A DNA stretch of 64,000 bases from Gammaproteobacteria bacterium. Its GTDB lineage: Bacteria > Pseudomonadota > Gammaproteobacteria > Ga0077536. The stretch covers positions 30,867 through 94,866 of the forward strand of contig SHZJ01000007.1 in the NCBI GenBank assembly GCA_009692365.1, read 5' to 3'. The notes beneath the pieces were generated by a model. That model did not search any database. It had not been told where the DNA came from and saw nothing but the letters and a program-made list of their open reading frames with translations. The position numbers were made by a program, and so were the translations under genes. Numbering within the stretch: position 1 is the stretch's first letter; each line of letters begins with the position of its first letter. Shown here one piece after another: positions 1 through 64,000 of this stretch.

Positions 1-1094
1 TGGCGAGTTGGCTGCCCAGACAGAAATGTACCCGCCGCCAAAGGCGCGCTGGCCCGCTTTGGCACGTTGAATATTGAAGGCGTCGGGGTCGTCAAAATGT
101 CGGGGATCAGGGTTGCCCGTCGCCAGCATCAGCCACAAAACCGCCTGCGCGGGCAGCTGTGTGCCGGCTAGTTCATAAGGTGCTTTGAGCAGCCGCCAGT
201 TGAACAGGATAGGCGTGTCGTAGCGAAGGCACGCCTCTACTGCCGGCTGGATCAAACCCGGATCCGCGCGCCGCAACGCACGTTGTTGGGGGTGGTCCAG
301 AACCGCGCGCAGCCCATTGCCAATCAGGCCGAGGGTGGTTTCGTAGCCGGCGATAATAATGCCGATGGCCTGGCGGATGAGTTCGCCAGCGCGGAGTTTG
401 TCGCCCTGTTCCTCGGCCCGGATCAGCGCGCTGATGAGGTCAGCGCCTAAGCGCTGCCGCCGCTCGCGCACCAGCACCGCAAAATAAGCGGCCATTGCGT
501 GACCCGCGTCGCGCGTACGCTGCTGGACCTCGGGGGGCAAAAACGCGCAGAGAAGGCATTGGTGCGTGCGGCGGTCCACTCGTTGCACAAGTCGCGAGCT
601 TGCAATGGCACGCCCATGATTCGGCACATCATGCGGGAGGGCAGGTGGTGAGCAAGGTCTGCCACGATTTCCATGCGGCCCTGTTTGAGCGCTTGGTCCA
701 TGGCCCGGGTGACCGATTGCGCCACCTCTGCCGCCATTTGGCGCGCGGTGTTGTGAGCGCGGGATTGCATCGCCAGACGCCGTCGGCGCACGGGCGCCGG
801 ACCGTCTTGCTTGAGCATGCATTCTAAGCAGCTGCCGCGGGTGTCTTCAGGGTCAAAATTGGGCGCCGGGCCGGCGGCCAACGTCATGCTCGTTTGGGCT
901 TTTTTGAAAGTGGTCGCGACGGCGTCATAGCGACTCATCCGCCCCGTCCCGAGCGGCGTGAGGTTCCCCGGGTGGCGTTCGCGCAGCTGGTTGAGTGCGG
1001 GATAGGGGTTGTCCCGGAAGTCCGGCGCGAAGGGGTCCGCACCACCCCAGTCACCGGCAGAGCGCGCGAGGTCGCCATCAGGTTGTTTGCTGAT
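1..1094 (-). pseudogene. Cytochrome P450, disrupted and running off the window start (pseudogene or error-rich assembly)
   Basis: N-terminal DPFAPDFRDNPYP in ORF 447..1124. After a 1-nt loss in the A-run at 539-543 the other frame reads LISALIRAEEQGDKL...IIIAGYETT (I-helix), VEACLRYD (ExxR broken) and FDDPDAF. The heme motif FGGG-VHFCLG needs a second 1-nt shift near nt 30. The codon 7 nt after the AAGGGGAG RBS is ATC, not ATG. Confidence 0.8.
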
Positions 1095-1249
1095 TCTCGT
1101 TCTCCCCTTGGCGGGGTGGCGCATTTCTGATTGCGGTGAGGGGGCCAGGCAGGTCTCGTTATTGGCACGGGTGGTGCGAACCCGGTACTGAATTCTATCT
1201 GCTGCGCTCCGCTGCGGGCCGGGTCTGGTGAGTCGCTGACGACCAAGGA

Positions 1250-2686
1250 TTACCCGAGTCCGGCGTCTTGCAAGAGCGCACCGAAGCGTTGCGATGCGGC
1301 AAAATCGTGGATGCGCGGCAGGCGTGCCGAACTCAGCGTGAGACCGGGCAGGTGCGCCAAGAGCGCGGCCATTTGCTGCTGCGCCGCTTTTATTTCGCCG
1401 CTCGCGGCCTGTAGCCCGATCAGCACCAACACGTTGCGCGGCACCTCCGGGGCATCTTCACACAGGCTAATCGCAAGCTGTTTTCCTGCCGCAATATCGC
1501 CAATCAACCAGTGAGCTACCGCCAGTTCTCGCCGCCAGCGCAGCTGGCTTGCGTCCTCCGCGCCGGCAGCCATGGCGTTGCGTAGCTGGCTTAGGCCGAT
1601 GTCTGCCGCTCCCAGATGCAGGTCGCAAATGGCTAGCAGCGCCAAGGCCGGCGCAAAGTGGCCGTTTTGCGCGAGGGCCTCGCTTGCCAGTTGCCGGGCG
1701 ACGCGAAAATCGCCCTGTACATCCTGCGCCACGAGCGCCTTCACCGTGCGTGCAACATAACTACGCGGATCCAGAGCCACCCCCCGATTGGCCTGTACTA
1801 GCATTTCTGCGCTGGCGTGCGGGGCCAAGGCTAGGGGCTCGTATTCCGCCACCCGCAACAACGCAAAGCCCAACATGCTGTGGGCCATTGCGTTATCAGG
1901 GTCGCGCGCGACCGCTGCGCGCAGGCTTGCCACCGCGAGTCCACGGCGCTCCAAGGCGGCCATATGGAAAATGCCGGCGGCCTTGTTTAAGAGTTCCGGC
2001 ACGCTGAGGTTGGCATCCTCGGTGTCGCGCAGTTGGCTGAATAACGCTGCTTTGATGCGACTGCGGACGGCGCCGGTGACGGACAGCACGATGGCGTCTT
2101 CGAGACCAAACAAATCTTCCAGTTCGCGGTCGAACCGTTCGGCCCAGAGCTTGGTCGACGAGCAGCATTCCACGAGAGTGAAGGATAGCCACAGCCGGTT
2201 GCCGGCAGACTGAATAGCGCCTTGGACGACAAAGTCGGCATTTCCGGCCTCTGCAGACAGGACCGTGATAGCCGAATTACGCACCAGCACGCCGTCGATC
2301 TCCGCTCTGATTCCTTCGGCAAGGGCTTTAACGTTGTCATTGTCGCTGAGGACTCGAAAAGGCTGGACTTGAATATGTGGTGGGTTCCGATGGCGGGCCG
2401 GCGGTGCGCCCGCGGTGGGGCTAAGCGTGGGATGGCTGGGTATGGGCGCAATTTTGGGCGGGGTGCGGCGGAGGCCTTCGGGGGTCATTTCGAGCGCCCA
2501 AGCGACCAGCAGTATGAGCGGGAAACCTGCGGCCAGAATCAGGAACAAGCAAGGGTTCAGCCAACGTGGTAGTTCAAAGGCATCAACCAGGGGCGGAAAA
2601 ACTTGCACTAACGCGAAAGCCGCAGCGCAGTAAACGCTCCCAATTTTAATGACATTGCGTCGTTTCAATTCTCCGAAGAAGCTCAC
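1250..2686 (-). CDS. TolB-like/TPR membrane protein (adenylate-cyclase-associated architecture, no cyclase domain seen)
   Basis: Typical start SFFGELKRRNV, two TM helices ending GFPLILLVAWALEMTPEGL, TolB-N-like LWAERFDRELEDLFGLED, then Ala-rich TPR-like helices. Start moved to GTG 2686. Confidence 0.7.
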   Translation of the reverse strand: MSFFGELKRRNVIKIGSVYCAAAFALVQVFPPLVDAFELPRWLNPCLFLILAAGFPLILLVAWALEMTPEGLRRTPPKIAPIPSHPTLSPTAGAPPARHRNPPHIQVQPFRVLSDNDNVKALAEGIRAEIDGVLVRNSAITVLSAEAGNADFVVQGAIQSAGNRLWLSFTLVECCSSTKLWAERFDRELEDLFGLEDAIVLSVTGAVRSRIKAALFSQLRDTEDANLSVPELLNKAAGIFHMAALERRGLAVASLRAAVARDPDNAMAHSMLGFALLRVAEYEPLALAPHASAEMLVQANRGVALDPRSYVARTVKALVAQDVQGDFRVARQLASEALAQNGHFAPALALLAICDLHLGAADIGLSQLRNAMAAGAEDASQLRWRRELAVAHWLIGDIAAGKQLAISLCEDAPEVPRNVLVLIGLQAASGEIKAAQQQMAALLAHLPGLTLSSARLPRIHDFAASQRFGALLQDAGLG

Positions 2687-3076
2687 CACGCCCCCGTGAA
2701 CATCGTAGTTTGATTGCCTGTAAGAGATGGTAAGTAGCACAAGGCGTCGGTCACAGCTAGTCCGGTTGCGGTGTGCCGCGAAAAGCTCAACGGTGGCGTG
2801 GTCGGAACGTCACGTGGAGTGGCGAGAGCCGACATTGCGCGCGATCGCTGGGGGCCCAAATTGGGGCCAGAGGACTGCGCTGCGGGTCGCCGCCAGTCAA
2901 CGGCGCGGCGGGGCGCGACCTCGGGAACGCGAGGCGCTGGCGGGTGAATGCACTGCCCGCTAATCGGCAAGCAGGATAAAGCTATCCTAAAAAAGCCAAA
3001 GTTGTTTAAGGTGGTCAACACGCCCGCGAGCATGCTCGTGCCCGGGCCGGTAGAAGAACCGTAACTCGGGGAAATT

Positions 3077-4474
3077 ATGCGCCAACAAATCCACCTGAAC
3101 GCCTTCACGCAATGTTGTATCGGGCATCATTCCATTGGGCAGTGGAAACACCCGTTAGACCGGCCCTTAGATGGCTATCGCAGCGTCCATTATTGGCAGG
3201 ATTTGGCGCGGGTCCTGGAGGCGGGGTTTTTTGACACCCTGTTTCTAGCCGACGTCCACGGCACCTACAGCGTCTATCGTGGCTCGCGTGACGCCGCCGT
3301 GCGCCACGGCACGCAATTTCCGAGCAACGACCCTACGCTCGTCATCGCAGCGATGGCCGCCACCACCCGCTATCTGGGGTTCGCCAGCACCTTTAGCACC
3401 ACCTATTTTCCGCCCTATCACACCGCCAAGCTGTTCTCCACGCTCGACCATCTCACCGATGGGCGGGTGGCCTGGAATATCGTCACCTCCTATCTGGCGG
3501 ACGCCAATGCCAACTTTGGTCTGAGCGAGATGATGCCCCACGACCAGCGCTATGAGCGTGCCGACGAATATATGGAAGTGTGCTATCAGCTGTGGGAGCA
3601 CTCGTGGGAAGAAGACGCGATGGTGCGTGACCACGCGACCGATACGCTGATCGACCCTAGCAAAGTGCATGAGATTAATTTCAACGGGCAATACTTCAAC
3701 GTGCCGGGGCCGCATATGTGCGAACCCTCACCGCAACGCACGCCGGTCTTGTATCAAGCCGGTGCGTCTGGTCGGGGCTTACGTTTTGCAGCTCGCCACG
3801 CCGAAGCCATCTTTGCGATGGATCCCACTATCCCAGCCTGCCGGGCCGCCATTGAACGCCTGACGCAAGCCCTGCAGGCCGAGGGTCGACAACGTGAGGA
3901 GGTTAAATACTTCCCCGGCATCACGGTGATTGTGGCCCCCACCGACGCTGAGGCGCAGTTGAAGCTCGAAACCTGTCAACAATTTGGCAGCCCGGAAGGA
4001 TCGCTAGCCCTGTACTGTGGCTGGGTCGGCATTGATCTGGCCCAGCTCGAATCGGGCAAAGCCCTCAAGGACATGAAAACCGACGCCATTCAAAGTCTGT
4101 TGGCTAATTTCTCCCTCATTGATGCCAACCGGGAATGGTCGCTGGCTGAAATCGCCGATTATCTGGCGACCGGCAGCCTCATGCCCAAGATCGTCGGCAG
4201 CCCGCAGACCGTCGCCGACGAACTAGAACGTTGGATGGACGAAACCGGTTGCGATGGCTTCAACCTGGTACCCGTGACGCAGCCGCAGGGTTTCGCCGAT
4301 TTCGCCGATTTGGTGGTGCCAGAATTACAGCGCCGCGGCCGGCTGCGCACGCGCTATGAAGGGGAGACCCTGCGCGAACGCTATTTCGGGGTGGGGAAGC
4401 CGCGGCTGAATCCACAGCATTGTGCGTATCGTAGTCTGCCGCCGTGGAAGCGCGGCGGGGCGCCCCCGGACTAA
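3077..4474 (+). CDS. NtaA/DmoA/DszA-family FMNH2-dependent (LLM class) monooxygenase
   Basis: Motifs FDTLFLADV, STLDHLTDGRVAWNIVTS, HDQRYERADEY, PSPQRTPVLYQAGASGRG, VVPELQRRG. Confidence 0.92.
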   Translation: MRQQIHLNAFTQCCIGHHSIGQWKHPLDRPLDGYRSVHYWQDLARVLEAGFFDTLFLADVHGTYSVYRGSRDAAVRHGTQFPSNDPTLVIAAMAATTRYLGFASTFSTTYFPPYHTAKLFSTLDHLTDGRVAWNIVTSYLADANANFGLSEMMPHDQRYERADEYMEVCYQLWEHSWEEDAMVRDHATDTLIDPSKVHEINFNGQYFNVPGPHMCEPSPQRTPVLYQAGASGRGLRFAARHAEAIFAMDPTIPACRAAIERLTQALQAEGRQREEVKYFPGITVIVAPTDAEAQLKLETCQQFGSPEGSLALYCGWVGIDLAQLESGKALKDMKTDAIQSLLANFSLIDANREWSLAEIADYLATGSLMPKIVGSPQTVADELERWMDETGCDGFNLVPVTQPQGFADFADLVVPELQRRGRLRTRYEGETLRERYFGVGKPRLNPQHCAYRSLPPWKRGGAPPD

Positions 4475-4651
4475 ACGCCGCAGTGGGGTCACGGCGACGG
4501 CACGCCCCCGCCTGCGCCGCCGCGCTCGCACGACATCCCCCGCAACAGCCCCGCGACATCCTCGGTGAGGCGCACTCCCGCACGCCCAGCGTGCGCCGCC
4601 GCTCGTTCACCTGCGCCGTGCAGGCCACGCAGCCGCCGCGCGAACCCGCCC

Positions 4652-5998
4652 TCAGGGTCGGCGGAACGCGGCCCCGGGATGGCGCGGCGAGAGGGTCGGG
4701 TGGCCAAAAATTTTCTGGCGCAACGGGCCCGGGCCGTACTCGGTCTGCATCAAGCCGCGAGTTTTCAGGATTGGCGCGACCCCCTGAATGAAATCCACGA
4801 AAGTCCCGGGCGTGGTGGTGTAAACGAGATTAAAGCCATCCACCCCCGACGCGCCGAGTGCCGTGAGCCGGTCAGCAATTTGCTCGGCGCTGCCCACCAG
4901 CCATTGGCCGCTCATCTGCTGGCGTGCCAAATCCCCGAACGTCAAACACCCGTCCGGCGCGCGCGCGGCGGCGCTCTTCAAGAAGCCTAAGACCCCGTTG
5001 AATTCAAAGTCGGCGATGGATTGGGCGGGATCAAAGGCACTGAGGTCGGCACCCAAATGGCCACTTAGGTGGGCAAGTCCTCCTTCCAAAGAAAGCTGCT
5101 GGCGCAAATCCTCGGCCTTTGCGTGAGCCTCGGCCTCGGTGCCACCGATCACCAAGGACACCGCAAGACACATTTTGAGGTCCTCTGGGCGACGTCCATA
5201 ACGGGCCGCGCGCGCCCGGATATCGGCCATTAACTCGCTGCGGCCGCCGCCCGCGATGAACACACATTCGGCGTGGCGGGCGGCAAATTCACGACCGCGT
5301 TCGGAAGAACCCGCCTGAAACAGCACCGGCGTGCGCTGCGGCGAGGGTTCGCACAGATGCGGGCCGGGGACCTCGTAGTAGGGGCCGCGATGGTTGATGA
5401 GGTGGACCTTACTGGGGTCGGCGTAAACCCCGCGCACCCGGTCGCGAACCACCGCGTCGTCTTCCCAACTGGCTTCCCAGAGCTTGTAGAGGACCTCTAG
5501 GTAATCGTCGCCGCGCGCATAGCGATCGTCGTGCGCAGGCAACTCCCCGAAGCCCAGATTGCGCGCGGCGTTCGGTAGGTACGAGGTCACCACGTTCCAG
5601 GCCAGGCGACCCTGAGTCAGGTGGTCGAGGGTTGAGGCACGGCGCGCGAAGTTGAACGGGTGTTCGGCAAAAATAGAACCGGTGTAGGCGAAGCCCAGGT
5701 GTTCGGTGGCGTGCGCCAGCGCCGGAATGAGCAAGCTGGGATCGTTGACGGGGATCTGCATCCCCTCGCGAATTGCGGTCTCCGGGCCCCCTTTATAAAT
5801 GTCGTAGACCCCGACCACATCGGCCAGGAACAACGAATCAAACTTGGCCTGCTCGAGAAGTTTCGCCAGTTCCACCCAAGGCTCGAGTGAGGTGTAGTCC
5901 AGTTGGCGGGAGGTGGCGTCGCGCCACAGACCATGATGAATATGCGACACGCAGTTCATCGAAAAAGCATTGAACAATAGTCGCCGTGGCGGCGTCAT
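4652..5998 (-). CDS. Second NtaA/DmoA/DszA-family FMNH2-dependent monooxygenase
   Basis: FDSLFLADV, STLDHLTQGRLAWNVVTS, HDDRYARGDDY, PSPQRTPVLFQAGSSERG. Start placed at ATG 5998 by alignment to its paralogue. Confidence 0.92.
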   Translation of the reverse strand: MTPPRRLLFNAFSMNCVSHIHHGLWRDATSRQLDYTSLEPWVELAKLLEQAKFDSLFLADVVGVYDIYKGGPETAIREGMQIPVNDPSLLIPALAHATEHLGFAYTGSIFAEHPFNFARRASTLDHLTQGRLAWNVVTSYLPNAARNLGFGELPAHDDRYARGDDYLEVLYKLWEASWEDDAVVRDRVRGVYADPSKVHLINHRGPYYEVPGPHLCEPSPQRTPVLFQAGSSERGREFAARHAECVFIAGGGRSELMADIRARAARYGRRPEDLKMCLAVSLVIGGTEAEAHAKAEDLRQQLSLEGGLAHLSGHLGADLSAFDPAQSIADFEFNGVLGFLKSAAARAPDGCLTFGDLARQQMSGQWLVGSAEQIADRLTALGASGVDGFNLVYTTTPGTFVDFIQGVAPILKTRGLMQTEYGPGPLRQKIFGHPTLSPRHPGAAFRRP

Positions 5999-6181
5999 GA
6001 GGGGCGGTGGCGGCGTGGGTTGGGCCGGTGAGTCATACGGGATGCTGCCTTGGGTGACCTCGGGTCGGGATAGCCGCACCGGGGATGGCGTGCGGCGGCG
6101 GGCGGCACGGGCTTGGCCGCGTGTCGCCGCACCAGGACCCGTTCCACCCCACGCTTATCTCCTCCTCGCGCGCGCTGTCGG

Positions 6182-6697
6182 CTACTCCTCCAGCAGGCTA
6201 CGCAGCATCCATGCGGTTTTTTCATGGACGTCCAGCCGCTGGGTGAGGAGGTCCATGGTGGGTTGGTCGCGGGCCCGCTCGACCACGCTGAACAGGGCGC
6301 GCGCGGTGCGGGCGGTGGCCTCTTGGGCGCGCACCAGATGGGTCACCATCTCCAACGCCTTGGGCACTCCTGCGACTTCGCGCACCGAGGCTAAGGCAAC
6401 AAATTCCTGGTAGGTGCCCGGCGCCGGGAAGCCCAGCGCGCGGATCCGTTCGGCGATGAGGTCTAGTGCGGTCCATTGCTCGGTGTATTGGCCCATGAAC
6501 ATGAGATGCAGGGTATTGAACATCGGGCCGGTCACGTTCCAATGAAAATTATGCGTCATCAAATACAGGGTGTAGCTGTCGGCGAGCAGCCCCGCCAAGC
6601 CATCAGCGATGGTGCGGCGAGCAGCCGCAGAGATGCCGATGTCGATGACAGTGGTGGACGACTTGCGGGTGGTGGGGGATTTTTTCTTTGCGGGCAT
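6182..6697 (-). CDS. dps: Dps DNA-protection ferritin-like protein
   Basis: THNFHWNVTGPMFNTLHLMF, DLIAERIRALG, HEKTAWMLRS. Lys-rich N-terminus MPAKKKSPTTRKS; ATG at 6697. Confidence 0.95.
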   Translation of the reverse strand: MPAKKKSPTTRKSSTTVIDIGISAAARRTIADGLAGLLADSYTLYLMTHNFHWNVTGPMFNTLHLMFMGQYTEQWTALDLIAERIRALGFPAPGTYQEFVALASVREVAGVPKALEMVTHLVRAQEATARTARALFSVVERARDQPTMDLLTQRLDVHEKTAWMLRSLLEE

Positions 6698-6825
6698 GCT
6701 GTGAGAAATCCGGGTAGGGGCGCCTCGAGGCCGCGATGCGACCTTTCTGCACGGGGTGGCTGAGGGGCCAAGATATCCCAACAGGGCGACCACCTCCAGC
6801 GGGAAAAGTGACCGCTTCGGCGCAT

Positions 6826-6859
6826 AAAAAAACCCCAACGAGGACTCATTGAGGTTTTG
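6826..6859 (-). terminator. Intrinsic terminator after tRNA-Ala
   Basis: Minus strand AAAACCTCAATGAG-TC-CTCGTTGGGGTTTT followed by more T: hairpin with G-U pairs plus U-tract directly after the CCA end. Confidence 0.7.
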
Positions 6860-6862
6860 AAT

Positions 6863-6938
6863 TGGTGGAGCTGAGGGGGATCGAACCCCTGACCTCTGCA
6901 TTGCGAACGCAGCGCTCTCCCAGCTGAGCTACAGCCCC
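6863..6938 (-). tRNA. tRNA-Ala (anticodon CGC)
   Basis: Reverse complement GGGGCTGTAGCTCAGCTGGGAGAGCGCTGCGTTCGCAATGCAGAGGTCAGGGGTTCGATCCCCCTCAGCTCCACCA: 76 nt, G3:U70 Ala identity pair, TTCGA T-loop, encoded CCA. Confidence 0.97.
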
Positions 6939-7063
6939 ACGCGGGTAAGGGGCGGAAGTCTAACGGGCTGCTGCGTGCAACGCTAGCCTAGCGGGTGTCC
7001 AATGCGTTGCGGCTGCGTGGGCAGTGGTGACATGATGCGCTCAGTGTCCGTTGAGTTTTGAAC

Positions 7064-8041
7064 ATGGCTGCAACCTCCCCCCGACTGGGCCGAGGGCCGA
7101 CCCCGCCCGTGTTTCCCGCCCTGCAGCGCGCTGCGCTCACCACGCTGCAGGTAAATTTAGGCTATCGGTGCAATCAGGCCTGCCACCATTGCCATGTGGA
7201 TGCGGGGCCGTTGCGGACCGAGGAAATGACCGCAGAGACTGCCAGTCTGGCGCTGTCGTTTGCACTGGCGGCCGGGGTGAGCACGCTGGATATTACCGGT
7301 GGGGCGCCCGAGCTGAATGGGTGTTTTCGCCCCCTGGTGCGGGCCGCTCGCGCGGCGGGATTGCGCGTGATCGACCGTTGCAATCTCACGATCCTCGAGG
7401 AGCCGGGGCAAGCCGATCTGGCTAATTTTTTGGCGCAAGAGCAGGTGCACGTGGTGGCGTCGCTGCCGTGCTATGGGCCAGAGAACGTCGATATTCAACG
7501 TGGTAAAGGCGTGTTCGAGAAAAGCATCCGTGCGCTGCGCACCCTCAATGGGCTGGGTTACGGCATCCACGAGAACGGCTTGACCTTGGATTTGGTCTAC
7601 AACCCACTGGGTCCCAGCCTGCCGCCGCCCCAGGCGAGCTTAGAGGCGACCTATCGCACGGCGCTGGCCGCGAGCTACGGCGTTTATTTCAATCGGCTGC
7701 TAACCCTGGCCAATATGCCCATTGCCCGTTTCCGGCACGCGCTGGAGCGCGACGGGCATTACGCAGATTATTTGCACTTGCTGGTGGCGAATCATCGGGA
7801 GGAGAATCTGGCCAATGTCATGTGTCGTAGCCTGCTGAGCGTTGATTGGCGCGGCTATGTCTACGACTGCGACTTTAATCAAATGCTGGGAATGCCCGCC
7901 GGCGAGACCGGTGCGCCCAGACATCTTTCAAGCCTCTTGGCGGGAACTCTCACCGGCCAGCCTATTGCAGTGGGGACCCACTGTTTTGGTTGCACCGCGG
8001 GTCACGGCAGCAGTTGCGGGGGCGCGCTGAGTCGCGCCTGA
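7064..8041 (+). CDS. arsS: Radical SAM protein with Cys-rich C-terminus, ArsS (arsenosugar biosynthesis)/DUF3641 type
   Basis: LQVNLGYRCNQACHHCH (CxxxCxxC), DITGGAPEL, MCRSLLSVDWRGYVYDCDFNQML, HCFGCTAGHGSSCGG. Confidence 0.88.
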   Translation: MAATSPRLGRGPTPPVFPALQRAALTTLQVNLGYRCNQACHHCHVDAGPLRTEEMTAETASLALSFALAAGVSTLDITGGAPELNGCFRPLVRAARAAGLRVIDRCNLTILEEPGQADLANFLAQEQVHVVASLPCYGPENVDIQRGKGVFEKSIRALRTLNGLGYGIHENGLTLDLVYNPLGPSLPPPQASLEATYRTALAASYGVYFNRLLTLANMPIARFRHALERDGHYADYLHLLVANHREENLANVMCRSLLSVDWRGYVYDCDFNQMLGMPAGETGAPRHLSSLLAGTLTGQPIAVGTHCFGCTAGHGSSCGGALSRA

Positions 8042-8052
8042 CGCCACGGGCC

Positions 8053-8742
8053 GTGCCTGCGTTGCTCGCCCTTATCGTCCCGGTGCTCAACGAAGCGCAC
8101 GGCATCGTGGGCTTATTAACCCCACTCCAAGCCTGGCGCCAAGCGGGGGTAGAAATTCTCGTGGTGGACGGTGGCAGCACCGACGCCACGGTGGCGCACG
8201 CCACCGGTCTCGCCGATCAAGTACTGAGCGCCCCGCCCGGCCGCGCGGCGCAAATGAACGCAGGAGCGGCGGCGAGCCGCGCCAAGTTACTGCTGTTTCT
8301 GCATGCAGATACCACTCTGCCCGCCACGGCGCTGCCCGTGCTGTGCCAACTCGCGGCAGGCGTCGCCCCGCTGTGGGGGCGTTTCGATGTGCGGTTGGCT
8401 AGCCCGCGTGCGCTGTTGTGGCTGGTCGGCACGCTGATGAATCTGCGCTCGCGCATCACCGGTATCGCCACCGGCGACCAAGCCATGTTTGTGAGCCGCG
8501 AGCTGTTTACGGCCTGCGGCGGATTTCCGCTCATTCCCCTGATGGAAGACCTCGCGCTGTCGGCCAAGTTGCGCCGCGAACTGGCGCCGCTAGCGTTGCG
8601 TTTGCGGGTGCTGACTTCTGCGCGCCGCTGGGAGCAAAGGGGTGCGTGGGGCACCATCGGGCTGATGTGGGGGCTACGCTTGGCGTATTTTTTGGGCGTA
8701 CCACCCAGCCGCCTAGCCCATTGGTATCGTCAAGTACGATGA
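8053..8742 (+). CDS. GT2-fold glycosyltransferase, TIGR04283-like (rSAM/arsenosugar-associated)
   Basis: IVPVLNEA, VVDGGSTD, GRAAQMNAGA, LLFLHADT, ATGDQAMF, PLMEDLALS, TSARRW; follows arsS. Confidence 0.88.
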   Translation: MPALLALIVPVLNEAHGIVGLLTPLQAWRQAGVEILVVDGGSTDATVAHATGLADQVLSAPPGRAAQMNAGAAASRAKLLLFLHADTTLPATALPVLCQLAAGVAPLWGRFDVRLASPRALLWLVGTLMNLRSRITGIATGDQAMFVSRELFTACGGFPLIPLMEDLALSAKLRRELAPLALRLRVLTSARRWEQRGAWGTIGLMWGLRLAYFLGVPPSRLAHWYRQVR

Positions 8743-9377
8743 GTGCGGCGCGCACCGCGCTGATTGTCTTTGCCCGCGCGCCGCGTCTAGGCGCGGTCAA
8801 AACCCGCCTCGCGGCGGGGCTGGGTGCGAGCGGGGCGGTGGACATTTATGCCGCTCTGCTGGGCCATGCGTTGCGTCTGGCCGGGCAATGGCCGGGGCCG
8901 CGCTACTTGGCCTGCGCCGATCCGCCCTCACACGCCTATTTCGCGCAACTGCCCGCTGCGGCCAGTTTTGCATTAGTCCTGCAGCGGGGGCGAGATTTGG
9001 GCACGCGCATGCGGGCGGCCTTGGCCGACGCCTTGGCCTGCCACCCCAGTGCGCTGCTCATGGGCAGCGATGTGGTGGATAACCAGCTAGCGGACTTGCT
9101 GGCCGCTGGCGCGCATTTGCAGGGGGCTGGCGAGGTGGTGCTAGGGCCGGTGGCCGACGGGGGTTATTGGCTGATAGGGACGAAGCTGGACCAGCCGACA
9201 CTTTTTCAGTCGTTGCCGTGGGGGAGCTCACAGGTGTACGCGGGCACCCTGCAGCGCTGCTGCGCGCTGGGCCTAAGCGTCAGCGAGTTGCCCCTGCGGC
9301 ACGACATCGACCAGCCTGCCGATGTGCAACAGCACGCCGCAGCCCTGGCCGCCTTACCCCGTGTACCTCTGGCCTGA
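8739..9377 (+). CDS. DUF2064/TIGR04282-like transferase (rSAM/arsenosugar-associated)
   Basis: IVFARAPRLGAVKTRL, QRGRDLGTRM, LMGSD, VLGPVADGGYWLIG, DID. ATGA overlap with the upstream gene. Confidence 0.88.
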   Translation: MSAARTALIVFARAPRLGAVKTRLAAGLGASGAVDIYAALLGHALRLAGQWPGPRYLACADPPSHAYFAQLPAAASFALVLQRGRDLGTRMRAALADALACHPSALLMGSDVVDNQLADLLAAGAHLQGAGEVVLGPVADGGYWLIGTKLDQPTLFQSLPWGSSQVYAGTLQRCCALGLSVSELPLRHDIDQPADVQQHAAALAALPRVPLA

Positions 9378-9390
9378 AGGCTTGCACCGC

Positions 9391-10161
9391 TTAGCACAAC
9401 TGGCGTTGTGCGCGTTCTAGTTCCGCACAGAACTGCGCCACCCGGCGCGCCGTGGTGGGCGATATATTGCTGGTAAACCGTACCCGCGCGCGCTGCACTC
9501 GGGGCCGCGGCAGGGCATCGAGGTGGAGTATTTCAACCTCCGCGATGATTGGCTGGGCGTTGGGGACCAGCAATCGGCAGGTCGCCCGCTGATGGGCGTC
9601 GCGGAGGGACTCGAAAACGCCGGTGCGAATTCGCGCGCAAAACCCGCCCACCGACATATCGCCCAATTCGCCGCTCAGCTGCCGCCCATCCGCCATGCGG
9701 AACTCCACATCAAAGCCACGATTACTGGGGACTGTCACCCGGTACTGCCGACGCCGCTGGGGGTAATCGATGGTGGCGGGGAAATCCACCTGGTAGTAGG
9801 GCAGCGCGTTGTGCTCACCAATTTGCGACACGGTGGTGGTGTAGCGCAGCGCAATGCCCTCCACGGTCCCACGCACATGGAACTGGGTTCCGCTCAGCAC
9901 GAGCGCGTGACCTGAGGCGGGGGTCAGTTCGTCCAGCACCAAGTAGCCCTGCTCGGGTACTAGCTCGAGGATGGCGCTGGTGTAGGCGTCCGGGTGGCCC
10001 GCGATGTGGATGGTCAGCAGGGCATGGTCGTTAAAGACTCGACGCAAAACGAGTTGGATTTCCGGGTCGATCGGCAGCTTCGCGCCATGCGCCGCGGGCT
10101 CCCGCGGCACGTCAGCGGGTCGTTTGCGGGAGAACCAATTAAAGATTGATCGTTCAGGCAC
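9391..10161 (-). CDS. ycgR: Flagellar brake protein, YcgR-N + PilZ (c-di-GMP binding)
   Basis: LVLDELTP N-domain, QRRRQYR (RxxxR) and DMSVGG (DxSxxG) PilZ motifs; downstream of flgN. Confidence 0.85.
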   Translation of the reverse strand: MPERSIFNWFSRKRPADVPREPAAHGAKLPIDPEIQLVLRRVFNDHALLTIHIAGHPDAYTSAILELVPEQGYLVLDELTPASGHALVLSGTQFHVRGTVEGIALRYTTTVSQIGEHNALPYYQVDFPATIDYPQRRRQYRVTVPSNRGFDVEFRMADGRQLSGELGDMSVGGFCARIRTGVFESLRDAHQRATCRLLVPNAQPIIAEVEILHLDALPRPRVQRARVRFTSNISPTTARRVAQFCAELERAQRQLC

Positions 10162-10181
10162 GCGCGCTATCCGGTGCTAAA

Positions 10182-10601
10182 TCACACGCTCTCCCAGGCT
10201 CTGGGCGGTCGGTCGCTGCGCCCAACGCGGCCACGCGCGTTGTACAAACGCTCGCCGGCGGGCCGGCCGCTGAGCAGGTCAAGCAAGGTATTAGTGAGGG
10301 TTTTGCTGGTTTCGACCGCGGCCCCATTGGTGCGGTTGGCCAAGGCGCAGCGCTCGAGTAACGCACGGATTTCCGTCCAGGCGGCTTGTTCGTCGGCGTG
10401 TGGGCTGACGTCGCGCAGCGCGCTGAGGTCGCACTGGCTCGCGGCCTCGTTGAGCGCCAGGGTCAGTTCGCGTTTATGGGTGACGGCGGCTTCAATGGCG
10501 GCCACGTCCCGGGTACGCAGCGCGGCGTATTCTTGCGCTAAGGCGTGCTCGAAGTCCCGCAGCAGCGCGTGCAGGGTCTCTCGGGCCGCGGTCGTATTCA
10601 T
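10182..10601 (-). CDS. flgN: FlgN export chaperone
   Basis: Helical 139 aa, CALANRTNG, C-terminal LYNARG; position after flgM. Confidence 0.85.
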   Translation of the reverse strand: MNTTAARETLHALLRDFEHALAQEYAALRTRDVAAIEAAVTHKRELTLALNEAASQCDLSALRDVSPHADEQAAWTEIRALLERCALANRTNGAAVETSKTLTNTLLDLLSGRPAGERLYNARGRVGRSDRPPRAWESV

Positions 10602-10603
10602 CG

Positions 10604-10918
10604 CTAGGCCGAACGTGGGCCGTGGGTCAGCAGCGCTTCGAAACCAGCCAATTTTTCCGCAACAGCCGGTGGGTCGACGCGATAGCTGCCGTCGTTGACG
10701 GCCGTTTGAAAGGTGGCCACCAGTTGGCTATCCACGACCGGTTGCTCTGCCACTGATTGCGTGAGTTCGCTCAGCTGGCTGGCGAGTTCGGTAAGATTGA
10801 GGGTCTCCTTGCTGGCCTGCGCGGCAACATTTTGCGGCCCTGCCTTTAACGCGCGGCCCTCCGAATTTGCCAGCGTGGCCGTGGCGGCCGTGGCGGCAGG
10901 AGTGATTTCAGCAACCAT
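10604..10918 (-). CDS. flgM: Anti-sigma28 factor FlgM
   Basis: ETLNLT...VVDSQLVATFQTAVNDGSYRVDPPAVAEKL; lies between flgA and flgN. Confidence 0.85.
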   Translation of the reverse strand: MVAEITPAATAATATLANSEGRALKAGPQNVAAQASKETLNLTELASQLSELTQSVAEQPVVDSQLVATFQTAVNDGSYRVDPPAVAEKLAGFEALLTHGPRSA

Positions 10919-10950
10919 GTTTTGTTGTCTCCTTCGACGTATGAGAGGTG

Positions 10951-10978
10951 CTAGCGGCAGATACTCAGAAATTCTTTA
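10951..10978 (-). promoter_or_regulatory. Sigma28-like promoter for flgM
   Basis: TAAA-N16-GCCGCTAG on the minus strand, about 30 nt upstream of the flgM ATG. Confidence 0.6.
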
Positions 10979-11028
10979 AAACGATTCTCCCCCCAAACTG
11001 CGGGTTGTCCCGATGGCCTGCGGCACCC

Positions 11029-11754
11029 TCAATTGATCGGCGCAGCGGGTCGCCCTGAGCCCACCTCAACGACCCCAGCTTCTATGATGACGCCCTCTAC
11101 CACCCGGTTAGAAGTGGTGTTGCGCACCGTGATGCGGTCACCCAACGCGCCATCCTTCAACGCCGTTCCTGCGACTCGAATGGCCAGAGTGCCGGCGGCC
11201 AGCGAGAGCGTTACGCTCTGCCCGCGGCGGACGGCGCGCTCCTCGCGCAAGGCGCCGGCCGTTAGCAGCGAACCCGCAGCAGTGTGCCGCACTACCACCC
11301 GACCCACCACCATGGCGGGGTCGGTGAGCGCGCCGGTCGGCAGGTTCATCAAGTAACGAGACTCGACCCGGACGTCGGTGAGTGTCAGCAGTTTGCCGCG
11401 TGGCAGCGTCTGCACGGCGCTCACGACGACAAATTTTTGACGAACGCTGGCCGGGACGAACAGGGTCCAGGGCGTCTCGCCTTCGCAGCGTACCCCCGCC
11501 GAGGTGTTGCCGGGCAGGCGCGCGCCCGGCGGCAAATAGACCGCTAGGGGGTTGTTGCAGGCGGCTAGTCGCAGGCGCGGGTCCAGCCGTCCGACTTCTA
11601 CTTTGACGTCCTGCGCGTTCTGGGCGCTTTCTTGCTGCAGGAAATTAGCGACGGCGGTGCGGATGCTCTCGAGCGGTTGCTCGTCCGCCTGACCGTGGCC
11701 GCTGCCCAAGCTGCAAAAAACCGCGAGCAGGGCGATGAGTGAATAGCGTTGCAT
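11029..11754 (-). CDS. flgA: P-ring chaperone FlgA
   Basis: Signal peptide, LDPRLRLAAC, VRRGQSV, GTALKDGALGDRITVRNTTSNRVV. Confidence 0.92.
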   Translation of the reverse strand: MQRYSLIALLAVFCSLGSGHGQADEQPLESIRTAVANFLQQESAQNAQDVKVEVGRLDPRLRLAACNNPLAVYLPPGARLPGNTSAGVRCEGETPWTLFVPASVRQKFVVVSAVQTLPRGKLLTLTDVRVESRYLMNLPTGALTDPAMVVGRVVVRHTAAGSLLTAGALREERAVRRGQSVTLSLAAGTLAIRVAGTALKDGALGDRITVRNTTSNRVVEGVIIEAGVVEVGSGRPAAPIN

Positions 11755-11786
11755 CGAGCACGTCCTTTTGGGTACGGGAAAACACT

Positions 11787-11803
11787 TGCAAACGTTGTGC
11801 CGT
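11787..11803 (-). promoter_or_regulatory. Sigma54 promoter for flgA
   Basis: CGGCACAACGTTTGCA (GG-N10-GC). Confidence 0.75.
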
Positions 11804-11811
11804 GTACTAGC

Positions 11812-11838
11812 TCAAGCTTTCTCTGCGCGGGGCGATAA
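11812..11838 (+). promoter_or_regulatory. Sigma28 promoter for cheV
   Basis: TCAA-N15-GGCGATAA. Confidence 0.65.
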
Positions 11839-11873
11839 GGAAAACTTGAACTAGGACTACCGCGGAGCGCTTC

Positions 11874-12821
11874 ATGTCGATAATCGATAGAGTCGATCGT
11901 TTAACCCGGCTGGCCGGCCGGAATCGGCTCGAACTGCTGTTGTTCCGTCTCACCAGCAAGCAGATTTTCGGGATCAATGTGTTCAAGGTCCGCGAGGTTC
12001 TGAAATGTCCGCCGCTGCGCCCGATTCCACATTCTCACTACCAGATGCGCGGCGTTTTTCACGCCCGCGGCCAGACCATCACCGTGATCGACCTGGCCGC
12101 CGTGCTGGGGCAGGGTGCTAGCAAGGGCACGCCCGACGAATTCGTCATCGTCACGGAATATTCCGGCCATGTGCAGGGATATCTGGTGCAGCAGGTGGTA
12201 CGCATCGTCAACCTGCGCTGGGACGACATCAAGCCGCCGCCGGCCGGCATCGGCAACGCCAACTATTTAACGGCCGTCACCACTTTGGAAAATCAGTTGG
12301 TGGAAATTCTCGACGTGGAGCGCGTGCTGTCTGAAATTGTGGGCCTTGCGGTGGAGGTCTCCGAGGAACTTCTGGCGCACAATGTCCCCGACGACGACAT
12401 TCCCCGTCGCATCTTTATCGCCGACGACTCCGCGGTAGCGCGCCGACAAATGATGCGCGTGATGGACCAGTTGGGCGTCGAATACGAAATCGCCGAAAAT
12501 GGGCTGGCCGCGCTGGAGATGCTGAAAGCGTACGCCGCCGAAGGGCCGATCACCAAGCGCTTTGCCATGCTGCTATCGGATATTGAAATGCCCCAAATGG
12601 ACGGCTACACCCTGACCAAGACGCTGAAGGCAGACCCTGATCTAAGAGACCTTTACGTTTGTCTGCACACTTCGCTGAGCGGCAGTTTCAACGATTCGAT
12701 GGCAAATTCGGTAGGCGCCAATAAGTTAGTCGCTAAATTTGAGCCCGACGACCTCGCCGCTTTGGTGATGTCCGTCGTCAACGTGGGTTCCGCGCTGACC
12801 TCGAAGGAAATCCGCGGCTAA
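11874..12821 (+). CDS. cheV: CheV (CheW + receiver)
   Basis: GRNRLELLLFRL, FGINVFKVREV, IADDSAVAR, SDIEMPQMDGY. Confidence 0.95.
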   Translation: MSIIDRVDRLTRLAGRNRLELLLFRLTSKQIFGINVFKVREVLKCPPLRPIPHSHYQMRGVFHARGQTITVIDLAAVLGQGASKGTPDEFVIVTEYSGHVQGYLVQQVVRIVNLRWDDIKPPPAGIGNANYLTAVTTLENQLVEILDVERVLSEIVGLAVEVSEELLAHNVPDDDIPRRIFIADDSAVARRQMMRVMDQLGVEYEIAENGLAALEMLKAYAAEGPITKRFAMLLSDIEMPQMDGYTLTKTLKADPDLRDLYVCLHTSLSGSFNDSMANSVGANKLVAKFEPDDLAALVMSVVNVGSALTSKEIRG

Positions 12822-13494
12822 GCGCGAGTTTTTGCTTGCGAGTTAACCGACGCGGCGGCGGTGGCGGTGCCGCGTGAGGCTGCGCGCAGTGACGGCTCCC
12901 ACACCGCTCTAGCCAGCGTCACCAAACGCCCACCGCGGCCGGCCGCGCGCAGCCCCAACGGGCTGCGCTGGTCGGCCGGCCCACTTGCACGCGCTAAAGT
13001 GCGGCCGGCCTCTACCGAGGCCAAACTCGCCGCGCGCGCCGCGCGCAAGGCTCGCCTAGGCAATTCTTTCTAAATACTCACGCGTGTCCCACCTTGTGGC
13101 GTACCCGAGGTGGCCGGGCAGCGCGCGCGTTTGCTCGCGTTCGCGCAAAAAGCTGCTGCCACCGCAGTGGTCCCTCCGCGACGCAATCTTTAAGTGCGGG
13201 CCGATGCCAAGCAGCTAAACCAGCAGCCAGACAAGCGGTGGTGGTGTCCGACACCCACTTGGCCGCAGCACCCCACCCGCGACGGACTGCGGTGCGGGCC
13301 AGTGGCCGCGCTCGCTGGTGCGCACGCCCGTTTTGCCTAGCCGAGGCCCCGGCAGACTTGCACGGCTGGCTTGCCGCGGGGCTTGCCGCTTGCCTGCAAA
13401 GCTTGCCGCCTATTCGGCCTGATCTGGCCGCGTCGAGCCGGCAAGGCGAATAAAAAACTATTACAAAACAATTTGTTAAGTATTTTATAAGGAC

Positions 13495-13511
13495 TTGGCA
13501 CGAGTTTCGCT
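13495..13511 (+). promoter_or_regulatory. Sigma54 promoter for the flgB operon
   Basis: TTGGCACGAGTTTCGCT, preceded by an AT-rich, possibly IHF-binding tract (13450-13490). Confidence 0.8.
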
Positions 13512-13547
13512 CTAAAGCTCGCAACGGCAAAGACAGCAGGGGGCTTC

Positions 13548-13949
13548 ATGTTTAATCTCGATACCGCTCTGGGCATACATCCGCAGGCCGCGCTGCTGCG
13601 CGCCCACCGGGCGGAACTCATTGCCGGCAATCTGGCGAACGCAGATACCCCGAACTATCAGGCGCGAGACTTCAATTTCAACGCCGCTCTGGAACTCGCG
13701 AGCGGCGGCAACGACATGGACCTCCAGACCACCGGCACTCAGATGGGTCGCCTGGCCCTGGGTGACGCGGGGCTAGGCGGCGTAGAACTGGAATACCGCA
13801 GCCCCACGCAAGCCTCGCTAGACCAGAATACGGTGGATGTGCAGGGTGAACGTTCGCGCTTCGTGGACAACGCCATGCGCTATGAGGCCGGTTTGCGTTT
13901 TATCGACGGTACGCTCGGCGGTCTGCTGAGCGCCATTCGGGGAGATTAG
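13548..13949 (+). CDS. flgB: Proximal rod protein FlgB
   Basis: NLANADTPNYQARD, SLDQNTVD. Confidence 0.95.
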   Translation: MFNLDTALGIHPQAALLRAHRAELIAGNLANADTPNYQARDFNFNAALELASGGNDMDLQTTGTQMGRLALGDAGLGGVELEYRSPTQASLDQNTVDVQGERSRFVDNAMRYEAGLRFIDGTLGGLLSAIRGD

Positions 13950-13951
13950 AG

Positions 13952-14374
13952 ATGTCACTTTTTAGTGTGATGAACACGGCGGCCACCGCCCTTGCCGCGC
14001 AAAGCCTGCGCTTGAACACCACGGCGAGCAATCTGGCCAACGCCAACAGCACGACCAGCAGCATGGACACGACCTATCGGGCGCGCCAACCGGTGTTCGC
14101 CCCGATGTTCGACGAACTCTCCGACAGCGGCGACGACGCTGCTGTCGGGGTGGAGGTCCAGGGCATCGTGGAGAGTCAGGCACCGTTGCGTCGCGAGTAC
14201 CAACCCGGTAGTCCGATGGCCGACGCCGATGGCTATGTGTTTATGTCGAACGTCAACGTGATCGAGGAAATGGCCAATATGATTTCCGCTTCGCGTAGCT
14301 ATCAGACCAATATCGAAATCATGGATGCGGCCAAGCAAATGTTGACGCGTACCTTGTCGATCGGCCAGCAGTAA
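13952..14374 (+). CDS. flgC: Rod protein FlgC
   Basis: RLNTTASNLANA, NVNVIEEMANMISASRSYQTN. Confidence 0.96.
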   Translation: MSLFSVMNTAATALAAQSLRLNTTASNLANANSTTSSMDTTYRARQPVFAPMFDELSDSGDDAAVGVEVQGIVESQAPLRREYQPGSPMADADGYVFMSNVNVIEEMANMISASRSYQTNIEIMDAAKQMLTRTLSIGQQ

Positions 14375-14385
14375 GGAACCAGCAC

Positions 14386-15066
14386 ATGGCAAATTCAATC
14401 GGTGGACTACCCCCAGGCCTAGAGGCTTTAAGCAACGCGCGTCTGCAGAGCGACGACAAGAAAGCCAAGACCCTAGGCCAGGACGAATTTCTCAGGCTGA
14501 TGGTCGCCCAGATGAACAATCAGGACCCCATGAAGCCCATGGACGGTGGCCAGTTTTTGAGCCAGATGGCGCAGTTCGGGACGGTGACCGGGGTCAACGA
14601 TTTACAGAAATCATTCGTCACATTGGCCACGTCCCTGCAATCCAACCAAGCCTTACAGGCGTCCACCATGGTCGGCCGGCAAGTGCTGGTGGCAGGCGAC
14701 AAACTAAATTTGGCGGACGGCAGCGATCCAGTCTTTGGGGTCGAACTGCAAAAGGCCGCCAGTCAAGTCAATGTGGCTATCACCGATAGCGCGGGGCAGG
14801 TGGTGCGCAATTTTTCGCTGGGCCAGACCGATGCCGGTATCCATGACTTGGCTTGGGATGGACTGGACGTGCAGGGCAATCGCCTGCCGGCGGGCCAATA
14901 CACGCTGAAGGTCGACGCCACGATTGATAACAAGGTTGAGGCGGGCACCTCGCTCGTCCGAGTGCCGGTAGAGAGCGTCACCTTACCGCGCAATGGGCAA
15001 GCCCCAATGCTAAACCTAGCTGAATACGGTTCATTGAGCATGGATGCCGTCCGCCGCGTTTTCTAA
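14386..15066 (+). CDS. flgD: Hook cap FlgD
   Basis: LGQDEFLRLMVAQMNNQDPMKP, WDG. Confidence 0.95.
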   Translation: MANSIGGLPPGLEALSNARLQSDDKKAKTLGQDEFLRLMVAQMNNQDPMKPMDGGQFLSQMAQFGTVTGVNDLQKSFVTLATSLQSNQALQASTMVGRQVLVAGDKLNLADGSDPVFGVELQKAASQVNVAITDSAGQVVRNFSLGQTDAGIHDLAWDGLDVQGNRLPAGQYTLKVDATIDNKVEAGTSLVRVPVESVTLPRNGQAPMLNLAEYGSLSMDAVRRVF

Positions 15067-15114
15067 GCGCGACGCATCCTCACCACGCATACCCACTTAT
15101 TAGGAGAAAATATT

Positions 15115-16326
15115 ATGTCGTTCCAGTCTGCCATCAGCGGCCTGCGTGCCTCCTCTACCGACCTCGGCGTGGTTGGCAACAACGTTGCCAACGCCAACAC
15201 CACGGCTTTCAAAGCCTCCCGTGCGGAATTTTCCGATGTTTTTGCGACCACCAGTGCCGGGGTGGCGGCTACCGCCACGGGGCAGGGCGTTAACACCGCC
15301 AAAGTGGCCCAACAATTTACCCAAGGCAATATCACCTTCACCGACAACGGCTTGGATTTGGCCATCAGCGGCAACGGCTTTTTCGTTGTTGATTCGCAGG
15401 GCGACCAGCTCTACTCGCGCGACGGCTCCTTTGGGATCGACCGCGAAGGCTACATGGTGAATGGCAATGGCCAGCGCTTAAAAGCCTTTAGCGCCGACGG
15501 CACGGGGGCGATCTCCGGTGCGCTCGAGACGCTGCGGATCACCAGCGCGAACACGGCCCCGGTTGCCACCACCAACGTGGAGTTCGGCGCTAATCTCGAC
15601 TCCCAAGACACCGCGCCGTCGGTGACGCCGTTCGACGCCACTAACAACGCAACTTTCAACAGCACGACGGCGACCACGGTGTACGATTCTTTAGGTGGCT
15701 CACACCTGCTGCAGCTTTATTTTGTGAAGACCGGGTCCGGCACGTGGGATACCAATTCGCAGATCGATGGCGCTGCGGTCGGCGCGGGCAGTCCTCTAGC
15801 CTTCAATACCTCGGGTGCATTGTCCAGTCCGTTGGGTGGTTCTGTCACCTTGCCGGCGTTCGTGCCCGTGGGCGGCGGAGCGCCGCTCAATATATCGCTC
15901 AATGTCAGCGAGATGACCCAGTACGGCGCGCCGTTTGCAGTGAATCGGGTCACCCAGGACGGCTACACGACGGGTCGTTTGTCGGGGCTCGACATCGATA
16001 AAGAGGGCATCGTTTTTGCGCGCTTCACCAACGGTCAGTCGACGGTGCAGGGTCAGGTAGCGCTGGCCAATTTCGCGAATTCTCAGGGGCTACGTTCGCT
16101 GGGCAACAATAATTGGGCGGAGTCCTTTGAGTCCGGCGCGGCGCTGATGGGTTCGCCGAGCACTGGCAGCTTCGGGCAAATTCAATCCGGGGCACTCGAA
16201 GATGCCAACATTGATCTGTCCCAAGAGCTCGTGAATTTGATCGTCGCACAGCGCAATTTTCAGGCGAATACGCAAGTCATTCAGGCCGAAAGCGCCGTTA
16301 CCCAAGCGATCCTGCAAATTTCTTAA
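15115..16326 (+). CDS. flgE: Hook protein FlgE
   Basis: GNNVANANTTAFK, LDLAISGNGFF, VYDSLG, LIVAQRNFQAN. Confidence 0.96.
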   Translation: MSFQSAISGLRASSTDLGVVGNNVANANTTAFKASRAEFSDVFATTSAGVAATATGQGVNTAKVAQQFTQGNITFTDNGLDLAISGNGFFVVDSQGDQLYSRDGSFGIDREGYMVNGNGQRLKAFSADGTGAISGALETLRITSANTAPVATTNVEFGANLDSQDTAPSVTPFDATNNATFNSTTATTVYDSLGGSHLLQLYFVKTGSGTWDTNSQIDGAAVGAGSPLAFNTSGALSSPLGGSVTLPAFVPVGGGAPLNISLNVSEMTQYGAPFAVNRVTQDGYTTGRLSGLDIDKEGIVFARFTNGQSTVQGQVALANFANSQGLRSLGNNNWAESFESGAALMGSPSTGSFGQIQSGALEDANIDLSQELVNLIVAQRNFQANTQVIQAESAVTQAILQIS

Positions 16327-16351
16327 CGAGCCCTGAGCCGGAGTCATCGCC

Positions 16352-17089
16352 ATGGACCGCATGATTTTTCTCGCCATGAACGCCGCCCGTCAGACCATGA
16401 ACGGGCAGGCGCAGGCTGCGAACAATCTGGCCAACGCCGGCACCACCGGCTTCAAGGCGGATTTCGAAGCCTATCGCTCAATGCCGTTGTTTGGCGATGG
16501 AGAACCCACGCGGGTGTTCTCCATGGCCGAGCGCCCCGGGGTAAATTTCAGCGCCGGCTCGATCGAAGAAACTGGCAATAACCTCGATGTTGCCATCAGC
16601 GGCGAGGGCTTCATCGCCGTGCGCACGGCCGACGGCAAAGAGGCCTACACCCGCGCCGGCGAATTCCATCTCGATGCGGCAGGGCAACTGATGACCGCTC
16701 ACGGCGAGCAGGTCTTGGGCAACGGCGGTCCCATTGCGCTGCCGCCTTTCAACAGCGTGCTCATCGGCAACGACGGCACTATTTCCATGCGCCCGTTGGG
16801 ACAAGACGCCAACACGCTCGCGCAGGTCGACCGCATCAAACTGGTGAAGCCAAACGTCGCGGATTTGCTGAAAGGCGGTGATGGCCTGTTCCGGTTGAAC
16901 ACCGGCTTAGAGGCGCCCATTGACGCCACTGTCGGGGTGGTGAGCGGCGCGCTAGAACACAGCAACGTGAACCCGGTAGCGGAAATGATTTCGATGATAG
17001 AGAACTCGCGCCAGTACGAACTGGCGGTTAAGGCCATGAGCACGGCGCAGACGATCGACGCCGATGGCGCGCGTCTGCTGCGCTTGTAA
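16352..17089 (+). CDS. flgF: Rod protein FlgF
   Basis: MDRMIFLAM, NNLANAGTTGFKAD, EAYTRAG, LEHSNVNPV. Confidence 0.95.
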   Translation: MDRMIFLAMNAARQTMNGQAQAANNLANAGTTGFKADFEAYRSMPLFGDGEPTRVFSMAERPGVNFSAGSIEETGNNLDVAISGEGFIAVRTADGKEAYTRAGEFHLDAAGQLMTAHGEQVLGNGGPIALPPFNSVLIGNDGTISMRPLGQDANTLAQVDRIKLVKPNVADLLKGGDGLFRLNTGLEAPIDATVGVVSGALEHSNVNPVAEMISMIENSRQYELAVKAMSTAQTIDADGARLLRL

Positions 17090-17125
17090 GCCTGACGCTC
17101 GCAACGGACAACCTGGAGAATTTCG

Positions 17126-17911
17126 ATGGCATCCGCATTACACATTTCGCGTAGTGGTCTCGACGCGCAGCAAACTCGGCTGTCGGTCGTGTCCAATAAT
17201 CTGGCCAACGTCAGCACGACCGCCTTCAAAAAAGGGCGGCCGGCTTTTGAGGATTTGCTCTATCAAACGGTTAGCCAGCCGGGTGCCAATTCCTCGCAGA
17301 ATACCGAACTGCCCTCCGGCCTGATGTTGGGCTTGGGCGTGCGCACGGTGGCTACTGGCAAAATTTTCACCCAAGGCACGCTGGCCCAGACCGATAACTC
17401 GCTGGACATGGGCATTCAGGGTCGGGGTTTTTTTCAGATTCTGATGCCCGATGGTTCGACGGCCTACACCCGCGATGGGACTTTCTCTCTGAACTCGCAG
17501 GGGCAGATGGTGACCTCCTCGGGCTACACGCTGGACCCCGCGATCACCATCCCCGCCGAGATGCAGAGTTTGACCATCGGATCGGATGGCACGGTAACTG
17601 CTTTGACGGCTGGCAGCACCACTCCCACCCAAATCGGATCGGTGCTGTTGTCGGATTTTATCAATCCGCAGGGTTTGCAGCCGGTGGGGCAGAACCTCTA
17701 CACCGAGACAGTTTCCAGCGGTAGCCCCACGCAGGGCACGCCGGGGCTAAACGGTCTGGGAACGCTGGTGCAGGGCAGTGTTGAGAGCTCCAACGTGAAT
17801 CCGGTGGAGGAACTGGTGAACCTGATCGAAACCCAGCGTTCCTACGAAATGAATTCCAAGGCCATCAAGACCGAGGATGAAATGCTGCAGTTCATCGCCC
17901 AGACGCTATAA
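17126..17911 (+). CDS. flgG: Distal rod protein FlgG
   Basis: FEDLLYQ, YTRDG, ESSNVNPVEELVNLIETQRSYEMNSK. Confidence 0.96.
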   Translation: MASALHISRSGLDAQQTRLSVVSNNLANVSTTAFKKGRPAFEDLLYQTVSQPGANSSQNTELPSGLMLGLGVRTVATGKIFTQGTLAQTDNSLDMGIQGRGFFQILMPDGSTAYTRDGTFSLNSQGQMVTSSGYTLDPAITIPAEMQSLTIGSDGTVTALTAGSTTPTQIGSVLLSDFINPQGLQPVGQNLYTETVSSGSPTQGTPGLNGLGTLVQGSVESSNVNPVEELVNLIETQRSYEMNSKAIKTEDEMLQFIAQTL

Positions 17912-17962
17912 GTCGAAGTCGCGAGTACTCGCCAGAAGTCAGTCAATAAGGTCGGCACGCAG

Positions 17963-18736
17963 ATGAAGCAACGTCAAAAAACCATCACTGTCCGGACGCC
18001 CCGCACTGCGCGTCACGGTTTCCCGCGGTGGCCCGCGCTCGCGTTGCTGGCTTTGGCGTTGTCTGGCTGTAACACCACGCCGGTGCGTGATCCGGAATTT
18101 GCCGCTAGCCTGCCAGCCCCGCTGGAAGTGCCGCGGGCGCGCCAAGCGGCTAGCGGGGCCATTTTTCAAGCTGGCTACGATGTGGTGTTGTTTGAGGACA
18201 GCCGGGCGCGGCGCATCGGTGACATCCTCACCATTCAACTGATTGAAGTGACCAATGCCTCCAAGTCGCAGTCCAACGATATCAACCGCAACAGCGCGAC
18301 AGAGATAGCGAACCCCACGATTTTGGGCGCCAATCCTGCGTTTGCGCTGCCCGGCCTGCTCCCGCTGGTCGCGACCTCGGCTGCGGGCAACAACACCCTG
18401 GCAACTACGTTCGCATCCGATAACGCCTTTAAAGGCGGGAGCGGAACCGCCCAAACCAACAAACTGATCGGCGATATTTCCGTCACCATCGCCGATGTGC
18501 TACCGAACGGTAATTTGCTGGTGCGCGGCGAGAAACGCCTCAACCTCAATTCTGGCAACGAATACGTGAAGATTTCCGGCATCGTGCGGCCGCTGGATGT
18601 GGCGGCTAACAATGTGGTGCCGTCTAGCAAAGTGGCCGACGCCACCATCATGTACAACGGCGACGGCGCAGAAGCCGATGCGGGCAAGATGGGGTGGCTG
18701 TCACGCTTCTTCGTCAGCGCTCTGTTCCCTTTCTAG
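17963..18736 (+). CDS. flgH: L-ring lipoprotein FlgH
   Basis: Lipobox [34 protein letters not shown]. Confidence 0.94.
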
Positions 18737-18756
18737 GCAAGCAGCGAGTGTCAACC

Positions 18757-19866
18757 ATGTCACGTTTTCTAAGTGTTTTTTCGATCGCGCTCGTGGCTTT
18801 TTTACCCTTGGCGACGGCCCATGCTGAGCGGGTGAAAGATCTAGCCGCGGTGGCCGGCGTACGCGAGAACCAACTGGTGGGTTACGGCTTAGTAGTGGGT
18901 CTGGACGGCACGGGCGACCAAACCTCACAAACACCGTTCACCATTCAAACCGTGCGCAATATGCTGTTGCAAATGGGCGTGACCACGCCCGAAGGCGCCA
19001 ACCCCCAGCTAAAGAACGTCGCCGCGGTGATGGTGCATGCCACGCTGCCGCCGTTCTCAAAACCGGGTAACACCATCGATATCACGGTTTCCTCCATGGG
19101 CAACGCCAAGAGCCTGCGCGGCGGCAGTCTTATCATGACGCCGCTAAAAGGTGCCGATGGCAGCATCTACGCGATAGCGCAGGGCAATCTGGTGGTGGGC
19201 GGGTTCGGCGCGCAAACCAAGGACGGCTCGAGCATCTCCGTGAACATCCCCAGCGTCGGCCGGGTGCCCAATGGGGCTACCGTCGAGCGCGAAGTCATTA
19301 CGCCGTTCCTCACCGAGAGCGCGTTGACGCTTAATCTGCATGCCCCGGATTTCACCACCGCCACGCGCATGGCGCGGGCCATCGACGGCGTGCTGGGGGC
19401 GGGTGCCGCGCAAGCGTTAGACGCGTCCTCCGTGCGCGTGGCCACCCCGGCCAACGGTGAACAACGCGCTTCGTTTATGTCGATCGTTGAAAACATCGAG
19501 CTGGCACCGGGCGAAGCCTCGGCTCGGGTGATCGTGAATTCGCGCACCGGCACGGTGGTTATTGGTCAGAAGGTGCAGGTGAGCGCAGCGGCGGTCACCC
19601 ACGGCAGCCTAACGGTGTCCATCAGCAATCAGCCCATCATCAGCCAGCCGGGTGCGCTATCCGGTGGGACGACCGTGCTGGTCCCTAATTCGCAAATTGA
19701 TGTTACGCAGGAAAGAAACAAGATGTTCCTCTTTACGCCCGGCGTGTCGCTCAACGATATCGTTGAGGCGGTCAACCGAGTGGGTGCGGCGCCGGGTGAC
19801 CTCGTGGCGATCCTTGAAGCACTCAAGCAAGCCGGCGCGCTGCATGCGGAGCTCATCATCATTTAA
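18757..19866 (+). CDS. flgI: P-ring protein FlgI
   Basis: [35 protein letters not shown]; start set at ATG 18757. Confidence 0.96.
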
Positions 19867-20026
19867 GCTTGGTGCGCGGGTGCACTGCCGCGCCTAAATT
19901 CTTCAGGCGTGTTGAGGCGGCAAGCGGCGGCAAGCCCTTGCCGCGGTGGATCGGCCACTGCCGCCAAACTCGCTGGGCTGCGCGCTAAATCCGCCGTTTT
20001 CCTGGCGAAATTCCGCCTAATCGCCG

Positions 20027-20043
20027 TTGGCATCGTGCGTGCA
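20027..20043 (+). promoter_or_regulatory. Sigma54 promoter for flgJKL
   Basis: TTGGCATCGTGCGTGCA (GG-N10-GC) in the 210-bp flgI-flgJ gap. Confidence 0.65.
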
Positions 20044-20076
20044 TTGTCATTTGCAAAGCACAGCAACGGAGCCGCG

Positions 20077-21024
20077 ATGAACTCTGCCCCCAGCAACATT
20101 AGCCAGACCGACACCACGCGTTTCGCGGGTCTGCGCGTTCAGGCCAAGCACGATCCCGATGCCGCCTTGAAAAAAGTGGCGCGGGAGTTCGAGGGCATGT
20201 TGGTGCAAATGATGCTCAAGGCGGCGCGTCAGGCGAACCCTGAAGGCGGCTTGCTGGACAGCAACGAAACCCAAATGTACCAAGGGATGTTTGATGAGCA
20301 GGTGGCGCTGAGCATGGGACAGCAGGGCAATTTGGGGATCGAAGCCATGTTGCGCCAGCAGTTCTCCAAAAACCTGCCGCACGCGGCGGACGCCGCGGGC
20401 GAGCACTTGCAACTACCCCCGCGCCAAGATTTTCCCAGCCCGAACATGCCGCAGGGAGCGGGCGTCGAGTTAGCCCACGATGAACCGGCATTGAACCCGT
20501 GGCAGGACCGCTATCCGGCTGCTACCCCGCCGGTGGACGCCGCGGCATTGGATGCCCGCCGCCTGCTGTTCACCGACAGCCTGCGCGCGCCAGCCGCGCG
20601 CGCTGCGGCAAAACTGGGCACCAGCCCCGAGATTCTCATTGCGCAGGCGGCGCTGGAAACCGGTTGGGGCGAACACGTGATGCGGGCGGCGGACGGCCAG
20701 TCTTCCAACAATCTATTCTCGATCAAGGCGGACCGCAGTTGGGGCGGCGACACCATTTCTCAGCGCACGCTGGAATATCTCGACGGAAACCCGGTGACGG
20801 TCAACGCCGGGTTCCGGGCCTACGAGGGCGTAGGGCAGGCGTTCGACGATTACGTGAACTTCATTTCTGAGAATCCGCGCTATCAACAAGCCTTGTCCCG
20901 CGCCGCGGATCCGCGGGCCTATGTGCAGGCTTTGCAGCGCGCAGGCTATGCCACGGACCCCGATTACGCGCGCAAGATTCTGCAAATCCATGCTCAGGTG
21001 GCTGTGTCCACCGGGCGTGGCTAA
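20077..21024 (+). CDS. flgJ: FlgJ rod cap/peptidoglycan hydrolase
   Basis: VAREFEGMLVQMMLK rod-binding domain; AQAALETGWG, NNLFSIKA, GYATDPDYA (GH73). Confidence 0.94.
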   Translation: MNSAPSNISQTDTTRFAGLRVQAKHDPDAALKKVAREFEGMLVQMMLKAARQANPEGGLLDSNETQMYQGMFDEQVALSMGQQGNLGIEAMLRQQFSKNLPHAADAAGEHLQLPPRQDFPSPNMPQGAGVELAHDEPALNPWQDRYPAATPPVDAAALDARRLLFTDSLRAPAARAAAKLGTSPEILIAQAALETGWGEHVMRAADGQSSNNLFSIKADRSWGGDTISQRTLEYLDGNPVTVNAGFRAYEGVGQAFDDYVNFISENPRYQQALSRAADPRAYVQALQRAGYATDPDYARKILQIHAQVAVSTGRG

Positions 21025-21037
21025 GGAGTAGACGACC

Positions 21038-22915
21038 ATGTCTGAAATGTTTTCAATTGGGATGTCGGCGCTGGTGTCTAATCAGCGCTTGCTGGCGACG
21101 GCCGGCCACAACATTGCCAACGCCAACACCGAGGGCTACAGCCGCCAAACGGTATCCCTGGCCCAGCGCGACCCTCAATACGCGGGCGTTGGCTTTGTCG
21201 GCAAAGGGGTGGAAGTCTCTGCGATTACCCGCACTGCCAGCGAGTTCCTGATCAACAATGTGCGTTACAGCGCGTCCAGCCAGTCGCGCGCTGCAAGCTA
21301 TGCGGATTTCGCCGGACAAGTAGACAACCTGCTCAGCGATGGCACGTTCTCGCCCGCCATGCAGAAATTTTTCGGTTCCTTGCAAGATGTTAACAACGAC
21401 CCGGCTTCTATCCCCGCGCGTGCGGTGTTGCTAAATTCGGCCAACACCCTCACCGATCGCTTCCAAGATTTGCATACCCGCTTGTCGACGCTCTCCAGCA
21501 ACGTCAACGAGCGGTTGAGCGCGGACGTGGACCGGCTCAATTCCTTGGCCAGTGCGCTGTCTGGCCTGAACCAGGACATCGTGGGGGCGTTTGGTGCCTC
21601 GCAGGGCCAGCCGCCCAATGATTTGCTGGACCAACGCGACCAATTGCTGCGGCAAATGTCGGAATTGGTCAACCTGAATGCCACGTCGGAGCAAGATGGC
21701 TCGGTGAATGTTTATATCGGTCACGGGCAATTACTGGTCGCCGGGGCCCGGACGGTGAAGCTTGCGGTGACGCCGAATGCGCTGGATGGGTCGCGCAAAG
21801 AAGTCTCGATCGTAAACAGCGGCGGCAGCTCGCAAATTAGCGCGGCCCTCAGCGGCGGCACATTGGCGGGCACGCTGCAATTTAGGGAGCAGGTGCTAGA
21901 GCCTGCGCGCAATGCCATTGGGCGTCTGGCGGTGGTGCTGGCCGAAACTTTTAACGCCCAGCATCAAGCGGGCGTGGACCTTACCGGCACGCGCGGTGCG
22001 AAGGTCTTTACGTACAGCCCACCGGTGGTAACCGGCGCTGCCACTAACGGCGGCACCCTGACGGTGACTATCGATCCGACCAATCTGGCCAACCTGAGTA
22101 CCTCAGATTACACCCTGACTTTTGACGGCACTGACTACACGTTGGAGCGGCTCGATAACGCGACCACCCAGACGCTCACGGGCCCAGGGCCATTTTCGGT
22201 CGAGGGACTGGTGATTACTCCCAGCGCTACGATGGCCGCGGGTGATATTTTCCAAATCCAACCCACCAAGTACGCCGCGCGCTATCTCGATGTCGCGGTC
22301 AGCGACGCGCAACGCTGGGCGGTTGCCAGCCCGGTTAAATCTACTACCACGTTGGCTAATTTAGGGAGCGCCAAAGTGTCCGCGCCCATGGTGCTGGATG
22401 CGAATAACGCCGCGCTCCAGACGCCCGTGCAGTTAGTGTTTAACAGCGCCTCTACTTATCAGGTGAATGGGGTTGGACCTTCGCTGGCCTACACCAGCGG
22501 CGCCAATATCGATATCAACGGCTGGCGGGTGCAAATTACCGATAGCCCACGCACTGGCGATACCTTCCAAGTGGCCGCTAATCCCAACGGTCAGGGTGAC
22601 AATACCAACGGGCTGCGCCTGCTTGATCTACGCATGACGGGCTTCATGGACGGCGGCAGCGCAACCTATCAGGACGCTTTTGGCCGGATTTTGGGACAAA
22701 CCGGCAGCCTGACGCAGCAGGCCCAGATCAGCCGGGATTCGCTCAAAGTGCAATTAGATAGCTCGGAGGCTGCACGCGAGCAAGTAGCCGGGGTTAACTT
22801 AGACCAAGAAGCGGCCGATTTAATACGTTACCAGCAGTCTTATCAGGCGGCCGCGCAGGTCATTGCGGCAGCCGACGCGGCGTTTCAGGCGCTCATTGCA
22901 GCGATGCGGGGATAA
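21038..22915 (+). CDS. flgK: Hook-filament junction FlgK
   Basis: HNIANANTEGYSRQ, PNDLLDQRD, GVNLDQEAADLIRYQQSYQA. Confidence 0.96.
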   Translation: MSEMFSIGMSALVSNQRLLATAGHNIANANTEGYSRQTVSLAQRDPQYAGVGFVGKGVEVSAITRTASEFLINNVRYSASSQSRAASYADFAGQVDNLLSDGTFSPAMQKFFGSLQDVNNDPASIPARAVLLNSANTLTDRFQDLHTRLSTLSSNVNERLSADVDRLNSLASALSGLNQDIVGAFGASQGQPPNDLLDQRDQLLRQMSELVNLNATSEQDGSVNVYIGHGQLLVAGARTVKLAVTPNALDGSRKEVSIVNSGGSSQISAALSGGTLAGTLQFREQVLEPARNAIGRLAVVLAETFNAQHQAGVDLTGTRGAKVFTYSPPVVTGAATNGGTLTVTIDPTNLANLSTSDYTLTFDGTDYTLERLDNATTQTLTGPGPFSVEGLVITPSATMAAGDIFQIQPTKYAARYLDVAVSDAQRWAVASPVKSTTTLANLGSAKVSAPMVLDANNAALQTPVQLVFNSASTYQVNGVGPSLAYTSGANIDINGWRVQITDSPRTGDTFQVAANPNGQGDNTNGLRLLDLRMTGFMDGGSATYQDAFGRILGQTGSLTQQAQISRDSLKVQLDSSEAAREQVAGVNLDQEAADLIRYQQSYQAAAQVIAAADAAFQALIAAMRG

Positions 22916-22918
22916 ACC

Positions 22919-24118
22919 ATGCGATTTTCAACAAATTCGGACTTTCAGCAGAGCCTGTCGGGCCTCACGACGCTGCGCGCCAACCTCAGCCTGTGGCAGC
23001 AACAGGTATCCACCGGCAAGCGGCTGCTCACCGCCGCGGAGGACCCGGCCGCCTCCGCGCAGGTGCTCAATTTGGGCGAGCGGATGTCCACGCTGGAGCA
23101 GTTTACCCGCAATGCCAATCTGGTGGGCTTGCGGCTGACCGATCAAGAGACCGCCCTGTCTGCCGCGCTCACTACCCTGCAACGGGTGCGTGAGTTAGTG
23201 GTGCAGGCGAAGGGGGCCTTGACCTCGGCGGATCGACGTTACATCAACGCGGAAATTCGTCAGCGCCGGGACGAGTTGACCAGCCTTGCCAATACGCGTA
23301 ACGCCAGTGGCGAATATTTGTTCGCGGGCGGAGCGGTAAAAACAGCGCCGTTTTCCAGCAACGATGGGGTGGTCAGTTATAGCGGCGACCAAACCCGCCG
23401 TGCGCTGCCCATCGCCGAAGGCCGCACGCTGGCCGAGGGCTTTACGGGCGCCGAGGCTTTTATGGCGATACGCAGCGGTAACGGCACTTTTGTAACTGCG
23501 CTAGGCGTGACGAATACGGGCACCGGCCGGGTCGTCGATGATGCGGTCACCGATCCAACGGCCTATCTAGGCGATGGCTTCCGGATAGTCTTTACCGCGT
23601 CCAATACCTTTGATGTGGTCAACGACACCACGGGCGCAACGCTGCTCTCCGCACAGGGTTTCGTGGCGGGTCAGGCCATCAGCTTCAACGGTTCCACTCT
23701 GGCGATCACCGGGGAGCCGGTGACGGGTGATACTTTTTCAACGCATCCCAGCCCTAATCAGCCGGTGTTCGCCACGCTCAATGGTCTCATTGGGGCCTTG
23801 GACACGACGGCCACCACGGGGGCGCAAGCTGCTCAGCTCAGCTTCCTGATGGACCGCAGCCTGGTGAATATCGACCAAGCGCTCGACAAATTCACCGAAC
23901 TACGCACGAGTCTGGGCGCGCTCCAAAACACGCTGGAGTCGCAGCTGCAGGCGAACGACGACTTAAAGCAGCATTTGACTCTGGTAAAAGGCACGTTGGA
24001 AGACGCGGATCCGGTGGAAGCCATCAGTAATGTGACGCGCTACAGCCATGCGCTGGAGGCGGCACTGGCGGCGTTTGCCAAGGTGCAGAGCCTGAGTCTG
24101 TTTAACTATCTCAGATAG
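22919..24118 (+). CDS. flgL: Hook-filament junction FlgL
   Basis: QVSTGKR...EDP, GEYLFAG, C-terminal SLFNYL. Confidence 0.94.
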   Translation: MRFSTNSDFQQSLSGLTTLRANLSLWQQQVSTGKRLLTAAEDPAASAQVLNLGERMSTLEQFTRNANLVGLRLTDQETALSAALTTLQRVRELVVQAKGALTSADRRYINAEIRQRRDELTSLANTRNASGEYLFAGGAVKTAPFSSNDGVVSYSGDQTRRALPIAEGRTLAEGFTGAEAFMAIRSGNGTFVTALGVTNTGTGRVVDDAVTDPTAYLGDGFRIVFTASNTFDVVNDTTGATLLSAQGFVAGQAISFNGSTLAITGEPVTGDTFSTHPSPNQPVFATLNGLIGALDTTATTGAQAAQLSFLMDRSLVNIDQALDKFTELRTSLGALQNTLESQLQANDDLKQHLTLVKGTLEDADPVEAISNVTRYSHALEAALAAFAKVQSLSLFNYLR

Positions 24119-24195
24119 TGGCTGTGGGAGAGGTGGGGATTGCGTGATGCTCGCGGGGCGGGGGGCGCGTGCGTGGGCTAATGGTATGGCGACGC

Positions 24196-25554
24196 TCAGT
24201 TCCTCTGCTGGGTCCAGGCGGTCATTGCGTTTAGCTGTGCAATGAGCGCGCTGCCCGTGGTTTGCAGGCTGGCAATCACCGAATCTAGCTTATTGTATTG
24301 CTTTGTCAGCCGGTCTTGAGTAGCAGCCAGCCGCAGCTGAAGGCGTTTTTTCTGACCCTCCTGACTTTTAATCTGGCGCTGCAAGCCCTCGCCGCGCGCG
24401 TCGAGAACAGCACCGGTGCCTAGGAAGCCGTCGGCCAGCGCGCGCAGACGGTGGGCGACACCGTGAACGGGATCGGCAAAAAGCTTGGCGAACCCTTCGT
24501 AGTCGTTGTGCATGGCGCTGGTTAGCATGGCGGCGTTAACCGCTAGCGAGCCATTTTTTAGCGTGCTGATGCCCACCTCAAACGCATTGCTGAAACTGCC
24601 CTCCACCGTGGCTGGCTGGTTCAGCGTGGCGCGCATCTGCGACTCGATGTTGTTGAGGGCCGATGGGTCGTTCTTCAGCACATCGGTCCGCATTTTGTTC
24701 ATCAGCGCGATGACGTCAGAATAAGATTTAGCAAAACCCTGGACGGTGTTCTGCACGCTAGCCGTGTCGCGATCAATCTTCAGCGTTAGTGCGCCGACCT
24801 TGAGCAAGTTCATTGAGACCCCCTCCACCGAGTCGCTGATCGTGTTGGAGCTGCTGGTAATCGTGAAATTAGTCTCGAGTGTTACCACCGCGTTGAGATC
24901 CATCGAGGTAAAGCTGCCGCTCGAGTCGCGGTCGGAATTGAGCGTTGTCAAACCGAATGCATCGCTGCCCACGTAAGACACGCCTAGCGCGCCGTCGCTG
25001 CCCGTGGTGTTCGCCGCCAAGGACAGGTGATAACCGGTGTCGTCCTTGAATATCGAGGCCGTCGCACCGGTATTGTCGCGCGCCTGATTGATGGCGTCGC
25101 GGATGCCGGCCAGTGTTTTGGCGCCGGTATCGACGGTAAAACTGCTGCTTCCCGCGGTTAGCGTGAGGGTATCTCCGGCGGTCCCGATAGCGGTGGTATC
25201 AGTGTCTGCATAGGTAATGCTAGCGGCCATGCGGTGAGTTTCCGCGAGGCGCCGCACATCGATGTTGTAAGTCCCTCTGCTTGCGGCGCTGGTCGCCGAG
25301 GCGCTCAGCAGGGTGGGATCGGAAGGCGTGGCCGAATAAACTTTGAATTTCGACAGGTCGGCCAGTTTGTCTAACGCGTCGCGGAAGTTTGACACCGCAG
25401 CTTTGAGCATACCAAACGCGCTGAGCTGGGTCTTTTTTTCGACTATCTGAAGACTAAGTTTGTTGAGGGGTGCTGTCTCCAAGGACATTAGTTTTTCCAC
25501 AATGCCGCGGATATCAAGGCCCGACCCGATCCCAGGAGTACTTAACGTTGCCAT
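24196..25554 (-). CDS. fliD: Filament cap FliD
   Basis: GIGSGLD, LSAFG, C-terminal RLTKQYNKLD. Confidence 0.94.
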   Translation of the reverse strand: MATLSTPGIGSGLDIRGIVEKLMSLETAPLNKLSLQIVEKKTQLSAFGMLKAAVSNFRDALDKLADLSKFKVYSATPSDPTLLSASATSAASRGTYNIDVRRLAETHRMAASITYADTDTTAIGTAGDTLTLTAGSSSFTVDTGAKTLAGIRDAINQARDNTGATASIFKDDTGYHLSLAANTTGSDGALGVSYVGSDAFGLTTLNSDRDSSGSFTSMDLNAVVTLETNFTITSSSNTISDSVEGVSMNLLKVGALTLKIDRDTASVQNTVQGFAKSYSDVIALMNKMRTDVLKNDPSALNNIESQMRATLNQPATVEGSFSNAFEVGISTLKNGSLAVNAAMLTSAMHNDYEGFAKLFADPVHGVAHRLRALADGFLGTGAVLDARGEGLQRQIKSQEGQKKRLQLRLAATQDRLTKQYNKLDSVIASLQTTGSALIAQLNAMTAWTQQRN

Positions 25555-25632
25555 CGCACTTTCCTCATGCCACCACCCGCAGCCACTGCGAGTTGCCTCG
25601 CGTGTACATAGCAGCCCAAGCTTGGGCTGTGG

Positions 25633-26013
25633 TCAGATTGTTTCGTCGAGTAACACACCGTTTACACTACCCGCCTGATCCCGCAAGCGCTTAGCCAGCG
25701 CCAGCGCGACCGCGTCAGGAATCTGTCGTATCACTTCCTTAGTGTGCGGATCTATTATTCGCACCACGGTCCGTCCAGAATCTTTGTCGATGCTGAACTC
25801 TAAGTTGCGCTGGAGGTTCTGTACATAGCCGATGAGGCTCCCCAGTGCCTGGGTTAATTGCTCGGAGTCGACCCCGATCGCAGCACCTGCCACGGGTGGT
25901 GTGTCCGTGAGTGTAGAGACGTTTTCAGCAACGCCGGCGGGCTGCCTGCTCGCGGCGGTTGCTAGGCTATCTGTGCCAGCAAGTTTCGGTCCGATGGTTG
26001 CCGTGTTGTGCAT
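25633..26013 (-). CDS. flaG: FlaG-family protein
   Basis: LEFSIDKDSGRTVVRIID...EVIRQIP. Confidence 0.92.
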   Translation of the reverse strand: MHNTATIGPKLAGTDSLATAASRQPAGVAENVSTLTDTPPVAGAAIGVDSEQLTQALGSLIGYVQNLQRNLEFSIDKDSGRTVVRIIDPHTKEVIRQIPDAVALALAKRLRDQAGSVNGVLLDETI

Positions 26014-26036
26014 GGCGGTGATCCTTGTGCCAGTTA

Positions 26037-26068
26037 CCCGTTCCCAACTTTTATCCGTTGGGAACGGG
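26037..26068 (-). repeat. Perfect 12-bp inverted repeat between fliC and flaG
   Basis: CCCGTTCCCAAC-N8-GTTGGGAACGGG; no U-tract on the coding strand. Confidence 0.85.
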
Positions 26069-26094
26069 CTGCCTGAATGCCATCTTTAACGCGA

Positions 26095-27579
26095 TTACGA
26101 GCGCAAAAGCGTCAGTACCATGCTTGGCTGTTGGTTGGCCTGGGCTACCATGGCAATCGACGCCTGCGCTAGGACTTGGGCCTTGGTCATCGCGGCTGTT
26201 TCGGCCGCGAAGTCGGTATCCATGATCCGGCCGCGCGCGGTAATGATGTTCTCCTTCATAACCTCGAGGTTGTTACTAATCGCCTCAAAGCGGCCGGCCA
26301 GAGCGCCCAACTCAGCACGCTGAGCGTTGACCTCGTTCAGCGCGGCATCAAAGGTCAACATCGCCAGATTGGCCGAGGCCGCGCTGGTGACGACCTGCGA
26401 CGCGAGCGTGGAATTGACCAGCGTGGCAGCGGAAGTACTGGCCCCGGTCAAGGCTGCCCCGGTTGCGGTACTGTTGAAGGTAACCGTGAGGTCGCCCAAG
26501 TCGTCGTTCAGCACGATGGCACCGTTCGCGTGCGCCCCCACCGAACTGGTGGTGAAGAATGTGCCGATGCCGGCGTCGATGCTGGTGTTCGCAATCACAG
26601 AGATCGCGGCCCCGTCAGTGTTGGTCAACACGATAGAGGAGTTGGCGGGAGTGTTGAGATCGGCCACTATCGAGGCTGTGACCCCCGTCTGGGCGCTCAC
26701 GGCGTTTATCTGGATTATCAGGTTAGACGCCATAGTCCCGTTACTGGCGGCGGCCGCTACTGTGCCGATGGTTACCCCGTTGATGCTAAGCGCCCCGGAG
26801 GCAAGGCCATCAGTCACAGCGGCGGTTGCGCCGGCTGTGCCGTAGGCAGTGCCTACGCTGCCGTTACCGTAGCTAAAGGCAATCACGCCATTAGTGGCGC
26901 TTGCTGCGTTGAGCGCGTCAAGTTTCAGGTCAGAGTTGGAGTTAGCGACGACGTTGCCGACGCTTGTGGCGTCAACCGTGCTGCTACTCAAAGCGTGGCG
27001 ATAGGAGGTGCCGATGTTGTCCGCCAAGCCCTGGCTGCTCAGCGCCGAAATGGCTGCGTAGCTGGTTGCAATGCCCATTTGGTCAGTGGAGAGGTCGCTT
27101 ATCGCGATGTTAACGTCCTCGTTTACCATCGTGCCCACTTGGATGTTGCCGCGAAAACTACCGTCCAACAGCAGTTCGCCGTTATAACGGGCCTGATTCA
27201 CCGTGCGGGTCATTTCCGCCAGAATACTCTGCACTTCTTCATTGAGGGAGTCGCGGTCTTCCGCGGTGTTGTAGCTGGCCGCCTGCACCGCAAGATCCTT
27301 TGCGCGGATTATGTTCGCGGTCATTTCGTTCAACGCGCCTTCCGCAGTTTGCACGATGGACAGGCCATCCATGGTGTTGCGCTGGGCGACCGTCGTGCCC
27401 TGAATTTGGTTAGTCATGCGAACCGCGATGGAGAAGCCTGCAGCGTCGTCTTTGGCGCTGTTGATGCGAAGGCCGGACGACAAACGCTCCATCGACGTCG
27501 TTAGGGCGTTTTGAGTACGATTCAAGGAACGCTGCGCCATCATCGACGCCTGATTGGTCATGATTGAAGTAGTAGTCAC
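26095..27579 (-). CDS. fliC: Flagellin (494 aa, Ser/Thr/Ala-rich variable domain)
   Basis: ERLSSGLRINSAKDDAAG, QTAEGAL, RAELGA, RIMDTDFAAE, AQANQQP. GTG start with GGAG RBS. Confidence 0.97.
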   Translation of the reverse strand: MTTTSIMTNQASMMAQRSLNRTQNALTTSMERLSSGLRINSAKDDAAGFSIAVRMTNQIQGTTVAQRNTMDGLSIVQTAEGALNEMTANIIRAKDLAVQAASYNTAEDRDSLNEEVQSILAEMTRTVNQARYNGELLLDGSFRGNIQVGTMVNEDVNIAISDLSTDQMGIATSYAAISALSSQGLADNIGTSYRHALSSSTVDATSVGNVVANSNSDLKLDALNAASATNGVIAFSYGNGSVGTAYGTAGATAAVTDGLASGALSINGVTIGTVAAAASNGTMASNLIIQINAVSAQTGVTASIVADLNTPANSSIVLTNTDGAAISVIANTSIDAGIGTFFTTSSVGAHANGAIVLNDDLGDLTVTFNSTATGAALTGASTSAATLVNSTLASQVVTSAASANLAMLTFDAALNEVNAQRAELGALAGRFEAISNNLEVMKENIITARGRIMDTDFAAETAAMTKAQVLAQASIAMVAQANQQPSMVLTLLRS

Positions 27580-27676
27580 TGTAAATCTCCTGGCCGCTTC
27601 ATGTGGGAGTCATGTCACGAACCTGGTTGCTATGGCGGACATGCTTGAAAAAAGCATTCACCGCCTCCCGGGATGG

Positions 27677-27704
27677 CTATCGGAAACCCCCTCAAGTTTC
27701 TTTA
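27677..27704 (-). promoter_or_regulatory. Sigma28 promoter for fliC
   Basis: TAAA-N16-TCCGATAG, preceded by an A-rich UP-like tract. Confidence 0.7.
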
Positions 27705-27854
27705 AGGATTTTTTAAATTATTTTTTTGGCCGGGGTTTGCCAAACCGCGAGTCACAGGGCTGGGCGCAGGCGGGCGTGTAGCCCGTAGGGTGTCGACCCG
27801 CACGGGGGCTACTTTAGCCCCCGGCAGTCTGAGTGAGGCCGGGGCTTGCTGCCG

Positions 27855-27870
27855 TGGCGCGCTTATTGCA
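27855..27870 (+). promoter_or_regulatory. Sigma54 promoter for the GT41 pair
   Basis: TGGCGCGCTTATTGCA (GG-N10-GC). Confidence 0.65.
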
Positions 27871-27880
27871 GTTTCTGCGC

Positions 27881-30046
27881 ATGAAACCCACTCGCGTCAG
27901 CCCCTCACGTAACGACCGCTGTCCCTGTGCCAGCGGTCGAAAATTTAAACGATGCTGCCTGAACAAGGCCGTGCCGCCCGCGGCCGACCAGCGCTTTGCG
28001 GCCGCCTTAGCCTACGAACGCCGTGGGGAGCACGCGGCCGCTGCGGCCATTTATGCGGAAATTCTCGTCCACACACCCAGTCATGTGCCATCGCTGCAGG
28101 CGCTCGGGCTGGTTTATTTCGGGCGCGGCGAGCGCGTAGCGGCGCTCACCTTGCTGCGCCACGCTTGCGAGCTTTCGCCCGAGGATGCCGAACTGCAGAA
28201 CAACCTTGGTGCGGTGCTCAATGAGGACCGGCAGGTCGAGGAGGCTATCGTCCACCTCCATAAAGCCATCACGCTGCGGCCCCAGTACGCCGCGGCGCAC
28301 AATAATCTGGGTAGCGCGCTGCGCGCCTACGGCAAACTGGCCGAAGCTGAACACTGCTACCGTGAGGCGCTCCGACTGCACCCGGATTTTCCGCCGGCGA
28401 TTATCAATCTGGGCAGCGTGCTACGCACGGCAGGACGCCTGACGGACGCGCTTGGCTGCTATCGCCGGGCCTTGGAGCTGATGCCATCGAGCTACGAAGG
28501 CTGGAGCAATCTCGGCAATATCCTGATGGAAACCGACCGTTTGGCCGAGTCGTTGCCCTATTTTGAGGAGGCACTGCGCCTAGCGCCGCACAGCGCGCTG
28601 GCAAACTACAATTTCGCGAACGCGCTAAAAGAGTCCGGTGCGCGCGACCGTGCTGGCCAGTTACTGGCGCGGGCGGTTGAGCTGGACCCCTCGCTAGCCG
28701 AGGCACATAACAATTTGGGTAATATTCGTCGCGAACAGGGGTGTTTGCCGCAAGCGCTCGCCTGTTTTAGTCGGGCGCTGGCAGTGCGGCCGGCGTATCA
28801 AACGGCGCATAGCAATTTGCTGTTTACCACGGCGTATATGGATGACCTCGCGCCAGCGGACATCTTTGCACTGCACTGCGGCTGGGCTGACTTGCAAGCG
28901 GCACGGGTGCCGCCACCCGCGCCGCACGACAATCTGCGCGACCCCCACAAGCGCTTAAAAATTGGCTATGTCTCACCGGATTTTCGCACCCACTCCTGCG
29001 CGCTATTTTTGGCGCCGCTGTTGTATTCGCATAACCGCTCGGTGGTGGAGGTCTACGCCTATGCTGAGGTCGCCAAACCCGACGCGGTCACCGTGCAGTT
29101 GCAGGGTCAGGTGGATGTTTGGCGCAGTACGGTGGGTTTGAGCGACGAAGAATTGGCGTCATTAATCCGTCATGACGGCATTGATGTGCTGGTCGATCTG
29201 GCAGGCCACACCGCCAATAACCGCTTATTAGCCTTGGCCCGCAAACCCGCGCCGGTGCAGGCAACCTATCTGGGTTACCCGGCGACTACCGGCTTGCCCG
29301 CCGTGGACTGGCGGATCACCGATGCCGTCACCGAGCCGCCGGGCCTAACCGAGCGCTACTACACGGAGCAGTTGTATCGTCTGCCGCACAGCCTGTGGTG
29401 CTACTTGGCGCCCTCCGACATGGGCGCGATCCCGCCGCTGCCGGCGCTCTCGCGGGGTTATGTGACCTTCGGCTCACTCAACAATTACGCCAAAGTGGGC
29501 GCGCGGGTGGTGGCTTTGTGGGCGGCGGTGCTCACGGCCGTGCCCAGCGCCCGTTTGCGGATCATGACTGTCCCGGAGGGCGAAACTCAGGCCCTGCTCA
29601 TGGCGCAGTTCGCGGCCTTGGGTATCGCGCGTGAGCGTCTGGACCTGCTCGACCGGGTGCCGCGCGATCGCTATATCCGCAGTGGTGAGGAAATCGACAT
29701 TGCGCTCGACCCTTTCCCGTGTAACGGCGGTACGACGACTTGTGACGCGCTGTGGATGGGCTTGCCGGTGGTGGCGCTCAAGGGCAACACGTTTTTGTCA
29801 CGGGCCAGTCTCAGCGTGCTGAACGCCGCCGGTTATCCGCAGTTCGCCGCCGCGCACGAAGCGCAATATATTGCGCTCTGCGTGGCGTTGGCGGGCGACC
29901 TTAACCACCTGGCTGAAATTCGCCAGAGCCTGCGCGCGCGGATGGTGGCCTCGGCACTGATGGATGTGGTGGGCTTTACCAGCGATATGGAAGCGGCTTA
30001 TCGGGCGATGTGGGTTGCGTGGTGCGAACGGCCAACCGCGCCGTGA
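27881..30046 (+). CDS. SEC-C + TPR + GT41 (O-GlcNAc transferase/SPINDLY-like) glycosyltransferase
   Basis: RNDRCPCASGRKFKRCC; repeated NNLG TPRs; RLKIGYVSPDFRTH, DLAGHT, PAPVQATYLGYPATTG, FGSLNNYAK, LDPFPCNGGTTTCDALWMGLPVV. Confidence 0.9.
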   Translation: MKPTRVSPSRNDRCPCASGRKFKRCCLNKAVPPAADQRFAAALAYERRGEHAAAAAIYAEILVHTPSHVPSLQALGLVYFGRGERVAALTLLRHACELSPEDAELQNNLGAVLNEDRQVEEAIVHLHKAITLRPQYAAAHNNLGSALRAYGKLAEAEHCYREALRLHPDFPPAIINLGSVLRTAGRLTDALGCYRRALELMPSSYEGWSNLGNILMETDRLAESLPYFEEALRLAPHSALANYNFANALKESGARDRAGQLLARAVELDPSLAEAHNNLGNIRREQGCLPQALACFSRALAVRPAYQTAHSNLLFTTAYMDDLAPADIFALHCGWADLQAARVPPPAPHDNLRDPHKRLKIGYVSPDFRTHSCALFLAPLLYSHNRSVVEVYAYAEVAKPDAVTVQLQGQVDVWRSTVGLSDEELASLIRHDGIDVLVDLAGHTANNRLLALARKPAPVQATYLGYPATTGLPAVDWRITDAVTEPPGLTERYYTEQLYRLPHSLWCYLAPSDMGAIPPLPALSRGYVTFGSLNNYAKVGARVVALWAAVLTAVPSARLRIMTVPEGETQALLMAQFAALGIARERLDLLDRVPRDRYIRSGEEIDIALDPFPCNGGTTTCDALWMGLPVVALKGNTFLSRASLSVLNAAGYPQFAAAHEAQYIALCVALAGDLNHLAEIRQSLRARMVASALMDVVGFTSDMEAAYRAMWVAWCERPTAP

Positions 30047-32427
30047 ACGTGCAAGATTTGCTGCAGCAGGCTCTGGCGCAGCACCAGTCCGGGCGTTTTG
30101 AGGAGGCCGCGGCAAGCTGTCGAGAAGTCCTTAAGGCACACCGCGACAACGTCGATGCCTTGCATTTTCTGGCGCTCACGCAGCGTGAGCGCGGCGCGTT
30201 TGAGGAAGCGCAAGGCCTGCTGCTGAGGGTGGTTAAGCTGCGCCCGAAGTTTGCGGCAGCGCACGGAAATCTGGGTTTGGTCTACGCCGACCGGCAGCTT
30301 TTTCCGCAAGCGGACGCGGCTTACCGGCGCGCGTTAGCGCTTAACGCCGAGCTGCCAGAAACTTGGTTTAATCTGGGTAATCTGCTGCGCGCTACCGGCA
30401 AGCCCGAGGAGGCCATCGTCTGCTATGGCCACGCGCTGCAACGCAAAGCGCTCGCCGGTGCACAGCATAATTTGGCCGAGGCGCTGATCGAGACCGGCGA
30501 ACCTGCGCGCGCGGTGGCACATTTTCGGGCCGCGCTGGAATTGGCACCGCAATCCCCTTTGATTTGGCACCGGCTGGGCAGCACGCTGCAGTCGTTGGGG
30601 GCTTTTGAAGCAGCGCTTCCCTGCCTGTTCCGCGCCACGCAACAGGCACCCGATTCCGCCGCAGCACAGAACGACTTCGGCAACGCACTCAACGATTTTG
30701 GCCGCACACCAGAAGCCGCCGCCTGCTACGAGCGCGCGCTGGCGCTTAAGCCCGGCTTGATCGAAGCGTGGAACAATCTTGGCAACGCGCAGCGCAAGCT
30801 GGGGCTGCTGCGCGAGGCCGAAGCCTCTTTCCGGCGTGCGCTGGCCGAAAAACCCGACTTCGCTGAGGCCTATCTCAATCTCGGCATCGTGCTCAAAATT
30901 GCCAACCGGGCAGAGGAGGCAATTTATTGCTTCCGGGAGGCGCTGATCCATCAGCCTGGTTTGGTTCAGGCGCATAACAATTTGGGGGTCGTGTTTACCG
31001 AAGGTGGCCGACACGCCGAGGCTATCGCCGAACTCCAGAGCGCGCTTGCCATCCGGCCGCAGTTTGCCGAGGCCTGGAACAATCTGGGTAATGTTTACAA
31101 AAATGCGGGCGAACTGCCGGCCGCGCTAGAGGCTTTTGCCCAGGCGCTCGAGTACCAGCCCGATTACACCGTTGCGCACAGTAATTATTTGTTCACGCTT
31201 AATTTTATCGACGGTGTGAGCGCGGACCACATTGCGCAGGCGCATCGTGACTGGGGCCTTCGTCATGTCGCAGGTATCGCCGTAGGCGCGCCGTACGCGA
31301 ACTCTCCAGAGCCCCACCGGCGGCTTAAAATTGCCTATATCTCGCCAGATTTTCGCCATCACGCCTGCGCGTTTTTTATCGAGCCACTGCTGCGCGAGCA
31401 CGACCGCTCGCAGGTGGAGGTGTACGCCTACGCGGAACTCGCCCAGCCCGACGCCATGACGCTGCGCCTGAAAAAGCACGTGGACGTGTGGCGCAGTATT
31501 ACCGGGTTGCCCGATCAACAGGTGGCCGAGGTGATTCGCGCCGATGGCATCGATGTGCTCATTGACCTTGCGGGCCATACCGCCAATGGCCGCTTGCTGA
31601 CCTTGGCGCGCCGGCCCGCGCCGGTGCAGGTGACCTATCTGGGTTATCCCGCTACCACCGGGCTGACGGCCATTGATTGGCGCTTGACCGATGGCGTGAC
31701 GGAGCCGACCGAGTGCAGCGACGCTTGGTACACCGAGCAGCTGTACCGTCTGCCCCATAGCCTGTGGTGTTATCAACCGTTCGCGGACATGGGCCCAAGC
31801 ACGGCCTTGCCGGCGCTGGCCCGCGGGCAGATAAGTTTTGGCTCCTTTAACAGCTACGCCAAAATTGGGCCACGCGTGGTGGCGCTGTGGGCGGCAGTTC
31901 TGCGCGCCTTGCCTAACGCTCGTCTGGTGATGATCACGGTGCCCGCGGGGGACGCGCAAGAATTACTCTGGCAGGAGTTTGCCCGCCTGGAGATCCCCCG
32001 TGAACGGGTGGCGTTGCACGAGCGCTTACCGCGCGCAGCTTATGTGAAGCTGTTTTCTGAGGTAGATATTGCCCTTGACCCGTTTCCTTGCAACGGTGGC
32101 ACGACCACCTGTGATGCGCTCTGGATGGGACTGCCGGTGGTGGCCTTGCAAGGTGACACGTTTTTATCGCGCGCGAGTTTGAGCGTTCTCACCGCCGCCG
32201 GGTGCGCGGAATTTTCTGCCCGCGACGAGCGTGCTTATGTCGAGCGCTGTGTTGGGTTAGCCGCCGATTGGGATGCCCTGAGTACACTTCGCCACGGCTT
32301 GCGGGCCCGCCTAAGCGCCTCGGCGCTGCTCAACGCACCGGCCTTTGCACGTGACATCGAGTTGGCTTATCGCCACATGTGGATGGCGTGGTGCGCCGGT
32401 ACGGCCCCCCCGGTCGCATCCGCTTAG
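30043..32427 (+). CDS. Second TPR + GT41 glycosyltransferase
   Basis: Longer TPR array and the same GT41 motifs (YISPDFRHH, DLAGHT, YLGYPATTG, NGGTTTCDALWMG). GTGA overlap with the first gene. Confidence 0.9.
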   Translation: MNVQDLLQQALAQHQSGRFEEAAASCREVLKAHRDNVDALHFLALTQRERGAFEEAQGLLLRVVKLRPKFAAAHGNLGLVYADRQLFPQADAAYRRALALNAELPETWFNLGNLLRATGKPEEAIVCYGHALQRKALAGAQHNLAEALIETGEPARAVAHFRAALELAPQSPLIWHRLGSTLQSLGAFEAALPCLFRATQQAPDSAAAQNDFGNALNDFGRTPEAAACYERALALKPGLIEAWNNLGNAQRKLGLLREAEASFRRALAEKPDFAEAYLNLGIVLKIANRAEEAIYCFREALIHQPGLVQAHNNLGVVFTEGGRHAEAIAELQSALAIRPQFAEAWNNLGNVYKNAGELPAALEAFAQALEYQPDYTVAHSNYLFTLNFIDGVSADHIAQAHRDWGLRHVAGIAVGAPYANSPEPHRRLKIAYISPDFRHHACAFFIEPLLREHDRSQVEVYAYAELAQPDAMTLRLKKHVDVWRSITGLPDQQVAEVIRADGIDVLIDLAGHTANGRLLTLARRPAPVQVTYLGYPATTGLTAIDWRLTDGVTEPTECSDAWYTEQLYRLPHSLWCYQPFADMGPSTALPALARGQISFGSFNSYAKIGPRVVALWAAVLRALPNARLVMITVPAGDAQELLWQEFARLEIPRERVALHERLPRAAYVKLFSEVDIALDPFPCNGGTTTCDALWMGLPVVALQGDTFLSRASLSVLTAAGCAEFSARDERAYVERCVGLAADWDALSTLRHGLRARLSASALLNAPAFARDIELAYRHMWMAWCAGTAPPVASA

Positions 32428-32557
32428 GTCGGGTTAAACCCACGGTATAGGCCAATGACGCCACGCCGGGGCGCGCGTTAGTTGGCGCACTGTCACTGCG
32501 GTGTTGGCCACGCGCCAACGCTGAAAATGGTAGTCCCGAGCAGATCAGATCGGCGGG

Positions 32558-33439
32558 CTAGATGCGGTCAAACCACGGGATATGCCATTCCCGCCACGCG
32601 GCGCGCTGGGCGCGCGGTGAAAAAATCTGCCAATGGGCGAGTGTTTGTGGGCGCCACGTGACCGCCGTGTTCGCCACGAGCCAGCGTTGAAAATCGCTGG
32701 CCAAACGCTCGTTCACCCACACCCGGCTGGCACCGCGCTGTAGACGCTGCCAGAGTTCAGGAAAACTTTGGGGCGCGCCGGCCACCTCGTAGACGTAGCG
32801 GGTGGTGTCGTCTTGCCCCACGAGTGCATAGCCGGGCGTGGGGCCGGTCACGCTGACCACGGCGCTGGACGGGGCCGGCAGCGGTAGTGCACGCCACGCG
32901 GCGGCATCGCGCAGCACCCGCTGGGTTGAGCAGGCTTGCTGGATGGCCTCGAGTACGGGCCAACCGGGGTGCGGGGTTGGGGGGGAGGGCCGGGTGGTGG
33001 CGGGTGCCAAGGAACCCAGAACGCCCTGGTCGTTGGGTATCCAACCTAAGCGCTGATAAAAGCCCTCTAGCCCGCTCCACAGCACGGCAAAGTCGTAACC
33101 CTGTTGGGCCAGTTGCGCCACCAGCGCGCTGAGCAGTGCGCCCGCGTGGCCCCGGCCACGGGCGGCTGGCTGGGTGTACACCATCCCCACCATGGCACCG
33201 CGAAAGTGTTCCTCCGCAACCAGCCAATCGAAGGGACGCACGGCGCAACACGTGAGGATGTCGCCATGCAATTTGCCAACGTGGAGCTGGTCGAGGTGGG
33301 TCGCGCCGAGTGCGCTGGGATAACGGGCCGCCAGCGAACCGTGGCGACCCCGTGTGGTGATAAAGGTTGCGTCGAGGGCGGCTAACAGGGTGGGCCATTC
33401 GGCTAGCGAACAAGTCCCAAGGGTCAGGTTGTTGCTCAC
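32558..33439 (-). CDS. GNAT N-acyltransferase with a C-terminal extension
   Basis: VGMVYTQPAARGRGHAGALL (motif A), FYQRLGW. GTG overlaps the upstream stop. Confidence 0.8.
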   Translation of the reverse strand: MSNNLTLGTCSLAEWPTLLAALDATFITTRGRHGSLAARYPSALGATHLDQLHVGKLHGDILTCCAVRPFDWLVAEEHFRGAMVGMVYTQPAARGRGHAGALLSALVAQLAQQGYDFAVLWSGLEGFYQRLGWIPNDQGVLGSLAPATTRPSPPTPHPGWPVLEAIQQACSTQRVLRDAAAWRALPLPAPSSAVVSVTGPTPGYALVGQDDTTRYVYEVAGAPQSFPELWQRLQRGASRVWVNERLASDFQRWLVANTAVTWRPQTLAHWQIFSPRAQRAAWREWHIPWFDRI

Positions 33440-34557
33440 CAGCCGGCGGCGATACAGCGTGCGATGCGCGTGAGATCCTCTGGGCTCAGCCACCAGCCAC
33501 AGGGGATGCACAGGTTATCTGCGTCGAAGGCTTCTACCCCCGGCAGGGGCTGGCCAGGATCCGCAAAGCAACTGTAACGGTCGTTGCGCAAGTGCAGCCG
33601 CTGGGCGGCAATGCCGTGGCGGTGCAGTTTGTTGATGAGGCTCGCCCGCCCACTGGCGCGCAGCGCATAAACCCAGTGGGCCGATTGTGCCTCGGGGTCG
33701 CGTTGCAGCCGGGTGATGCCGGGCACGTTGGCCAAAGCTGCGTCTAGCCACGCCGCGTTGGCGCGATGCCGGGCGAGGGTGTCGTCGACTTCGCGCAATT
33801 GGGCGAGCGCAAGCCCGGCGGTGAGGTCGCTCATGGCGCAGCTATAGCCCGGTTGCTGGATGTCGCTGTCGGGGTTGAGGTCGCCACCGGGGAGCCGAAA
33901 ACTCGCCTGATGGATATTGAACCGGCGGAGTTGGCGGGCGCTCTGCGCGCTCGCCGCCGCGCCGCAAAACAACGCGCCCCCTTCACCGGCGGCTAGGTGG
34001 CTCACCGCGTAAAAAGAATAAACACAGAAGTCGCTGCCCGTGGCACCCAGGGCACGCCCCCGGAAGCTGGCCGCGAACGCGCCCGAAGCTTCCTCAATCA
34101 ACGGCAGATCCAGCAAATTGGCGGCGGCTTGCAAGGCCGCGAGCGGGCCGACATCGCCAGCCCAGTGGTAGTGAATAATGGCTTTGGCGCGCCGGCTGCG
34201 CTGGTTTTTCAGGGCTTGAGGGTCGAGCATGCCAGTGTTGGGATCGATGTCGCACCACACCGGACGGGCCTGCAAATTGGCGATGGGCATGGTGGTCGAC
34301 AGGCAGGTTAGCGGGGAGAGCAGCACTTCGTCGCCGGGTGTCACACCGCACAAACGCAGGGCAAGCGTTAGCGCCCCCGCGCGGTCGCTGGTGGCGACAC
34401 AGTGCGGGTTGCCGATGCGCTCGCCGAGACGGGTTTCGAATTCATGCACGCGCGGGCCGGTGGCCAGTTGCCCGGAGGCCAATACGTGGGCTATGGCGTC
34501 GGCGGCCCCGGCCGCGATGCGGCCTTTAAAGAGCGAAATGGGTGGCTCACCAGCCAC
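33436..34557 (-). CDS. DegT/DnrJ/EryC1/StrS-family paralogue lacking the PLP lysine
   Basis: GPRVHEFE, GDEV, PVWCDID. IEEASGA replaces IEDAAHA and SFYAVSHLAAGEGG has Ser at the Lys position. GTG start 34557. Confidence 0.85.
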   Translation of the reverse strand: MAGEPPISLFKGRIAAGAADAIAHVLASGQLATGPRVHEFETRLGERIGNPHCVATSDRAGALTLALRLCGVTPGDEVLLSPLTCLSTTMPIANLQARPVWCDIDPNTGMLDPQALKNQRSRRAKAIIHYHWAGDVGPLAALQAAANLLDLPLIEEASGAFAASFRGRALGATGSDFCVYSFYAVSHLAAGEGGALFCGAAASAQSARQLRRFNIHQASFRLPGGDLNPDSDIQQPGYSCAMSDLTAGLALAQLREVDDTLARHRANAAWLDAALANVPGITRLQRDPEAQSAHWVYALRASGRASLINKLHRHGIAAQRLHLRNDRYSCFADPGQPLPGVEAFDADNLCIPCGWWLSPEDLTRIARCIAAGW

Positions 34558-35644
34558 GCCGAAGCACCGCCACGATGTGCTCGCGGGCGGCATCGTCCAC
34601 CCACCATCCGCAGGGGATATGCAGCATCCGGGCATAAAAGCGATCCAAGCCCGGTAACTCGCGACGGCTCGCCGCAAATACCGTGTGTCGGTCGTTGCGC
34701 TGGTGGGCTTTAGAGTTGCCGATACCGTGCGCCGAGAGGTGGCGCGCCAAGCCGTCTGGGTCGTCGCAAAGCAGCGTATAGAACCAGTACGAAGGTTCGG
34801 CGGCAGGTTCGAATTGGCACCCGGACAAACCCGGAATGCGCGGCAGGGAGTCGTCAAAGTAGCGACCATTGGCCTGGTGGCGGGTCAGCGCCGGGGCGAT
34901 ATGCGCCAACTGCACCAGCCCAATCGTCGCGTTGACGTTATTCATGTGGTACTTGAAGCCGACTTCGGTCACATCCACGCTGGTGCGCGAGGCGTGGCGG
35001 TCGATCCCAAACCAGCGCAGGCGGCGACCGCGCGGCAGGAGGCTGGCGTCAGCGCAGGTCAACATACCGCCATCCACGGTGGTCATGTGTTTGATCGCCT
35101 GCAGGGAGAACATGACAAACGCCGAGTGGTTCCCAATGGCGAGTCCAGCGTAGCGCGCGCCGAGGGCATGGGCCGCGTCTTCGATCACGGGCAGACCATA
35201 GCGGGCCGCGAGCGCCGTGATACTGGCCAATGGCGCCGGAATGCCGCCGTAGTGCACCACCAAAATGGCGCGGGTGCGCGGGGTAATCGCCGCTTCGATG
35301 CTAGCCGCGGTGAGATTGCCGTTCGCGGGGTCGACATCCGCCCAGCGAGGGATGCCGCCGGCGTGGAGAATGGCAAGGTTGGTGGGCTCGGCGGTCATTG
35401 CCGTGCTCACGACTTCGTCTCCGCGTTGCACCCCGGCCAGCAGTAGCGCGATATGCAGGGCTGCCGTGCCCGAATAAAACGCGAGGCAGCGCGGGTTGCC
35501 CAGCCACTCGCCGAAGCGCGCCTCGAACTCGGCAACCGGCTGGCCCTCGCTGATTTGCCCGCTATAAAGCACCTCTTGCAGGCGCGGCATCAGCGCTGCG
35601 GGCGGCGCCATCAGCACTTTAAACAGCGGAATGTCGGACTGCAC
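34547..35644 (-). CDS. DegT/DnrJ/EryC1/StrS sugar aminotransferase
   Basis: SGTAALHIAL, VHYGG, IEDAAHALG, SLQAIKHMTTVDGG (catalytic Lys present). Start uncertain (35644 or 35671). Confidence 0.9.
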   Translation of the reverse strand: MQSDIPLFKVLMAPPAALMPRLQEVLYSGQISEGQPVAEFEARFGEWLGNPRCLAFYSGTAALHIALLLAGVQRGDEVVSTAMTAEPTNLAILHAGGIPRWADVDPANGNLTAASIEAAITPRTRAILVVHYGGIPAPLASITALAARYGLPVIEDAAHALGARYAGLAIGNHSAFVMFSLQAIKHMTTVDGGMLTCADASLLPRGRRLRWFGIDRHASRTSVDVTEVGFKYHMNNVNATIGLVQLAHIAPALTRHQANGRYFDDSLPRIPGLSGCQFEPAAEPSYWFYTLLCDDPDGLARHLSAHGIGNSKAHQRNDRHTVFAASRRELPGLDRFYARMLHIPCGWWVDDAAREHIVAVLRRGW

Positions 35645-35648
35645 CGGC

Positions 35649-36656
35649 CTAGAACTTGGCAAATTCGCCATCGGCCATTTCCATTATTTCGAACTCTCGG
35701 TCCGCCAGCGCAAGCATGCGTTGCACTTCGTCGGTGCCTGTGAGGTGGTCGCCGGAGGCAAACTCGGCCTCAATTTCTTGGTAGCGGTCGGTGCTCCACC
35801 AAGGCTGCACCACGTAGTAGTCGCCGTAGTCTCGGCCCCGGACGAGTTCTTCTTCGGAGACCAGAATTTCGTGCAGTTTTTCGCCGGGCAAAATGCCGAT
35901 GACTTTATAAGCGAACGGCCGGCCGGCTTCGGCCGCCAGCACCTGCGCGATATCGGTCACTTTGGCTGCCAGCGCCTTGCGGACAAAAATCTCCCCCCCT
36001 TGGGTGTGTTCGGCGGCATACAGCACGAGATCAATGGCCTCGTTCAGGGTGAGCAGGAAGCGGGTCATGCGCTCATCGGTAATGGTCAGGGTTTGGCCTA
36101 AAGCAAGCTGGCGTCGGAAAAACGGCACCACCGAGCCGCGTGATCGCAGCACATTGCCGTAGCGCACGCAGCACAGCCGAGTGCCCTTATTGGCGCGCGA
36201 AAGATTGCCTTTAAGCACGATGCGCTCTTGCAGCGCTTTGGTCATGCCCATCACGTTGACCGGCTTGACCGCTTTATCGGTGCTGATCATCACGAAGGTT
36301 TCTACCCGCTGCCGCACCGCGCACTCCACGAGGTTTTCAGCCCCCAACACATTGGTGCGCACAGCTTCCATGGGGTGTTGCTCGCAGGTGGGCACCTGCT
36401 TGAGGGCGGCCGCGTGGAACACGATGTCGATGCCTTGCATGGCTTCGTCTACGACTTCGCGGTTGCGGATGTCGCCGATGACGAAAGTGAGGTCTTTTCG
36501 CCCCTGATAAAAGACCCGCATGTCGTACTGTTTTTTCTCGTCGCGCGACAGCACCCGCACTTCGCGGACGCCGGCGTTGAGCAGTCGGCGGACGACAAAA
36601 TTGCCGAATGACCCGGTGCCGCCGGTGACAAGAACCGTTTTGTGACGATAGTCCAT
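35649..36656 (-). CDS. UDP-GlcNAc 4,6-dehydratase, CapE/WbjB/FnlA-like
   Basis: TGGTGSFG, SRDEKKQ, FHAAALKQVP, STDKAV, MGMTK (MxxxK in place of YxxxK), RYGNV.SRGSV, PGEKLHE. Confidence 0.88.
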   Translation of the reverse strand: MDYRHKTVLVTGGTGSFGNFVVRRLLNAGVREVRVLSRDEKKQYDMRVFYQGRKDLTFVIGDIRNREVVDEAMQGIDIVFHAAALKQVPTCEQHPMEAVRTNVLGAENLVECAVRQRVETFVMISTDKAVKPVNVMGMTKALQERIVLKGNLSRANKGTRLCCVRYGNVLRSRGSVVPFFRRQLALGQTLTITDERMTRFLLTLNEAIDLVLYAAEHTQGGEIFVRKALAAKVTDIAQVLAAEAGRPFAYKVIGILPGEKLHEILVSEEELVRGRDYGDYYVVQPWWSTDRYQEIEAEFASGDHLTGTDEVQRMLALADREFEIMEMADGEFAKF

Positions 36657-36716
36657 CGTGCCCTCGTTCGGATTATTGACGCTGGCCGGGCAAAAAACCC
36701 GGTCGTGACGGGGTGA

Positions 36717-36733
36717 GGCAATCTTTGCGCCAG
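36717..36733 (-). promoter_or_regulatory. Sigma54 promoter for the sugar-biosynthesis operon
   Basis: CTGGCGCAAAGATTGCC (GG-N10-GC). Confidence 0.65.
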
Positions 36734-36795
36734 CACGGCGACGCCGCAAAAAAAGCCCCGTTCACCCCGCAGGCACGTTAAGGCCATGCTTGGAC

Positions 36796-36822
36796 TGTAG
36801 TTCCAAAAGTGGCTGCCGATAA
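36796..36822 (+). promoter_or_regulatory. Sigma28 promoter for fliST
   Basis: Perfect -10 GCCGATAA (36815-36822); weak -35 TGTA at 15-nt spacing. Confidence 0.55.
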
Positions 36823-36915
36823 GGGAAGTGTGGATGCCACACACCACCGTGCCGGGCCCTTGGGGCTAGCCGGCGTGGCGGCCACAAACCCACTACTAAT
36901 CGCGAGAGTATAGGA

Positions 36916-37311
36916 ATGAAGCCAATGCCGCGGCCTACTTTTAAAGGCATCTCCCAGTATCGCAATATCGAGCTCGAGTCGAGCGTGGCGTCTGCCAGCC
37001 CGCACAAGCTCATCGAAATGCTCTTAGACGGCGCGCTAGGAAAAATCCAGATGGCCCGCGGTTGCATGGAACGCAAGGAAATTGGCCCTAAATGTGCTGC
37101 GATCAACTGGTCGCTCTCGATCATAGAGGGCTTGTATTCCAGCTTAAACATGGCCGAGGGCGGGGACATTGCGCTGGGCTTGAGCAAGCTTTACGAATAT
37201 ATGATGCGCCGCCTAGTGGCCGCCAACGCAGGCAACGAGGTCGCCATCCTCGATGAAGTCACGCAACTATTGGGCGAGGTGCGGACAGGTTGGGTGGCGA
37301 TTCGGCGCTAG
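36916..37311 (+). CDS. fliS: Flagellin chaperone FliS
   Basis: ASPHKLIEMLLDGA, GGDIA, LYEYM. Confidence 0.95.
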   Translation: MKPMPRPTFKGISQYRNIELESSVASASPHKLIEMLLDGALGKIQMARGCMERKEIGPKCAAINWSLSIIEGLYSSLNMAEGGDIALGLSKLYEYMMRRLVAANAGNEVAILDEVTQLLGEVRTGWVAIRR

Positions 37312-37365
37312 CGGCGGTAGCCTTGGACCCCACGGGGGACGTCCGTTAATTGTTGAGCATAAGCC

Positions 37366-37665
37366 TTGGACGAACTGGTCCGCATACGCACCCTCGGCGA
37401 GCAAATGTTGGCGGCTGCTGCAGTGGACGATTGGTCGCAGGTGCTGAGCTTGGATGACGAGCGCCACGCGTTGTTGGCGGCACTGCCGCCCGCGGCCTTT
37501 GCGCGCAGAGAGTCGGCCGCCCGCCCAGTGCTGGAGGGCGCCTTGGAGGTAACGGAAATCCTGCTGCGTCGTGCGCGCGACGCGCAAGCAGCGCAAGTGG
37601 GTGAACTCGCCGCGATGCAGCGCGGGCAACGCGGCGCTGCGGCCTACTTGGACACTGAAAGCTAG
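37366..37665 (+). CDS. fliT: FliT-like chaperone
   Basis: MLAAAAVDDW...ER helical pattern, C-terminal AY; lies between fliS and fleQ. Confidence 0.75.
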   Translation: MDELVRIRTLGEQMLAAAAVDDWSQVLSLDDERHALLAALPPAAFARRESAARPVLEGALEVTEILLRRARDAQAAQVGELAAMQRGQRGAAAYLDTES

Positions 37666-37932
37666 CGCCCGACAGGCCACCCGCTAGGGTCTCCACGCTA
37701 ATGCTCGCAAGCCCAACCGGGCGTAGTGGCCGGCCGAGGATTGCAACCTCTCCCCAACTTCTCCGCAAGGTCCCGCCAATATCGCCGTGTCCTTGCCAAA
37801 TGGCGCGGTCGGGTTAGACTTTGACCGTAGCAGGCCTGCGCTTACCGCACTTAGCCGCCCAAAAATAGCTCTGAGTAGGGGCGGGGTCCACGCTGCCAGC
37901 ACCAAACCCCAGTAAGCGAGAAGCTGCCCACC

Positions 37933-39384
37933 ATGCTCGTGCCGGAAATCCGCGCGTTTATTCTTGAGCAAGATGCCGAGATTGCCTTGCAGTTTATGCA
38001 GGTGCTGGCCTATCTGGACCTACCCGCCCGCCAACTCACAGTGGACGCCGATTGGTCGGTGCTCCTCAGCGCCGAGGAGCCACCCTATCTATTGATGATC
38101 GGCCAGAGCGGGTCGGCGGCCGCCGCCCACCGCGTTGGCGAAAAACTCTGCGAGTTGGACGCGGCGATCCCGCTGGTTGTGCTCGAGTCCTGCGAACTCA
38201 GACCTGAAATTTTGGCCGCACTAGAAAATCGCATCGTGGGCCGGCTGCCGTTGCCCCTGCGGCACGTCCATTTCGAAAAAATCCTGCAAAAAATCGCGCT
38301 GTATCGCGACAACCGACAGCAGGGTGCGCCCCCGCGCAACCCGGAACTGTTTCGCAATTTGGTCGGTGGCAGCTTGGGCATCCAACGGGTGCGCAACATG
38401 ATTGAAATGGTCGCCAAAAGCGACGCCAACGTGCTGGTCACGGGAGAATCGGGCACCGGGAAAGAAGTGGTGGCAAGGCATATCCACCACCACTCAACGC
38501 GGCGCACCAAGCCTTTTGTGCCGATCAACTGTGGCGCGATCCCCCCCGACCTGCTGGAAAGTGAATTGTTTGGGCACGAGAAAGGCGCTTTTACCGGGGC
38601 TATTACCGCCCGTCAGGGCCGTTTCGAAATGGCCGACAGTGGCACGCTGTTTCTCGATGAAATTGGCGATATGAGCCTGCCGATGCAGGTAAAGCTGCTC
38701 AGAGTGCTGCAAGAGCGCAGCTTCGAGCGCGTGGGCAGCAACAAGAGCATTTCGGTGAACGTGCGAATTATCGCCGCGACCCACGTAAATCTCGAACAGG
38801 CCATTTTGGATGGCCGGTTCCGTGAGGATTTGTTTTATCGCTTGAATGTATTCCCCATCGAAACCCCCCCGCTGCGCGACCGCGCTGAAGATCTGCCGCT
38901 GCTGGTCAGCGATTTGGTGACCCGGCTCGGCCACGAGGGGCGCGGCACGATTCGCTTCACCCACGCCGCGGTGCACCTCTTGGGGGCGTACGGTTGGCCC
39001 GGCAACGTGCGAGAGTTGGCGAATCTCGTGGAGCGCTTGGCCATCCTGTATCCCCACGGGCTGGTGGACACCCACGATTTGCCTGAGAAATATCGCGCTG
39101 ATGGCTACGTGCCGCCAGCCACGGCGGTCGGGGAGATGCGCGCGCCGCCGGAGGCGCGCGCGCGCCCGCTGGCCGAGGCCGGCGCGGCCCGCCTGCCGCG
39201 CAGCGGGATTGATCTCAAAGAACACCTCACCAAAATCGAGGCTAACCTCATCATTCAAGCGCTGGAAGAAGAAAGCTGGGTGGTGGCACACGCGGCGAAG
39301 CGCCTGCAGATGGGGCGCACCACGCTGGTGGAAAAAATGCGCAAGCTGGGTTTGGGACGCCAGGAAGATCTGACAGGTCCTTGA
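37933..39384 (+). CDS. fleQ: Sigma54 master regulator FleQ/FlrA
   Basis: Degenerate receiver-like N-domain, [35 protein letters not shown]. Confidence 0.93.
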
Positions 39385-39513
39385 CGCCGGCCGAACTCGC
39401 CGTCAGTTTTCCGCTACTGCACCCCTGCCCCAACTCGCCGGCCTAACGCGGTTGTGACCTTAAAATCAGCATCTTGCCGGGCGGGCCCGCATTAAAACGG
39501 CGGGTTATCTGCG

Positions 39514-39529
39514 TGGCATGCTCTTTGCT
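39514..39529 (+). promoter_or_regulatory. Sigma54 promoter for fleSR-fliE
   Basis: TGGCATGCTCTTTGCT. Confidence 0.8.
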
Positions 39530-39572
39530 AAAACCCCGGAAGCGATAGTCGCCAAAGGGAGCAGCGCCCGCC

Positions 39573-40706
39573 ATGGGCTCAGAATTAGTCACCGAATCCT
39601 CCGTTCTGAAGACGACCAACGGGCCGGGTGCCTCGCCCGCGCACGCGCCGGTCGAGGGGCTGCCGAGCTGGGATCAATACGAACGGGTGCTGGCGGACCG
39701 CGAACGCTTGACGCTGCGTTTGGCCACGTTATTGGGCGCATTACCAGCCGGGGTAGTGGTTTTAGACGCGCAGGGACGCGTGACCCAAGCCAATTTGGCG
39801 GCGGCGGAGCTCTTAGGTGTCTTGGCGGTGGGGGAAGCGTGGTTTGAAGTCGTCGGGCGGGCCTTTGCGCCACGCTGGGACGATGGCCATGACGTCTCGC
39901 TGGCGGACGGTCGCCGGGTGAACGTCGCCACCCAAGCGCTGCCGCACGAGCCCGGCCAAATTCTGCTCATCAAGGATGTGAGCGAAACCCGTCGGCTCCA
40001 AGAACAACTCTCACACCACCGGCGGCTGTCGGCCAAAACCGAAATGGCCGCCGCGCTCGCCCATCAAATCCGTACCCCCCTGGCCGCGGCATTGCTAGCC
40101 ATAGGCCCGCTGGCCCGCGGCCACGGCCTCGCCGAGTCGCAGCGCCGCAGCGCCGAGCGGGTGCTGGAATCGCTGCGCCAGCTCGACCGTTTGGTTGAGA
40201 ACATGCTGAGCTTTGCGCGCGGCGCGCTGGTTGATGCGCAGCCCATCGCGCTCACCGCGCTGCTGGAGCGGCTGCGGCTGGAGGCCGCCCCGGTGCTGGC
40301 GCCGGGTCAACTGGCACTCGACTGCGGCGCGGAGCACGCCGCGCTGCAAATTTATGGCAACGCCGATGCCTTGCTGAGCAGCATGCTGAATCTGGTGGCG
40401 AACAGCCGCCAAATCGTCGGCGAGGACTGCCAGCTGCGAGTGGCCGTTGCCACCTTGGGCGAGTTTGTGGCTCTGCGTTTCATTGACAATGGCCCCGGCG
40501 TGCCCGTGGTCGAACGCGCGCGTGTTTTCGAACCGTTCCACACCACGCGGCGCGGCGGCACCGGTCTGGGACTGTCGGTTGCGCAGGCCATCGCGCGCGC
40601 CCATGGCGGGGAACTCGGTCTGGACGTGGATTACCCACACGGCGCCTGTTTCGAATTCTCCCTGCCAACCTATACCCAAACCCCCAGCGCGCAGGTCTCG
40701 GCATGA
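39573..40706 (+). CDS. fleS: PAS sensor kinase FleS/FlrB
   Basis: LPAGVVVLD, AHQIRTPL, DNGPG, GTGLGL. Confidence 0.92.
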   Translation: MGSELVTESSVLKTTNGPGASPAHAPVEGLPSWDQYERVLADRERLTLRLATLLGALPAGVVVLDAQGRVTQANLAAAELLGVLAVGEAWFEVVGRAFAPRWDDGHDVSLADGRRVNVATQALPHEPGQILLIKDVSETRRLQEQLSHHRRLSAKTEMAAALAHQIRTPLAAALLAIGPLARGHGLAESQRRSAERVLESLRQLDRLVENMLSFARGALVDAQPIALTALLERLRLEAAPVLAPGQLALDCGAEHAALQIYGNADALLSSMLNLVANSRQIVGEDCQLRVAVATLGEFVALRFIDNGPGVPVVERARVFEPFHTTRRGGTGLGLSVAQAIARAHGGELGLDVDYPHGACFEFSLPTYTQTPSAQVSA

Positions 40707-42076
40707 ACAGTCTGCCCGTCATCGCCATTGTGGAAGACGACGATGCCCTGCGCGCCGCGCTGTGCGAAACCGCGGAATTGGCTGGCTTGCGGGTGCTCGC
40801 GTTTGCGGACGGCACGGCGTGCTTACGGGGGCTGGAGAACACCGCGGTCGACTTAGTGATTTCCGACCTCCAAATGGCGCCCATGGATGGGCTGACCCTG
40901 CTGCGCGAACTGCGCCGCCGCCAGCGCACGCTGCCGTTTGTGCTGATGACGGCCTACGGGACGATCCAAAGCGCCATCGATGCCATGCGTCTGGGCGCGA
41001 CCGACTACCTCGTCAAGCCCTTCGAGGCGGAAGTCCTGTTCGCCGGGCTAGACCACTGGTTGCCAAAGCCGGTGGCCGTGTTGGGAGGGCGTGACATGCT
41101 CGCCGCCGACCCTCTCACCCTGCGGGTGCTGGAACTGGCGCGCCGCGTGGCCACTAGCGATGCCACGGTATTGATTACCGGCGAGTCCGGCGTGGGCAAG
41201 GAAGTGTTCTTCCGGTTCATCCACCAGCATTCGTCGCGGGCGGCCCGCGAGCCCATTGCGATCAACTGCGCGGCCATACCGGAAAACATGCTGGAAGCCA
41301 TTTTGTTTGGCCACGAAAAAGGCGCTTTCACCGGCGCATACAAGGCCTATCCCGGCAAGTTTGAACAGGCTCAGGGCAGCAGTCTGCTGTTGGATGAAGT
41401 CTCGGAAATGAGTCTGCCCTTGCAGGCGAAGCTGTTGCGGGTCTTGCAAGAAAGAGTGGTGGAGCGTTTGGGTGGCCAGGACCTGATCAAACTGGATGTG
41501 CGCGTAGTGGCGACTTCCAACCGCGATTTAGTCGGTGAAGTGCGGGCTGGCCGCTTCCGCGAAGATCTTTACTACCGCCTGAATGTTTTCCCCTTGGTGG
41601 TACCACCGCTGCGCCAGCGGCCCGCGGACATCGTGCCGCTGGCCCGTTTTCTGCTGGCGCGGACGGCTGCGCACAGCCACACGTCGGCCCCGAACCTGAG
41701 CGCGGGTGCCGCCGCCGCGCTGACCGCCTGGCGCTGGCCCGGCAATGTACGCGAACTCGACAACATCATGCAGCGCGCCTTGGTCATCCACAGCGGGGCG
41801 ATCGTCGAAGCACAAGACCTGCTTTTCGAACCTGGTGTGTTGGGCCATCAACTCCCGGCCGCGCCGAGCGCAGAGGAGTTTGCAGCGCCGGAGGATGCGC
41901 AGGATTCCTTGGGCGATGGGCTGCGCGACCACGAACGGCGCTTGATCCTCGAGGCCTTGGAAGAAGGTCATGGCAGCCGCAAATATGTGGCCGAAAAACT
42001 CGGCATCAGCCCGCGCACGCTGCGCTACAAGCTCGCCAAGCTGCGCGAATCAGGCGTCGAGGTGCCGGGGCAATGA
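40703..42076 (+). CDS. fleR: Sigma54 response regulator FleR/FlrC
   Basis: Receiver domain, GESGVGKE, NCAAIPENMLEA, GAFTGA, LGISPRTLRYKL. Confidence 0.93.
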   Translation: MNSLPVIAIVEDDDALRAALCETAELAGLRVLAFADGTACLRGLENTAVDLVISDLQMAPMDGLTLLRELRRRQRTLPFVLMTAYGTIQSAIDAMRLGATDYLVKPFEAEVLFAGLDHWLPKPVAVLGGRDMLAADPLTLRVLELARRVATSDATVLITGESGVGKEVFFRFIHQHSSRAAREPIAINCAAIPENMLEAILFGHEKGAFTGAYKAYPGKFEQAQGSSLLLDEVSEMSLPLQAKLLRVLQERVVERLGGQDLIKLDVRVVATSNRDLVGEVRAGRFREDLYYRLNVFPLVVPPLRQRPADIVPLARFLLARTAAHSHTSAPNLSAGAAAALTAWRWPGNVRELDNIMQRALVIHSGAIVEAQDLLFEPGVLGHQLPAAPSAEEFAAPEDAQDSLGDGLRDHERRLILEALEEGHGSRKYVAEKLGISPRTLRYKLAKLRESGVEVPGQ

Positions 42077-42097
42077 ACACGCGGCAGGAGTGCGGCT

Positions 42098-42427
42098 ATG
42101 AACACGATTGACCACAGTGGCTTGTTGTTGCAAATGCGCGCCTTGGCCGCCCGCGCGCAGGGCAGCGGCGAACTCAGCCCCGTGACTGCGCCCGCCGCCC
42201 GTGGGGTGGATTTTGGTAACGCGCTAAAAACGGCGCTCGACGGCGTCAATGCCAGCCAGCAAACCGCGAAGGCGCTGTCGGAAAGATTTGAAAAGGGCGA
42301 TCCAAAAGTGGATCTCTCGCAGGTGATGATTTCGATGCAGAAGGCCAATGTGAGTTTTCAGGCCGTGACTCAGGTGCGCAACAAACTCGTGGGCGCCTAT
42401 CAAGACATCATGAATATGCCGATTTGA
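42098..42427 (+). CDS. fliE: FliE
   Basis: QVRNKLVGAYQDIMNMPI. Confidence 0.96.
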   Translation: MNTIDHSGLLLQMRALAARAQGSGELSPVTAPAARGVDFGNALKTALDGVNASQQTAKALSERFEKGDPKVDLSQVMISMQKANVSFQAVTQVRNKLVGAYQDIMNMPI

Positions 42428-42485
42428 GGGCGTCCCGCCACGTGGGGCCGCCGTCATCCAGAGTCAGCGAGTGAAGGGGTAAGCA

Positions 42486-44231
42486 ATGGCCGAAGCAACG
42501 ATTTATGTCCAGCAAAACTCCCCCATGGCGTTGTTACGTCAGGGTGGTGTGCTGGTGGGCATCGCGGCCGCGGTCGCGCTGGGCGTGTATGTGGTGATGT
42601 GGTCGCGCACCCCGCACTACATCATGCTCTACTCCGACCTGTCTGACCGCGACCTCACGCAAATCGTGGAGGCACTCAAAAGCTCCCAGACTCCCTACCG
42701 CATCGAGCCCGGTTCTGGCGCGGTGCTGGTCGACGCTAATAAAGCCGACGACGCGCGCCTTCAACTCGCCGCCGCGGGGTTGCCCAAGGGCAATTCTCGC
42801 GGCTTCGAAATGCTCACCGATGAGCAGGGTTTTGGCACCAGCCAGTTCATGGAAAAAGCCCGCTACCAGCATGCGATGGAGGGCGAACTCTCGCGCTCGA
42901 TCGCCCGTATCGACAACGTGCGGGGCGCCCGGGTGCATTTGGCACTGCCCACGGAATCGGTATTTTCGCGGATTAAACGCGAACCCAGCGCCTCGGTGAT
43001 CGTGGATCTCTTTGGCGGCCGTGGGCTGGAACCGGCACAAGTCGCCGCCATCACCCATCTGGTGTCGGCCAGCGTGCCCAACCTGCCGGCCGCGCGCGTG
43101 ACCTTGGTCGATAGCCGCGGCAATTTGCTGACCGAAGAAAAAAGCGACGAGGGCATGGCCCTCACCTCGCGCCGTTTCGACTATTCCCGCAAACTCGAGC
43201 AATCTTACGCCGACCGCATCGAGGTTATCCTCACGCCCTTTGTGGGGCCGGATGGCGTGCGCGCCGAAGTCACGGCAGATTTGGATTTCACTGCTTCCGA
43301 GCAAACCCGCGAGACCTTCAATCCCGATCTGCCCTCGGTGCGCAGTGAGCGCACGTTGGAAGAAGAGCGGGTGGGCGGCGGCACGGGCGGCGTGCCGGGC
43401 GCACTGTCGAACGCCCCGCCCAGCGACGCCACGGCGCCCGAAGTGGCGGTGCCACCCGCACCGGGCGCAGCGCCGGGTGCCGCGCCGGGTGCCGCGCGCG
43501 CCGCTGCGCCCGCGAACGCTAACCAAACCAAGGCCACCATGCCCTCGACCAAGCGCAACCAGACGACGCGCAACTATGAACTCGACCGCACCATCAGCCA
43601 TACGAAGCCTTCCTTGGGCACCATCCGTCGCCTCTCTGTCGCCGTGGTGTTGCGCTTGCCCACACCGGTCGCACCGGTCGCGCCGGCCGCAGCGGACGCA
43701 GCGGATGCAGCGACGCCCGAGGAGGGCAGCAAAGCGGTGGTGCCGGCGGTGCTCGCCGTAGCCGCGCCGGTCGATGTGGAGCGCATGACGCAGTTGGTCA
43801 AAGATGCGATCGGTTTCGACGCCACGCGTGGTGACGTCGTGAGCGTCACGACCACGGCTTTTGTGGAGCCGCCAACCCCTGAACCCCTGCCCGAAGTGCC
43901 TATGTGGGAACGGCCGTGGATGTGGGATGTGGGCAAGCAGGTGGCCGGTGGTTTGTTCGTGCTGGTCTTGTTTTTTGGCTTGCTGCGCCCGGCAGTGAAG
44001 TCGCTGATGGCCAAACCCACCGCCGCAACCCTGGCCGCGGGCGGCGGAACTAGCGGCGGCTTGGCGCTCGCGGCGCCGGGCGGTGGTGCCTTGCCCGCCT
44101 TGGGGGGGCCGGCCACGGCGGCGCTGAATATGCCGGCCAGCATGCACGACAATCTGGAGCAGGTGAAACAAATCGTCGCACAAGACCCGCGCGTCGCAGC
44201 GCAGGTCGTTAAAGAATGGTTGGGGGATTGA
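42486..44231 (+). CDS. fliF: MS-ring FliF
   Basis: FGTSQFME, ARVHLALP, GGVPGALSN, TRNYELDR. Confidence 0.96.
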   Translation: MAEATIYVQQNSPMALLRQGGVLVGIAAAVALGVYVVMWSRTPHYIMLYSDLSDRDLTQIVEALKSSQTPYRIEPGSGAVLVDANKADDARLQLAAAGLPKGNSRGFEMLTDEQGFGTSQFMEKARYQHAMEGELSRSIARIDNVRGARVHLALPTESVFSRIKREPSASVIVDLFGGRGLEPAQVAAITHLVSASVPNLPAARVTLVDSRGNLLTEEKSDEGMALTSRRFDYSRKLEQSYADRIEVILTPFVGPDGVRAEVTADLDFTASEQTRETFNPDLPSVRSERTLEEERVGGGTGGVPGALSNAPPSDATAPEVAVPPAPGAAPGAAPGAARAAAPANANQTKATMPSTKRNQTTRNYELDRTISHTKPSLGTIRRLSVAVVLRLPTPVAPVAPAAADAADAATPEEGSKAVVPAVLAVAAPVDVERMTQLVKDAIGFDATRGDVVSVTTTAFVEPPTPEPLPEVPMWERPWMWDVGKQVAGGLFVLVLFFGLLRPAVKSLMAKPTAATLAAGGGTSGGLALAAPGGGALPALGGPATAALNMPASMHDNLEQVKQIVAQDPRVAAQVVKEWLGD

Positions 44232-44234
44232 GCC

Positions 44235-45245
44235 ATGGCGGAAAACAAAATTGCGCTGACGGGGGTGGAGAAGGCGGCGATATTGTTGATGACCCTTGGT
44301 GAGGCCGCCGCCGCCCAGGTGATCAAATTTCTCGGCCCGCGCGAAGTGCAAAAAATCGGTACTGCGATGGCCGCTCTCCAGAATGTGTCGCGCGAAATGG
44401 TCAAAACTTCCGTCGATGAATTTGTCGTCAGCCTCCAACGCCAGACGCCCTTGGGGATCGGCAACGATGATTACATCCGCAAGGTTCTGAACGATGCGCT
44501 GGGCGAGGAGAAGGCGAAGGGCATGATCGACCGCATCCTCATCGGGGGTTCGACCAAGGGCCTGGAGTCTTTGAAATGGATGGATGTGCGCAGCGTGGTA
44601 GAACTCATCCGCTTTGAGCACCCGCAAATTATCGCCATCGTGTTGTCCTATCTGGACAGCGACCAAGCAGCGCAGGTGCTGGGCGCGCTGCCCGAAAACA
44701 CCCGTGGGGACCTCATGATGCGGGTGGCCACCATGGACGGCGTGCAGCCGGCCGCCATGCAGGAACTCAACGATATGCTGGAAATTCAGCTGCGCGGCGG
44801 TGCCCAGGGCCAGAACTCCGGCATGGGCGGGCTTAAATGCGCGGCCAATATTCTGAACTTGGTCGACCGTAGCCTCGAGGCACGGATCGCCGATGCCATC
44901 ACCGAGCACGACCCCGATCTTGCCGGTAAAATTCAAGACCTCATGTTCACCTTCGATAACCTCATCGACGTCGACGACCGGGGTATTCAGATGCTGTTGC
45001 GCGAAATCTCTACCGACAACCTCGTGCTCGCGCTCAAAGGCACAGACGACAATATCAAGGCGAAAATTTTCAAGAACATGTCGCAGCGTGCCGGTGACAC
45101 GTTGCGCGAGGACTTGGAGACGCGCGGCCCGGTGAAGCTCTCCGACGTGGAGACGGCGCAGAAAGACATTATTACGATCGCGCGTCGGTTGGCCGACGAG
45201 GGCCAGATTAGTCTGGGCGGTGCGGGCAGCGAGGCGATGGTTTAA
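44235..45245 (+). CDS. fliG: Switch protein FliG
   Basis: KAAILLMTLG, EHPQIIA, MFTFDNL, NMSQRA. Confidence 0.97.
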   Translation: MAENKIALTGVEKAAILLMTLGEAAAAQVIKFLGPREVQKIGTAMAALQNVSREMVKTSVDEFVVSLQRQTPLGIGNDDYIRKVLNDALGEEKAKGMIDRILIGGSTKGLESLKWMDVRSVVELIRFEHPQIIAIVLSYLDSDQAAQVLGALPENTRGDLMMRVATMDGVQPAAMQELNDMLEIQLRGGAQGQNSGMGGLKCAANILNLVDRSLEARIADAITEHDPDLAGKIQDLMFTFDNLIDVDDRGIQMLLREISTDNLVLALKGTDDNIKAKIFKNMSQRAGDTLREDLETRGPVKLSDVETAQKDIITIARRLADEGQISLGGAGSEAMV

Positions 45246-45908
45246 ATGGCCACTTCACGCATTACGCCGGCCGACCAAGCCAGCGGTGCCGTGCGTTTCG
45301 CGCTGCCCCAAATGGCCGGGCCGATCGCCGGGCCCGCGACCAAGGCCGCCGAGGCGCTGCTCGCCCCGGTGGGGTCGGCGCTGGCTGAATTGCGGCGTTT
45401 GGCCTATGCCGGGGCCTACGCGAAAGGCTACGCCGAGGGGCACGCCGAGGGGTGTGCCCGTGGGCTGCAAGAGGCACAAGCACTGGCCGTGCGCCTCGCG
45501 GGCATCATGGATCAATTAGGCCAGCCCTTGGCCGAAGTCGATGCGGCGGTGATCGATGCAGTGTCGGATCTGGCCGTGTTGATCGCGCGCCACCTGGTGC
45601 GCCGGGAACTCAAGGCCAACCCCGGGGAAATCGTGGGGGTGGTGCGCGAAACGATGCGGCATTTGCCGGTTGCACCGCGCGCGGCCCGTATCCGGCTCCA
45701 CCCGGAGGATGCGGACCTCATTCAAGCGGCGTTTGCCTTGGGCGAGGACACCCGCAGTTGGCGGCTAGAAGCAGACCCGCTGATGACCCGTGGCGGTTGT
45801 ATCGTCGAAACTGATGTCTCGCGGATCGACGCTTCGGTCGAGTCGCGACTGGCGGCGATTGCCTCGCGCATGTTGGGCGGCGATCGAGAGAGCGACCGTG
45901 AGCCTTGA
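45246..45908 (+). CDS. fliH: FliH
   Basis: GxxxG repeats, LHPED, RGGCIVET, IDASVE. Confidence 0.9.
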   Translation: MATSRITPADQASGAVRFALPQMAGPIAGPATKAAEALLAPVGSALAELRRLAYAGAYAKGYAEGHAEGCARGLQEAQALAVRLAGIMDQLGQPLAEVDAAVIDAVSDLAVLIARHLVRRELKANPGEIVGVVRETMRHLPVAPRAARIRLHPEDADLIQAAFALGEDTRSWRLEADPLMTRGGCIVETDVSRIDASVESRLAAIASRMLGGDRESDREP

Positions 45909-47250
45909 GCGCTCGCCAGCCGAGCGCTGGCTGCCGGCGCTCGCGGCGCGCGCCGCGCGACTAGCCGAGCCACCCCGCCTGCTGGTGGAGGGCAAGCTCA
46001 CGCGGATGGTGGGTCTGACCCTCGAAGCGGTGGGCTGCGAGGCGGCGATTGGCGACCGCTGCGTGGTGATGAACCGCTTGGGCGGGCAGGTCGAGACCGA
46101 AGTGGTGGGCTTTGATGGCGAAAGTCTGTTTCTCATGCCCACTGGCAATACGCAGGGACTAGCACCCAACGCGCGCGTCATTCCCTACGGCGGGGCCGGC
46201 GAGGTGGCGGTCGGGCCGGGTCTGTTAGGTCGCGTGATCGACGGCAGCGGTCAGCCCATCGATGGGCGCGGGCCGTTGGTCGTCGAAGAACGGCAGTCCT
46301 TGGCCGGGCTGCCGCTCAACCCGCTCCAGCGTGGCTCCATCCGGGAGGCCCTGGATGTCGGCGTGCGGTCTATTAACGCCTTGCTGACGGTGGGACGAGG
46401 TCAACGAATTGGCCTGTTTTCCGGGAGCGGCGTGGGTAAGAGCGTGCTGTTGGGAATGATGACGCGGTATGCCAAAGCAGATGTGATCGTGGTGGGATTG
46501 GTCGGTGAACGCGGCCGCGAAGTAAAAGAATTCATCGATGACATTCTGGGCCCCGAGGGCTTGGCGCGCGCCGTCGTGGTGGCCACCCCGGCCGACAACC
46601 CGCCGCTGATGCGCATGCGCGGGGCAACTATCTCCACCGCGATTGCCGAGTATTTTCGCGATCAGGGTAAGCATGTGCTGCTGCTCATGGATTCTCTTAC
46701 CCGCTACGCCCAGGCGCAGCGCGAAATTGCGCTCACCATCGGCGAGCCGCCGGCTACCCGCGGTTATCCGCCCTCGGTGTTTGCGCGTCTGCCACAGTTG
46801 GTTGAGCGGGCTGGGATGGGCGTGAACGGCCGGGGTTCTATTACCGCTTTCTATACGGTGCTGACCGAAGGTGACGACAACAACGACCCGGTGGCCGACA
46901 CTGCTCGAGCCATTCTGGACGGCCATATCGTGCTGGCGCGCTCGCTGGCTGAACGCGGACAACATCCGGCCATCGACATCGAAGCCTCTATTAGTCGCGT
47001 GATGAATATGGTCACTACCCCTGAGCATCTCGCGCAGGCCCGAAAATTTCGGCACTACTATTCCCTCTACGAGCAAAATCAGGATCTCTTCAACGTGGGT
47101 GCCTACCAAGCCGGGACTAACCCAGAGTTGGATCGTGCCGTCGCATTGCGGGCCGTGCTCACAGCTTTTATGCGCCAAGACCCTGACCAATCGGTGGGCA
47201 GCGCAGATGCACTCGACATGCTGAACAAAATTTTCCCGACCACGGCCTGA
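45898..47250 (+). CDS. fliI: Export ATPase FliI
   Basis: GSGVGKS, LLMDSLTR, GEPPATRGYPPS. Start GTG 45898 inferred. Confidence 0.96.
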   Translation: MSLERSPAERWLPALAARAARLAEPPRLLVEGKLTRMVGLTLEAVGCEAAIGDRCVVMNRLGGQVETEVVGFDGESLFLMPTGNTQGLAPNARVIPYGGAGEVAVGPGLLGRVIDGSGQPIDGRGPLVVEERQSLAGLPLNPLQRGSIREALDVGVRSINALLTVGRGQRIGLFSGSGVGKSVLLGMMTRYAKADVIVVGLVGERGREVKEFIDDILGPEGLARAVVVATPADNPPLMRMRGATISTAIAEYFRDQGKHVLLLMDSLTRYAQAQREIALTIGEPPATRGYPPSVFARLPQLVERAGMGVNGRGSITAFYTVLTEGDDNNDPVADTARAILDGHIVLARSLAERGQHPAIDIEASISRVMNMVTTPEHLAQARKFRHYYSLYEQNQDLFNVGAYQAGTNPELDRAVALRAVLTAFMRQDPDQSVGSADALDMLNKIFPTTA

Positions 47251-47266
47251 GCGCAGGCCAAGCGCC

Positions 47267-47692
47267 GTGAAGAAGTCGGGGCGCGTTCAGCGCTTGGCCA
47301 ATCTCTCGGCAACCGCCGAGCAGCTCTCGGCCCTAGCACTTGCCCGCGCCAGCGAAGAAGTGTCCCGGCTGGACCGGCAGCTGGGCGACCTGAGAGGTTA
47401 TCGGGACGAATATCTGCGCCCTTTGCAGGCCGCCGGCGCGGCGGCGGTGGGTGGCTATCAAGCGCAGAAACTGCGGCTATTCGTGGGGCGGATTGAAGAG
47501 GCCTTGGCGCTCATCGAGCGTAAAAAGCAGCTGGCGGAGAGTAATCGTGAGCTCGAGCGCGGGGTGTGGCTGGCGCAGCGGCGCCGTGCTCTGTTAATGA
47601 ACAAAGTGGCACAGCGTGCGCTCGCGGACGAAGAAGCCCATGCTGAACGCTCGCTGCAACGTGAAATCGACGACCGGCCGCAGCGCTCCTGA
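47267..47692 (+). CDS. fliJ: FliJ
   Basis: Coiled coil, LRGYRDEY, QREIDD; follows fliI. Confidence 0.85.
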   Translation: MKKSGRVQRLANLSATAEQLSALALARASEEVSRLDRQLGDLRGYRDEYLRPLQAAGAAAVGGYQAQKLRLFVGRIEEALALIERKKQLAESNRELERGVWLAQRRRALLMNKVAQRALADEEAHAERSLQREIDDRPQRS

Positions 47693-47708
47693 GCATCGAC
47701 CCGCTGGG

Positions 47709-48065
47709 TTAAGCCACGGCGGATGGACGTTTTTTTTCTACCAGAATTTCCCGGTAGCGGGTTGGCCCAGCGTTGCGTGCGCTGTGGGTGGCAGGCACCC
47801 GCAGGCCTTTGTCGTCAGAGGAGATAAGCTCGCCGTTGGCGCAATGAAACGCGAAGCTCGCGCCGGCGAGGGCGTCGAAACCACCCAGCGGCTCGTCGTT
47901 CGCATCAAAAACTTCGAGATGCGTGCCGTCCAGCACATAAAAAACGTAATCCAGATGGTGCGTGTGGCAGGGCGTGGTGGCGCCCGGCTCTAGTGCAAAT
48001 TCCCAAATGATGAGGTGTTCGTCCTCAAAGACTTTTTGGGTGCCAACTTCATCTTTTATGCTCAT
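47709..48065 (-). CDS. Small cupin-domain protein
   Basis: VFEDEHLIIWEFALEPG..HTHHLDY...H..RNAG...EILVE. Confidence 0.75.
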   Translation of the reverse strand: MSIKDEVGTQKVFEDEHLIIWEFALEPGATTPCHTHHLDYVFYVLDGTHLEVFDANDEPLGGFDALAGASFAFHCANGELISSDDKGLRVPATHSARNAGPTRYREILVEKKRPSAVA

Positions 48066-48067
48066 TT

Positions 48068-49075
48068 TCAGGCTCCTTGGTGGTTGCCGCGCACATCGTC
48101 GCTGTGCGCCAGCAGGGTGTCGAAATAACGGATGGTGCGGGCTAAGCCCTCGCGCAACGCAACCCGCGCCGTCCAGCCTAGCGTGTTGCCCGCCAGGGTG
48201 ATGTCAGGACAGCGGTGCCGGGGGTCATCGCTGGGCAGCGGGCGATAGGTCAGGGTGGAGCGTGAGCCGGTGAGCTCGATCACTAGCGCTGCCAGCTGCG
48301 CGATGGTGAATTCGCTGGGGTTGCCCAGATTCACCGGGCCTACGACTGTGGCGGGCCCGTCCATCAGGGCGATGAGGCCCTCAATGAGATCGTCAACGTA
48401 GCAGAAAGAACGGGTTTGCTGGCCATCGCCGAACAACGTGATGGGCTGGTGGCGCAGCGCCTGCACAATAAAATTGGACACCACCCGGCCGTCGTCAGGG
48501 TGCATGCGCGGCCCATAGGTATTAAAAATTCGCGCTACTTTGATCGCGACGCCGTGCTGTCGGTGGTAATCGAAGAACAGCGTTTCGGCACAGCGTTTGC
48601 CTTCGTCGTAGCAAGCGCGCAGGCCGATCGGATTGGTATGGCCCCAATAGCTTTCGACTTGCGGATGCTGATTGGGGTGGCCGTAGACCTCGCTGGTGGA
48701 CGCCTGCAGAATTTTGGCATCCGTGCGCAGCGCGAGATCCAGCAGATTAATGGCCCCGTGCACGCAGGTTTTGATCGTTTGCACCGGGTTGCGCTGGTAG
48801 TGCACCGGCGAGGCGGGGCAGGCGAGATTGTAGATTTCGTCCACCTCCACGTGCAGCGGCAGCGTTACATCATGACGCAAGAATTCAAACCTCGGGTGGG
48901 TCTGGAACGACCGAATATTGTCCTTGGAGCCGGTAAAGAGGTTGTCGGCGCACAGCACTTCGTCGCCCCGGGCCAACAGGCGTTCCGTTAAGTGGGAGCC
49001 GAGGAAGCCGGCACCGCCGGTAATCAGGATGCGCCGAAGACTTTTTGGGCGGCTGTTACTAGGTAGTTTATTCAT
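48068..49075 (-). CDS. UDP-glucuronate decarboxylase (UDP-xylose synthase, Uxs-like)
   Basis: [57 protein letters not shown]. Confidence 0.92.
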
Positions 49076-49095
49076 TGTTGGCGTTCAACCGAAAG

Positions 49096-49112
49096 CTGGC
49101 ACATGCGTTGCA
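49096..49112 (+). promoter_or_regulatory. Sigma54 promoter for fliK
   Basis: CTGGCACATGCGTTGCA, near-consensus. Confidence 0.8.
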
Positions 49113-49149
49113 ATCTAGCAGTCATGCACCCAACACGGAACCCGTGACC

Positions 49150-50424
49150 ATGCCGAACGCCATTACCAACTTGCCGCCCGCCAGCGCGCCCCAGATCGAG
49201 AAAAGCCCATCAATCCAGAGCGATAGCGCCGCTTCGACGAGCGGTGAGGCGCGAGATTTCGCCGCAACACTGCGCGCGCTCGGTGATGCCAAGACGACTG
49301 ATGCGGCAAAGATCGACCCCGCGGCGGCAACGCCGGTCCCCGAACTGCCGCTGCTTGCCGCGCCCGCGACCATGACCGACGCCATGACCGACGCCATGAC
49401 CGGCGCCATGACCGACGCCATGACCGGCGCCATGACCGGCGCCATGACCGACGCCATGACCGACGCCATGACCGACGCCATGACCGACGCCATGACCGAC
49501 CCCATGACCGACGCCATGACCGACCCCATGACCGGTCCCAGTGCGGTAGCGGTCGCCAGCGTGGGTGATCCCGACGCGGCGGCGGTGGCCGTCAGCGCGC
49601 TGAACTTACCGCTGGTGCTACCCCGCGTGTTTATCCCGGCAGGCTCCCCACAGCTGCGGGTCGCGGCACAGTTTGCGGCACAGTTTGCGGCCGCAGCGAC
49701 CGGCCAATTAGCGGCCAACTCGCCCGCCAATAGCCCGCAGGCGGGCCGTGGGCCACAGCCCGCGGTGACCCCGGTAGGCCCGTCCCCGGACGACGCGCCG
49801 GCGCCGCCCGACGCCTCGCCCGCGGGGTCAGCCCCACCCGCCTTTAAACTGGCTGCGCTGCTGTCCGGCGGACCGCCACGGGACCTCGATGTCCAGCGCC
49901 TGGGCAGCGACACCCCCCCCGTGGGCTTGACCCCCGCGCAGACGGCGCCAGGGGCAGCCCTACACGAACGCGGCCCGACCGGGGTGCTGCACTTGGATAC
50001 TCAGTTGCCGGTAAACACACCGCGGTTCGCCGAGGGCTTGGGGCAGCAGGTCGTGGTGTTGGCCCAAAACGGGGTCCACCAAGCCCAGATGTCCCTCAAT
50101 CCGCCGGAGTTGGGGCCCATCGATGTCCGGGTTACGTTCCATCACAACGAGGTCAGCGTGCAAATTGCGGCCGCCAGCGGTCTGACCCGCGAGACCATCC
50201 AAGAGGCCTTACCCCGGCTGCGCGAACTGATGGATGCGGCCGGGGTCCGGCTCAACGACGCGGGGGTGTTTGCCCAATTGCCGCAACGCGAACAGGCCCC
50301 GCAGGGTCAGGTCCGCAGCGACTGGCTGATGGGTCAGGGTCAGGGCGACAACCTCGCCTTGGATACCGCCGCCATGGGCCCCACGTTGCTGCGGCGGAGC
50401 GGCCTTATCGATGCCTACGCCTGA
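49150..50424 (+). CDS. fliK: Hook-length control protein FliK
   Basis: Low-complexity Ala/Pro N-region; T3S4 domain LNPPELGPIDV...LPRLRE; ends IDAYA; lies before fliL. Confidence 0.92.
   Translation: MPNAITNLPPASAPQIEKSPSIQSDSAASTSGEARDFAATLRALGDAKTTDAAKIDPAAATPVPELPLLAAPATMTDAMTDAMTGAMTDAMTGAMTGAMTDAMTDAMTDAMTDAMTDPMTDAMTDPMTGPSAVAVASVGDPDAAAVAVSALNLPLVLPRVFIPAGSPQLRVAAQFAAQFAAAATGQLAANSPANSPQAGRGPQPAVTPVGPSPDDAPAPPDASPAGSAPPAFKLAALLSGGPPRDLDVQRLGSDTPPVGLTPAQTAPGAALHERGPTGVLHLDTQLPVNTPRFAEGLGQQVVVLAQNGVHQAQMSLNPPELGPIDVRVTFHHNEVSVQIAAASGLTRETIQEALPRLRELMDAAGVRLNDAGVFAQLPQREQAPQGQVRSDWLMGQGQGDNLALDTAAMGPTLLRRSGLIDAYA
49372..49539 (+). repeat. 14 x 12-bp in-frame tandem repeat ATGACCG[A/G]C[G/C]CC encoding MT[D/G][A/P]
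   Basis: Counted directly: 8 MTDA, 3 MTGA, 2 MTDP and 1 MTGP units. Confidence 0.97.
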
Positions 50425-50545
50425 GCACGGGCCGGTGCGTCAAGACCCCGTCGCAGTCGGCTGAAATCAGCGCCAGCTTAGTCAAACGGCTGGCAAAATT
50501 CGCGATATAAAAATATAACCATCTGAAATAAAACAATAAAAAATT

Positions 50546-50562
50546 TCGGCATGCTGCTTGCT
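50546..50562 (+). promoter_or_regulatory. Sigma54 promoter for the fliL operon
   Basis: TCGGCATGCTGCTTGCT after an AT-rich tract; FleQ-box-like GTCAAACGGCTGGC at 50481-50494. Confidence 0.75.
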
Positions 50563-50592
50563 TATTGGGTCTCCAACACAGAGGAGAACAGC

Positions 50593-51198
50593 ATGGCCGA
50601 AGCACCAGTCCCCGCCCCGAGCGGCTCCAGAAAGAAAATGATCGCGCTGATCGTGGTGGGCGTGCTGAGCCTGGTCGGGATTAGCGTGGGGGTCACCATG
50701 TTGCTGACCGGCGGCAAGTCAGACCCTGCGTCAGCCGCCAAAGCCAAGGACTCAGAGGCCGACGACGCTACTGCAAAAGAAGATGGCGACGCCGAAGCGG
50801 CCGCTGCCGAAGAAAAAGACGCCCCGGACGACGAGGCCGCTGCACAGGGCGAAGAGGGCGCAGAAAAACCCTCCGCCTATGTCTCATTAGCGCCCCCGTT
50901 TGTGGTCAATTTTTTAGACGAAAAAAAGCGCACCAAGTTTCTCAAGGCTGAAATCAGCCTCATGGCCAAGTCACCCAAAGTGCAGGCCGCGATCAAGGAA
51001 AATCTACCCGCCGTGCGCAACGCCTTGGTGATGCTTTTTGGCCGCCAAGTTTTTGAGCAGCTGATGACCCCCGACGGCAAGGAAAAACTGCGCGTGGACG
51101 CACTGTTCGAAGTGCGCGCGGTGGTCACCAAAGTGGCTGGAGCAAAAACCGGCAAAGGCATCGGAGACTTGTTCTTCTCCAGCCTCGTCATGCAGTAG
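50593..51198 (+). CDS. fliL: FliL
   Basis: N-terminal TM, acidic linker, FVVNF, GKEKLR, FSSLVMQ. Confidence 0.92.
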   Translation: MAEAPVPAPSGSRKKMIALIVVGVLSLVGISVGVTMLLTGGKSDPASAAKAKDSEADDATAKEDGDAEAAAAEEKDAPDDEAAAQGEEGAEKPSAYVSLAPPFVVNFLDEKKRTKFLKAEISLMAKSPKVQAAIKENLPAVRNALVMLFGRQVFEQLMTPDGKEKLRVDALFEVRAVVTKVAGAKTGKGIGDLFFSSLVMQ

Positions 51199-51214
51199 CA
51201 GACGAACTGTTCCC

Positions 51215-52231
51215 ATGGCCAGTAACGACCTCCTTTCCCAAGACGAAATTGACGCCCTGCTGTCGGGCGTCGATAGCGGCGACATCGACACGGAAGCCGA
51301 CGCTGCGCTCTCAGCCGACGGCACGCGCAGCTACGACTTTGCGACCCAAGACCGCATCGTGCGTGGCCGCATGCCCACGCTGGAAATGATCAACGAGCGT
51401 TTTGCGCGCAATCTACGCGTGCAGTTGTTCAACATGCTGCGCCGCTCGCCGGTTATTTCGGTGGAGGGGATCCAGATGGTGAAGTTTGGCGAATACGTCC
51501 ATTCGCTGCTGATGCCCTCCAATCTCAACGTCATCAAGATCAAGCCGCTGCGCGGTTCGGCGCTCATCGTGTGCAATCCCAAGTTAGTGTTTTCGCTCGT
51601 GGATTGTTTTTTCGGCGGTGACGGCCGTTTCCATACCAAAATCGAAGGGCGCGATTTTACCGGCACCGAAATGCGCATCGTTCGACGCTTGGTGGAGATG
51701 TGTTTTAGTTCACTGGCCGAGGCCTGGGAGCCGGTTGCGCCGCTGAAGTTCGAATATGTAGGGGCCGAAATTAATCCCCATTTCGCCAATATCGTGAGCC
51801 CCAGCGAAGTCGTCGTGGTTTCCACTTTTCACATCGACCTCGAAGGCGGGGCGGGCTATCTCCACATCACCATGCCCTACTCGATGGTGGAGCCCATTCG
51901 CGATTTATTGGACGCCGGCATTCAAAGCGACGTGGCCGAAAAAGACCACCGCTGGAGCGATTTGCTGCAGGACGAAGTGAAACTCGCCCCGGTGGAAATC
52001 AGCTCAACTATCGGCACGGCCGAGGTCACCGTGCGCGACGTGCTCGCGTTTAAACCCGGCGATGTTCTGGGCATTGAAATGCCCGATCTACTGACCGCCT
52101 GTGTTGACGATATTCCGATTTTTCGCGCCCGCTACGGCCAGTCGCGGGGTAACTACGCCTTGAAAGTGGTTGAAATGTTGCGGCATTCAGAGCTAACGCC
52201 GCGACTCCAGGAACTGGGAGCGATGACATGA
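51215..52231 (+). CDS. fliM: FliM
   Basis: LLSQDEIDALL, RGRMPTLEMINERFAR. Confidence 0.97.
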   Translation: MASNDLLSQDEIDALLSGVDSGDIDTEADAALSADGTRSYDFATQDRIVRGRMPTLEMINERFARNLRVQLFNMLRRSPVISVEGIQMVKFGEYVHSLLMPSNLNVIKIKPLRGSALIVCNPKLVFSLVDCFFGGDGRFHTKIEGRDFTGTEMRIVRRLVEMCFSSLAEAWEPVAPLKFEYVGAEINPHFANIVSPSEVVVVSTFHIDLEGGAGYLHITMPYSMVEPIRDLLDAGIQSDVAEKDHRWSDLLQDEVKLAPVEISSTIGTAEVTVRDVLAFKPGDVLGIEMPDLLTACVDDIPIFRARYGQSRGNYALKVVEMLRHSELTPRLQELGAMT

Positions 52232-52653
52232 GTGGTGCCGATAACGCAGAAGAAGACGATTGGGCGGCGGCGCTCGCCGAGCAGCGCGCGGCAGAGGCCG
52301 GCGCCAAGCCGGTGTCGCCAGCCGCGGCGAGTTCCATTTTTGAGCCCGCGAAAATGGAGTTTTTTCAGTCCACCGGAGAACTCGGTGGGAAAATTGCCGA
52401 TCTGGATTCGATCCTGGATATCCCGGTGATGCTGTCGGTAGAGATCGGCAAAACCCGACTCAGTATCCGTAACCTGCTGCAGCTCAACCAAGGCTCGGTG
52501 GTGGAACTAGACCGCCTGGCCGGCGAGCCCTTGGACGTCATGATCAACGGCACGCTGGTGGCGCACGGTGAGGTGGTGGTGGTGAACGAGAAGTTCGGCA
52601 TCCGTCTGACCGACGTCGTGAGCGCGCAGGAACGTGTGAAGAAGCTGCGCTAA
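52228..52653 (+). CDS. fliN: FliN
   Basis: ILDIPV, GSVVELDRLAGEPLD, GEVVVVNEKFGIR. Confidence 0.97.
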   Translation: MSGADNAEEDDWAAALAEQRAAEAGAKPVSPAAASSIFEPAKMEFFQSTGELGGKIADLDSILDIPVMLSVEIGKTRLSIRNLLQLNQGSVVELDRLAGEPLDVMINGTLVAHGEVVVVNEKFGIRLTDVVSAQERVKKLR

Positions 52654-53082
52654 ATGATGTTCCTTGCCCCTTACATACGCGCGCGCACGCGGCTCTTGGT
52701 TGCTCTGCTGGTGCCGGCCGGCGCGCAGGCGGCAGCCCCGACGCCGGCCCCCCTGCTGCCGGTGGGTTTGGGGGACCTCGGTCAGGTCGCGGGTTCTCTG
52801 GTGTTGGTGTTGTTATTGATTGGCGGCTTGGCGTGGGGCGCACAGCGGCTGCGCCTGACCAAAGGGTCTGCCGGCCGTCATTTGCGGGTAGTCGACGCGC
52901 TGTCGCTGGGCACCCGCGAACGGCTGCTGCTGGTGGAGGTAGATGGCGAGCGCTTACTGCTGGGCGTGGCAGGCGGCCAGTTACGCCGCCTCCATGTGTT
53001 GTCGGCGCCGGCGATCCCGGAATTTGCCAGCGCGTTGCACGCGGCAACCCACGCCGGCCGGGTTGAGACCCTCGCCCCATGA
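52654..53082 (+). CDS. fliO: FliO
   Basis: TM helix, [14 protein letters not shown]. Confidence 0.88.
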
Positions 53083-53813
53083 GCCGCTGGTTCGCGCTGC
53101 TGGCGCTGCTGCTGGCGTTTCCCGCGCACGCCCAACAAGGGCTAGAGGCGCTGTCGGTCACCACTAACGCGAACGGCTCGCAGACCTACACCCTGAGTCT
53201 ACAAATTCTGGTGTTGATGACGGCGCTCACGTTGCTGCCGTCCATCCTGCTCGCCATGACCGCCTTCACCCGCATCATCATCGTGCTGGCCATTTTGCGG
53301 CAGGCGCTGGGAACCGCCCAGACACCTTCCAGCCAGGTGCTCATCGCGCTGGCTTTATTCATGACCGCTTTCGTGATGGCCCCCGTGATCGACCGCATCC
53401 ACGCTGATGCCGTCACGCCTTATATGGAAGAAAAAATTGGCTTGAACGAGGCCTTGGAAAAAGCCCAGACGCCACTGCGCGAATTCATGCTCGCCCAGAC
53501 CCGAGAAACGGACCTGCGGCTGTTTGTGGACATGGCCGCGCAGGACGATATTCCCGAACCCGCTGCCACCCCCTTGACCATGCTGGTGCCGGCCTTTCTG
53601 ACCAGCGAACTGAAGACCGGATTTCAGATCGGCTTTCTCATTTTTCTGCCGTTTCTCGTCATCGATTTGGTCGTGGCCAGTGTGTTGATGTCCATGGGTA
53701 TGGTGATGCTCTCGCCGCTCATCATCTCCTTGCCGTTCAAGTTGATGTTGTTTGTGCTAGTCGATGGCTGGGCGCTCATCGTGGGCTCCCTGGCCGCCAG
53801 TTTCTACACCTAA
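53079..53813 (+). CDS. fliP: FliP
   Basis: [33 protein letters not shown]. Confidence 0.97.
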
Positions 53814-53835
53814 GGTCGGACCGGGAGCTCGCGAT

Positions 53836-54105
53836 ATGACGCCTGAACTGGTGGTCACCCTAGGCCGGGGCGCGTTGGAAGTCACCCTGATGATGATGGC
53901 GCTGCTGCTGATTCCTTCGCTGGTGGTGGGCGTGGTGATTGGGGTGCTGCAGGCGGCCACCCAGATCAATGAAAGCACGCTGAGTTTCATCCCCAAGCTG
54001 CTGACGACTGCTCTGGTGCTGGTGCTGGGCGGGCCCTTCCTGCTGCGCGTGCTCAGCGACTACACCACGCAGCTGTTTGCGCTCATTCCCTCGCTGGCGC
54101 ATTGA
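53836..54105 (+). CDS. fliQ: FliQ
   Basis: QAATQINESTLSFIPK. Confidence 0.95.
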   Translation: MTPELVVTLGRGALEVTLMMMALLLIPSLVVGVVIGVLQAATQINESTLSFIPKLLTTALVLVLGGPFLLRVLSDYTTQLFALIPSLAH

Positions 54106-54114
54106 AACCAGCAC

Positions 54115-54897
54115 ATGCTGGCCGTTACCGAAACCCAACTGATGACCTGGCTGGCGGCCTTTTTATGGCCGTTTTTGCGGGTCAGTGTGTTTGTCGTGAC
54201 CGCGCCGGTGCTGGGCACGCGAGCGCTGCCCGCGCGCGTGCGGTTGATCTTTGCCGTGGGGCTGACGATTATTCTGGTGCCGCTAGGCGGCATGGTTGCG
54301 CCTGCGGGTCCGATACTCAGCCCGACCGGCTTGGTAATCGCCGTGCAGCAGGTGCTCATCGGCGCCACCCTCGGACTGGTATTGCGAGCAATTTTTCTGG
54401 TGTTTGAATTTTCCGGGCAAATCGTGGCGCAACAAATGGGCCTGGGGTTTGCCGCTATGGTTGACCCGGCCTCGGGCGCGCAGGTGCCGGTGGTTTCGCA
54501 ACTCTACGCGACGCTGGGCATCTTGATGTTCCTCGCCTTCAACGGGCACCTGCAGTTGATTGAACTGCTGGTCAACAGTTTTACCCTGATGCCACCCGGC
54601 ACCAATGGCATCACCCGCGCGGCGCTGGCCTTTGTCATCGACTGGATAGGCCAACTGCTGGCCATGGGCATTTCGCTGATGCTGCCGGCCATCGCCGCCC
54701 TGCTGATCGTCAATCTGGTCTTTGGCGTGATCGCGCGCTCGGCGCCCCAGTTCAATATTTTCTCGATCGGTTTTCCCATCCTGATCCTGTTTGGCATAGC
54801 GGTGCTGCTTATGATGTCCGGCATTCTGGCGGACCAGATGGAAGCTGTTTTTACGGCAGGCTTTACCACGGCCTACGAAGTCCTGCGCCGGCCATAA
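54115..54897 (+). CDS. fliR: FliR
   Basis: QMGLGFAAMVDP, APQFNIFSIGFP. Confidence 0.95.
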   Translation: MLAVTETQLMTWLAAFLWPFLRVSVFVVTAPVLGTRALPARVRLIFAVGLTIILVPLGGMVAPAGPILSPTGLVIAVQQVLIGATLGLVLRAIFLVFEFSGQIVAQQMGLGFAAMVDPASGAQVPVVSQLYATLGILMFLAFNGHLQLIELLVNSFTLMPPGTNGITRAALAFVIDWIGQLLAMGISLMLPAIAALLIVNLVFGVIARSAPQFNIFSIGFPILILFGIAVLLMMSGILADQMEAVFTAGFTTAYEVLRRP

Positions 54898-54900
54898 GCA

Positions 54901-56031
54901 ATGGCACAGGAATCAGAAAGTGGTCAGGAACGCACCGAAGAGGCCAGTGCTCAGCGGCGCACCCAAGCCCGCGAACGCGGCGAGGTACCGCGCTCGCGCG
55001 AGCTCGGCACCACCCTGTTGCTCATGGCCGCTACTGCGGTGCTGTGGATCTCCTCCGCGCGCTTCATCGGCGCTATCCAGGGCGCCATGCGGGCAGATTT
55101 CCGGGTTGAGCGCGGGCTGCGGATGAGCGATGTAGAGATGTTGCACGCGATGCACGAAGCCCTGATGGCGGTGTTGACCTCGCTGGCGCCTTTTTTGCTG
55201 GTGTCGGCGGTGGTCTCGGTGGCCGGCGGGATCGCGTTGGGGGGGTGGAATTTTTCGGCCGAGGGACTGGCATTTAAATGGCAGCGTCTCGACCCGTTAG
55301 CCGGCGTTGGGCGGATGTTCTCCGTCAAAAGTCTGGTGGAACTGGCTAAAGCGTTCACCAAATTTGCACTTTTGCTCAGCATAGGACTGGCCAGCATGTG
55401 GCACGACGCGCCGGCTATCAGCCAGCTTGCCAGCCTGCCGATAGGGCCCGCGTTTGCGGCCACCGGCGCGCTGGCGTTCAAAGCATTTTTGATAGTTTCC
55501 TCCGGCACGCTGTTGATTGCGCTGGTCGATGTGCCATTCCAGCTGTGGGATTATGCGCGTAATCAACGCATGACCCGCCAAGAAGTGCGCGAGGAGTCGC
55601 GTGAAAGCGAAGGCTCACCGGAGGTCAAGGCGCGGATCCGGGGGCTGCAGCAGGAATTGGCTCGGCGCCGCATGATGGAACAAGTGCCCAAGGCCGATGT
55701 GGTGGTTACCAATCCAGAACACTATGCCGTGGCACTGCGCTTCGACCCGGCCACGATGTCGGCCCCGCAGTTGGTGGCGAAGGGCATGGACCACACCGCG
55801 TTGCGCATTCGGGAGATTGCACGCGAGTCCGGCATCACCATGCTGGAAGCCCCGCCGCTGGCGCGGGCGGTTTATCACACGACCAAGATCAACCATGAAA
55901 TTCCCGCCGGTCTGTATTTGGCGGTCGCGCAGGTGTTGGCCTACGTTTTCCAATTGCGCCGTCGCCAGCCCGGCGGTCCTCAGCCACTGCCGCCGCGTGA
56001 ACTACCCATCCCACCCGAGTTGGCGCATTGA
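54901..56031 (+). CDS. flhB: FlhB
   Basis: ERTEEAS, EGSPEVK, autocleavage motif NPEH. Confidence 0.96.
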   Translation: MAQESESGQERTEEASAQRRTQARERGEVPRSRELGTTLLLMAATAVLWISSARFIGAIQGAMRADFRVERGLRMSDVEMLHAMHEALMAVLTSLAPFLLVSAVVSVAGGIALGGWNFSAEGLAFKWQRLDPLAGVGRMFSVKSLVELAKAFTKFALLLSIGLASMWHDAPAISQLASLPIGPAFAATGALAFKAFLIVSSGTLLIALVDVPFQLWDYARNQRMTRQEVREESRESEGSPEVKARIRGLQQELARRRMMEQVPKADVVVTNPEHYAVALRFDPATMSAPQLVAKGMDHTALRIREIARESGITMLEAPPLARAVYHTTKINHEIPAGLYLAVAQVLAYVFQLRRRQPGGPQPLPPRELPIPPELAH

Positions 56032-56116
56032 ACGCGCCATCTCTGACCGGCTGGGGTATTTTTTTGGCGCTTGCGCCCAGCCCTGACCGCCACCCCCTCA
56101 CCACCCGAGCAAGCCT

Positions 56117-58225
56117 ATGGCCACGTTAGTTCCCACGACCTCTAGCCGCCAAGTGTTAGGAACCCTCCAGCGCAACGGCCTGGCCGTGCCCGGCATGCTG
56201 CTCGCGCTGCTGGCGATGATGATTCTGCCGCTGCCGCCGCTGCTGCTCGACGTCTTATTCACTTTCAATATCGCGCTGTCCATTATCGTGCTGCTGGCGA
56301 GCATCTACGCGCGCCGGCCGCTCGATTTTGCGGCTTTCCCCTCGGTGCTGCTGGGCGCCACGCTGTTGCGCTTGGCGCTCAATATTGCCTCGACCCGGGT
56401 GGTGCTGCTGCACGGGCACACCGGTCCGACCGCGGCGGGTCAAGTCATTCACGCGTTTGGCAATTTCGTCATCGGCGGCAACTACGCCGTGGGTTTCGTG
56501 GTGTTTGCCATCTTGGTCATTATCAATTTTGTGGTGGTGACCAAGGGCGCCGGGCGCATCGCAGAAGTCAGTGCGCGGTTTACCCTGGACGCTATGCCGG
56601 GCAAGCAAATGGCGATCGACGCAGACCTCAACGCCGGCGTGCTCAGCCAACAGGATGCCAAGAAGCGGCGCCTGGAAGTCACGCAGGAAGCCGATTTCTA
56701 CGGTGCGATGGACGGCGCGAGCAAGTTCGTGCGCGGCGACGCCGTGGCGGGCATCCTCATCGTGTTCATCAATATCTTGGGTGGTTTCATCATCGGGGTG
56801 ATGCAGCATGGCCTGTCGATGGGTGACGCCGTGCGCATTTTCACGCTGCTGACAATCGGTGACGGTTTGGTGGCGCAGATTCCCGGCCTGTTGCTGGCGG
56901 TGGCTTCGGCCGTCATCGTGACCCGGGTGTCCGCGGATGCGGATATGACCCAGCAAGTGGCCAACCAACTCTTCGAGGACCCGCGGGCGCTGGGGGTCAC
57001 GGCCGGTATTCTTGCCACCATGGGCCTCATTCCGGGCATGCCTAATGTGGCGTTTCTCACCATGGCCGCGGGCGCCGGCTACACGGCCTATCGGATCGCG
57101 CAGCGCCGCCGGCAACACGCAGAGGTGGCGCTCGAGGTGCCGCCGCCGCCGCCGCCGATGGACACCAAAGAGTTGTCGTGGGATGACGTACAACCCATTG
57201 ACGCCATTGGGCTGGAGGTGGGCTATCGCGTGATCCCCTTGGTCGACCGCGCCCAGAACGGCCAATTGCTGGGCCGGCTGCGGGGCGTGCGCAAGAAACT
57301 GTCGCAGGAACTCGGTTTCCTCATCCCGGCGGTGCATATCCGCGACAACTTGGAACTCGACCCCGCCGCCTACCGCATCACGGTACACGGCGCGACCATC
57401 GGCAACGCCTCCATCCAGCCGGGCAAGGAACTCGCCATCAACCCCGGCCAGGTGTACGGCCAACTGCGCGGGGTCGTCATCAAGGACCCCGTTTTTAATC
57501 TGGAGGCGGTGTGGATCGGCGGGGAGCAGCGCGAGCAGGCCCAATCGCTGGGCTATACGGTGGTCGATGCCAGCACCGTGGTGGCAACCCACATGAGCCA
57601 GGTCATTCAAGACCATGCCCATGAGCTCCTTGGTCACGACGAGGTGCAGAAGTTATTGGACGGGCTCGCTAAGACCAGCCCGAAACTGGTGGAGGACGCC
57701 GTGCCCAAGGTTGTGCCCGTGGGGCTGTTGGTGCGCGTGATGCAAAACCTCCTGCGGGAGCATGTGCCGGCGCGTGATATCCGGACAATTCTGGAGGTTT
57801 TGGCCGAGCGTGGCGGTAAGAGTCAAGACCCCGTCGTCTTGACGGCCGCAGTGCGCGAAGCGATGGCGAGAATAATAATCGAACAAATCAATGGACTAGA
57901 AGATGAACTGCCGGTAATCACCTTGGATTATTCGTTGGAACAGATATTGCTACGTTCGGTTGAGAGTGGGGTTGAGACAGGTATCGCCATTGAACCGAAT
58001 CTCGCTAATCGCTTCGCCCAGTCACTGCGCGAGGCGCACGAGAAGCAGGAGTTGGCGAGCCAACCCTCGGTGCTCCTGGTGCCGAGCAACCTGCGCGAGT
58101 TTTTGGCGAGGTTTGTCCGGCAAAGCGTGAAGGGGATGCATGTCATCAGCTTCAACGAGGTGCCGGACGACAAGCAGCTCCGGATTGTGGCGACGGTGGG
58201 TGATGGCTCTGGGCCACGCCGCTAA
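56117..58225 (+). CDS. flhA: FlhA
   Basis: ARFTLDAMPGKQMAIDADL, FYGAMDGASKFVRGDA. Confidence 0.97.
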   Translation: MATLVPTTSSRQVLGTLQRNGLAVPGMLLALLAMMILPLPPLLLDVLFTFNIALSIIVLLASIYARRPLDFAAFPSVLLGATLLRLALNIASTRVVLLHGHTGPTAAGQVIHAFGNFVIGGNYAVGFVVFAILVIINFVVVTKGAGRIAEVSARFTLDAMPGKQMAIDADLNAGVLSQQDAKKRRLEVTQEADFYGAMDGASKFVRGDAVAGILIVFINILGGFIIGVMQHGLSMGDAVRIFTLLTIGDGLVAQIPGLLLAVASAVIVTRVSADADMTQQVANQLFEDPRALGVTAGILATMGLIPGMPNVAFLTMAAGAGYTAYRIAQRRRQHAEVALEVPPPPPPMDTKELSWDDVQPIDAIGLEVGYRVIPLVDRAQNGQLLGRLRGVRKKLSQELGFLIPAVHIRDNLELDPAAYRITVHGATIGNASIQPGKELAINPGQVYGQLRGVVIKDPVFNLEAVWIGGEQREQAQSLGYTVVDASTVVATHMSQVIQDHAHELLGHDEVQKLLDGLAKTSPKLVEDAVPKVVPVGLLVRVMQNLLREHVPARDIRTILEVLAERGGKSQDPVVLTAAVREAMARIIIEQINGLEDELPVITLDYSLEQILLRSVESGVETGIAIEPNLANRFAQSLREAHEKQELASQPSVLLVPSNLREFLARFVRQSVKGMHVISFNEVPDDKQLRIVATVGDGSGPRR

Positions 58226-58265
58226 ACGCAAGTAACCGATTAACTGGCTGAGGGGGAAACGACGC

Positions 58266-59465
58266 ATGAAGGTGAGACGCTATTTCGCCGCCAATATGCG
58301 CAACGCGCTCGAGCAGGTGCGTCAGGAGCAAGGCCCTGACGTCATCATCCTGTCGAACCGCAAGGTCGATGGCGGGGTGGAACTGCTAACGGCTATCGGT
58401 GAGCCGGACGCCGAGTTGCTGGAAAAATTTACGCCCCGGGGGGGCCGCGAGCGCGCGCCGGAGGTGGCTGCGGAGGTCGCCGGTGTCGCCCCGACCGCGG
58501 CGAGCGTCCCGACCGCCCCGACCGCCCCGGAGCCGCTGTGGACCAGCCAGGAAACCGTGGTCCAGATGCAACGCGAACTGGGCGCCATCAAATCATTGCT
58601 AGAACAGCAGTTGTCGGGTTTAGCCTGGCACGAGTTCGGCCAACGCAGCCCCGGGCAGGCTCGCCTATTGCGCGTGCTGACCCAACTGGGCATCGCGCCC
58701 AAGCTGGGTCGCAGCTTGGCGGCTGGGGTGGAGGACCGCCACGAATTCGCGGCCGCAAGCCGGCAAATCTTGGCCGCCCTTCAGGCCAGAATCACCTGTC
58801 TCCACGACCCGGTGCTGCAACACGGTGGGCACATTGCGCTGTGTGGCGCTACGGGGGTGGGCAAGACCACGTTGGCGAGCAAGCTCGCGGGGCGCTACAG
58901 TCTCGTGCACGGCAGCCAGCGGGTGGCGTTAATCTCTACCGACGACCAGCGTTTGGGCGCCCACCAACAGTTGCGAACTTTCGGGCGCTTGGTGGGCATT
59001 ACCGTGCGCTCGCTGCGCAGCGTGGATGAACTACCCGAAACCTTGCACGAATTTGAGGACCGCGGACTGGTGATTATCGACCTGCCGGGGTTTGCGCCGG
59101 CCGACCCGGCCTTCCGCCGCACCCTCACCACGCTGGCCGGGCTGCCCAGCATGGTGCAGACCTATCTCACCCTGTGTGCCAGTACCGATTATATGGCGCT
59201 AGAACGCGTGGTCGACGCCGTGGAGGGATTGCCTTTGGAGGGTTGCTGCCTGACCAAGCTCGACGAAGCAGCCACGCTAGGTCCCGTGCTCTCCGCGGTA
59301 ATTGCCGCCCAACTGCCGGTGGCCTACACCACCGCCGGGCAGCAGGTGCCGGACGACATCAGCATCGCCACTCCCCAAGCGCTGTTGCAACAGCTCATCA
59401 GGATGGGCAAGGCCTGCCCGGCATCGGCGGAAGCTGCGCTGATAGAACGGGCGTTCACGCGATGA
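58266..59465 (+). CDS. flhF: SRP-type GTPase FlhF
   Basis: MKVRRYFA, GATGVGKTT, TKLDE, GQQVPDD. Confidence 0.93.
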   Translation: MKVRRYFAANMRNALEQVRQEQGPDVIILSNRKVDGGVELLTAIGEPDAELLEKFTPRGGRERAPEVAAEVAGVAPTAASVPTAPTAPEPLWTSQETVVQMQRELGAIKSLLEQQLSGLAWHEFGQRSPGQARLLRVLTQLGIAPKLGRSLAAGVEDRHEFAAASRQILAALQARITCLHDPVLQHGGHIALCGATGVGKTTLASKLAGRYSLVHGSQRVALISTDDQRLGAHQQLRTFGRLVGITVRSLRSVDELPETLHEFEDRGLVIIDLPGFAPADPAFRRTLTTLAGLPSMVQTYLTLCASTDYMALERVVDAVEGLPLEGCCLTKLDEAATLGPVLSAVIAAQLPVAYTTAGQQVPDDISIATPQALLQQLIRMGKACPASAEAALIERAFTR

Positions 59466-60343
59466 ATCGCGAGGTAACCCCCCCCATGGGAACGTTGCAA
59501 CACGCTCACCCGCCCAGCCCCGCCCGCGTCATCGCGGTGACCAGCGGCAAAGGCGGAGTGGGCAAGTCCACGGTGGCGATCAATCTGGCTATTGCGCTGG
59601 CGCAAACCGGTGTCCGGGTCACGTTGCTCGATGCGGATCTGGGACTCGCCAACGTTGATGTGCTGCTGGGCCTGTCGCCCACCCGCACGCTCTCGGACGT
59701 GATCAACGGCGATTGCTCCCTCAACGACATCCTGATGCAAGGTCCGGCCGGCGTGCGGATCGTGCCGGCCGCCTCAGGCATCCAGCACATGGCGGACCTC
59801 GGCGAGGCCGAGCGGGTGGGGTTGATGCGCGCCTTCAGCGAATTAGAGGGCGATATGGATGTAATGGTGGTGGACACTGCGGCGGGCATTTCCGCCAACG
59901 CACTGCAGTTCTGCGAGGCCTCCCAGGAGGTGTTGGTGGTGGTGTGCAACAACCCGGCGTCCATCACCGACGCCTATGCCACGATCAAAGTCCTTAACCA
60001 GCGCACCCGCCGCACGCGGTTTCGGGTGCTGGTGAACATGGTGTACGCCGAGGCCGAAGCGCGAGCGATTTTTCGCCGCTTGCTCAACGCCACGGAACGC
60101 TTTCTGGAGGTGGCTCTGGATTACGCGGGGGCTATCCCGTTTGACCGTTGTGTGACGCAAGCCGTGCGCCAGCGGGCCGCGGTGGTGACCACCTATCCGG
60201 TTAGCCCCGCCAGTCAAGCGTTCACCAAATTGGCGGCCAGTGTCGATAAGTGGCCTTCGCCACCCGCCGCCAACGGCCAGTTTGAGTTTTTTCTGGAACG
60301 AATTATCCACGCCGAAATGATGGGGAGGCATGCGCTCGCATGA
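59462..60343 (+). CDS. fleN: MinD-like FleN/FlhG
   Basis: SGKGGVGKS, DADLGLAN, SITDAYA. ATG overlaps the flhF stop. Confidence 0.94.
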   Translation: MNREVTPPMGTLQHAHPPSPARVIAVTSGKGGVGKSTVAINLAIALAQTGVRVTLLDADLGLANVDVLLGLSPTRTLSDVINGDCSLNDILMQGPAGVRIVPAASGIQHMADLGEAERVGLMRAFSELEGDMDVMVVDTAAGISANALQFCEASQEVLVVVCNNPASITDAYATIKVLNQRTRRTRFRVLVNMVYAEAEARAIFRRLLNATERFLEVALDYAGAIPFDRCVTQAVRQRAAVVTTYPVSPASQAFTKLAASVDKWPSPPAANGQFEFFLERIIHAEMMGRHALA

Positions 60344-61080
60344 ACAAAGTTGCCAAGTACAGGCAGGCCGCAGCGGCGGGACTGGACGCACAAGCCCAAG
60401 ACGAACTGGTGCGTAAACAGGCTCCATTGGTCAAACGCATCGCTTATCATCTGATGAGTCGTCTGCCGCCCTCGGTTCAAATCGATGATCTGATACAGTC
60501 CGGCATGATCGGTCTGCTGGAAGCTTCGTTTAACTACGACCCCTCGCAGGGCGCTAGTTTTGAGACCTACGCGGGCATCCGGATCCGGGGGGCGATGCTC
60601 GATGAAATCCGTAAAGGTGATTGGGCCCCTCGCTCCTTGCACCGGAAGGTACGGGAAATCAGCCGTGCGGTGGCGGAGATCGAAGCTGAATCTGGACGCG
60701 ACGCCCGCGATGCGGAAGTGGCGACGCGCTTGGGGATGGAACTCAACGATTACTATCAGACACTCCAAGATGCGACCAGTCATAAGGTGTTCAGCTTCGA
60801 GGACTTACCGGGCAAGGACGAAATTTTCTCGGACGGGCTGTATGAGCGCATCCCGGGGCCATCCGAAAGTGTTGAAAAGGACAAGTTCAAGGCCGCGCTG
60901 GCGGCGGCGATAGCATCCCTGCCGGAGCGCGAGCGCTTGGTGATGTCGCTGTATTACAAGGAGGAGCTCAACCTGCGGGAAACCGGCGAGGTGATGGGGG
61001 TGAGCGAATCTCGTATCTGTCAAATACATTCTCAAGCGCTAGTGCGTCTCAAAGCCAGAATGGCAGATTGGCAAGATTGA
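60340..61080 (+). CDS. fliA: Sigma28 FliA
   Basis: LVKRIAYHL, YAGIRIRGAMLDE, DWAPRS, SESRICQ. Confidence 0.97.
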   Translation: MNKVAKYRQAAAAGLDAQAQDELVRKQAPLVKRIAYHLMSRLPPSVQIDDLIQSGMIGLLEASFNYDPSQGASFETYAGIRIRGAMLDEIRKGDWAPRSLHRKVREISRAVAEIEAESGRDARDAEVATRLGMELNDYYQTLQDATSHKVFSFEDLPGKDEIFSDGLYERIPGPSESVEKDKFKAALAAAIASLPERERLVMSLYYKEELNLRETGEVMGVSESRICQIHSQALVRLKARMADWQD

Positions 61081-61121
61081 GCAGCAGTCAGGCTAGCGGT
61101 ACGCGTTTTAAATAGGAGTGT

Positions 61122-61517
61122 GTGTTGAATAACAACATAAAAATATTGATCGTTGACGATTTTTCGACGATGCGGCGAATCATCAAGAATCTGCTGCGTG
61201 ACCTAGGGTTCAACAATACGCACGAGGCCGACGACGGCAACACGGCTCTGCCGATGCTCCGGACGGGCCGCTTCGAGTTCCTCATTACCGACTGGAACAT
61301 GCCCGGGATGCAGGGCATAGATCTGCTGCGCGCGGTGCGCGCCGACCCCCATCTCGGCAAGCTGCCGGTCCTCTTGGTGACCGCAGAAGCGCGGCGCGAC
61401 CAGATCGTTCGGGCGGCCGAAGCAGGGGTGAACGGCTATATTGTGAAGCCGTTCACGGCCCAGACCTTGAAAGAAAAAATCGAGAAAATCTTCGAGCGGA
61501 TTGCGGCTACTGCTTGA
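61122..61517 (+). CDS. cheY: CheY
   Basis: VDDFSTMRRI, DWNMP, KPFT. Confidence 0.97.
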   Translation: MLNNNIKILIVDDFSTMRRIIKNLLRDLGFNNTHEADDGNTALPMLRTGRFEFLITDWNMPGMQGIDLLRAVRADPHLGKLPVLLVTAEARRDQIVRAAEAGVNGYIVKPFTAQTLKEKIEKIFERIAATA

Positions 61518-61552
61518 CCCTTGTCAACCTAGATCTGAAAGGAAAACCTTTT

Positions 61553-62218
61553 ATGGGGACTGCAGACCGCCTGCAACTCGCACGGAATTTAGTCCTGGCC
61601 TTCGAGCAGGGTTCAGAAGATGAAGCCGCAGACGTTTTGCGATCCCTGCACGAATCAGGGTCGCGGGTGCTGCTCCGCAACGTGGCAGAACTCACTCGTG
61701 ATCTACACCACTCCTTAATAGGTCTCAGCTCGGACCCGCAGCTGGCCGAAATGACCCGCAGCGATATGCCCGATGCGCGTCACCGCCTGAGTTATGTCAT
61801 CGAGAAAACCGAAGCCTCGGCGCACCGCGTACTGGCGGCCATCGAAGACCTGACGCCGATCGCCGAACGCTTGGTGAGCGGCGCCACCGCCGCCCTAGCG
61901 GCGGGTGATATGGCGACGCTGAAAGCCTTCATTGATGAAGCCTCCTTGACGGGTGAGCTAATGCAGGGCGGACTGAGCGAAATTCTGATGGCGCAGGAAT
62001 ATCAGGATCTCACCGGACAGGTCATTCGCCGCACGATCGAAATCGTGGCACAGGTCGAAGGCAAGTTGCTGACGCTCCTCACGGCCGAATTACCGGGCGG
62101 CAGCCGAGAATTGCGGCCCGCCCGCACGGGTGCGCAGGGGCCGGTCATCGGGCCGGAGGCGAACTCGTTCAATCGACAGGATGACGTTGACACCTTGCTG
62201 GCTGAACTCGGTCTCTAA
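61553..62218 (+). CDS. cheZ: CheZ phosphatase
   Basis: PDARHRLSYV, AQEYQDLTGQVI, QDDVDTLLAELGL. Start 61553 or 61514. Confidence 0.93.
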   Translation: MGTADRLQLARNLVLAFEQGSEDEAADVLRSLHESGSRVLLRNVAELTRDLHHSLIGLSSDPQLAEMTRSDMPDARHRLSYVIEKTEASAHRVLAAIEDLTPIAERLVSGATAALAAGDMATLKAFIDEASLTGELMQGGLSEILMAQEYQDLTGQVIRRTIEIVAQVEGKLLTLLTAELPGGSRELRPARTGAQGPVIGPEANSFNRQDDVDTLLAELGL

Positions 62219-62401
62219 GCGCAAGCTGCGCTGCCTGTGCGGTCCTGAACCTAACGCTCCGGACCGCAGAAGTTTCCTGCCTCGCTAAGGGCTCCGTCGT
62301 GAGCCCTCCAGCAAATCGGCGTTTCTGCCGCTAAACCTCTCGGCATATTATTTTCGACGCGTTACCGGACTGCGCTGCCCAGCGCGGCAGCAGCGGGGAA
62401 G

Positions 62402-64000
62402 ATGACGATGGATGATGAGATACTTCAAGACTTTCTGATCGAAGCACAGGAAATTCTCGAGAACCTCGACACGCAGTTAATTGATTTAGAGGCCTCTCCG
62501 CACGACCACAATTTGTTGAACGCGGTTTTCCGCAGCTTCCATACGATTAAGGGCGGCGCGGGTTTTCTGGCGCTCGACGCCATGGTCGAGGTGGCACACA
62601 AAGCCGAAGATGTTTTCGACCAACTGCGCAACGGGCGTTTTACCCTTGATTCGGCGGTCATGGATGTGTTCCTGCGCGTGCTCGATGCCTTGCGCGGCAT
62701 GTTTCAGAGCATTAAAGCAGGCGTCAGTCCGGCGCCGGTGGCGCGCGATTTGATCGAGCAGTTGCGGCGCATCGCCGCCGGGGAATCGATGCTGGACGCC
62801 TCGGCATCAGCGACTTTCAGCCTCGCCGCTGGGGGCGAATTTGATGAAGTGGTCGCGGGTATGTTGGCCGAGTCACCCAGCGCTGGGGACGCGGCTGCGC
62901 TGCTGGACGACGGTGACTTCGAAGCGTTGCTGGACGTGCGTAGCAGTCTGGCCACGGCCAGCGTCAGCCCGCCTGTCAACGAGGTCATTTCTGAGGCGGA
63001 ATTCGACGCCTTGCTGGATAACCTCCAGGCCAAGAGCAAACCGGCGGCCATCGCAGCACCCAGCAACGGCGCCATCTCCGACGCTGAATTCGAGGCCTTG
63101 CTCGACAGTATTCAAGCGCAGCCCCAAAAGCCCACCGCGGCGCCGAGCGTGGCCGAACCCGTGCCGGGGGTGGTGGCGGCTTCCAGCGATGTCATTACCG
63201 ATTTGGAATTCGAAAAACTGCTCGACAAGCTGCAAGCAAAGCCTGGCAGCGCGGTCGCGCCCATTGCGAAAGCCAAACTGGAGTCGGCCCCCGTGCCGCA
63301 CATCAGTGAGCCACAGCCGAAGGACAACACCATCCGGGTAGGCACCGACGTGCTCGACCGCATCATGAACATGGTGGGTGAATTGGTGCTGGTCAGAAAC
63401 CGGCTCACCAATTTGCAAGGCCGGATTGGTGACGTAGAGATGACTCAGGCGGTCGGCAATTTGGATGTCATCACCAGCGATTTGCAGATGGCAGCGATGA
63501 AAACTCGCATGCAGCCGATCAAAAAAGTATTTGGCCGGTTCCCGCGGGTGGTGCGGGATCTGGCGCGGACCCTCGGCAAGGAAGTCGAACTTGAACTGGA
63601 GGGCGAGGAAACCGACCTCGACAAAAATCTGGTCGAGGCGCTCTCCGATCCGTTGGTGCATTTGGTTCGCAATGCAGTCGACCACGGGGTAGAACGGCCC
63701 GCTGAACGCCTCGCCGCCGGTAAGTCCCGGGGGGGCATCCTGCACTTGAAGGCCGAACAGGATGGCGATCAAATTTTGTTGACCATCCGGGACGACGGCA
63801 AAGGCATGGACGCCGAGATACTCCGCGGTAAGTCGGTCGAGAAGGGTTTGCTGGAGGAAGACGCCGCGTTGCGTTTGACCGAGCGCGAGTGTTTCGAGCT
63901 CATTTTCTTGCCGGGTTTCTCCACCAAGGAAGAAATATCAGACGTCTCCGGTCGGGGTGTGGGCATGGACGTGGTGAAGACCCGCATCACCCAACTCAAC
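62402..64000 (+). CDS. cheA: CheA kinase (partial, runs off the end; absent from the ORF track)
   Basis: Read by hand: DEILQDFLIEA, FRSFHTIKGGAG (P1), DRIMNMVGELVLVRNRL, HLVRNAVDHG, DDGKG, GFST, SGRGVGMDVV. Confidence 0.96.
   Translation, partial: MTMDDEILQDFLIEAQEILENLDTQLIDLEASPHDHNLLNAVFRSFHTIKGGAGFLALDAMVEVAHKAEDVFDQLRNGRFTLDSAVMDVFLRVLDALRGMFQSIKAGVSPAPVARDLIEQLRRIAAGESMLDASASATFSLAAGGEFDEVVAGMLAESPSAGDAAALLDDGDFEALLDVRSSLATASVSPPVNEVISEAEFDALLDNLQAKSKPAAIAAPSNGAISDAEFEALLDSIQAQPQKPTAAPSVAEPVPGVVAASSDVITDLEFEKLLDKLQAKPGSAVAPIAKAKLESAPVPHISEPQPKDNTIRVGTDVLDRIMNMVGELVLVRNRLTNLQGRIGDVEMTQAVGNLDVITSDLQMAAMKTRMQPIKKVFGRFPRVVRDLARTLGKEVELELEGEETDLDKNLVEALSDPLVHLVRNAVDHGVERPAERLAAGKSRGGILHLKAEQDGDQILLTIRDDGKGMDAEILRGKSVEKGLLEEDAALRLTERECFELIFLPGFSTKEEISDVSGRGVGMDVVKTRITQLN

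Follow-up and report, generated by a model that had tools for sequence, protein, structure and literature searches.

A candidate flagellin O-glycosylation island with twin TPR-GT41 genes between fliC and fliS in an uncultured freshwater Burkholderiales-like lineage

Why do two GT41-type transferase genes and a sugar operon lie between the flagellin gene fliC and fliS in an uncultured freshwater bacterium, and could they act on the flagellin? The window, which is the whole 64,000-nucleotide stretch of DNA analyzed, carries all six genes where an earlier sequence-only reading had placed them: two translationally coupled TPR-GT41 genes (GT41a-GT41b) converge on a four-gene operon of the opposite strand (GNAT-DegT2-DegT1-dehydratase). 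The GTG start of GT41b overlaps the GT41a stop as GTGA, and the three junctions of the sugar arm overlap by 4, 11 and 23 nt. No canonical terminator was found in the spacer between the arms. The fliC gene lies 253 nt from the start of the GT41a ORF and is the sole flagellin gene found in the genome (a single tblastn match). Gene content, motifs, folds, conservation and linkage were observed directly, and from these we infer a glycan, its donor and its acceptor. The features are as follows.

24196..25554, minus strand: fliD, filament cap (context; PF07195 and PF02465)
25633..26013, minus: flaG (context; PF03646)
26095..27579, minus: fliC, presumed acceptor (Flagellin_N, Flagellin_C, Flagellin_IN)
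27678..27704, minus: sigma28-type box TAAAG-N16-CCGATA upstream of fliC, read in the sequence
27855..27869, plus: sigma54-type -24/-12 box TGGCGC-N5-TTGC with 1 mismatch; the GT41a ATG follows after 11 nt
27881..30046, plus: GT41a, SEC-C zinc motif, TPR and GT41 domain, 721 aa from ATG (PF13844 1.3e-51, PF02810)
30043..32427, plus: GT41b, TPR and GT41 domain, 794 aa (PF13844 1.9e-54)
32428..32557, no strand: 130-nt spacer between the convergent arms, weak 8-nt inverted repeat only
32558..33439, minus: Eis-like double-GNAT N-acyltransferase, 293 aa (PF13527)
33436..34557, minus: DegT2, DegT-fold paralog with Ser replacing the Schiff-base lysine, SFYAVSH (PF01041)
34547..35671, minus: DegT1, intact sugar aminotransferase, SLQAIKH (PF01041 1.4e-80)
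35649..36656, minus: short soluble UDP-GlcNAc 4,6-dehydratase of the PseB/CapE/FnlA class, MxxxK form (PF02719 9.7e-99)
36718..36732, minus: sigma54-type box TGGCGC-N5-TTGC with 1 mismatch, ahead of the dehydratase operon
36916..37311, plus: fliS (context; PF02561 1.2e-33)
37933..42076, plus: fleQ-, fleS- and fleR-like sigma54 activators and kinase (context; PF00158, PF00512, PF00072)

The assignment of the two transferases was borne out by profile searches, where PF13844 scored 176 bits for GT41a and 185 bits for GT41b against a cut-off of 25 bits. The best solved relative of the GT41b GT domain is SPINDLY (PDB 7y4i and 8dtf; 3.9e-94 to 7y4i, spanning the entire catalytic domain), and the GT41 domain also matches bacterial OGT (5djs, 2.7e-77). 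The TPR + GT41 architecture is common to SPINDLY, bacterial or human OGT and the island proteins. The His, GHT, FNxxxK and TTT-C-D positions are common in the alignment with SPINDLY, and the His, GH(T/S) and FNxxxK Lys positions are kept in 30/30 orthologs of both paralogs; with these catalytic motifs intact, both enzymes look competent. A SEC-C motif occurs in 10 of 13 GT41a-type orthologs. SPINDLY itself is a eukaryotic enzyme, a plant protein O-fucosyltransferase that uses GDP-fucose on nuclear and cytosolic targets, whereas the island genes belong to a bacterial flagellar island with a UDP-amino-sugar operon alongside. Two transferases for a single sugar pathway are a point against flagellin glycosylation as the main explanation. 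For the presumed acceptor, the Ser/Thr richness that had been pointed out is present (25.8% Ser+Thr in the central part of FliC), but it is not special because FlgL, FliD and the hook protein also contain 19–21%.

The dehydratase carries MGMTK, and all 22 related stretches covering that position share its motif STDKAVKPVNVMGMTK unchanged. Its best solved relatives are PDB 4j2o (2e-86) and CapE (1.3e-81). It scores 323 bits against the PseB model and 321 bits against the FnlA model, both below the cut-offs (408 and 730 bits). The sequence-only reading had called the pairing of a CapE-type dehydratase with an aminotransferase odd; the pairing is present, but the oddness was overstated given these equal scores. 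PseB and CapE/WbjB share their first 4-keto product. The CapE/FnlA/WbjB pathway to UDP-L-FucNAc supplies the closest solved dehydratases, with MxxxK instead of YxxxK. Unlike that pathway, the island block has no CapF/FnlB-type reductase or CapG-type epimerase, and the next enzyme is an aminotransferase.

The succession of a short soluble UDP-GlcNAc 4,6-dehydratase, a C4 aminotransferase and a GNAT N-acetyltransferase is also that of PseB, PseC and PseH. However, the scores fell below the equivalog cut-offs (PseB 323/408, PseC 194/424 bits) with zero PseH match, the catalytic Tyr of PseB is Met in the island dehydratase, and PseH has an Eis-like double GNAT in its place. NeuB and PseG had no match in the genome, which is only 93% complete so that their absence is not proven, and PseI and PseF were not found in the same genome. 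One CTP_transf_3 match lies on another contig. Within the island block, profile searches upheld the proposed absence of maf, NeuB, CMP-transferase and CapF-like reductase genes. Because NeuB and PseG have no match, the pathway probably ends at UDP-2-acetamido-4-acylamino-2,4,6-trideoxyhexose, which the GT41 pair would probably put on FliC. The gene content and the NeuB and PseG searches support the idea of a dehydratase, aminotransferase and N-acyltransferase pathway without nonulosonate genes.

By contrast, the double DegT cannot be read as two amination steps, since DegT2 lacks the catalytic Lys in 12/12 family orthologs and has an altered phosphate motif. DegT1 has invariant Lys and PLP motifs, is 65–79% identical across all cassettes and has 4zwv, 4xau and CalS13 as its best PDB matches. 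DegT2 is probably a non-catalytic partner of DegT1. The predicted DegT1/DegT2 complex scored 0.93 against 0.00 for the best control. Of 80 solved complexes 58 attained this mark, as did 2 of 110 mismatched pairs; because DegT homodimers are solved, though, the pass may reflect mere likeness. At least 82% of contacts agreed between runs and partner pLDDT was at least 92. From these models, DegT1 and DegT2 probably form a working heteromer. As a comparison, SerTA (Ser4/Ser5, Serratia) is described as the product of a tandem gene pair with sugar aminotransferase annotations, one member being without the catalytic lysine; activity requires a heterocomplex, which has been solved (PMC11726168). The tandem pair with one Lys-less member is the likeness to DegT1/DegT2. 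Unlike the full-length DegT2, Ser4 is described as shortened at both termini, and SerTA acts on a carrier-protein-bound substrate within a secondary-metabolite cluster.

An acyltransferase is present as proposed, but it is an Eis-like double GNAT rather than a plain one. It had zero NCBIfam matches. Its AF2 model (pLDDT 96.6) gave Eis entries as the top Foldseek matches (E 3.7e-14, TM 0.65 on the query). Like the aminoglycoside acetyltransferase Eis (PDB 3r1k among other entries), which acts on amino sugars, it has tandem GNAT folds and matches Pfam Acetyltransf_9, and it would likewise take an amino sugar as substrate. The CoA motif is R-G-R-G-x-A. In ortholog alignments the C-terminus WHIP(W/Y)FDRI is invariant, which recalls the catalytic C-terminal carboxylate that Eis uses. 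Eis differs in its length (~400 aa versus 293 aa), in having a third, SCP2-like domain, in sharing 12–20% sequence identity in structural alignments and in its substrate, which for the island enzyme would be a nucleotide sugar.

A sigma54-like promoter had been proposed for each arm. Both boxes, scored against TGGCAC-N5-TTGC, are present and occupy a conserved place among relatives where the flanks have diverged (GT41 arm 7/7, sugar arm 10/11). Across the window, 97 sigma54-type matches with ≤2 mismatches were counted where 105 were expected, which is no excess over chance. TAAAG-N15/16-CCG(A/C)TA, which we take to follow the sigma28 consensus, is found upstream of fliC in 9/9 related stretches. 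The fleQ-, fleS- and fleR-like genes are candidate activators of both arms.

The genome co-occurrence check agreed with a conserved, flagellum-linked island beside fliC. The cassette's GNAT marker was found in 12/12 genomes of the genus, 2/12 other genera of the family and 0/16 genomes of other families. The order fliC / GT41a-GT41b / GNAT-DegT2-DegT1-dehydratase / fliS-fleQ recurs in 12 fetched stretches as far as the contigs reach; 8 of these 12 have both GT41 genes, and at least 5 have FliC alongside. Identity of island proteins between stretches is mostly just 45–66%. All relatives are uncultured and known as MAGs. In two relatives without the island (G014, G016), flgL-fliC-flaG-fliD-fliS-fleQ is unbroken. 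Another locus (L059) has the alternative arrangement flgL-cassette-3 GT41-fliC, and G021 has kept the sugar operon but has its GT41 side disrupted by a transposase. Outside the family, Pfam-verified loci with the cassette encode a SEC-C-TPR-GT41 protein (L061) or a TPR-GT41 protein without a SEC-C match (L064), and three further cassette loci (L073, L075, L076) have a distant GT41. Cassette and GT41 gene co-travel in at least four separate arrangements. Within the fetched DNA of the distant loci L061–L079, no flagellar genes were found except fliS and fleQ in the close relative L067. SPINDLY-like GT41 genes occur in 44 of 401 genomes, mostly away from flagellar genes. Among 20 GT41 neighborhoods from other families of the class, filament genes were found in 1 and the cassette in 0, so such GT41 genes do not as a rule lie next to fliC.

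Flagellum specificity does not hold for the cassette at every locus. In two distant metagenome loci, dehydratase-DegT1-DegT2-GNAT lies within polysaccharide clusters, one with Wzz-like, Wzx-like, GT2 and GT1 genes (L065) and the other with UDP-GlcNAc 2-epimerase and UDP-sugar dehydrogenase genes (L068). Its product is therefore not inherently tied to flagellin.

The island was compared with known flagellin glycosylation systems as they appear in the literature cited here. The proposed contrast of Maf/FlmG with GT41 does not hold, since FlmG of Caulobacter crescentus and Brevundimonas already combines a TPR part that binds flagellin with a GT-B domain that sets the donor (PMC7591256; bioRxiv 10.1101/2022.03.25.485807), and GT41 is already known from enterobacterial islands (PMC4875605). 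PF13844 gives a match at the level of the whole Caulobacter control genome. FlmG is a soluble two-part enzyme with an N-terminal TPR arm and a C-terminal GT-B domain (PMC7591256), and it belongs to a flagellar gene set in which glycosylation genes are expressed ahead of flagellin export. As described, it is a single gene and uses CMP-activated nonulosonic acids (Pse or Leg), whereas the island has no NeuB or PseG match and has two paralogs, one with SEC-C, with a GT domain nearest SPINDLY. Enterobacterial flagellin islands contain GT41 (COG3914, SPINDLY-type) in 14 of 42 island types (De Maayer and Cowan, 2016; PMC4875605). They also lie beside the flagellin gene, combine GT41 with DegT aminotransferases and N-acetyltransferases, and have a function predicted from genomes alone. 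According to the same account, nearly all of their GT41 proteins carry a methyltransferase domain and their sugar genes are mostly rhamnose-type. Distinctive here are the twin TPR-GT41 proteins, the MxxxK dehydratase, the Lys-less DegT and the Eis-like GNAT.

Three other explanations were weighed. The GT41 pair could glycosylate flagellin from another donor (UDP-GlcNAc, GDP-fucose or UDP-xylose), with the cassette product added by one paralog as a capping second sugar, or unused. This is conceivable because SPINDLY uses GDP-fucose, gmd is present in the genome and a UDP-glucuronate decarboxylase (UDP-xylose synthase, UXS; 1.7e-114 to human UXS1) lies inside the flagellar cluster of this and related genomes; the closeness to SPINDLY and OGT and the two GT41 genes (three in L059) per sugar operon point the same way. 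However, gmd is on another contig, the UXS gene is at the same place in the island-free G014 and G016 and so has no tie to the GT41 pair, and cassette and GT41 gene co-travel; we consider this explanation unlikely. It is less probable still that the sugar operon is a mere flagellar neighbor working for a surface polysaccharide (LPS O-antigen or capsule) while the GT41 pair uses common donors. The polysaccharide clusters in L065 and L068 and the sugar operon that survives in G021 would fit, but the operon is located between fliC and fliS, has a conserved sigma54 box as the surrounding flagellar genes do, adjoins the GT41 pair in at least 8/12 fetched stretches and is not accompanied by genes for Wzx, Wzy, an initiating transferase or any other polysaccharide function.

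We give similarly little credence to the idea that the TPR-GT41 proteins act on a non-flagellin target (another flagellar or surface protein such as pilin) or mainly regulate flagellar gene expression, as does GmaR, a TPR-bearing transferase of Listeria. SPINDLY-like GT41 genes mostly lie away from flagellar genes, GT41a carries a SEC-C zinc motif, and a cyanobacterial GT41 homolog is described as required for pilin glycosylation (bioRxiv 10.1101/2021.07.06.449578). Against this, the GT41 genes stay next to fliC throughout the genus and also in a second arrangement, the catalytic motifs of both paralogs are intact, and FlmG, as described, is a direct precedent for a TPR transferase acting on flagellin.

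For flagellin glycosylation we infer substrates, product, acceptor and order of expression as follows. Sigma54 and the FleQ/FleR-type activators encoded just downstream would turn on both arms before the sigma28-type fliC promoter fires, so that the machinery would be in place once flagellin appears. The MxxxK dehydratase would convert UDP-GlcNAc to UDP-2-acetamido-2,6-dideoxy-hex-4-ulose, DegT1 would aminate C4, probably as a heteromer with DegT2, whose own cofactor site is lost, and the double GNAT would N-acylate the new amine; in chemical terms, this would take the UDP-sugar as far as the third step of the pseudaminic acid route and no further. The soluble GT41 pair may grip flagellin with its TPR arms in the manner of FlmG and move the sugar from its UDP carrier onto Ser/Thr residues in the exposed center of FliC, in the cytoplasm and before export. 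GT41a and GT41b may serve different sites or add successive sugars. On balance, we think it fairly likely that the six genes between fliC and fliS in this lineage form an inserted accessory island for flagellin O-glycosylation, making and attaching an unusual amino sugar.

The window holds a polar-flagellum gene cluster from a genome of 3.46 Mb (~62% G+C, 93% complete). Within this cluster there is a real, conserved, accessory island predicted to glycosylate flagellin. The island and its neighbours are laid out as follows.

flgJ, flgK and flgL, + strand: upstream neighbours of the island (family matches)
fliD, flaG and fliC, - strand: next after flgL (family matches)
27855-27869, + strand: sigma54-type box of the GT41 arm, 1 mismatch to TGGCAC-N5-TTGC
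27881-30046, + strand: GT41a, with an N-terminal SEC-C zinc motif, TPRs and a GT41 domain
30043-32427, + strand: GT41b, with TPRs and a GT41 domain
GNAT, DegT2, DegT1 and dehydratase, - strand: the other arm, convergent to the GT41 pair (family matches)
36718-36732, - strand: sigma54-type box of the sugar arm, 1 mismatch to TGGCAC-N5-TTGC
fliS, a fliT-like gene, fleQ-, fleS- and fleR-like genes, fliF, fliG onwards, + strand (family matches)

Both arms are tightly packed. The GTG start of GT41b lies on the TGA of GT41a (GTGA), and in the sugar arm DegT2 and GNAT share a GTGA overlap, DegT1 and DegT2 overlap by 11 nt and the dehydratase and DegT1 by 23 nt. Gene order, overlaps and convergence were all seen, and the structural description in the sequence-only reading is correct in every point. 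The G+C fraction is 0.62-0.66 in the island versus 0.58-0.59 on the fliC side. A canonical terminator was sought in the convergent spacer between the arms and none was found, there was no excess of sigma70-type sites, and no Rfam family matched across 20000-44000.

The subject of this part, which treats the GT41a/GT41b pair, is TRANSFERASES. PF13844 (OGT/SPINDLY type) matches GT41a with 176 bits and GT41b with 185 bits, well above the curated cut-off of 25, and many TPR families match the N-terminal parts, so that the proposed assignment of both proteins to TPR-armed GT41 stands. Comparison of the GT domain of GT41b with solved structures gave E-values of 3.9e-94 for Arabidopsis SPINDLY, 2.7e-77 for the Thermobaculum OGT, ~1e-52 for human OGT and ~1e-39 for the Xanthomonas OGT. 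In the alignment, SPINDLY and GT41b have in common the His of SPDFxxH, GH(T/S), the Lys of FNxxxK and TTT-C-D, which we take from OGT work to be catalytic or nucleotide-binding. The first three are kept in 30/30 extractable orthologs of both paralogs, and the TTT-C-D/E block shows three small substitutions, of its first Thr or its acid residue, and is otherwise retained. Because these positions are conserved, both GT41a and GT41b look like active enzymes. The two proteins are ~52% identical and both are also present in a second genus, which argues that the duplication is old. The SEC-C zinc motif, familiar from the SecA C-terminus, stands at the head of GT41a-type proteins (27881-27960 in the window; also L061:4280-6562, a distant metagenome locus) and occurs on 10 of the 13 GT41a-type orthologs, the distant one included. 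The genome has a third PF13844 match on another contig (G000:C73:14214-14993, fetched as L001:1396-2175), a 259-aa ORF (283-aa open frame) that spans the C-terminal half of the GT41 model.

When 401 genomes were sampled from the class, 44 had a SPINDLY-like GT41 domain. Among 20 GT41 neighbourhoods from other families, filament genes were present in one and the sugar cassette in none; adjacency to fliC is not the usual habit of such genes. One neighbourhood in another family (L097, G141:C15:18500-38400) has a single SPINDLY-like GT41 ~3 kb beyond flgL-fliC-flaG-fliD-fliS, without the cassette, and may be an independent pairing of flagellin and GT41 with another sugar.

The GNAT, more distinctive than any other gene in the island, served as the marker for distribution. 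It was found in 12/12 other genomes of the genus, 2/12 other genera of the family and 0/16 genomes of other families, and when 400 genomes were sampled evenly across the class there were four matches, three from this family and one partial GNAT-domain match. All relatives are uncultured. In 12 stretches fetched around GNAT matches, island order was identical wherever contigs extended far enough, with protein identity to the window of 45-66% for most. Both GT41 genes were present in eight of these stretches and one of them in a ninth, the dehydratase, DegT1, DegT2 and GNAT occurred together in nine, and FliC was beside the GT41 pair in at least five. Conservation of the six genes with fliC, which the sequence-only reading had left to genome searches, thus holds in the genus. 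Two island-free relatives from the same family (G014 and G016) have flgK-flgL-fliC-flaG-fliD-fliS-fleQ or flgL-fleQ uninterrupted. The island is therefore an insertion, accompanied in the window by inversion of the fliC-flaG-fliD segment. L059, a metagenome locus from another lineage, is laid out differently and has flgL, the cassette, three GT41 genes and fliC.

Several relatives show variants of the island. In L023, L026, L027 and L058 a block of ~6 kb is inserted between GNAT and GT41b, that is, between the arms. We considered this block as extra glycan genes and rejected the idea, as it consists of trehalose genes (GT20 synthase, trehalose phosphatase and GH15) and a gene for a 675-aa ATP-grasp protein. 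One genome (G021, stretch L029) has a Mu-type transposase and a 254-aa TPR-only remnant (1234-3585 and 8773-9537) in place of the GT41 genes, and its sugar operon is intact despite the transposase on the GT41 side. The proteins of another stretch (L007) are 77-98% identical to those of the window's cluster. A lake-water metatranscriptome (X1, one study) has contigs that are 90-97% alike to the window and cover parts of GT41a, GT41b, DegT2, DegT1 and the dehydratase. These contigs come from an RNA library, in which presence shows neither transcription nor ends, and leave the GNAT and most of fliC uncovered; they serve as a weak hint only.

The sigma54 consensus is TGGCAC-N5-TTGC, with GG and GC ten bases apart. 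Across the window, 97 matches with at most two mismatches were found versus 105 expected, which is not above chance, and the boxes prove nothing on their own. Each arm does have the candidate box for the sigma54-like promoter that had been proposed for it, and the boxes lie at the same distance from the start codon in 7/7 related stretches (GT41 arm) and 10/11 (sugar arm) while the surrounding bases differ. By comparison, fliC has the box TAAAG-N16-CCGATA, with a like box in 9/9 relatives. From these box types and the three sigma54-system genes that adjoin the island, the simplest reading is that the glycosylation genes would belong to an earlier flagellar class than flagellin. One report (PMC7591256) likewise places the glycosylation genes of Caulobacter in an earlier class than flagellin.

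Only 11 nt separate the end of the GT41a box from the ATG (27855-27883; 11-14 nt in relatives). Because the SEC-C motif requires a start there, this spacing suggests that the sigma54 transcript of GT41a may be leaderless or nearly so. The 5' leader of fliC (27580-27680, - strand) is far better conserved among relatives than the flanking DNA. An example, GGGAGGCGGTGAATGCTT...AAGCATGTCCGCC...GACATGACTCCCACATG...CCAGGAGA, occurs in 7/9 stretches and matches no Rfam family; this leader is a candidate post-transcriptional control element.

The sugar arm begins with a short soluble dehydratase of the PseB/CapE/FnlA class (PF02719, 336 aa from its ATG). It scores alike with the PseB model (323.2 bits, cut-off 407.75) and the FnlA model (320.7 bits, cut-off 730), below both cut-offs. 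Its best solved relatives are 4j2o and CapE, followed by H. pylori FlaA1, and its MxxxK block, MGMTK, is identical in 22/22 related stretches.

The two DegT proteins differ in their cofactor sites. DegT1 (PF01041, 271.7 bits) has the Schiff-base Lys in SLQAIKH and the SGT motif in YSGTAAL. These motifs are invariant in 20/20 orthologs, the nearest solved relatives are 4zwv, 4xau and CalS13, and the protein remains 65-79% identical even where GNAT identity falls to 30-37%. As judged from these residues, DegT1 is a predicted intact aminotransferase. DegT2 has the full-length PF01041 fold (224 bits) and lacks the Lys and SGT combination. Ser, Asn or Thr takes the place of the Schiff-base Lys in 12/12 family orthologs; the position varies in 22 wider orthologs (K 6, R 5, S 5, N 4, T 1, A 1) and also in the 120 best clusters that a database search returned (R 57, N 37, K 13, S 10, A 3). 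All of those 120 have Asp or Glu instead of the Gly of SGT, and 118 retain the ring-nitrogen Asp. When 23 sequences of either protein were aligned, 38 columns were invariant for DegT2 versus ~150 for DegT1. By its residues, the cofactor site of DegT2 is predicted to be degraded. ColD/E1-type PMP dehydratases have His at the Lys position; we considered this function for DegT2 and regard it as unlikely, given Ser, Asn, Thr, Arg, Lys or Ala at that position and an acidic residue at the phosphate-motif Gly.

A complex of DegT1 with DegT2 was predicted with a score of 0.93 versus 0.00 for the best control; 58 of 80 solved complexes attain that mark, as do 2 of 110 mismatched pairs. Prediction runs agree in at least 82% of contacts, with partner pLDDT of at least 92. 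Solved DegT homodimers exist in the PDB, so this result may reflect no more than likeness to them. The best reading is that DegT1 and DegT2 would form a live/dead heteromer, and SerTA (PMC11726168) is a solved precedent for such a pair.

The GNAT (293 aa from its GTG) is predicted as two GNAT domains with a pLDDT of 96.6. In a structural search, Eis entries were best (E 3.7e-14, TM 0.65 normalised to the query). Eis has two GNAT folds and a C-terminal SCP2-like domain, whereas the island protein has the two folds only and is ~100 residues shorter. PF13527 matched 94/94 family members and no NCBIfam model matched the GNAT; an ESM Atlas search gave generic GNAT clusters only and a PDB sequence search two weak matches only. 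At E <= 1e-10 the family comprises 226 representative clusters, and at E <= 1e-30 it comprises 116; its C-terminus is conserved (...IP(W/Y)FDRI). In one relative (L007:10094-11077) the inter-domain linker contains T-E-D-T-H-F-P-T-like peptide units repeated in tandem, which the window copy lacks.

NeuB (PF03102) and PseG had no match in the 93%-complete genome, which has one CTP_transf_3 match, on another contig. Because NeuB and PseG have no match, the cassette product would most simply be a UDP-2-acetamido-4-acylamino-2,4,6-trideoxyhexose, its configuration and acyl group left unspecified. Two established routes share parts with the cassette. For the pseudaminic acid pathway, the scores are below the equivalog cut-offs for both PseB (323.2 vs 407.75 bits) and PseC (193.6 vs 423.5 bits), and the GNAT matches no NCBIfam model, PseH included. 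The CapE/FnlA pathway to UDP-L-FucNAc has the MxxxK dehydratase in common with the island; the FnlA equivalog score is not reached, and the six genes of the block include no CapF/FnlB-type reductase or 2-epimerase. Other donors are possible, as the genome has gmd and a UDP-glucuronate decarboxylase gene lies within the flagellar cluster, but the latter is also in relatives without the island; rmlC was not found in the genome. The decarboxylase (UDP-xylose synthase; 48068-49075, - strand) is divergent from fliK and matches human UXS1 at 1.7e-114. As a supplier for the second GT41 it was set aside because it is not island-specific, being at the same place in G014 and G016; it is a sugar-nucleotide gene kept inside the flagellar operon set of relatives.

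The company of the cassette bears on whether its sugar is dedicated to flagellin. Among 27 metagenome loci found by GNAT alignment, 21 had a DegT2-type gene adjoining the GNAT or no more than 3 kb away from it. The module is accompanied by a SEC-C-TPR-GT41 in L061, a TPR-GT41 in L064, a distant GT41 in L073, L075 and L076 and a GT2 protein with a methyltransferase in L062, and it lies in plain polysaccharide clusters in L065 and L068. The DH-DegT1-DegT2-GNAT module (DH, the dehydratase) is old and mobile, and its company is varied. Flagellar genes were present in six loci (L053, L054, L056, L058, L059 and L067), all closer relatives, and the other distant loci had no flagellar gene at E <= 0.01. 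Because the neighbours vary, polysaccharide clusters included, the sugar would be a general building block, and what ties it to flagellin in this lineage is its position, its promoter type and the GT41 pair next to it. In L074 (2361-4304), the neighbour of a distant GNAT of the family is a TPR protein whose fused domain is a sulfotransferase rather than a GT41.

The general kind of system is already known: a GT-B/GT41 enzyme with a TPR arm O-glycosylates flagellin in the cytoplasm and has its own sugar operon next to fliC. The contrast drawn in the sequence-only reading between Maf/FlmG transferases and GT41 fails, since FlmG is itself described as TPR plus GT-B (PMC7591256) and SPINDLY-type GT41 enzymes are already listed for enterobacterial flagellin islands (PMC4875605). 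PF13844 also matched in the Caulobacter control genome. The island GT41 proteins and the FlmG class share N-terminal TPRs, a C-terminal GT-B part and a place among flagellar genes; the FlmG class uses a CMP-nonulosonic acid from a NeuB-type synthase encoded in the genome, which the island's genome lacks among its matches. The difference of the island from FlmG-type systems is on the donor side. FlmQ of Burkholderia cenocepacia reportedly transfers a 4-acylamino-4,6-dideoxyhexose.

In the literature searched we found no description of twin SPINDLY-like transferases, one with a SEC-C motif, in such an island, of a Pse-like route cut short after three steps with an MxxxK dehydratase, or of a live/dead DegT pair with a trimmed Eis-like acetyltransferase in this setting. 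UDP-2-acetamido-4-acylamino-2,4,6-trideoxy-L-hexose is normally a mere intermediate toward a nine-carbon acid. We tentatively suggest, and rate somewhat below even, a short-circuited Pse-type route in which this compound would be the final donor, made through an obligate live/dead DegT heteromer and a trimmed Eis-like acetyltransferase and passed by the SPINDLY-like GT41 pair to Ser/Thr of flagellin.

If so, GT41 would gain a new donor class and flagellin a new glycan, and the four-gene sugar module, which is widespread (116 GNAT-marker clusters at E <= 1e-30), would be one that no curated family names. Flagellin glycosylation influences filament assembly, motility, phage attack and immune recognition, and flagellin transferases are sought as tools for cytoplasmic O-glycosylation of chosen proteins. 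To our knowledge, the soluble TPR-armed transferases (FlmG) have been shown to use nine-carbon acids only; a TPR-GT41 pair using a simple UDP-amino-sugar would broaden the engineering scope of the enzyme class. GT41 has been studied mostly for O-GlcNAc and O-fucose in eukaryotes, and the pair would give it an easily tested bacterial substrate. The DH-DegT1-DegT2-GNAT module, as modelled, would be a clear example from nature of nucleotide-sugar synthesis with a live/dead enzyme pair, and it is present in many uncultured bacteria, in protein-linked and polysaccharide-linked settings alike.

Follow-up and report, generated by a model that had tools for sequence, protein, structure and literature searches.

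What does the second of two adjacent DegT genes do when its product no longer carries the lysine that binds PLP? This question is raised by the window, the whole stretch of 64,000 nucleotides of gammaproteobacterial DNA that was analysed, in which the gene for an intact sugar aminotransferase (DegT1) lies directly upstream of one for a paralogue (DegT2) with a serine at the Schiff-base position. An earlier note on this DNA had suggested either an active/inactive heterodimer or non-transaminase chemistry using an adjacent histidine. The features discussed here are the following.

35649..36656, minus strand: SDR, a PseB/FnlA-like UDP-GlcNAc 4,6-dehydratase (PF02719, E 7e-99)
34547..35671, minus strand: DegT1, intact sugar aminotransferase, WeiP/WekE orthologue (374 aa)
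35090..35092, minus strand: codon AAA of the DegT1 Schiff-base Lys194 (from the sequence)
34952..34954, minus strand: DegT1 Lys240, equivalent to ArnB Lys241, the amino-donor and partner-facing residue (alignment to 1mdo)
33436..34557, minus strand: DegT2, full-length paralogue lacking the PLP site, WeiQ/WekF orthologue and candidate 3,4-ketoisomerase (373 aa, GTG start)
34000..34002, minus strand: codon AGC of DegT2 Ser186, where the PLP lysine is expected (from the sequence)
34378..34386, minus strand: DegT2 D58-R59-A60, replacing the SGT phosphate cradle (alignments)
33847..33918, minus strand: long loop of DegT2, residues 214-237, with F220-R221 and G225-D226-L227-N228 (loop-length comparison)
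33574..33594, minus strand: DegT2 small-domain sugar-site motif H322-x-R324-x-D326-x-Y328 (family conservation)
32558..33439, minus strand: GNAT N-acetyltransferase, distant WeiO homologue (PF13527)
27833-30046 and 30010-32427, plus strand: two TPR and GT41 glycosyltransferase genes (PF13844 plus TPR)
26095..27579, minus strand: flagellin-like open reading frame, likely acceptor (translation and flagellar context)

Gene content and pairing

The open reading frame at 26095..27579 was named from what we take to be flagellin termini. The two TPR-GT41 enzymes are likely the transferases that place the sugar on protein, and the module sugar likely decorates flagellin in the source genome; a GT41 gene is present in 37 of the 58 genome loci. 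DegT1 starts at 35671, beyond the range 33436..35644 given in the earlier note, and DegT2 overlaps both neighbours, as that note had it: by 11 bp with DegT1 and, provided that the GNAT gene starts at the GTG at 33439, by 4 bp (GTGA) on that side. A promoter and terminator scan of the locus gave nothing informative. The GNAT is linked to WeiO by a profile of 52 neighbours that matches the O109 protein (E 3e-18), and its gene adjoins DegT2 in 55/58 loci. The SDR scores 323.6 bits against TIGR03589 and 321.1 bits against TIGR04130, both below the cut-off, and is 48-50% identical to the SDRs of E. coli O109, O119 and O182. It forms its own clade in the tree, a counterpart of WeiS/WekG in a separate sub-clade, and with a TIGR04130 score of 321 versus 540-549 for the E. 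coli SDRs it is not a strict orthologue of WeiS, which has the FnlA-like tail. A pseudaminic acid pathway was considered and rejected: the PseC equivalog model gave 193.6 bits against a cut-off of 423.5, and PseI was not found in genome G000 (93% complete).

The pair travels together, with an intact DegT1 directly upstream of DegT2 in 53/58 genome loci. The pairing is also seen in 68 of 80 loci, and the two proteins co-diverge (Spearman 0.86, 105 pairs). An SDR is nearby in only 29/58 loci; in the window the module is complete, with the WeiP-type DegT, SDR and acyltransferase all adjacent, while one genome splits it into SDR-DegT1 and DegT2-GNAT. A cultured leaf isolate (record CP099620, L169) also carries the module. 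A search for DegT1 without DegT2 gave too few cases, as DegT1 occurred in just 3 of 121 genomes, each of which had DegT2 as well. Among 400 genomes of the class, only G000, G021 and G022 matched, together with one enzyme of another type (G520). The FdtA isomerase was found in none of the 15 module genomes. For loci where a gap separates DegT1 from DegT2, a cupin was rejected as the intervening gene, the inserts of L141, L142 and L150 being read by eye as other genes, two of them with hexapeptide-like repeats. A set of 21 longer proteins, none of which exceeded 38% identity, contained no conspicuous DegT1-DegT2 fusion (weak evidence), and long two-stretch matches were mostly a single DegT split by an insertion or else DegTs in tandem from other sub-families.

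An intact enzyme and a paralogue without the PLP site

DegT1 and DegT2 are 36% identical, and both match PF01041 over their whole length, DegT2 with 224.9 bits across residues 19-369, which bears out its description as full length. DegT1 has the motifs reported for it, IEDAAHA and SLQAIKHMTTVDGG with Lys194 (AAA, 35092-35090), and carries Asp165, His168, SGT at 67-69 and Lys240. Lys194 is kept in 71/71 DegT1-type proteins, and the active-site set of Lys, Asp, His, Ser, SGT and partner-facing Lys in 70-71 of the 71, as expected of an active aminotransferase. The cis and partner-facing positions are likewise retained in 68-71/71, except position 217 (Arg in 31/71, otherwise Lys). The ring-stacking aromatic position is Ala94 in DegT1 and Cys in most of the wider clade.

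DegT2 instead reads IEEASGA and SFYAVSHLAAGEGG, with Ser186 (AGC, 34002-34000) for the PLP lysine. This is not a sequencing error, since two genomes that are 95% identical in DegT2 (L011, L045) share the serine. The phosphate cradle is gone as well, although the 'SDR' of the earlier note is one residue off: S67-G68-T69 aligns with D58-R59-A60. The His of the PLP hydroxyl site is replaced by G159, and no member of the clade has His or Gln there (0/130). DegT2 thus differs from active fold-type I aminotransferases at Ser186, D58-R59-A60 and G159. Its only lysines are at 11, 117, 125 and 310, and no nearby Lys substitutes, as none of the 110 non-Lys relatives has one in 181-194. The common C-terminal tail is present; it is, however, a trait of the wider AtmS13/CalS13-like clade and not specific to the pair. 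The AlphaFold model of DegT2 has a pLDDT of 95.9 and a TM score of 0.94 to AtmS13 (4xau).

Evolution of the DegT2 family

The window DegT2, WeiQ, WekF and the O182 protein form one clade (FastTree support 0.999 with 81 tips, 0.99 with 39 tips), which stands apart from that of WeiP/WekE, the first DegT of O182 and the window DegT1 (0.99). The Lys position in 120 DegT2 relatives is R, N, K, S or A, with T also among the residues seen, and has changed at least 8 times on the tree; WeiQ, WekF and the O182 protein all have Arg. Among DegT2-type proteins, the cis-side residues G59-type (3/130), Gln183 (1/130) and Lys186 (20/130) are rarely retained, and the same holds for the partner-facing residues Glu/Gln33 (5/130), Trp212 (0/130), Arg217 (8/130) and Lys239 (0/130). 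The equivalent of DegT1 Trp220 is kept in 0/130, and that of Lys240 in 71/71 DegT1-type versus 0/130 DegT2-type proteins. Position 239 is S, N, A or G, never Lys, with Asn in 36% (partial retention), and 241 is variable. The 20 members that still have the Lys all lack SGT, His/Gln159, Gln183, Trp212 and Lys239. Phosphate cradle, His and partner-facing cofactor residues have been lost across the whole clade, and the Lys decayed later and repeatedly.

The loss has been accompanied by purifying selection (DegT2 dN/dS 0.085-0.239 in 16 pairs). It is old and family-wide. It is extremely improbable that DegT2 is a recently decaying duplicate. It does diverge faster than DegT1 (mean distance 0.58 vs 0.42), and erosion has gone further in the window's lineage than in most others (E156, S186, N214), with E156 and N214 as extra changes. 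However, dN/dS on its own branch pairs is 0.17-0.18, DegT2 is present in 12/12 genomes of the genus, and the clade extends to E. coli at 30% identity; on these grounds, together with the survey of 120 relatives, the tree and the intact DegT1 upstream in 53/58 loci, recent decay was rejected.

Other parts of the protein are well preserved. At the sugar site, H322 is found in 130/130, R324 in 108/130, D326 in 112/130 and Y328 in 100%; His322 is common to DegT2 and DegT1, while R324 and D326 are better kept than in DegT1-type proteins (32 and 32 of 71). Asp156 (126/130), Ser181 (127/130) and Arg221 (130/130) are also retained. Pocket residues 159, 183 and 186 vary, and the frequencies of Y183 (81%) and R186 (75%) partly reflect the choice of a distant set. 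The loop is 23 residues in 130/130 DegT2-type and 16 in 71/71 DegT1-type proteins, a difference of 7, and 14-27 in 79 other relatives. At the sequence level, the family is marked by the 23-residue loop, Arg for Trp and no partner-facing Lys. The invariant Cys85 was rejected as a new catalytic residue, being Cys in 95% of other Lys-bearing relatives too.

The E. coli counterparts and their sugar

DegT1 and DegT2 are orthologues of WeiP/WeiQ (O109), WekE/WekF (O119) and the O182 pair, all located in O-antigen clusters, DegT1 being 54, 47 and 45% identical to the respective first DegT. The gene order matches weiO-weiP-weiQ-wzx-weiS and wekD-wekE-wekF-wekG, the Wei and Wek names being assigned by gene order. 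The earlier note did not recognise the pair as the WeiP/WeiQ module. The association of this module with a 3-amino sugar suggests another role for DegT2. The proposed product of the E. coli pairs, in a pathway that is itself only a proposal, is UDP-2,3-diamino-2,3,6-trideoxy-L-mannose; a review lists WeiQ/WekF, like WeiP/WekE, as plain aminotransferases and credits the FnlA-like SDR with 3- and 5-epimerisation (PMC7685785). The product carries a single new amine, at C3, together with a hydroxyl at C4, and is not deoxygenated at C3. We reason that one transaminase and a shift from 4-keto to 3-keto are therefore needed. No cupin, reductase or rml gene is annotated in the O182 cluster. Since the window SDR is not a strict WeiS orthologue and an SDR is found in only half of the 58 loci, the sugar here may differ, and is possibly a stereoisomer of L-RhaNAc3NAc.

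These data bear on whether DegT2 works with a cofactor, either by ColD/E1-like PMP chemistry with His187 or as a second aminotransferase, as annotated in PMC7685785. The retained Asp156 and Ser181 and the Lys of 20/130 members are consistent with this. However, His occurs at 187 in 30/120 relatives only and at 186 in 0/120, so the adjacent-His chemistry of the earlier note does not hold; the Lys position drifts, the Lys-bearing members lack the rest of the site, and the known product has a single new amine and is not deoxygenated at C3. We regard both variants as very unlikely.

Possible function of DegT2

Because the pathway needs a keto shift and FdtA was not found in the 15 module genomes, we tentatively favour DegT2 as a PLP-free nucleotide-sugar 3,4-ketoisomerase of a four-gene module, passing a 3-keto sugar to DegT1. 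The case for isomerase activity is one of pathway logic. The SDR would convert UDP-GlcNAc to a 6-deoxy-4-ulose with C5 inverted. DegT2 would bind the 4-ulose via Arg212/Arg221, the long loop and His322/Arg324/Asp326/Tyr328, and shift the carbonyl to C3 by way of an enediol. At C3, DegT1 would then transaminate the sugar with glutamate as donor, possibly in a channelling contact with DegT2, and the GNAT would acetylate the product to a 2,3-diacetamido-2,3,6-trideoxyhexose (L-RhaNAc3NAc in O109), which the two TPR-GT41 enzymes would transfer to flagellin. Segment roles were mapped onto DegT1/DegT2 from Spr1654 and SerTA through the ArnB alignment. In Spr1654, the neighbouring subunit contributes a flexible region and the N-terminal residues Gly28*/Ile30*, Lys257 (ArnB Lys241) binds glutamate and His344-Tyr345 line the sugar (PMC5936713).

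Against the isomerase, no unique catalytic pair stands out in the DegT2 pocket, because 159, 183 and 186 vary and the window lineage is more eroded. The P450-like proteins EryCII and DesVIII had likewise been taken for isomerases because of a gap in a pathway, and turned out to be helper proteins. Some pathways to 3-aminosugars have no isomerase gene at all, and a slow, spontaneous isomerisation has been proposed in the case of mycosamine (PMC8944477); the keto-shift gap therefore need not be filled by an enzyme. A separate observation against the isomerase is that the short loop and lost small-domain Arg of DegT1 resemble Ser5 of SerTA.

The main alternative is that DegT2 has no catalytic role and joins DegT1 in a SerTA-like heterodimer or tetramer. 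The long loop of DegT2 would then complete and reshape the single site of DegT1, so that C3 is aminated in a keto sugar isomerised spontaneously or with PMP assistance. The strict pairing and co-divergence agree with such a subunit, as do the complementary loops (16 vs 23 residues, no exception), the shortened loop of Ser5 (PMC11726168), and the invariant Arg221 together with an acidic residue at position 192 and, in most members, another at 58, as a possible binding site for DegT1 Lys240. However, DegT2-type proteins never keep the partner-facing Lys and Trp and rarely the Glu/Gln, all of which DegT1 keeps though they would face a dead pocket, and DegT2 retains the small domain that Ser4 has lost, with a conserved sugar-site motif. 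Moreover, the AtmS13 loop is only 2 residues longer than that of DegT1, no fusion stood out (weak evidence), and one genome separates the two genes. We consider this possible, yet less probable than the isomerase. The plain active/inactive heterodimer of the earlier note has a precedent in SerTA for an assembly with a Lys-less DegT subunit (PMC11726168), and the genes of DegT1 and DegT2 travel together; it is nevertheless weakened and appears doubtful, because DegT2 lost the partner-facing residues while retaining the residues of its own sugar site, and DegT1 has both faces preserved.

It is unlikely that DegT2 binds an unstable keto-sugar nucleotide without isomerising it, whether to carry or channel it, to epimerise it at C3/C5 or to sense it for feedback on the module. 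The nucleotide-sugar-binding segments are kept and only cofactor and amino-donor residues lost, and 4-keto-6-deoxy intermediates are noted as unstable (PMC5936713), but the keto shift would be left unexplained, and in the E. coli clusters epimerisation is already credited to the FnlA-like SDR.

As listed, the route to 2,3-diamino-2,3,6-trideoxy-L-mannose uses two aminotransferases for one amine. An isomerase role would make DegT2 a protein of PLP-enzyme fold that functions without the cofactor, and would establish a new class of sugar ketoisomerase; other 3-aminosugar pathways with no isomerase gene would then need to be viewed in this light. Were DegT2 instead a structural subunit, the pair would be the second heterooligomeric sugar aminotransferase after SerTA, independent of it and full length. 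In both cases, the widespread WeiQ/WekF family is wrongly annotated. Slightly more tentative than the isomerase itself is the broader proposal that a PLP scaffold dropped its cofactor to become a non-cupin 3,4-ketoisomerase, that the WeiQ/WekF family is mis-annotated across O-antigen, capsule and flagellin-glycosylation loci, and that the window holds a flagellar GT41 branch placing a 2,3-diamino-trideoxyhexose on flagellin.

Comparison with known systems

WeiQ (O109) and WekF (O119) resemble DegT2 in their position as the second of two tandem DegTs accompanied by SDR and acyltransferase genes, in clade (0.999), in the 23-residue loop and replaced Lys, and in having a DegT1 orthologue (WeiP/WekE) as partner. 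They differ in sharing only 29-30% identity, in having Arg rather than Ser, in lying in an O-antigen cluster rather than a flagellar/GT41 context, and in an SDR of another sub-clade. One of RhnA-C of A. baumannii KL166/KL224 is presumably their counterpart.

SerTA (Ser4/Ser5) of Serratia sp. ATCC 39006 is a solved heterooligomer with a Lys-less DegT subunit (PDB 8Y96-8Y98), which supplies Asn189*/Arg191*; R191A is inactive (PMC11726168). Similar to the pair described here, it is encoded by tandem sugar-aminotransferase genes, one without the Lys, and the active partner's inter-subunit loop is shortened (PMC11726168). However, Ser4 (24.6 kDa) lacks a small domain, and it retains the partner-facing Asn/Arg on which activity depends. 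DegT2, by contrast, is a full-length protein in which the sugar site of the small domain is preserved and the partner-facing Lys is missing. DegT2 thus does not retain the partner-facing phosphate and donor residues of a SerTA-type dead subunit, as far as we can map these to Ser4 Asn189*/Arg191*. SerTA belongs to a different sub-family with a different substrate and presumably arose independently.

The ColD/E1 (RfbH) 3-dehydratases have the DegT fold without the Schiff-base Lys, carry a fixed catalytic His at this position and bind PMP. In DegT2, by comparison, the position drifts and the phosphate site is blocked, and the matches are weak (ColD, E 6e-11; RfbH, 88.8 bits against a cut-off of 423). 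AtmS13 and CalS13 are homodimeric C4 aminotransferases. They (PDB 4XAU, 4ZWV, 4ZAS) are the closest solved relatives of both DegT1 and DegT2 by sequence, and of DegT2 by fold (TM 0.94), but unlike DegT2 they keep the Lys. The FdtA/QdtA cupin 3,4-ketoisomerases catalyse the same reaction as proposed for DegT2 with an unrelated fold.

A tandem DegT pair in a four-gene run

The two DegT genes are the central members of a run of four genes:

36656-35649, minus strand: SDR, first gene
35671-34547, minus strand: DegT1, second gene
34557-33436, minus strand: DegT2, third gene
33439-32558, minus strand: GNAT acyltransferase, last gene

A fliS-like gene borders the run on one side and a pair of TPR-GT41 genes on the other, the latter adjoining a flagellin-like ORF, and this context suggests that the GT41 enzymes may transfer the sugar to flagellin. 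Both DegT ORFs are real, as judged from the window sequence, and their products are 36% identical. DegT1 contains the active-site set Lys194, Asp165, His168 and SGT. DegT2 has Ser186 at the lysine position (codon AGC, 34002-34000) together with Glu156 and Gly159, and D-R-A at the place of SGT. The fold models have pLDDT values of 92.6 for DegT1 and 95.9 for DegT2, the latter with a TM of 0.94 to AtmS13. DegT1, the active partner, is itself unusual at the PLP-stacking position: the usual site of the aromatic residue reads Ala-Glu-Pro in DegT1-type proteins (residues 94-96, window 35392-35384), with Ala in 71/71 of them and Cys in most other relatives of the wider clade.

Elsewhere in the window, at a distance of 12 kb from the module, fliJ-like and fliK-like genes enclose two ORFs of the opposite strand (47709-49075, minus): a small one with a weak cupin match (PF07883) and an SDR resembling nucleotide-sugar epimerases/decarboxylases. 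The FliK-like ORF (49075-50424) bears a run of short MTDA-type tandem repeats.

Loss of the lysine across the DegT2 family

The absence of the Schiff-base lysine, which the earlier note had reported for the window copy, extends across the family, which is under purifying selection. Among 120 sequences (the window DegT2 and 119 of its best 120 matches, leaving out the window's own database copy), position 186 is R in 57, N in 37, K in 13, S in 10 and A in 3; His occupies position 187 in 30 of them. Across 58 genome loci, less three partial ones, the 55 full-length DegT2 proteins and that of the window have R in 21, K in 17, N in 9, S in 8 and T in 1, and all 53 DegT1 proteins keep the lysine. 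An intact DegT1 gene ends at most 355 bp upstream of DegT2 in 53/58 loci; of the five exceptions, four offer less than 200 bp of upstream sequence and one is from a genome with DegT1 on another contig. The surroundings include a downstream GNAT gene (55 loci), a nearby SDR gene (29), GT41 genes (37) and flagellar genes (18). Within the genus, every one of the 12 further genomes searched contains DegT2. In 16 close pairs, which were picked by hand and are not independent, pairwise dN/dS values span 0.085-0.239 (DegT2) and 0.053-0.23 (DegT1). The loss of the lysine is old and under selection.

A distant branch, first seen among cluster representatives, was retrieved from metagenomes with a pattern fixing Arg at the lysine position. 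Among the best 80 of 120 loci, a DegT1-type gene lies upstream in 68, the upstream sequence is shorter than 600 bp in 10, and two lack such a gene in 0.9 and 2.3 kb; many loci lie beside flippase and glycosyltransferase genes. At locus L086, no DegT1 lies within 2.3 kb upstream of the DegT2-type gene. The module of genome G041 is divided over two contigs, as SDR-DegT1 (L070) and DegT2-GNAT (L074). Three metagenome bins (L013, L021, L045) have a module and flagellar genes close to those of the window; their labelling as Klebsiella pneumoniae looks unreliable.

Other relatives have unusual architectures. Nine lysine-bearing proteins (P0250, P0268, P0273, P0274, P0275, P0288, P0291, P0292, P0390) are interrupted by inserts of ~250-350 residues, which recur at a small number of sites, several of them directly before the Lys motif, and look like putative inteins. 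Natural tandem DegT-DegT fusions occur in other sub-families (P0256, P0313, P0347, P0380, P0391), with P0392-P0395 as further candidates.

Orthology to O-antigen genes and the probable identity of the sugar

A DNA search with a distant DegT pair matched 29 of 5,426 E. coli genomes. The three clusters inspected are O-antigen loci (O109, O119 and O182), and in each of them an SDR gene and an acyl- or formyltransferase gene accompany a tandem DegT pair. The O182 cluster (L167:9147-14624) has the same GNAT-DegT1-DegT2-wzx-SDR module, and its annotation contains no rml, cupin or reductase gene; the O182 antigen presumably contains L-RhaNAc3NAc. Against O109, O119 and O182, the window DegT1 shares 54, 47 and 45% identity with the first DegT, and the window DegT2 shares 30, 29 and 30% with the second, which has Arg at the lysine position in all three. 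In a 188-sequence tree, the DegT1-type and DegT2-type proteins fall into separate clades (support 0.99 and 0.999), with at least eight changes at position 186; the representatives had been pre-grouped by an earlier tree, so the only free test is where the proteins from the window and from E. coli are placed.

By gene order, the genes correspond to weiO-weiP-weiQ-wzx-weiS and wekD-wekE-wekF-wekG (PMC7685785), and WeiO is matched by the GNAT profile (E 3e-18). That paper catalogues WeiP/WekE and WeiQ/WekF both as aminotransferases and WeiS/WekG as dehydratase/epimerase, and states that the UDP-L-RhaNAc3NAc and -3NFo pathways have no experiment behind them. The A. baumannii homologues are rhnABC, with 2,3-diacetamido-2,3,6-trideoxy-L-mannose as the sugar (PMC9676051). 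Since the window SDR is ~50% identical to WeiS yet belongs to another sub-clade, this module probably yields a 2,3-diamino-trideoxyhexose of unproven configuration. The pseudaminic acid route is ruled out, because PseI was not found in the window's genome.

The phenomenon in DegT2 is real and conserved, in a family already named in the literature, but as an aminotransferase. Searches of the open literature, mostly at the level of listings, showed no report of lysine loss in WeiQ/WekF/Rhn, nor of an isomerase or subunit role for these proteins; a printed remark may exist, for example in subscription papers or bioRxiv supplements. The accessible text of a 2026 bioRxiv K-locus paper (10.64898/2026.07.20.739706) adds nothing on function.

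A dead cofactor site and a candidate keto shift

Residues were compared at 80% non-redundancy among 71 DegT1-type proteins, 130 DegT2-type proteins and 79 other lysine-bearing relatives, the last of mostly unknown genomic context. The residues of the protein's own site are nearly gone from DegT2-type proteins (Gly/Cys59 in 3/130, His/Gln159 in 0/130, Gln183 in 1/130, Lys186 in 20/130). None of the 20 with Lys has the rest of the cofactor-site residues, so the site died first, with the lysine drifting afterwards. Other residues are kept (Asp156 in 126, Ser181 in 127, Arg221 and His322 in 130, Arg324 in 108, Asp326 in 112), as is Tyr328. Also kept is a loop of 23 residues, which carries an invariant motif not shared with DegT1.

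The sugar released by a 4,6-dehydratase has its keto group at C4. The known end product has an amine at C3, a hydroxyl at C4 and a C2 nitrogen derived from GlcNAc, so its synthesis should call for a single transamination together with a shift of the keto group from C4 to C3. Cupin isomerases carry out this shift on the way to Fuc3N and Qui3N (PMC7685785). The genome search found FdtA in 0/15 module genomes vs 2/26 other genomes, and no FdtA match for the cupin ORF at 47709-49075. The module has in DegT2 a conserved protein in need of a function, and in the isomerisation a reaction in need of an enzyme, and we tentatively propose, at a little under an even chance, that DegT2 is the missing isomerase. 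However, no unique catalytic pair is evident in DegT2, and mycosamine indicates that such a gap can stay empty of an enzyme (PMC8944477). For these two reasons we retain two other roles for DegT2, a subunit like that in SerTA, which is rather unlikely, and binding or another cofactor-free role, which is improbable.

Comparison with SerTA

The Serratia heterooligomer SerTA is a solved precedent for a lysine-less DegT subunit beside an active partner, the active/inactive heterodimer suggested in the earlier note: Ser4 lacks the lysine, and its Asn189* and Arg191* complete the site of Ser5 (PMC11726168). The precedent predicts a cross pattern, in which the dead subunit keeps its partner-facing residues. 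These were assigned from Spr1654 (PMC5936713) and SerTA and carried over via an ArnB alignment, the status of Glu42, Trp220 and Arg225 being presumed from the segments that hold them. The cross pattern is absent: partner-facing residues are lost from DegT2-type proteins (Glu/Gln33 in 5/130, Trp212 in 0/130, Arg217 in 8/130, Lys239 in 0/130), and DegT1-type proteins keep both sets. By alignment, this is the pattern expected if DegT1 works by itself and DegT2 still binds nucleotide sugar in a pocket of its own. Other features agree with a SerTA-like subunit. Asn remains at position 239 in 36% of DegT2 proteins, and acids at DegT2 positions 58 and 192 could hold Lys240 of DegT1. The loops of the two proteins are complementary without exception, with 16 residues vs 23, and Ser5 has the same short loop as DegT1.

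What the first reader, a model, noticed from the sequence alone, without database searches (positions are those of the whole stretch)
49372..49539. 12-bp tandem repeat inside the FliK molecular ruler: possible slippage-tunable hook length
Seen: 14 near-identical in-frame 12-mers (56 aa, MT[D/G][A/P]) in the N-terminal region of fliK. Almost no synonymous divergence suggests recent expansion. Known: hook or needle length scales with the length of FliK/YscP-type rulers, roughly 0.2 nm per residue in enterobacterial systems. Inference: each unit gained or lost keeps the frame and would shift hook length by just under 1 nm; the whole array would be worth on the order of 10 nm. That would be a contingency locus acting on a mechanical property (hook flexibility, flick turning of a polar flagellum).
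Basis: partly seen in the sequence, partly recalled or inferred. Interest (0 to 1): 0.75.

Follow-up and report, generated by a model that had tools for sequence, protein, structure and literature searches.

The report
In-frame 12-base repeat in fliK
The flagellar hook-length ruler gene of an uncultured freshwater bacterium carries a real, recently expanded run of fourteen 4-residue repeats in its spacer; relatives differ by whole units, but a programmed switch of hook length is not shown.

Summary
Window 49372-49539 is 14 in-frame 12-nt units (ATGACCGACGCC; MT[D/G][A/P]); 8 of 168 bases differ from the consensus. The array is residues 75-130 of a 424-aa FliK (ATG 49150; Pfam Flg_hook 70.7 bits) in a polar-type flagellar cluster.

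- **Origin:** it is an expanded, homogenised version of a degenerate 4-residue periodic segment at the same site in the closest relatives.
- **Unit steps:** array lengths there are 33, 37, 41 and 45 aa against 57 aa here, always steps of 4 aa.
- **Second array:** a sister clade varies an adjacent heptad array (4, 5, 6 or 8 copies) among alleles at least 90% identical.

So ruler length does change by whole units in nature. The contingency-locus reading is unproven:

- One unit is worth about 0.8 nm, against a 55 +/- 6 nm spread in Salmonella.
- This genome holds 349 tandem arrays, and fliK ranks ninth among the 56 short-period ones.
- Public k=31 contigs break inside the array, so heterogeneity is untested and 14 may be a lower bound.

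Repeat-number variation in rulers is known for YscP. This scan has noted FliK repeats in other genomes.

The parts
49097..49112 (+). sigma-54-type promoter consensus (TGGCAC-N5-TTGCA), about 38 nt upstream of the fliK ATG
   Evidence: It is the only exact match to TGGCACNNNNNTTGC in the 64-kb window (sequence). It lies inside the spurious TTG-start extension. The same stretch is conserved in relatives, and in G006 the extension is interrupted by a TAG. The consensus itself is recalled, not taken from a call.
49150..50424 (+). fliK coding sequence, 424 aa (hook-length control protein)
   Evidence: Pfam Flg_hook 70.7 bits. The relatives' called proteins start at the aligned MSNAI/MPDAI. The gene sits between fliJ and fliL.
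49258..49272 (+). F37-A-A-T-L41, candidate gate-recognition motif (export docking signal)
   Evidence: F37 and L41 are invariant in the 8-sequence alignment A1. Rod and hook subunits carry the motif at residues 36-40 (PMC8983047, passages). The assignment is inferred from position and pattern only.
49372..49539 (+). the finding: 14 in-frame 12-nt units, MT[D/G][A/P], residues 75-130
49663..49691 (+). second, perfect 12-nt duplication in fliK (AAQF x 2.4)
   Evidence: TRF reports period 12, 2.4 copies, 100% matches. Relatives have a single AAQF.
49714..49737 (+). older 12-nt duplication (ANSP ANSP) whose two copies differ by synonymous changes
   Evidence: It is absent from the relatives in alignment A1.
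50044..50289 (+). FliK C-terminal (T3S4 / Flg_hook) domain, the export-switch module
   Evidence: The Pfam match covers residues 324-405 of the 449-aa frame. It is the best-conserved block in A1. The AF2 model gives four strands and two helices there at pLDDT about 50.

Best explanation
The array is a genuine in-frame minisatellite (VNTR) in the length-tolerant spacer of FliK. That spacer is the low-complexity stretch between the N-terminal export signals and the C-terminal switch domain. The array arose by replication slippage or unequal recombination. This amplified and homogenised one unit (GCC ATG ACC GAC, AMTD) of an older, degenerate 4-residue periodic segment that the nearest relatives still carry at the same site.

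Gains and losses of whole units keep the frame, so FliK length drifts in 4-residue steps in this lineage. On the Salmonella calibration, each unit would move the upper limit of hook length by about 0.8 nm. The 12-24 residues by which this allele exceeds its relatives would move it by about 2-5 nm, which is inside normal hook-to-hook scatter.

The array is therefore best read as near-neutral or weakly selected length drift of a ruler spacer, in a genome generally prone to in-frame repeat expansion. It is not best read as a dedicated switch.

Shown: the array, its reading frame, the gene identity, homology to the relatives' arrays, unit-step differences between natural alleles, and the repeat richness of the genome. 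Inferred: the slippage mechanism, the size of the hook effect and near-neutrality.
For: **Array and frame.**

**Homology to relatives.** In register, relative L002 has 10 units at the same site. Its first unit (GCCATCACCGAC) and fourth unit (GCCATGGCCGAC) each match the window's consensus at 11 of 12 bases. TRF finds only degenerate periodicity there: 72-74% matches in L002 and 78% for the 24-nt row in L003.

**Array length between conserved anchors (L003 counted by hand).**
- Window: 57 aa.
- P0002 cluster: 33 aa in 4 of 4 full-length members.
- L003: 37 aa.
- P0003 cluster: 41 aa in 14 of the 15 members read, and 45 aa in 1 of 15 (P0067).
- All of these differ by multiples of 4 aa.

**Length accounting.** The array explains nearly all the total length difference, 424 aa against 401-413 aa.

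**A second variable array next door.** In a sister clade the heptad AANxDxQ, sitting just upstream of this site, varies within clusters of at least 90% identity.
- Cluster 3: 12 full-length members, 8 with 5 copies and 4 with 4 copies.
- Cluster 4: 8 full-length members, 4 with 5 copies, 2 with 4, 1 with 6 and 1 with 8.

**No length constraint.** Related FliK proteins run from about 343 to 451 aa as called, so length is not tightly held.

**Repeat-rich genome.** The genome has 349 distinct TRF arrays, 101 per Mb. Of these, 56 have a period of 30 nt or less and at least 4 copies. 41 of those 56 have a period divisible by 3, most inside long open frames. fliK ranks ninth by score. fliK itself holds two further 12-nt duplications.

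**Calibration.** 0.2 nm per inserted residue over 363-785 aa (PMC6126814, passage). Hooks measure 55 +/- 6 nm (abstract).
Against: - No second allele of this species was found, so drift in this array itself is extrapolated from relatives.
- The array is far purer and longer than any relative's. This could reflect selection for a longer ruler rather than drift.
- Among the 150 best representative homologues only 3 carry any comparable tandem array, and only one of those is an ordinary FliK. Such arrays are therefore not the rule in FliK.
- Three 4-residue duplications in one gene is suggestive of either a local mutational hotspot or selection for length.
- The hook effect rests on Salmonella data. 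No hook of this organism has been measured.
Confidence: 0.7

Rival explanations
1. Contingency locus. The pure 12-nt array mutates fast enough that single populations hold several FliK lengths. The resulting heritable hook-length classes, with different buckling or flick behaviour of a polar flagellum, are selected under changing conditions.
For: - The array is long (14 units) and pure (95%), the state in which slippage is most frequent. That rule is general knowledge, recalled.
- Whole-unit differences exist among natural alleles of relatives, including 4 to 8 heptads within 90% clusters.
- The cluster is polar-type: FlhF scores 203 bits against a cut-off of 174, with a MinD/FlhG-like ATPase and FliA alongside.
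- Engineered FliK length changes do change hook length linearly, and motility is optimal near wild-type length (PMC6126814).
- A minor 54-nt contig with 4 differing letters lies on 49478-49531 in run X1, at depth 2 against 10 for the exact-matching contig there. This may be a variant array.
Against: - The effect per unit is about 0.8 nm, against +/- 6 nm scatter.
- N-terminal deletions of up to 80 aa kept motility and did not shorten hooks in Salmonella (abstract).
- The nearest relatives' arrays are almost invariant within clusters: 4 of 4, and 14 of 15.
- The same internal unit junctions occur in contigs of a second study's sample: X3 matches 49397-49438 and 49478-49531 without differences.
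- 55 other short-period arrays in the same genome need no such explanation.
- No heterogeneity test was possible.
Confidence: 0.12
2. The array is real but the number 14 is an assembly product. A longer run of identical units was collapsed by a short-read de Bruijn assembler. This is compatible with the best explanation and concerns only the count.
For: - The genome is a 79-contig, 93%-complete assembly.
- None of the k=31 contig sets of four runs bridges the array. Contigs end at 49399 and restart at 49495 in X1.
- The pure run (units 7-10 plus flanking bases) is 61 nt long. By my own reasoning, that is the minimal traversal a k=55 graph would give for any true run of 61+12n nt.
Against: - All k-mers of 55 nt or more in the assembled array are unique, and the longest exact internal repeat is 49 nt. 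Reads of 100-150 nt can therefore resolve the array as written.
- Junction contigs in X1 match the window without differences.
- The assembler and its k values are unknown to me.
Confidence: 0.2
3. The repeat has a sequence-specific role rather than being a spacer. Examples would be a Met-rich ligand- or metal-binding segment, or a repeated contact site for the hook cap or the hook channel.
For: Every unit holds a Met. All but one of the 8 unit differences change the residue.
Against: - Relatives have I, V, L or A where this array has M, and their units are highly degenerate. Neither Met nor the unit sequence is conserved.
- A sister clade expands a different unit at a neighbouring site.
- The AF2 model gives coil at pLDDT 30-42 there, although the model as a whole is poor.
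Confidence: 0.04

Closest known systems
YscP, the injectisome needle-length ruler of Yersinia (T3S4 family)
   Same: It is a secreted ruler with a C-terminal switch domain. Its length varies naturally between strains through different numbers of internal repeated motifs (14, 25 and 46 aa; proteins of 452, 515 and 538 aa). Protein size correlates linearly with the length of the structure (PMC3469391, passages seen, citing Wagner et al. 2009).
   Different: YscP repeats are long units in a virulence apparatus. Here the unit is 4 residues (12 nt), far purer, and sits in a flagellar ruler of a free-living freshwater bacterium. No length measurement exists for this organism.
Salmonella enterica FliK (405 aa; FliKN 1-207, linker, FliKC)
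   Same: Same family (Flg_hook domain), same gene neighbourhood and same three-part layout. Engineered insertions lengthen the hook by 0.2 nm per residue (PMC6126814). The domain limits come from the abstract of PMC6972891 as listed.
   Different: Sequence similarity is confined to the C-terminal domain. The NCBIfam enterobacterial FliK model scores 33.9 bits against a cut-off of 396. As far as I recall, Salmonella FliK has no tandem array. Here the spacer carries a 14-unit array plus two small duplications.
In-frame VNTR or minisatellite loci of bacteria (recalled examples: the 12-nt vrrA repeat of Bacillus anthracis used for typing; size-variable repeat lipoproteins of mycoplasmas)
   Same: Short units whose length is a multiple of three, kept in frame, and changing by whole units between strains.
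   Different: Those examples are recalled and come from no call here. Most are surface or unknown-function proteins. In this case the protein's length itself is thought to be the functional parameter.
Phage tail tape-measure proteins (recalled)
   Same: They are length-determining proteins whose internal tandem duplications change the length of the assembled structure.
   Different: Unrelated fold and assembly mechanism. Not examined here.

Membership tests
FliK / T3S4 hook-length control proteins | C-terminal Flg_hook (T3S4) switch domain | tested here: met
   PF02120 scores 70.7 bits against a cut-off of 29.8, covering residues 324-405 of the 449-aa frame. phmmer finds 11199 library proteins at E<=0.001, and the top hits are FliK-length proteins aligned over this domain.
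FliK / T3S4 hook-length control proteins | Encoded in the flagellar export/switch gene cluster after fliJ and before fliL | tested here: met
   The order is fliI, fliJ, then a cupin and an epimerase/dehydratase on the opposite strand, then fliK, fliL, fliM, fliN, fliO, fliP, fliR, flhB, flhA, flhF. fliN and fliO are named from gene order and the sequences; they were not scanned against a family library.
FliK / T3S4 hook-length control proteins | N-terminal export signals (hydrophobic extreme N-terminus and a gate-recognition motif near residue 36-40) | tested here: inconclusive
   The protein starts MPNAIT, and F37xxxL41 is invariant in 8 of 8 aligned sequences. The position agrees with PMC8983047. 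Export itself was not tested.
FliK / T3S4 hook-length control proteins | Match to the curated enterobacterial FliK equivalog | tested here: not met
   NF007514 scores 33.9 bits against a cut-off of 396. This is expected for a distant FliK and bears on equivalog status only, not on family membership.
FliK / T3S4 hook-length control proteins | Protein length sets hook length | not testable with these tools
   Needs electron microscopy of hooks in length variants.
Contingency locus (hypermutable repeat giving heritable, reversible phenotypic variation within a population; definition recalled) | A simple repeat tract in a position where unit changes alter the product | tested here: met
   14 in-frame units lie in the coding sequence.
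Contingency locus (hypermutable repeat giving heritable, reversible phenotypic variation within a population; definition recalled) | Copy-number heterogeneity within a population or between close isolates of the same lineage | tested here: inconclusive
   No contig bridges the array in 4 of 4 runs laid. No second allele above 70% identity was found. Relatives show unit-step differences, but their own arrays are mostly fixed within 90% clusters.
Contingency locus (hypermutable repeat giving heritable, reversible phenotypic variation within a population; definition recalled) | A selectable phenotype that changes with unit number | not testable with these tools
   The predicted change is 0.8 nm per unit, from the calibration. 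Whether that matters is unknown.
In-frame VNTR / minisatellite | Head-to-tail units of a multiple of 3 nt, high identity, whole-unit length differences among homologous alleles | tested here: met
   Array lengths of 33, 37, 41, 45 and 57 aa all differ by multiples of 4 aa.

The most novel reading that the evidence does not exclude
In this freshwater lineage the flagellar ruler is a natural 'mechanical VNTR'. Two adjacent repeat arrays in FliK (4-residue and 7-residue units) expand and contract in different sublineages. Natural populations would then hold heritable hook-length classes on which selection for swimming or turning behaviour of a polar flagellum acts. This would be the first natural case of repeat-driven tuning of a flagellar dimension.
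Probability: 0.12. Interest if true: 0.7.

Novelty: new member of a known kind. Interest (0 to 1): 0.35.

Why it matters
Rulers of type III secretion machines are among the few proteins whose length, not fold, is read out as a physical dimension. Natural repeat-number variation with a measured effect is documented for the needle ruler YscP. For FliK, the papers I read describe engineered length variants.

I found no paper in the held library describing natural tandem-repeat copy-number variation in FliK linked to hook length. That library lacks most subscription journals.

The alleles collected here form a ready-made natural series: 33-57 aa of tetrapeptide array, and 4-8 heptads in a sister clade. 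They could test whether small ruler-length changes matter for a polar flagellum. If they do not, the locus is a clean example of how far a ruler spacer can drift without cost.

Tried and rejected
1. **Read-level copy-number test.** Six freshwater-metagenome runs hold the stretch. The four laid are Logan k=31 contig sets, and all break inside the array, so no verdict is possible. Parts without cover in X2-X4 (about 49515-49840) are not interpreted. A 43-nt X2 contig lies on 49449-49486 with two 2-nt insertions and remains unexplained.
2. **Other alleles of this array.** The 5.8-billion-protein search gave nothing above 69% identity. The metagenome scan matched 597 pattern stretches, none encoding a relative.
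3. **Structure.** The AF2 model on an 8-row alignment is poor (mean pLDDT 35.7, pTM 0.19). It is used only to note coil at the array and a weak beta/alpha C-terminal domain. No fold search was run on it.
4. **Start codon.** TTG 49075 is rejected. The extension holds the sigma-54 consensus, relatives' proteins start at the aligned Met, and G006 has a TAG in the extension.
5. **Minus-strand ORF 49122-49913 (263 aa, VMAS repeats).** Rejected as a shadow frame. Its GC2 (0.686) exceeds its GC1 (0.614), whereas fliM, fliI and flhA have GC2 of 0.39-0.49, below their GC1. It was not searched against any library.
6. **Met-rich binding idea.** Rejected, because Met is not conserved in relatives.
7. **Survey criterion.** My self-match detector misses degenerate arrays such as P0002's, so '3 of 150' counts only fairly pure arrays. 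P0217 matched through its own PTEAVTEA repeat only, and I did not treat it as a FliK.
8. **Independence of rows.** Cluster members are not independent. Some rows are the same contig called with two starts, for example P0079 and P0081, both on a 21179-nt contig.

Full report
**1. The observation**

Window 49372-49539 consists of 14 head-to-tail 12-nt units in one reading frame. TRF reports period 12, 13.8 copies, 95% matches, no indels and score 295.
- Eight units are ATGACCGACGCC (MTDA).
- Three units have GGC for GAC.
- Two units have CCC for GCC.
- The last unit is ATGACCGGTCCC.
- In all, 8 of 168 bases differ from the consensus, and only one difference is synonymous.

A two-unit pattern occurs 12 times in the 3.46-Mb assembly, always in this array. 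The reversed control pattern occurs 0 times.

**2. The gene**

The surrounding open frame carries Pfam Flg_hook (70.7 bits against a cut-off of 29.8) near its C-terminus. Its neighbours were identified as follows.
- Upstream: fliI (from its sequence) and fliJ (Pfam).
- Between fliJ and fliK, on the opposite strand: a cupin gene and an NAD-dependent epimerase/dehydratase gene.
- Downstream: fliL and fliM, then fliN and fliO (named by order and sequence only).
- Further downstream: fliP, fliR, flhB, flhA, flhF (203 bits against a cut-off of 174), a MinD/FlhG-like ATPase, fliA, cheZ and cheA.

I did not test flagellar placement.

The 449-aa frame from TTG 49075 is too long, for three reasons.
- The only exact match in the window to the sigma-54 consensus TGGCAC-N5-TTGC lies at 49097-49111, inside the extension (the consensus is recalled).
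- Relatives' proteins begin at the aligned Met.
- In G006 the extension holds a TAG.

FliK therefore runs from 49150 to 50424 (424 aa), and the array is residues 75-130. It lies downstream of the invariant F37xxxL41, a candidate gate-recognition motif by position (PMC8983047 passages). It lies upstream of an Ala/Pro-rich stretch and the switch domain (residues about 299-380).

An AF2 model on a shallow alignment is poor (mean pLDDT 35.7). It shows coil at the array and a weak four-strand, two-helix C-terminal domain. I draw nothing more from it.

**3. Origin of the array**

The window belongs to a 79-contig, 93%-complete assembly. Six freshwater-metagenome runs hold the stretch. The titles of related genome records mostly read 'uncultured Gammaproteobacteria'.

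FliK was found in 28 of the 41 genomes searched, counting the window's own. The nearest relatives, G006 and G010, are 67% identical.

At the same site, between the conserved anchors PELPxxAAP and xSA[VL]A[AV]AS[AV]GD, these relatives carry a degenerate 4-residue periodic segment such as AITD VATG VVGN AMAD ALTG VVAD TLTD AAAG TVAD ALAD.
- TRF sees only 72-74% matches in L002 and 78% for the 24-nt row in L003.
- In register, two of L002's ten units match the window's consensus at 11 of 12 bases.

The window's array is therefore homologous to the relatives' segment. It has been expanded and homogenised from one unit type.

**4. Unit-step variation in nature**

Lengths of the tetrapeptide array:

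| Allele | Array length | Source |
|---|---|---|
| Window | 57 aa | |
| P0002 cluster | 33 aa in 4 of 4 full-length members (a fifth member is a fragment) | |
| L003 | 37 aa | hand count |
| P0003 cluster | 41 aa in 14 of the 15 members read; 45 aa in 1 (P0067) | |

All of these differ by multiples of 4 residues. The array accounts for nearly all the difference in total length, 424 aa against 401-413 aa.

A sister clade instead expands a heptad, AANxDxQ. That heptad sits just upstream of this site, where the window has about two degenerate copies (AAKIDPA AATPVPE). Copy numbers within clusters of at least 90% identity are these.
- Cluster 3: of 12 full-length members, 8 have 5 copies and 4 have 4 copies.
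- Cluster 4: of 8 full-length members, 4 have 5 copies, 2 have 4, 1 has 6 and 1 has 8.
- Two further proteins (P0007, P0012) have arrays interrupted by a substitution, which my pattern undercounted.
- Three rows are fragments.
- Some rows are the same contig called with two different starts, so the rows are not independent.

Another genus member (L006) has a 21-nt array of 3.3 copies at 95% matches, encoding SADPEAA, in the same region.

The stretch just after the export signals is thus a recurrent site of in-frame repeat gain and loss in this group.

**5. How unusual the array is**

Among the 150 best of 11199 library hits (representatives at 50% identity), 3 carry a fairly pure tandem array by my criterion.
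- One is a sister-clade FliK.
- One is a 1638-aa protein with 11 tandem FliK C-terminal domains.
- One matched only through its own repeat.

Pure arrays are therefore uncommon in ordinary-length FliK proteins. Earlier notes of this scan report repeat-expanded FliK rulers in at least seven other genomes. Those notes are unchecked.

Within this genome the array is not special.
- TRF finds 349 distinct arrays, or 101 per Mb.
- 56 of them have a period of 30 nt or less and at least 4 copies.
- 41 of those 56 have a period divisible by three, mostly inside long open frames.
- fliK ranks ninth by score.

fliK itself holds two more 12-nt duplications: AAQF x 2.4, which is perfect, and ANSP x 2, which is older.

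**6. Expected effect on the hook**

In Salmonella, FliK variants of 363-785 aa gave hooks of 42-135 nm, a slope of 0.2 nm per inserted residue. Motility was best near wild-type length (PMC6126814; passage, abstract; its supplementary data were not seen).

On that scale the expected changes are these.
- One unit: 0.8 nm.
- The whole array: about 11 nm.
- The excess over relatives (12-24 residues): about 2-5 nm.

Wild-type hooks measure 55 +/- 6 nm. N-terminal deletions of up to 80 aa did not shorten hooks (abstract of bioRxiv 10.1101/2020.03.25.007062). That supports FliK as a limiter of maximal length rather than a strict ruler. Single-unit steps are therefore well below normal scatter.

**7. 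What could not be tested**

Copy-number heterogeneity in this lineage remains open. The public contigs (k=31) of all four runs laid break inside the array. In X1 one contig ends at 49399 and the next starts at 49495, with short junction contigs in between that match the window exactly. X3, from a second study, holds identical junction contigs at 49397-49438 and 49478-49531.

The assembled array is resolvable in principle. Its longest exact internal repeat is 49 nt, and every k-mer of 55 nt or more is unique. However, the 61-nt run of identical units equals the minimal path through a k=55 loop. This is my own reasoning, and the assembler is unknown. So 14 may be a lower bound.

**8. Verdict**

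The array is a real, recently expanded in-frame VNTR in the spacer of a genuine FliK, and its relatives show that the spacer changes by whole units.

The step to a contingency locus that tunes hook mechanics is not supported by any test available here. It is made less likely by four results.
- The small effect per unit (point 6).
- The near-fixity of the relatives' arrays within 90% clusters (point 4).
- The many other arrays in the genome (point 5).
- The Salmonella deletion data (point 6).

Natural repeat-number variation in a ruler of the same family is already described for YscP (PMC3469391). I therefore class this as a new member of a known kind, of moderate interest. Its main value is as a natural allelic series for testing how much ruler length matters.

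Noticed in passing
window 49097-49112: A perfect sigma-54-type -24/-12 consensus (TGGCACATGCGTTGCA) lies about 38 nt upstream of the fliK ATG. Its conservation in relatives mimics a conserved 'peptide' and leads ORF callers to over-extend fliK. Some database proteins of the sister clade start 18 residues early (MAQGLQFSS...).
   Followed up: partly
window 47709-49075 (minus strand): A small cupin gene and an NAD-dependent epimerase/dehydratase gene sit on the opposite strand between fliJ and fliK. Translated frames resembling both proteins also flank fliK in relative L004, and one resembling the epimerase does so in L012. A link to sugar modification of the flagellum is possible but untested.
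   Followed up: partly
G000:C36:57907-58259, G000:C46:1-537 and G000:C4:75562-75694: The genome is rich in in-frame short-period arrays. Examples are 12 nt x 29.4 (A[D/E]TR), 15 nt x 35.8 (AAPAK, at a contig end) and 15 nt x 8.9 at 100% identity (KVAQA). In all there are 349 TRF arrays, 101 per Mb.
   Followed up: partly
window 50551-51198 (fliL); L002 3119-3153; L003 3152-3183: FliL carries an acidic low-complexity insert after its membrane segment. Relatives show 15-nt tandem repeats in the corresponding region, and the window has a 9-nt x 2.1 repeat at 50846-50864. A second flagellar protein therefore evolves by small tandem repeats.
   Followed up: no
protein P0108: A 1638-aa database protein holds 11 tandem copies of the FliK C-terminal (Flg_hook) domain at a period of about 95 aa, plus a 31-aa Pro-rich repeat upstream.
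   Followed up: partly
window 49449-49486, run X2: A 43-nt contig (depth 5.7) lies on the array with two 2-nt insertions (CG after 49460 and after 49472). The same run's flank contig differs from the window at 49343 and 49352. This may be a related strain with a different unit structure. It remains unexplained.
   Followed up: no
loci L040, L042, L044: Three of the nine related genome records carry species names in their titles (two Klebsiella pneumoniae, one Hydrogenophaga intermedia). These sit oddly beside the 'uncultured Gammaproteobacteria' titles of the other six. They are probably labelling errors in the records.
   Followed up: no
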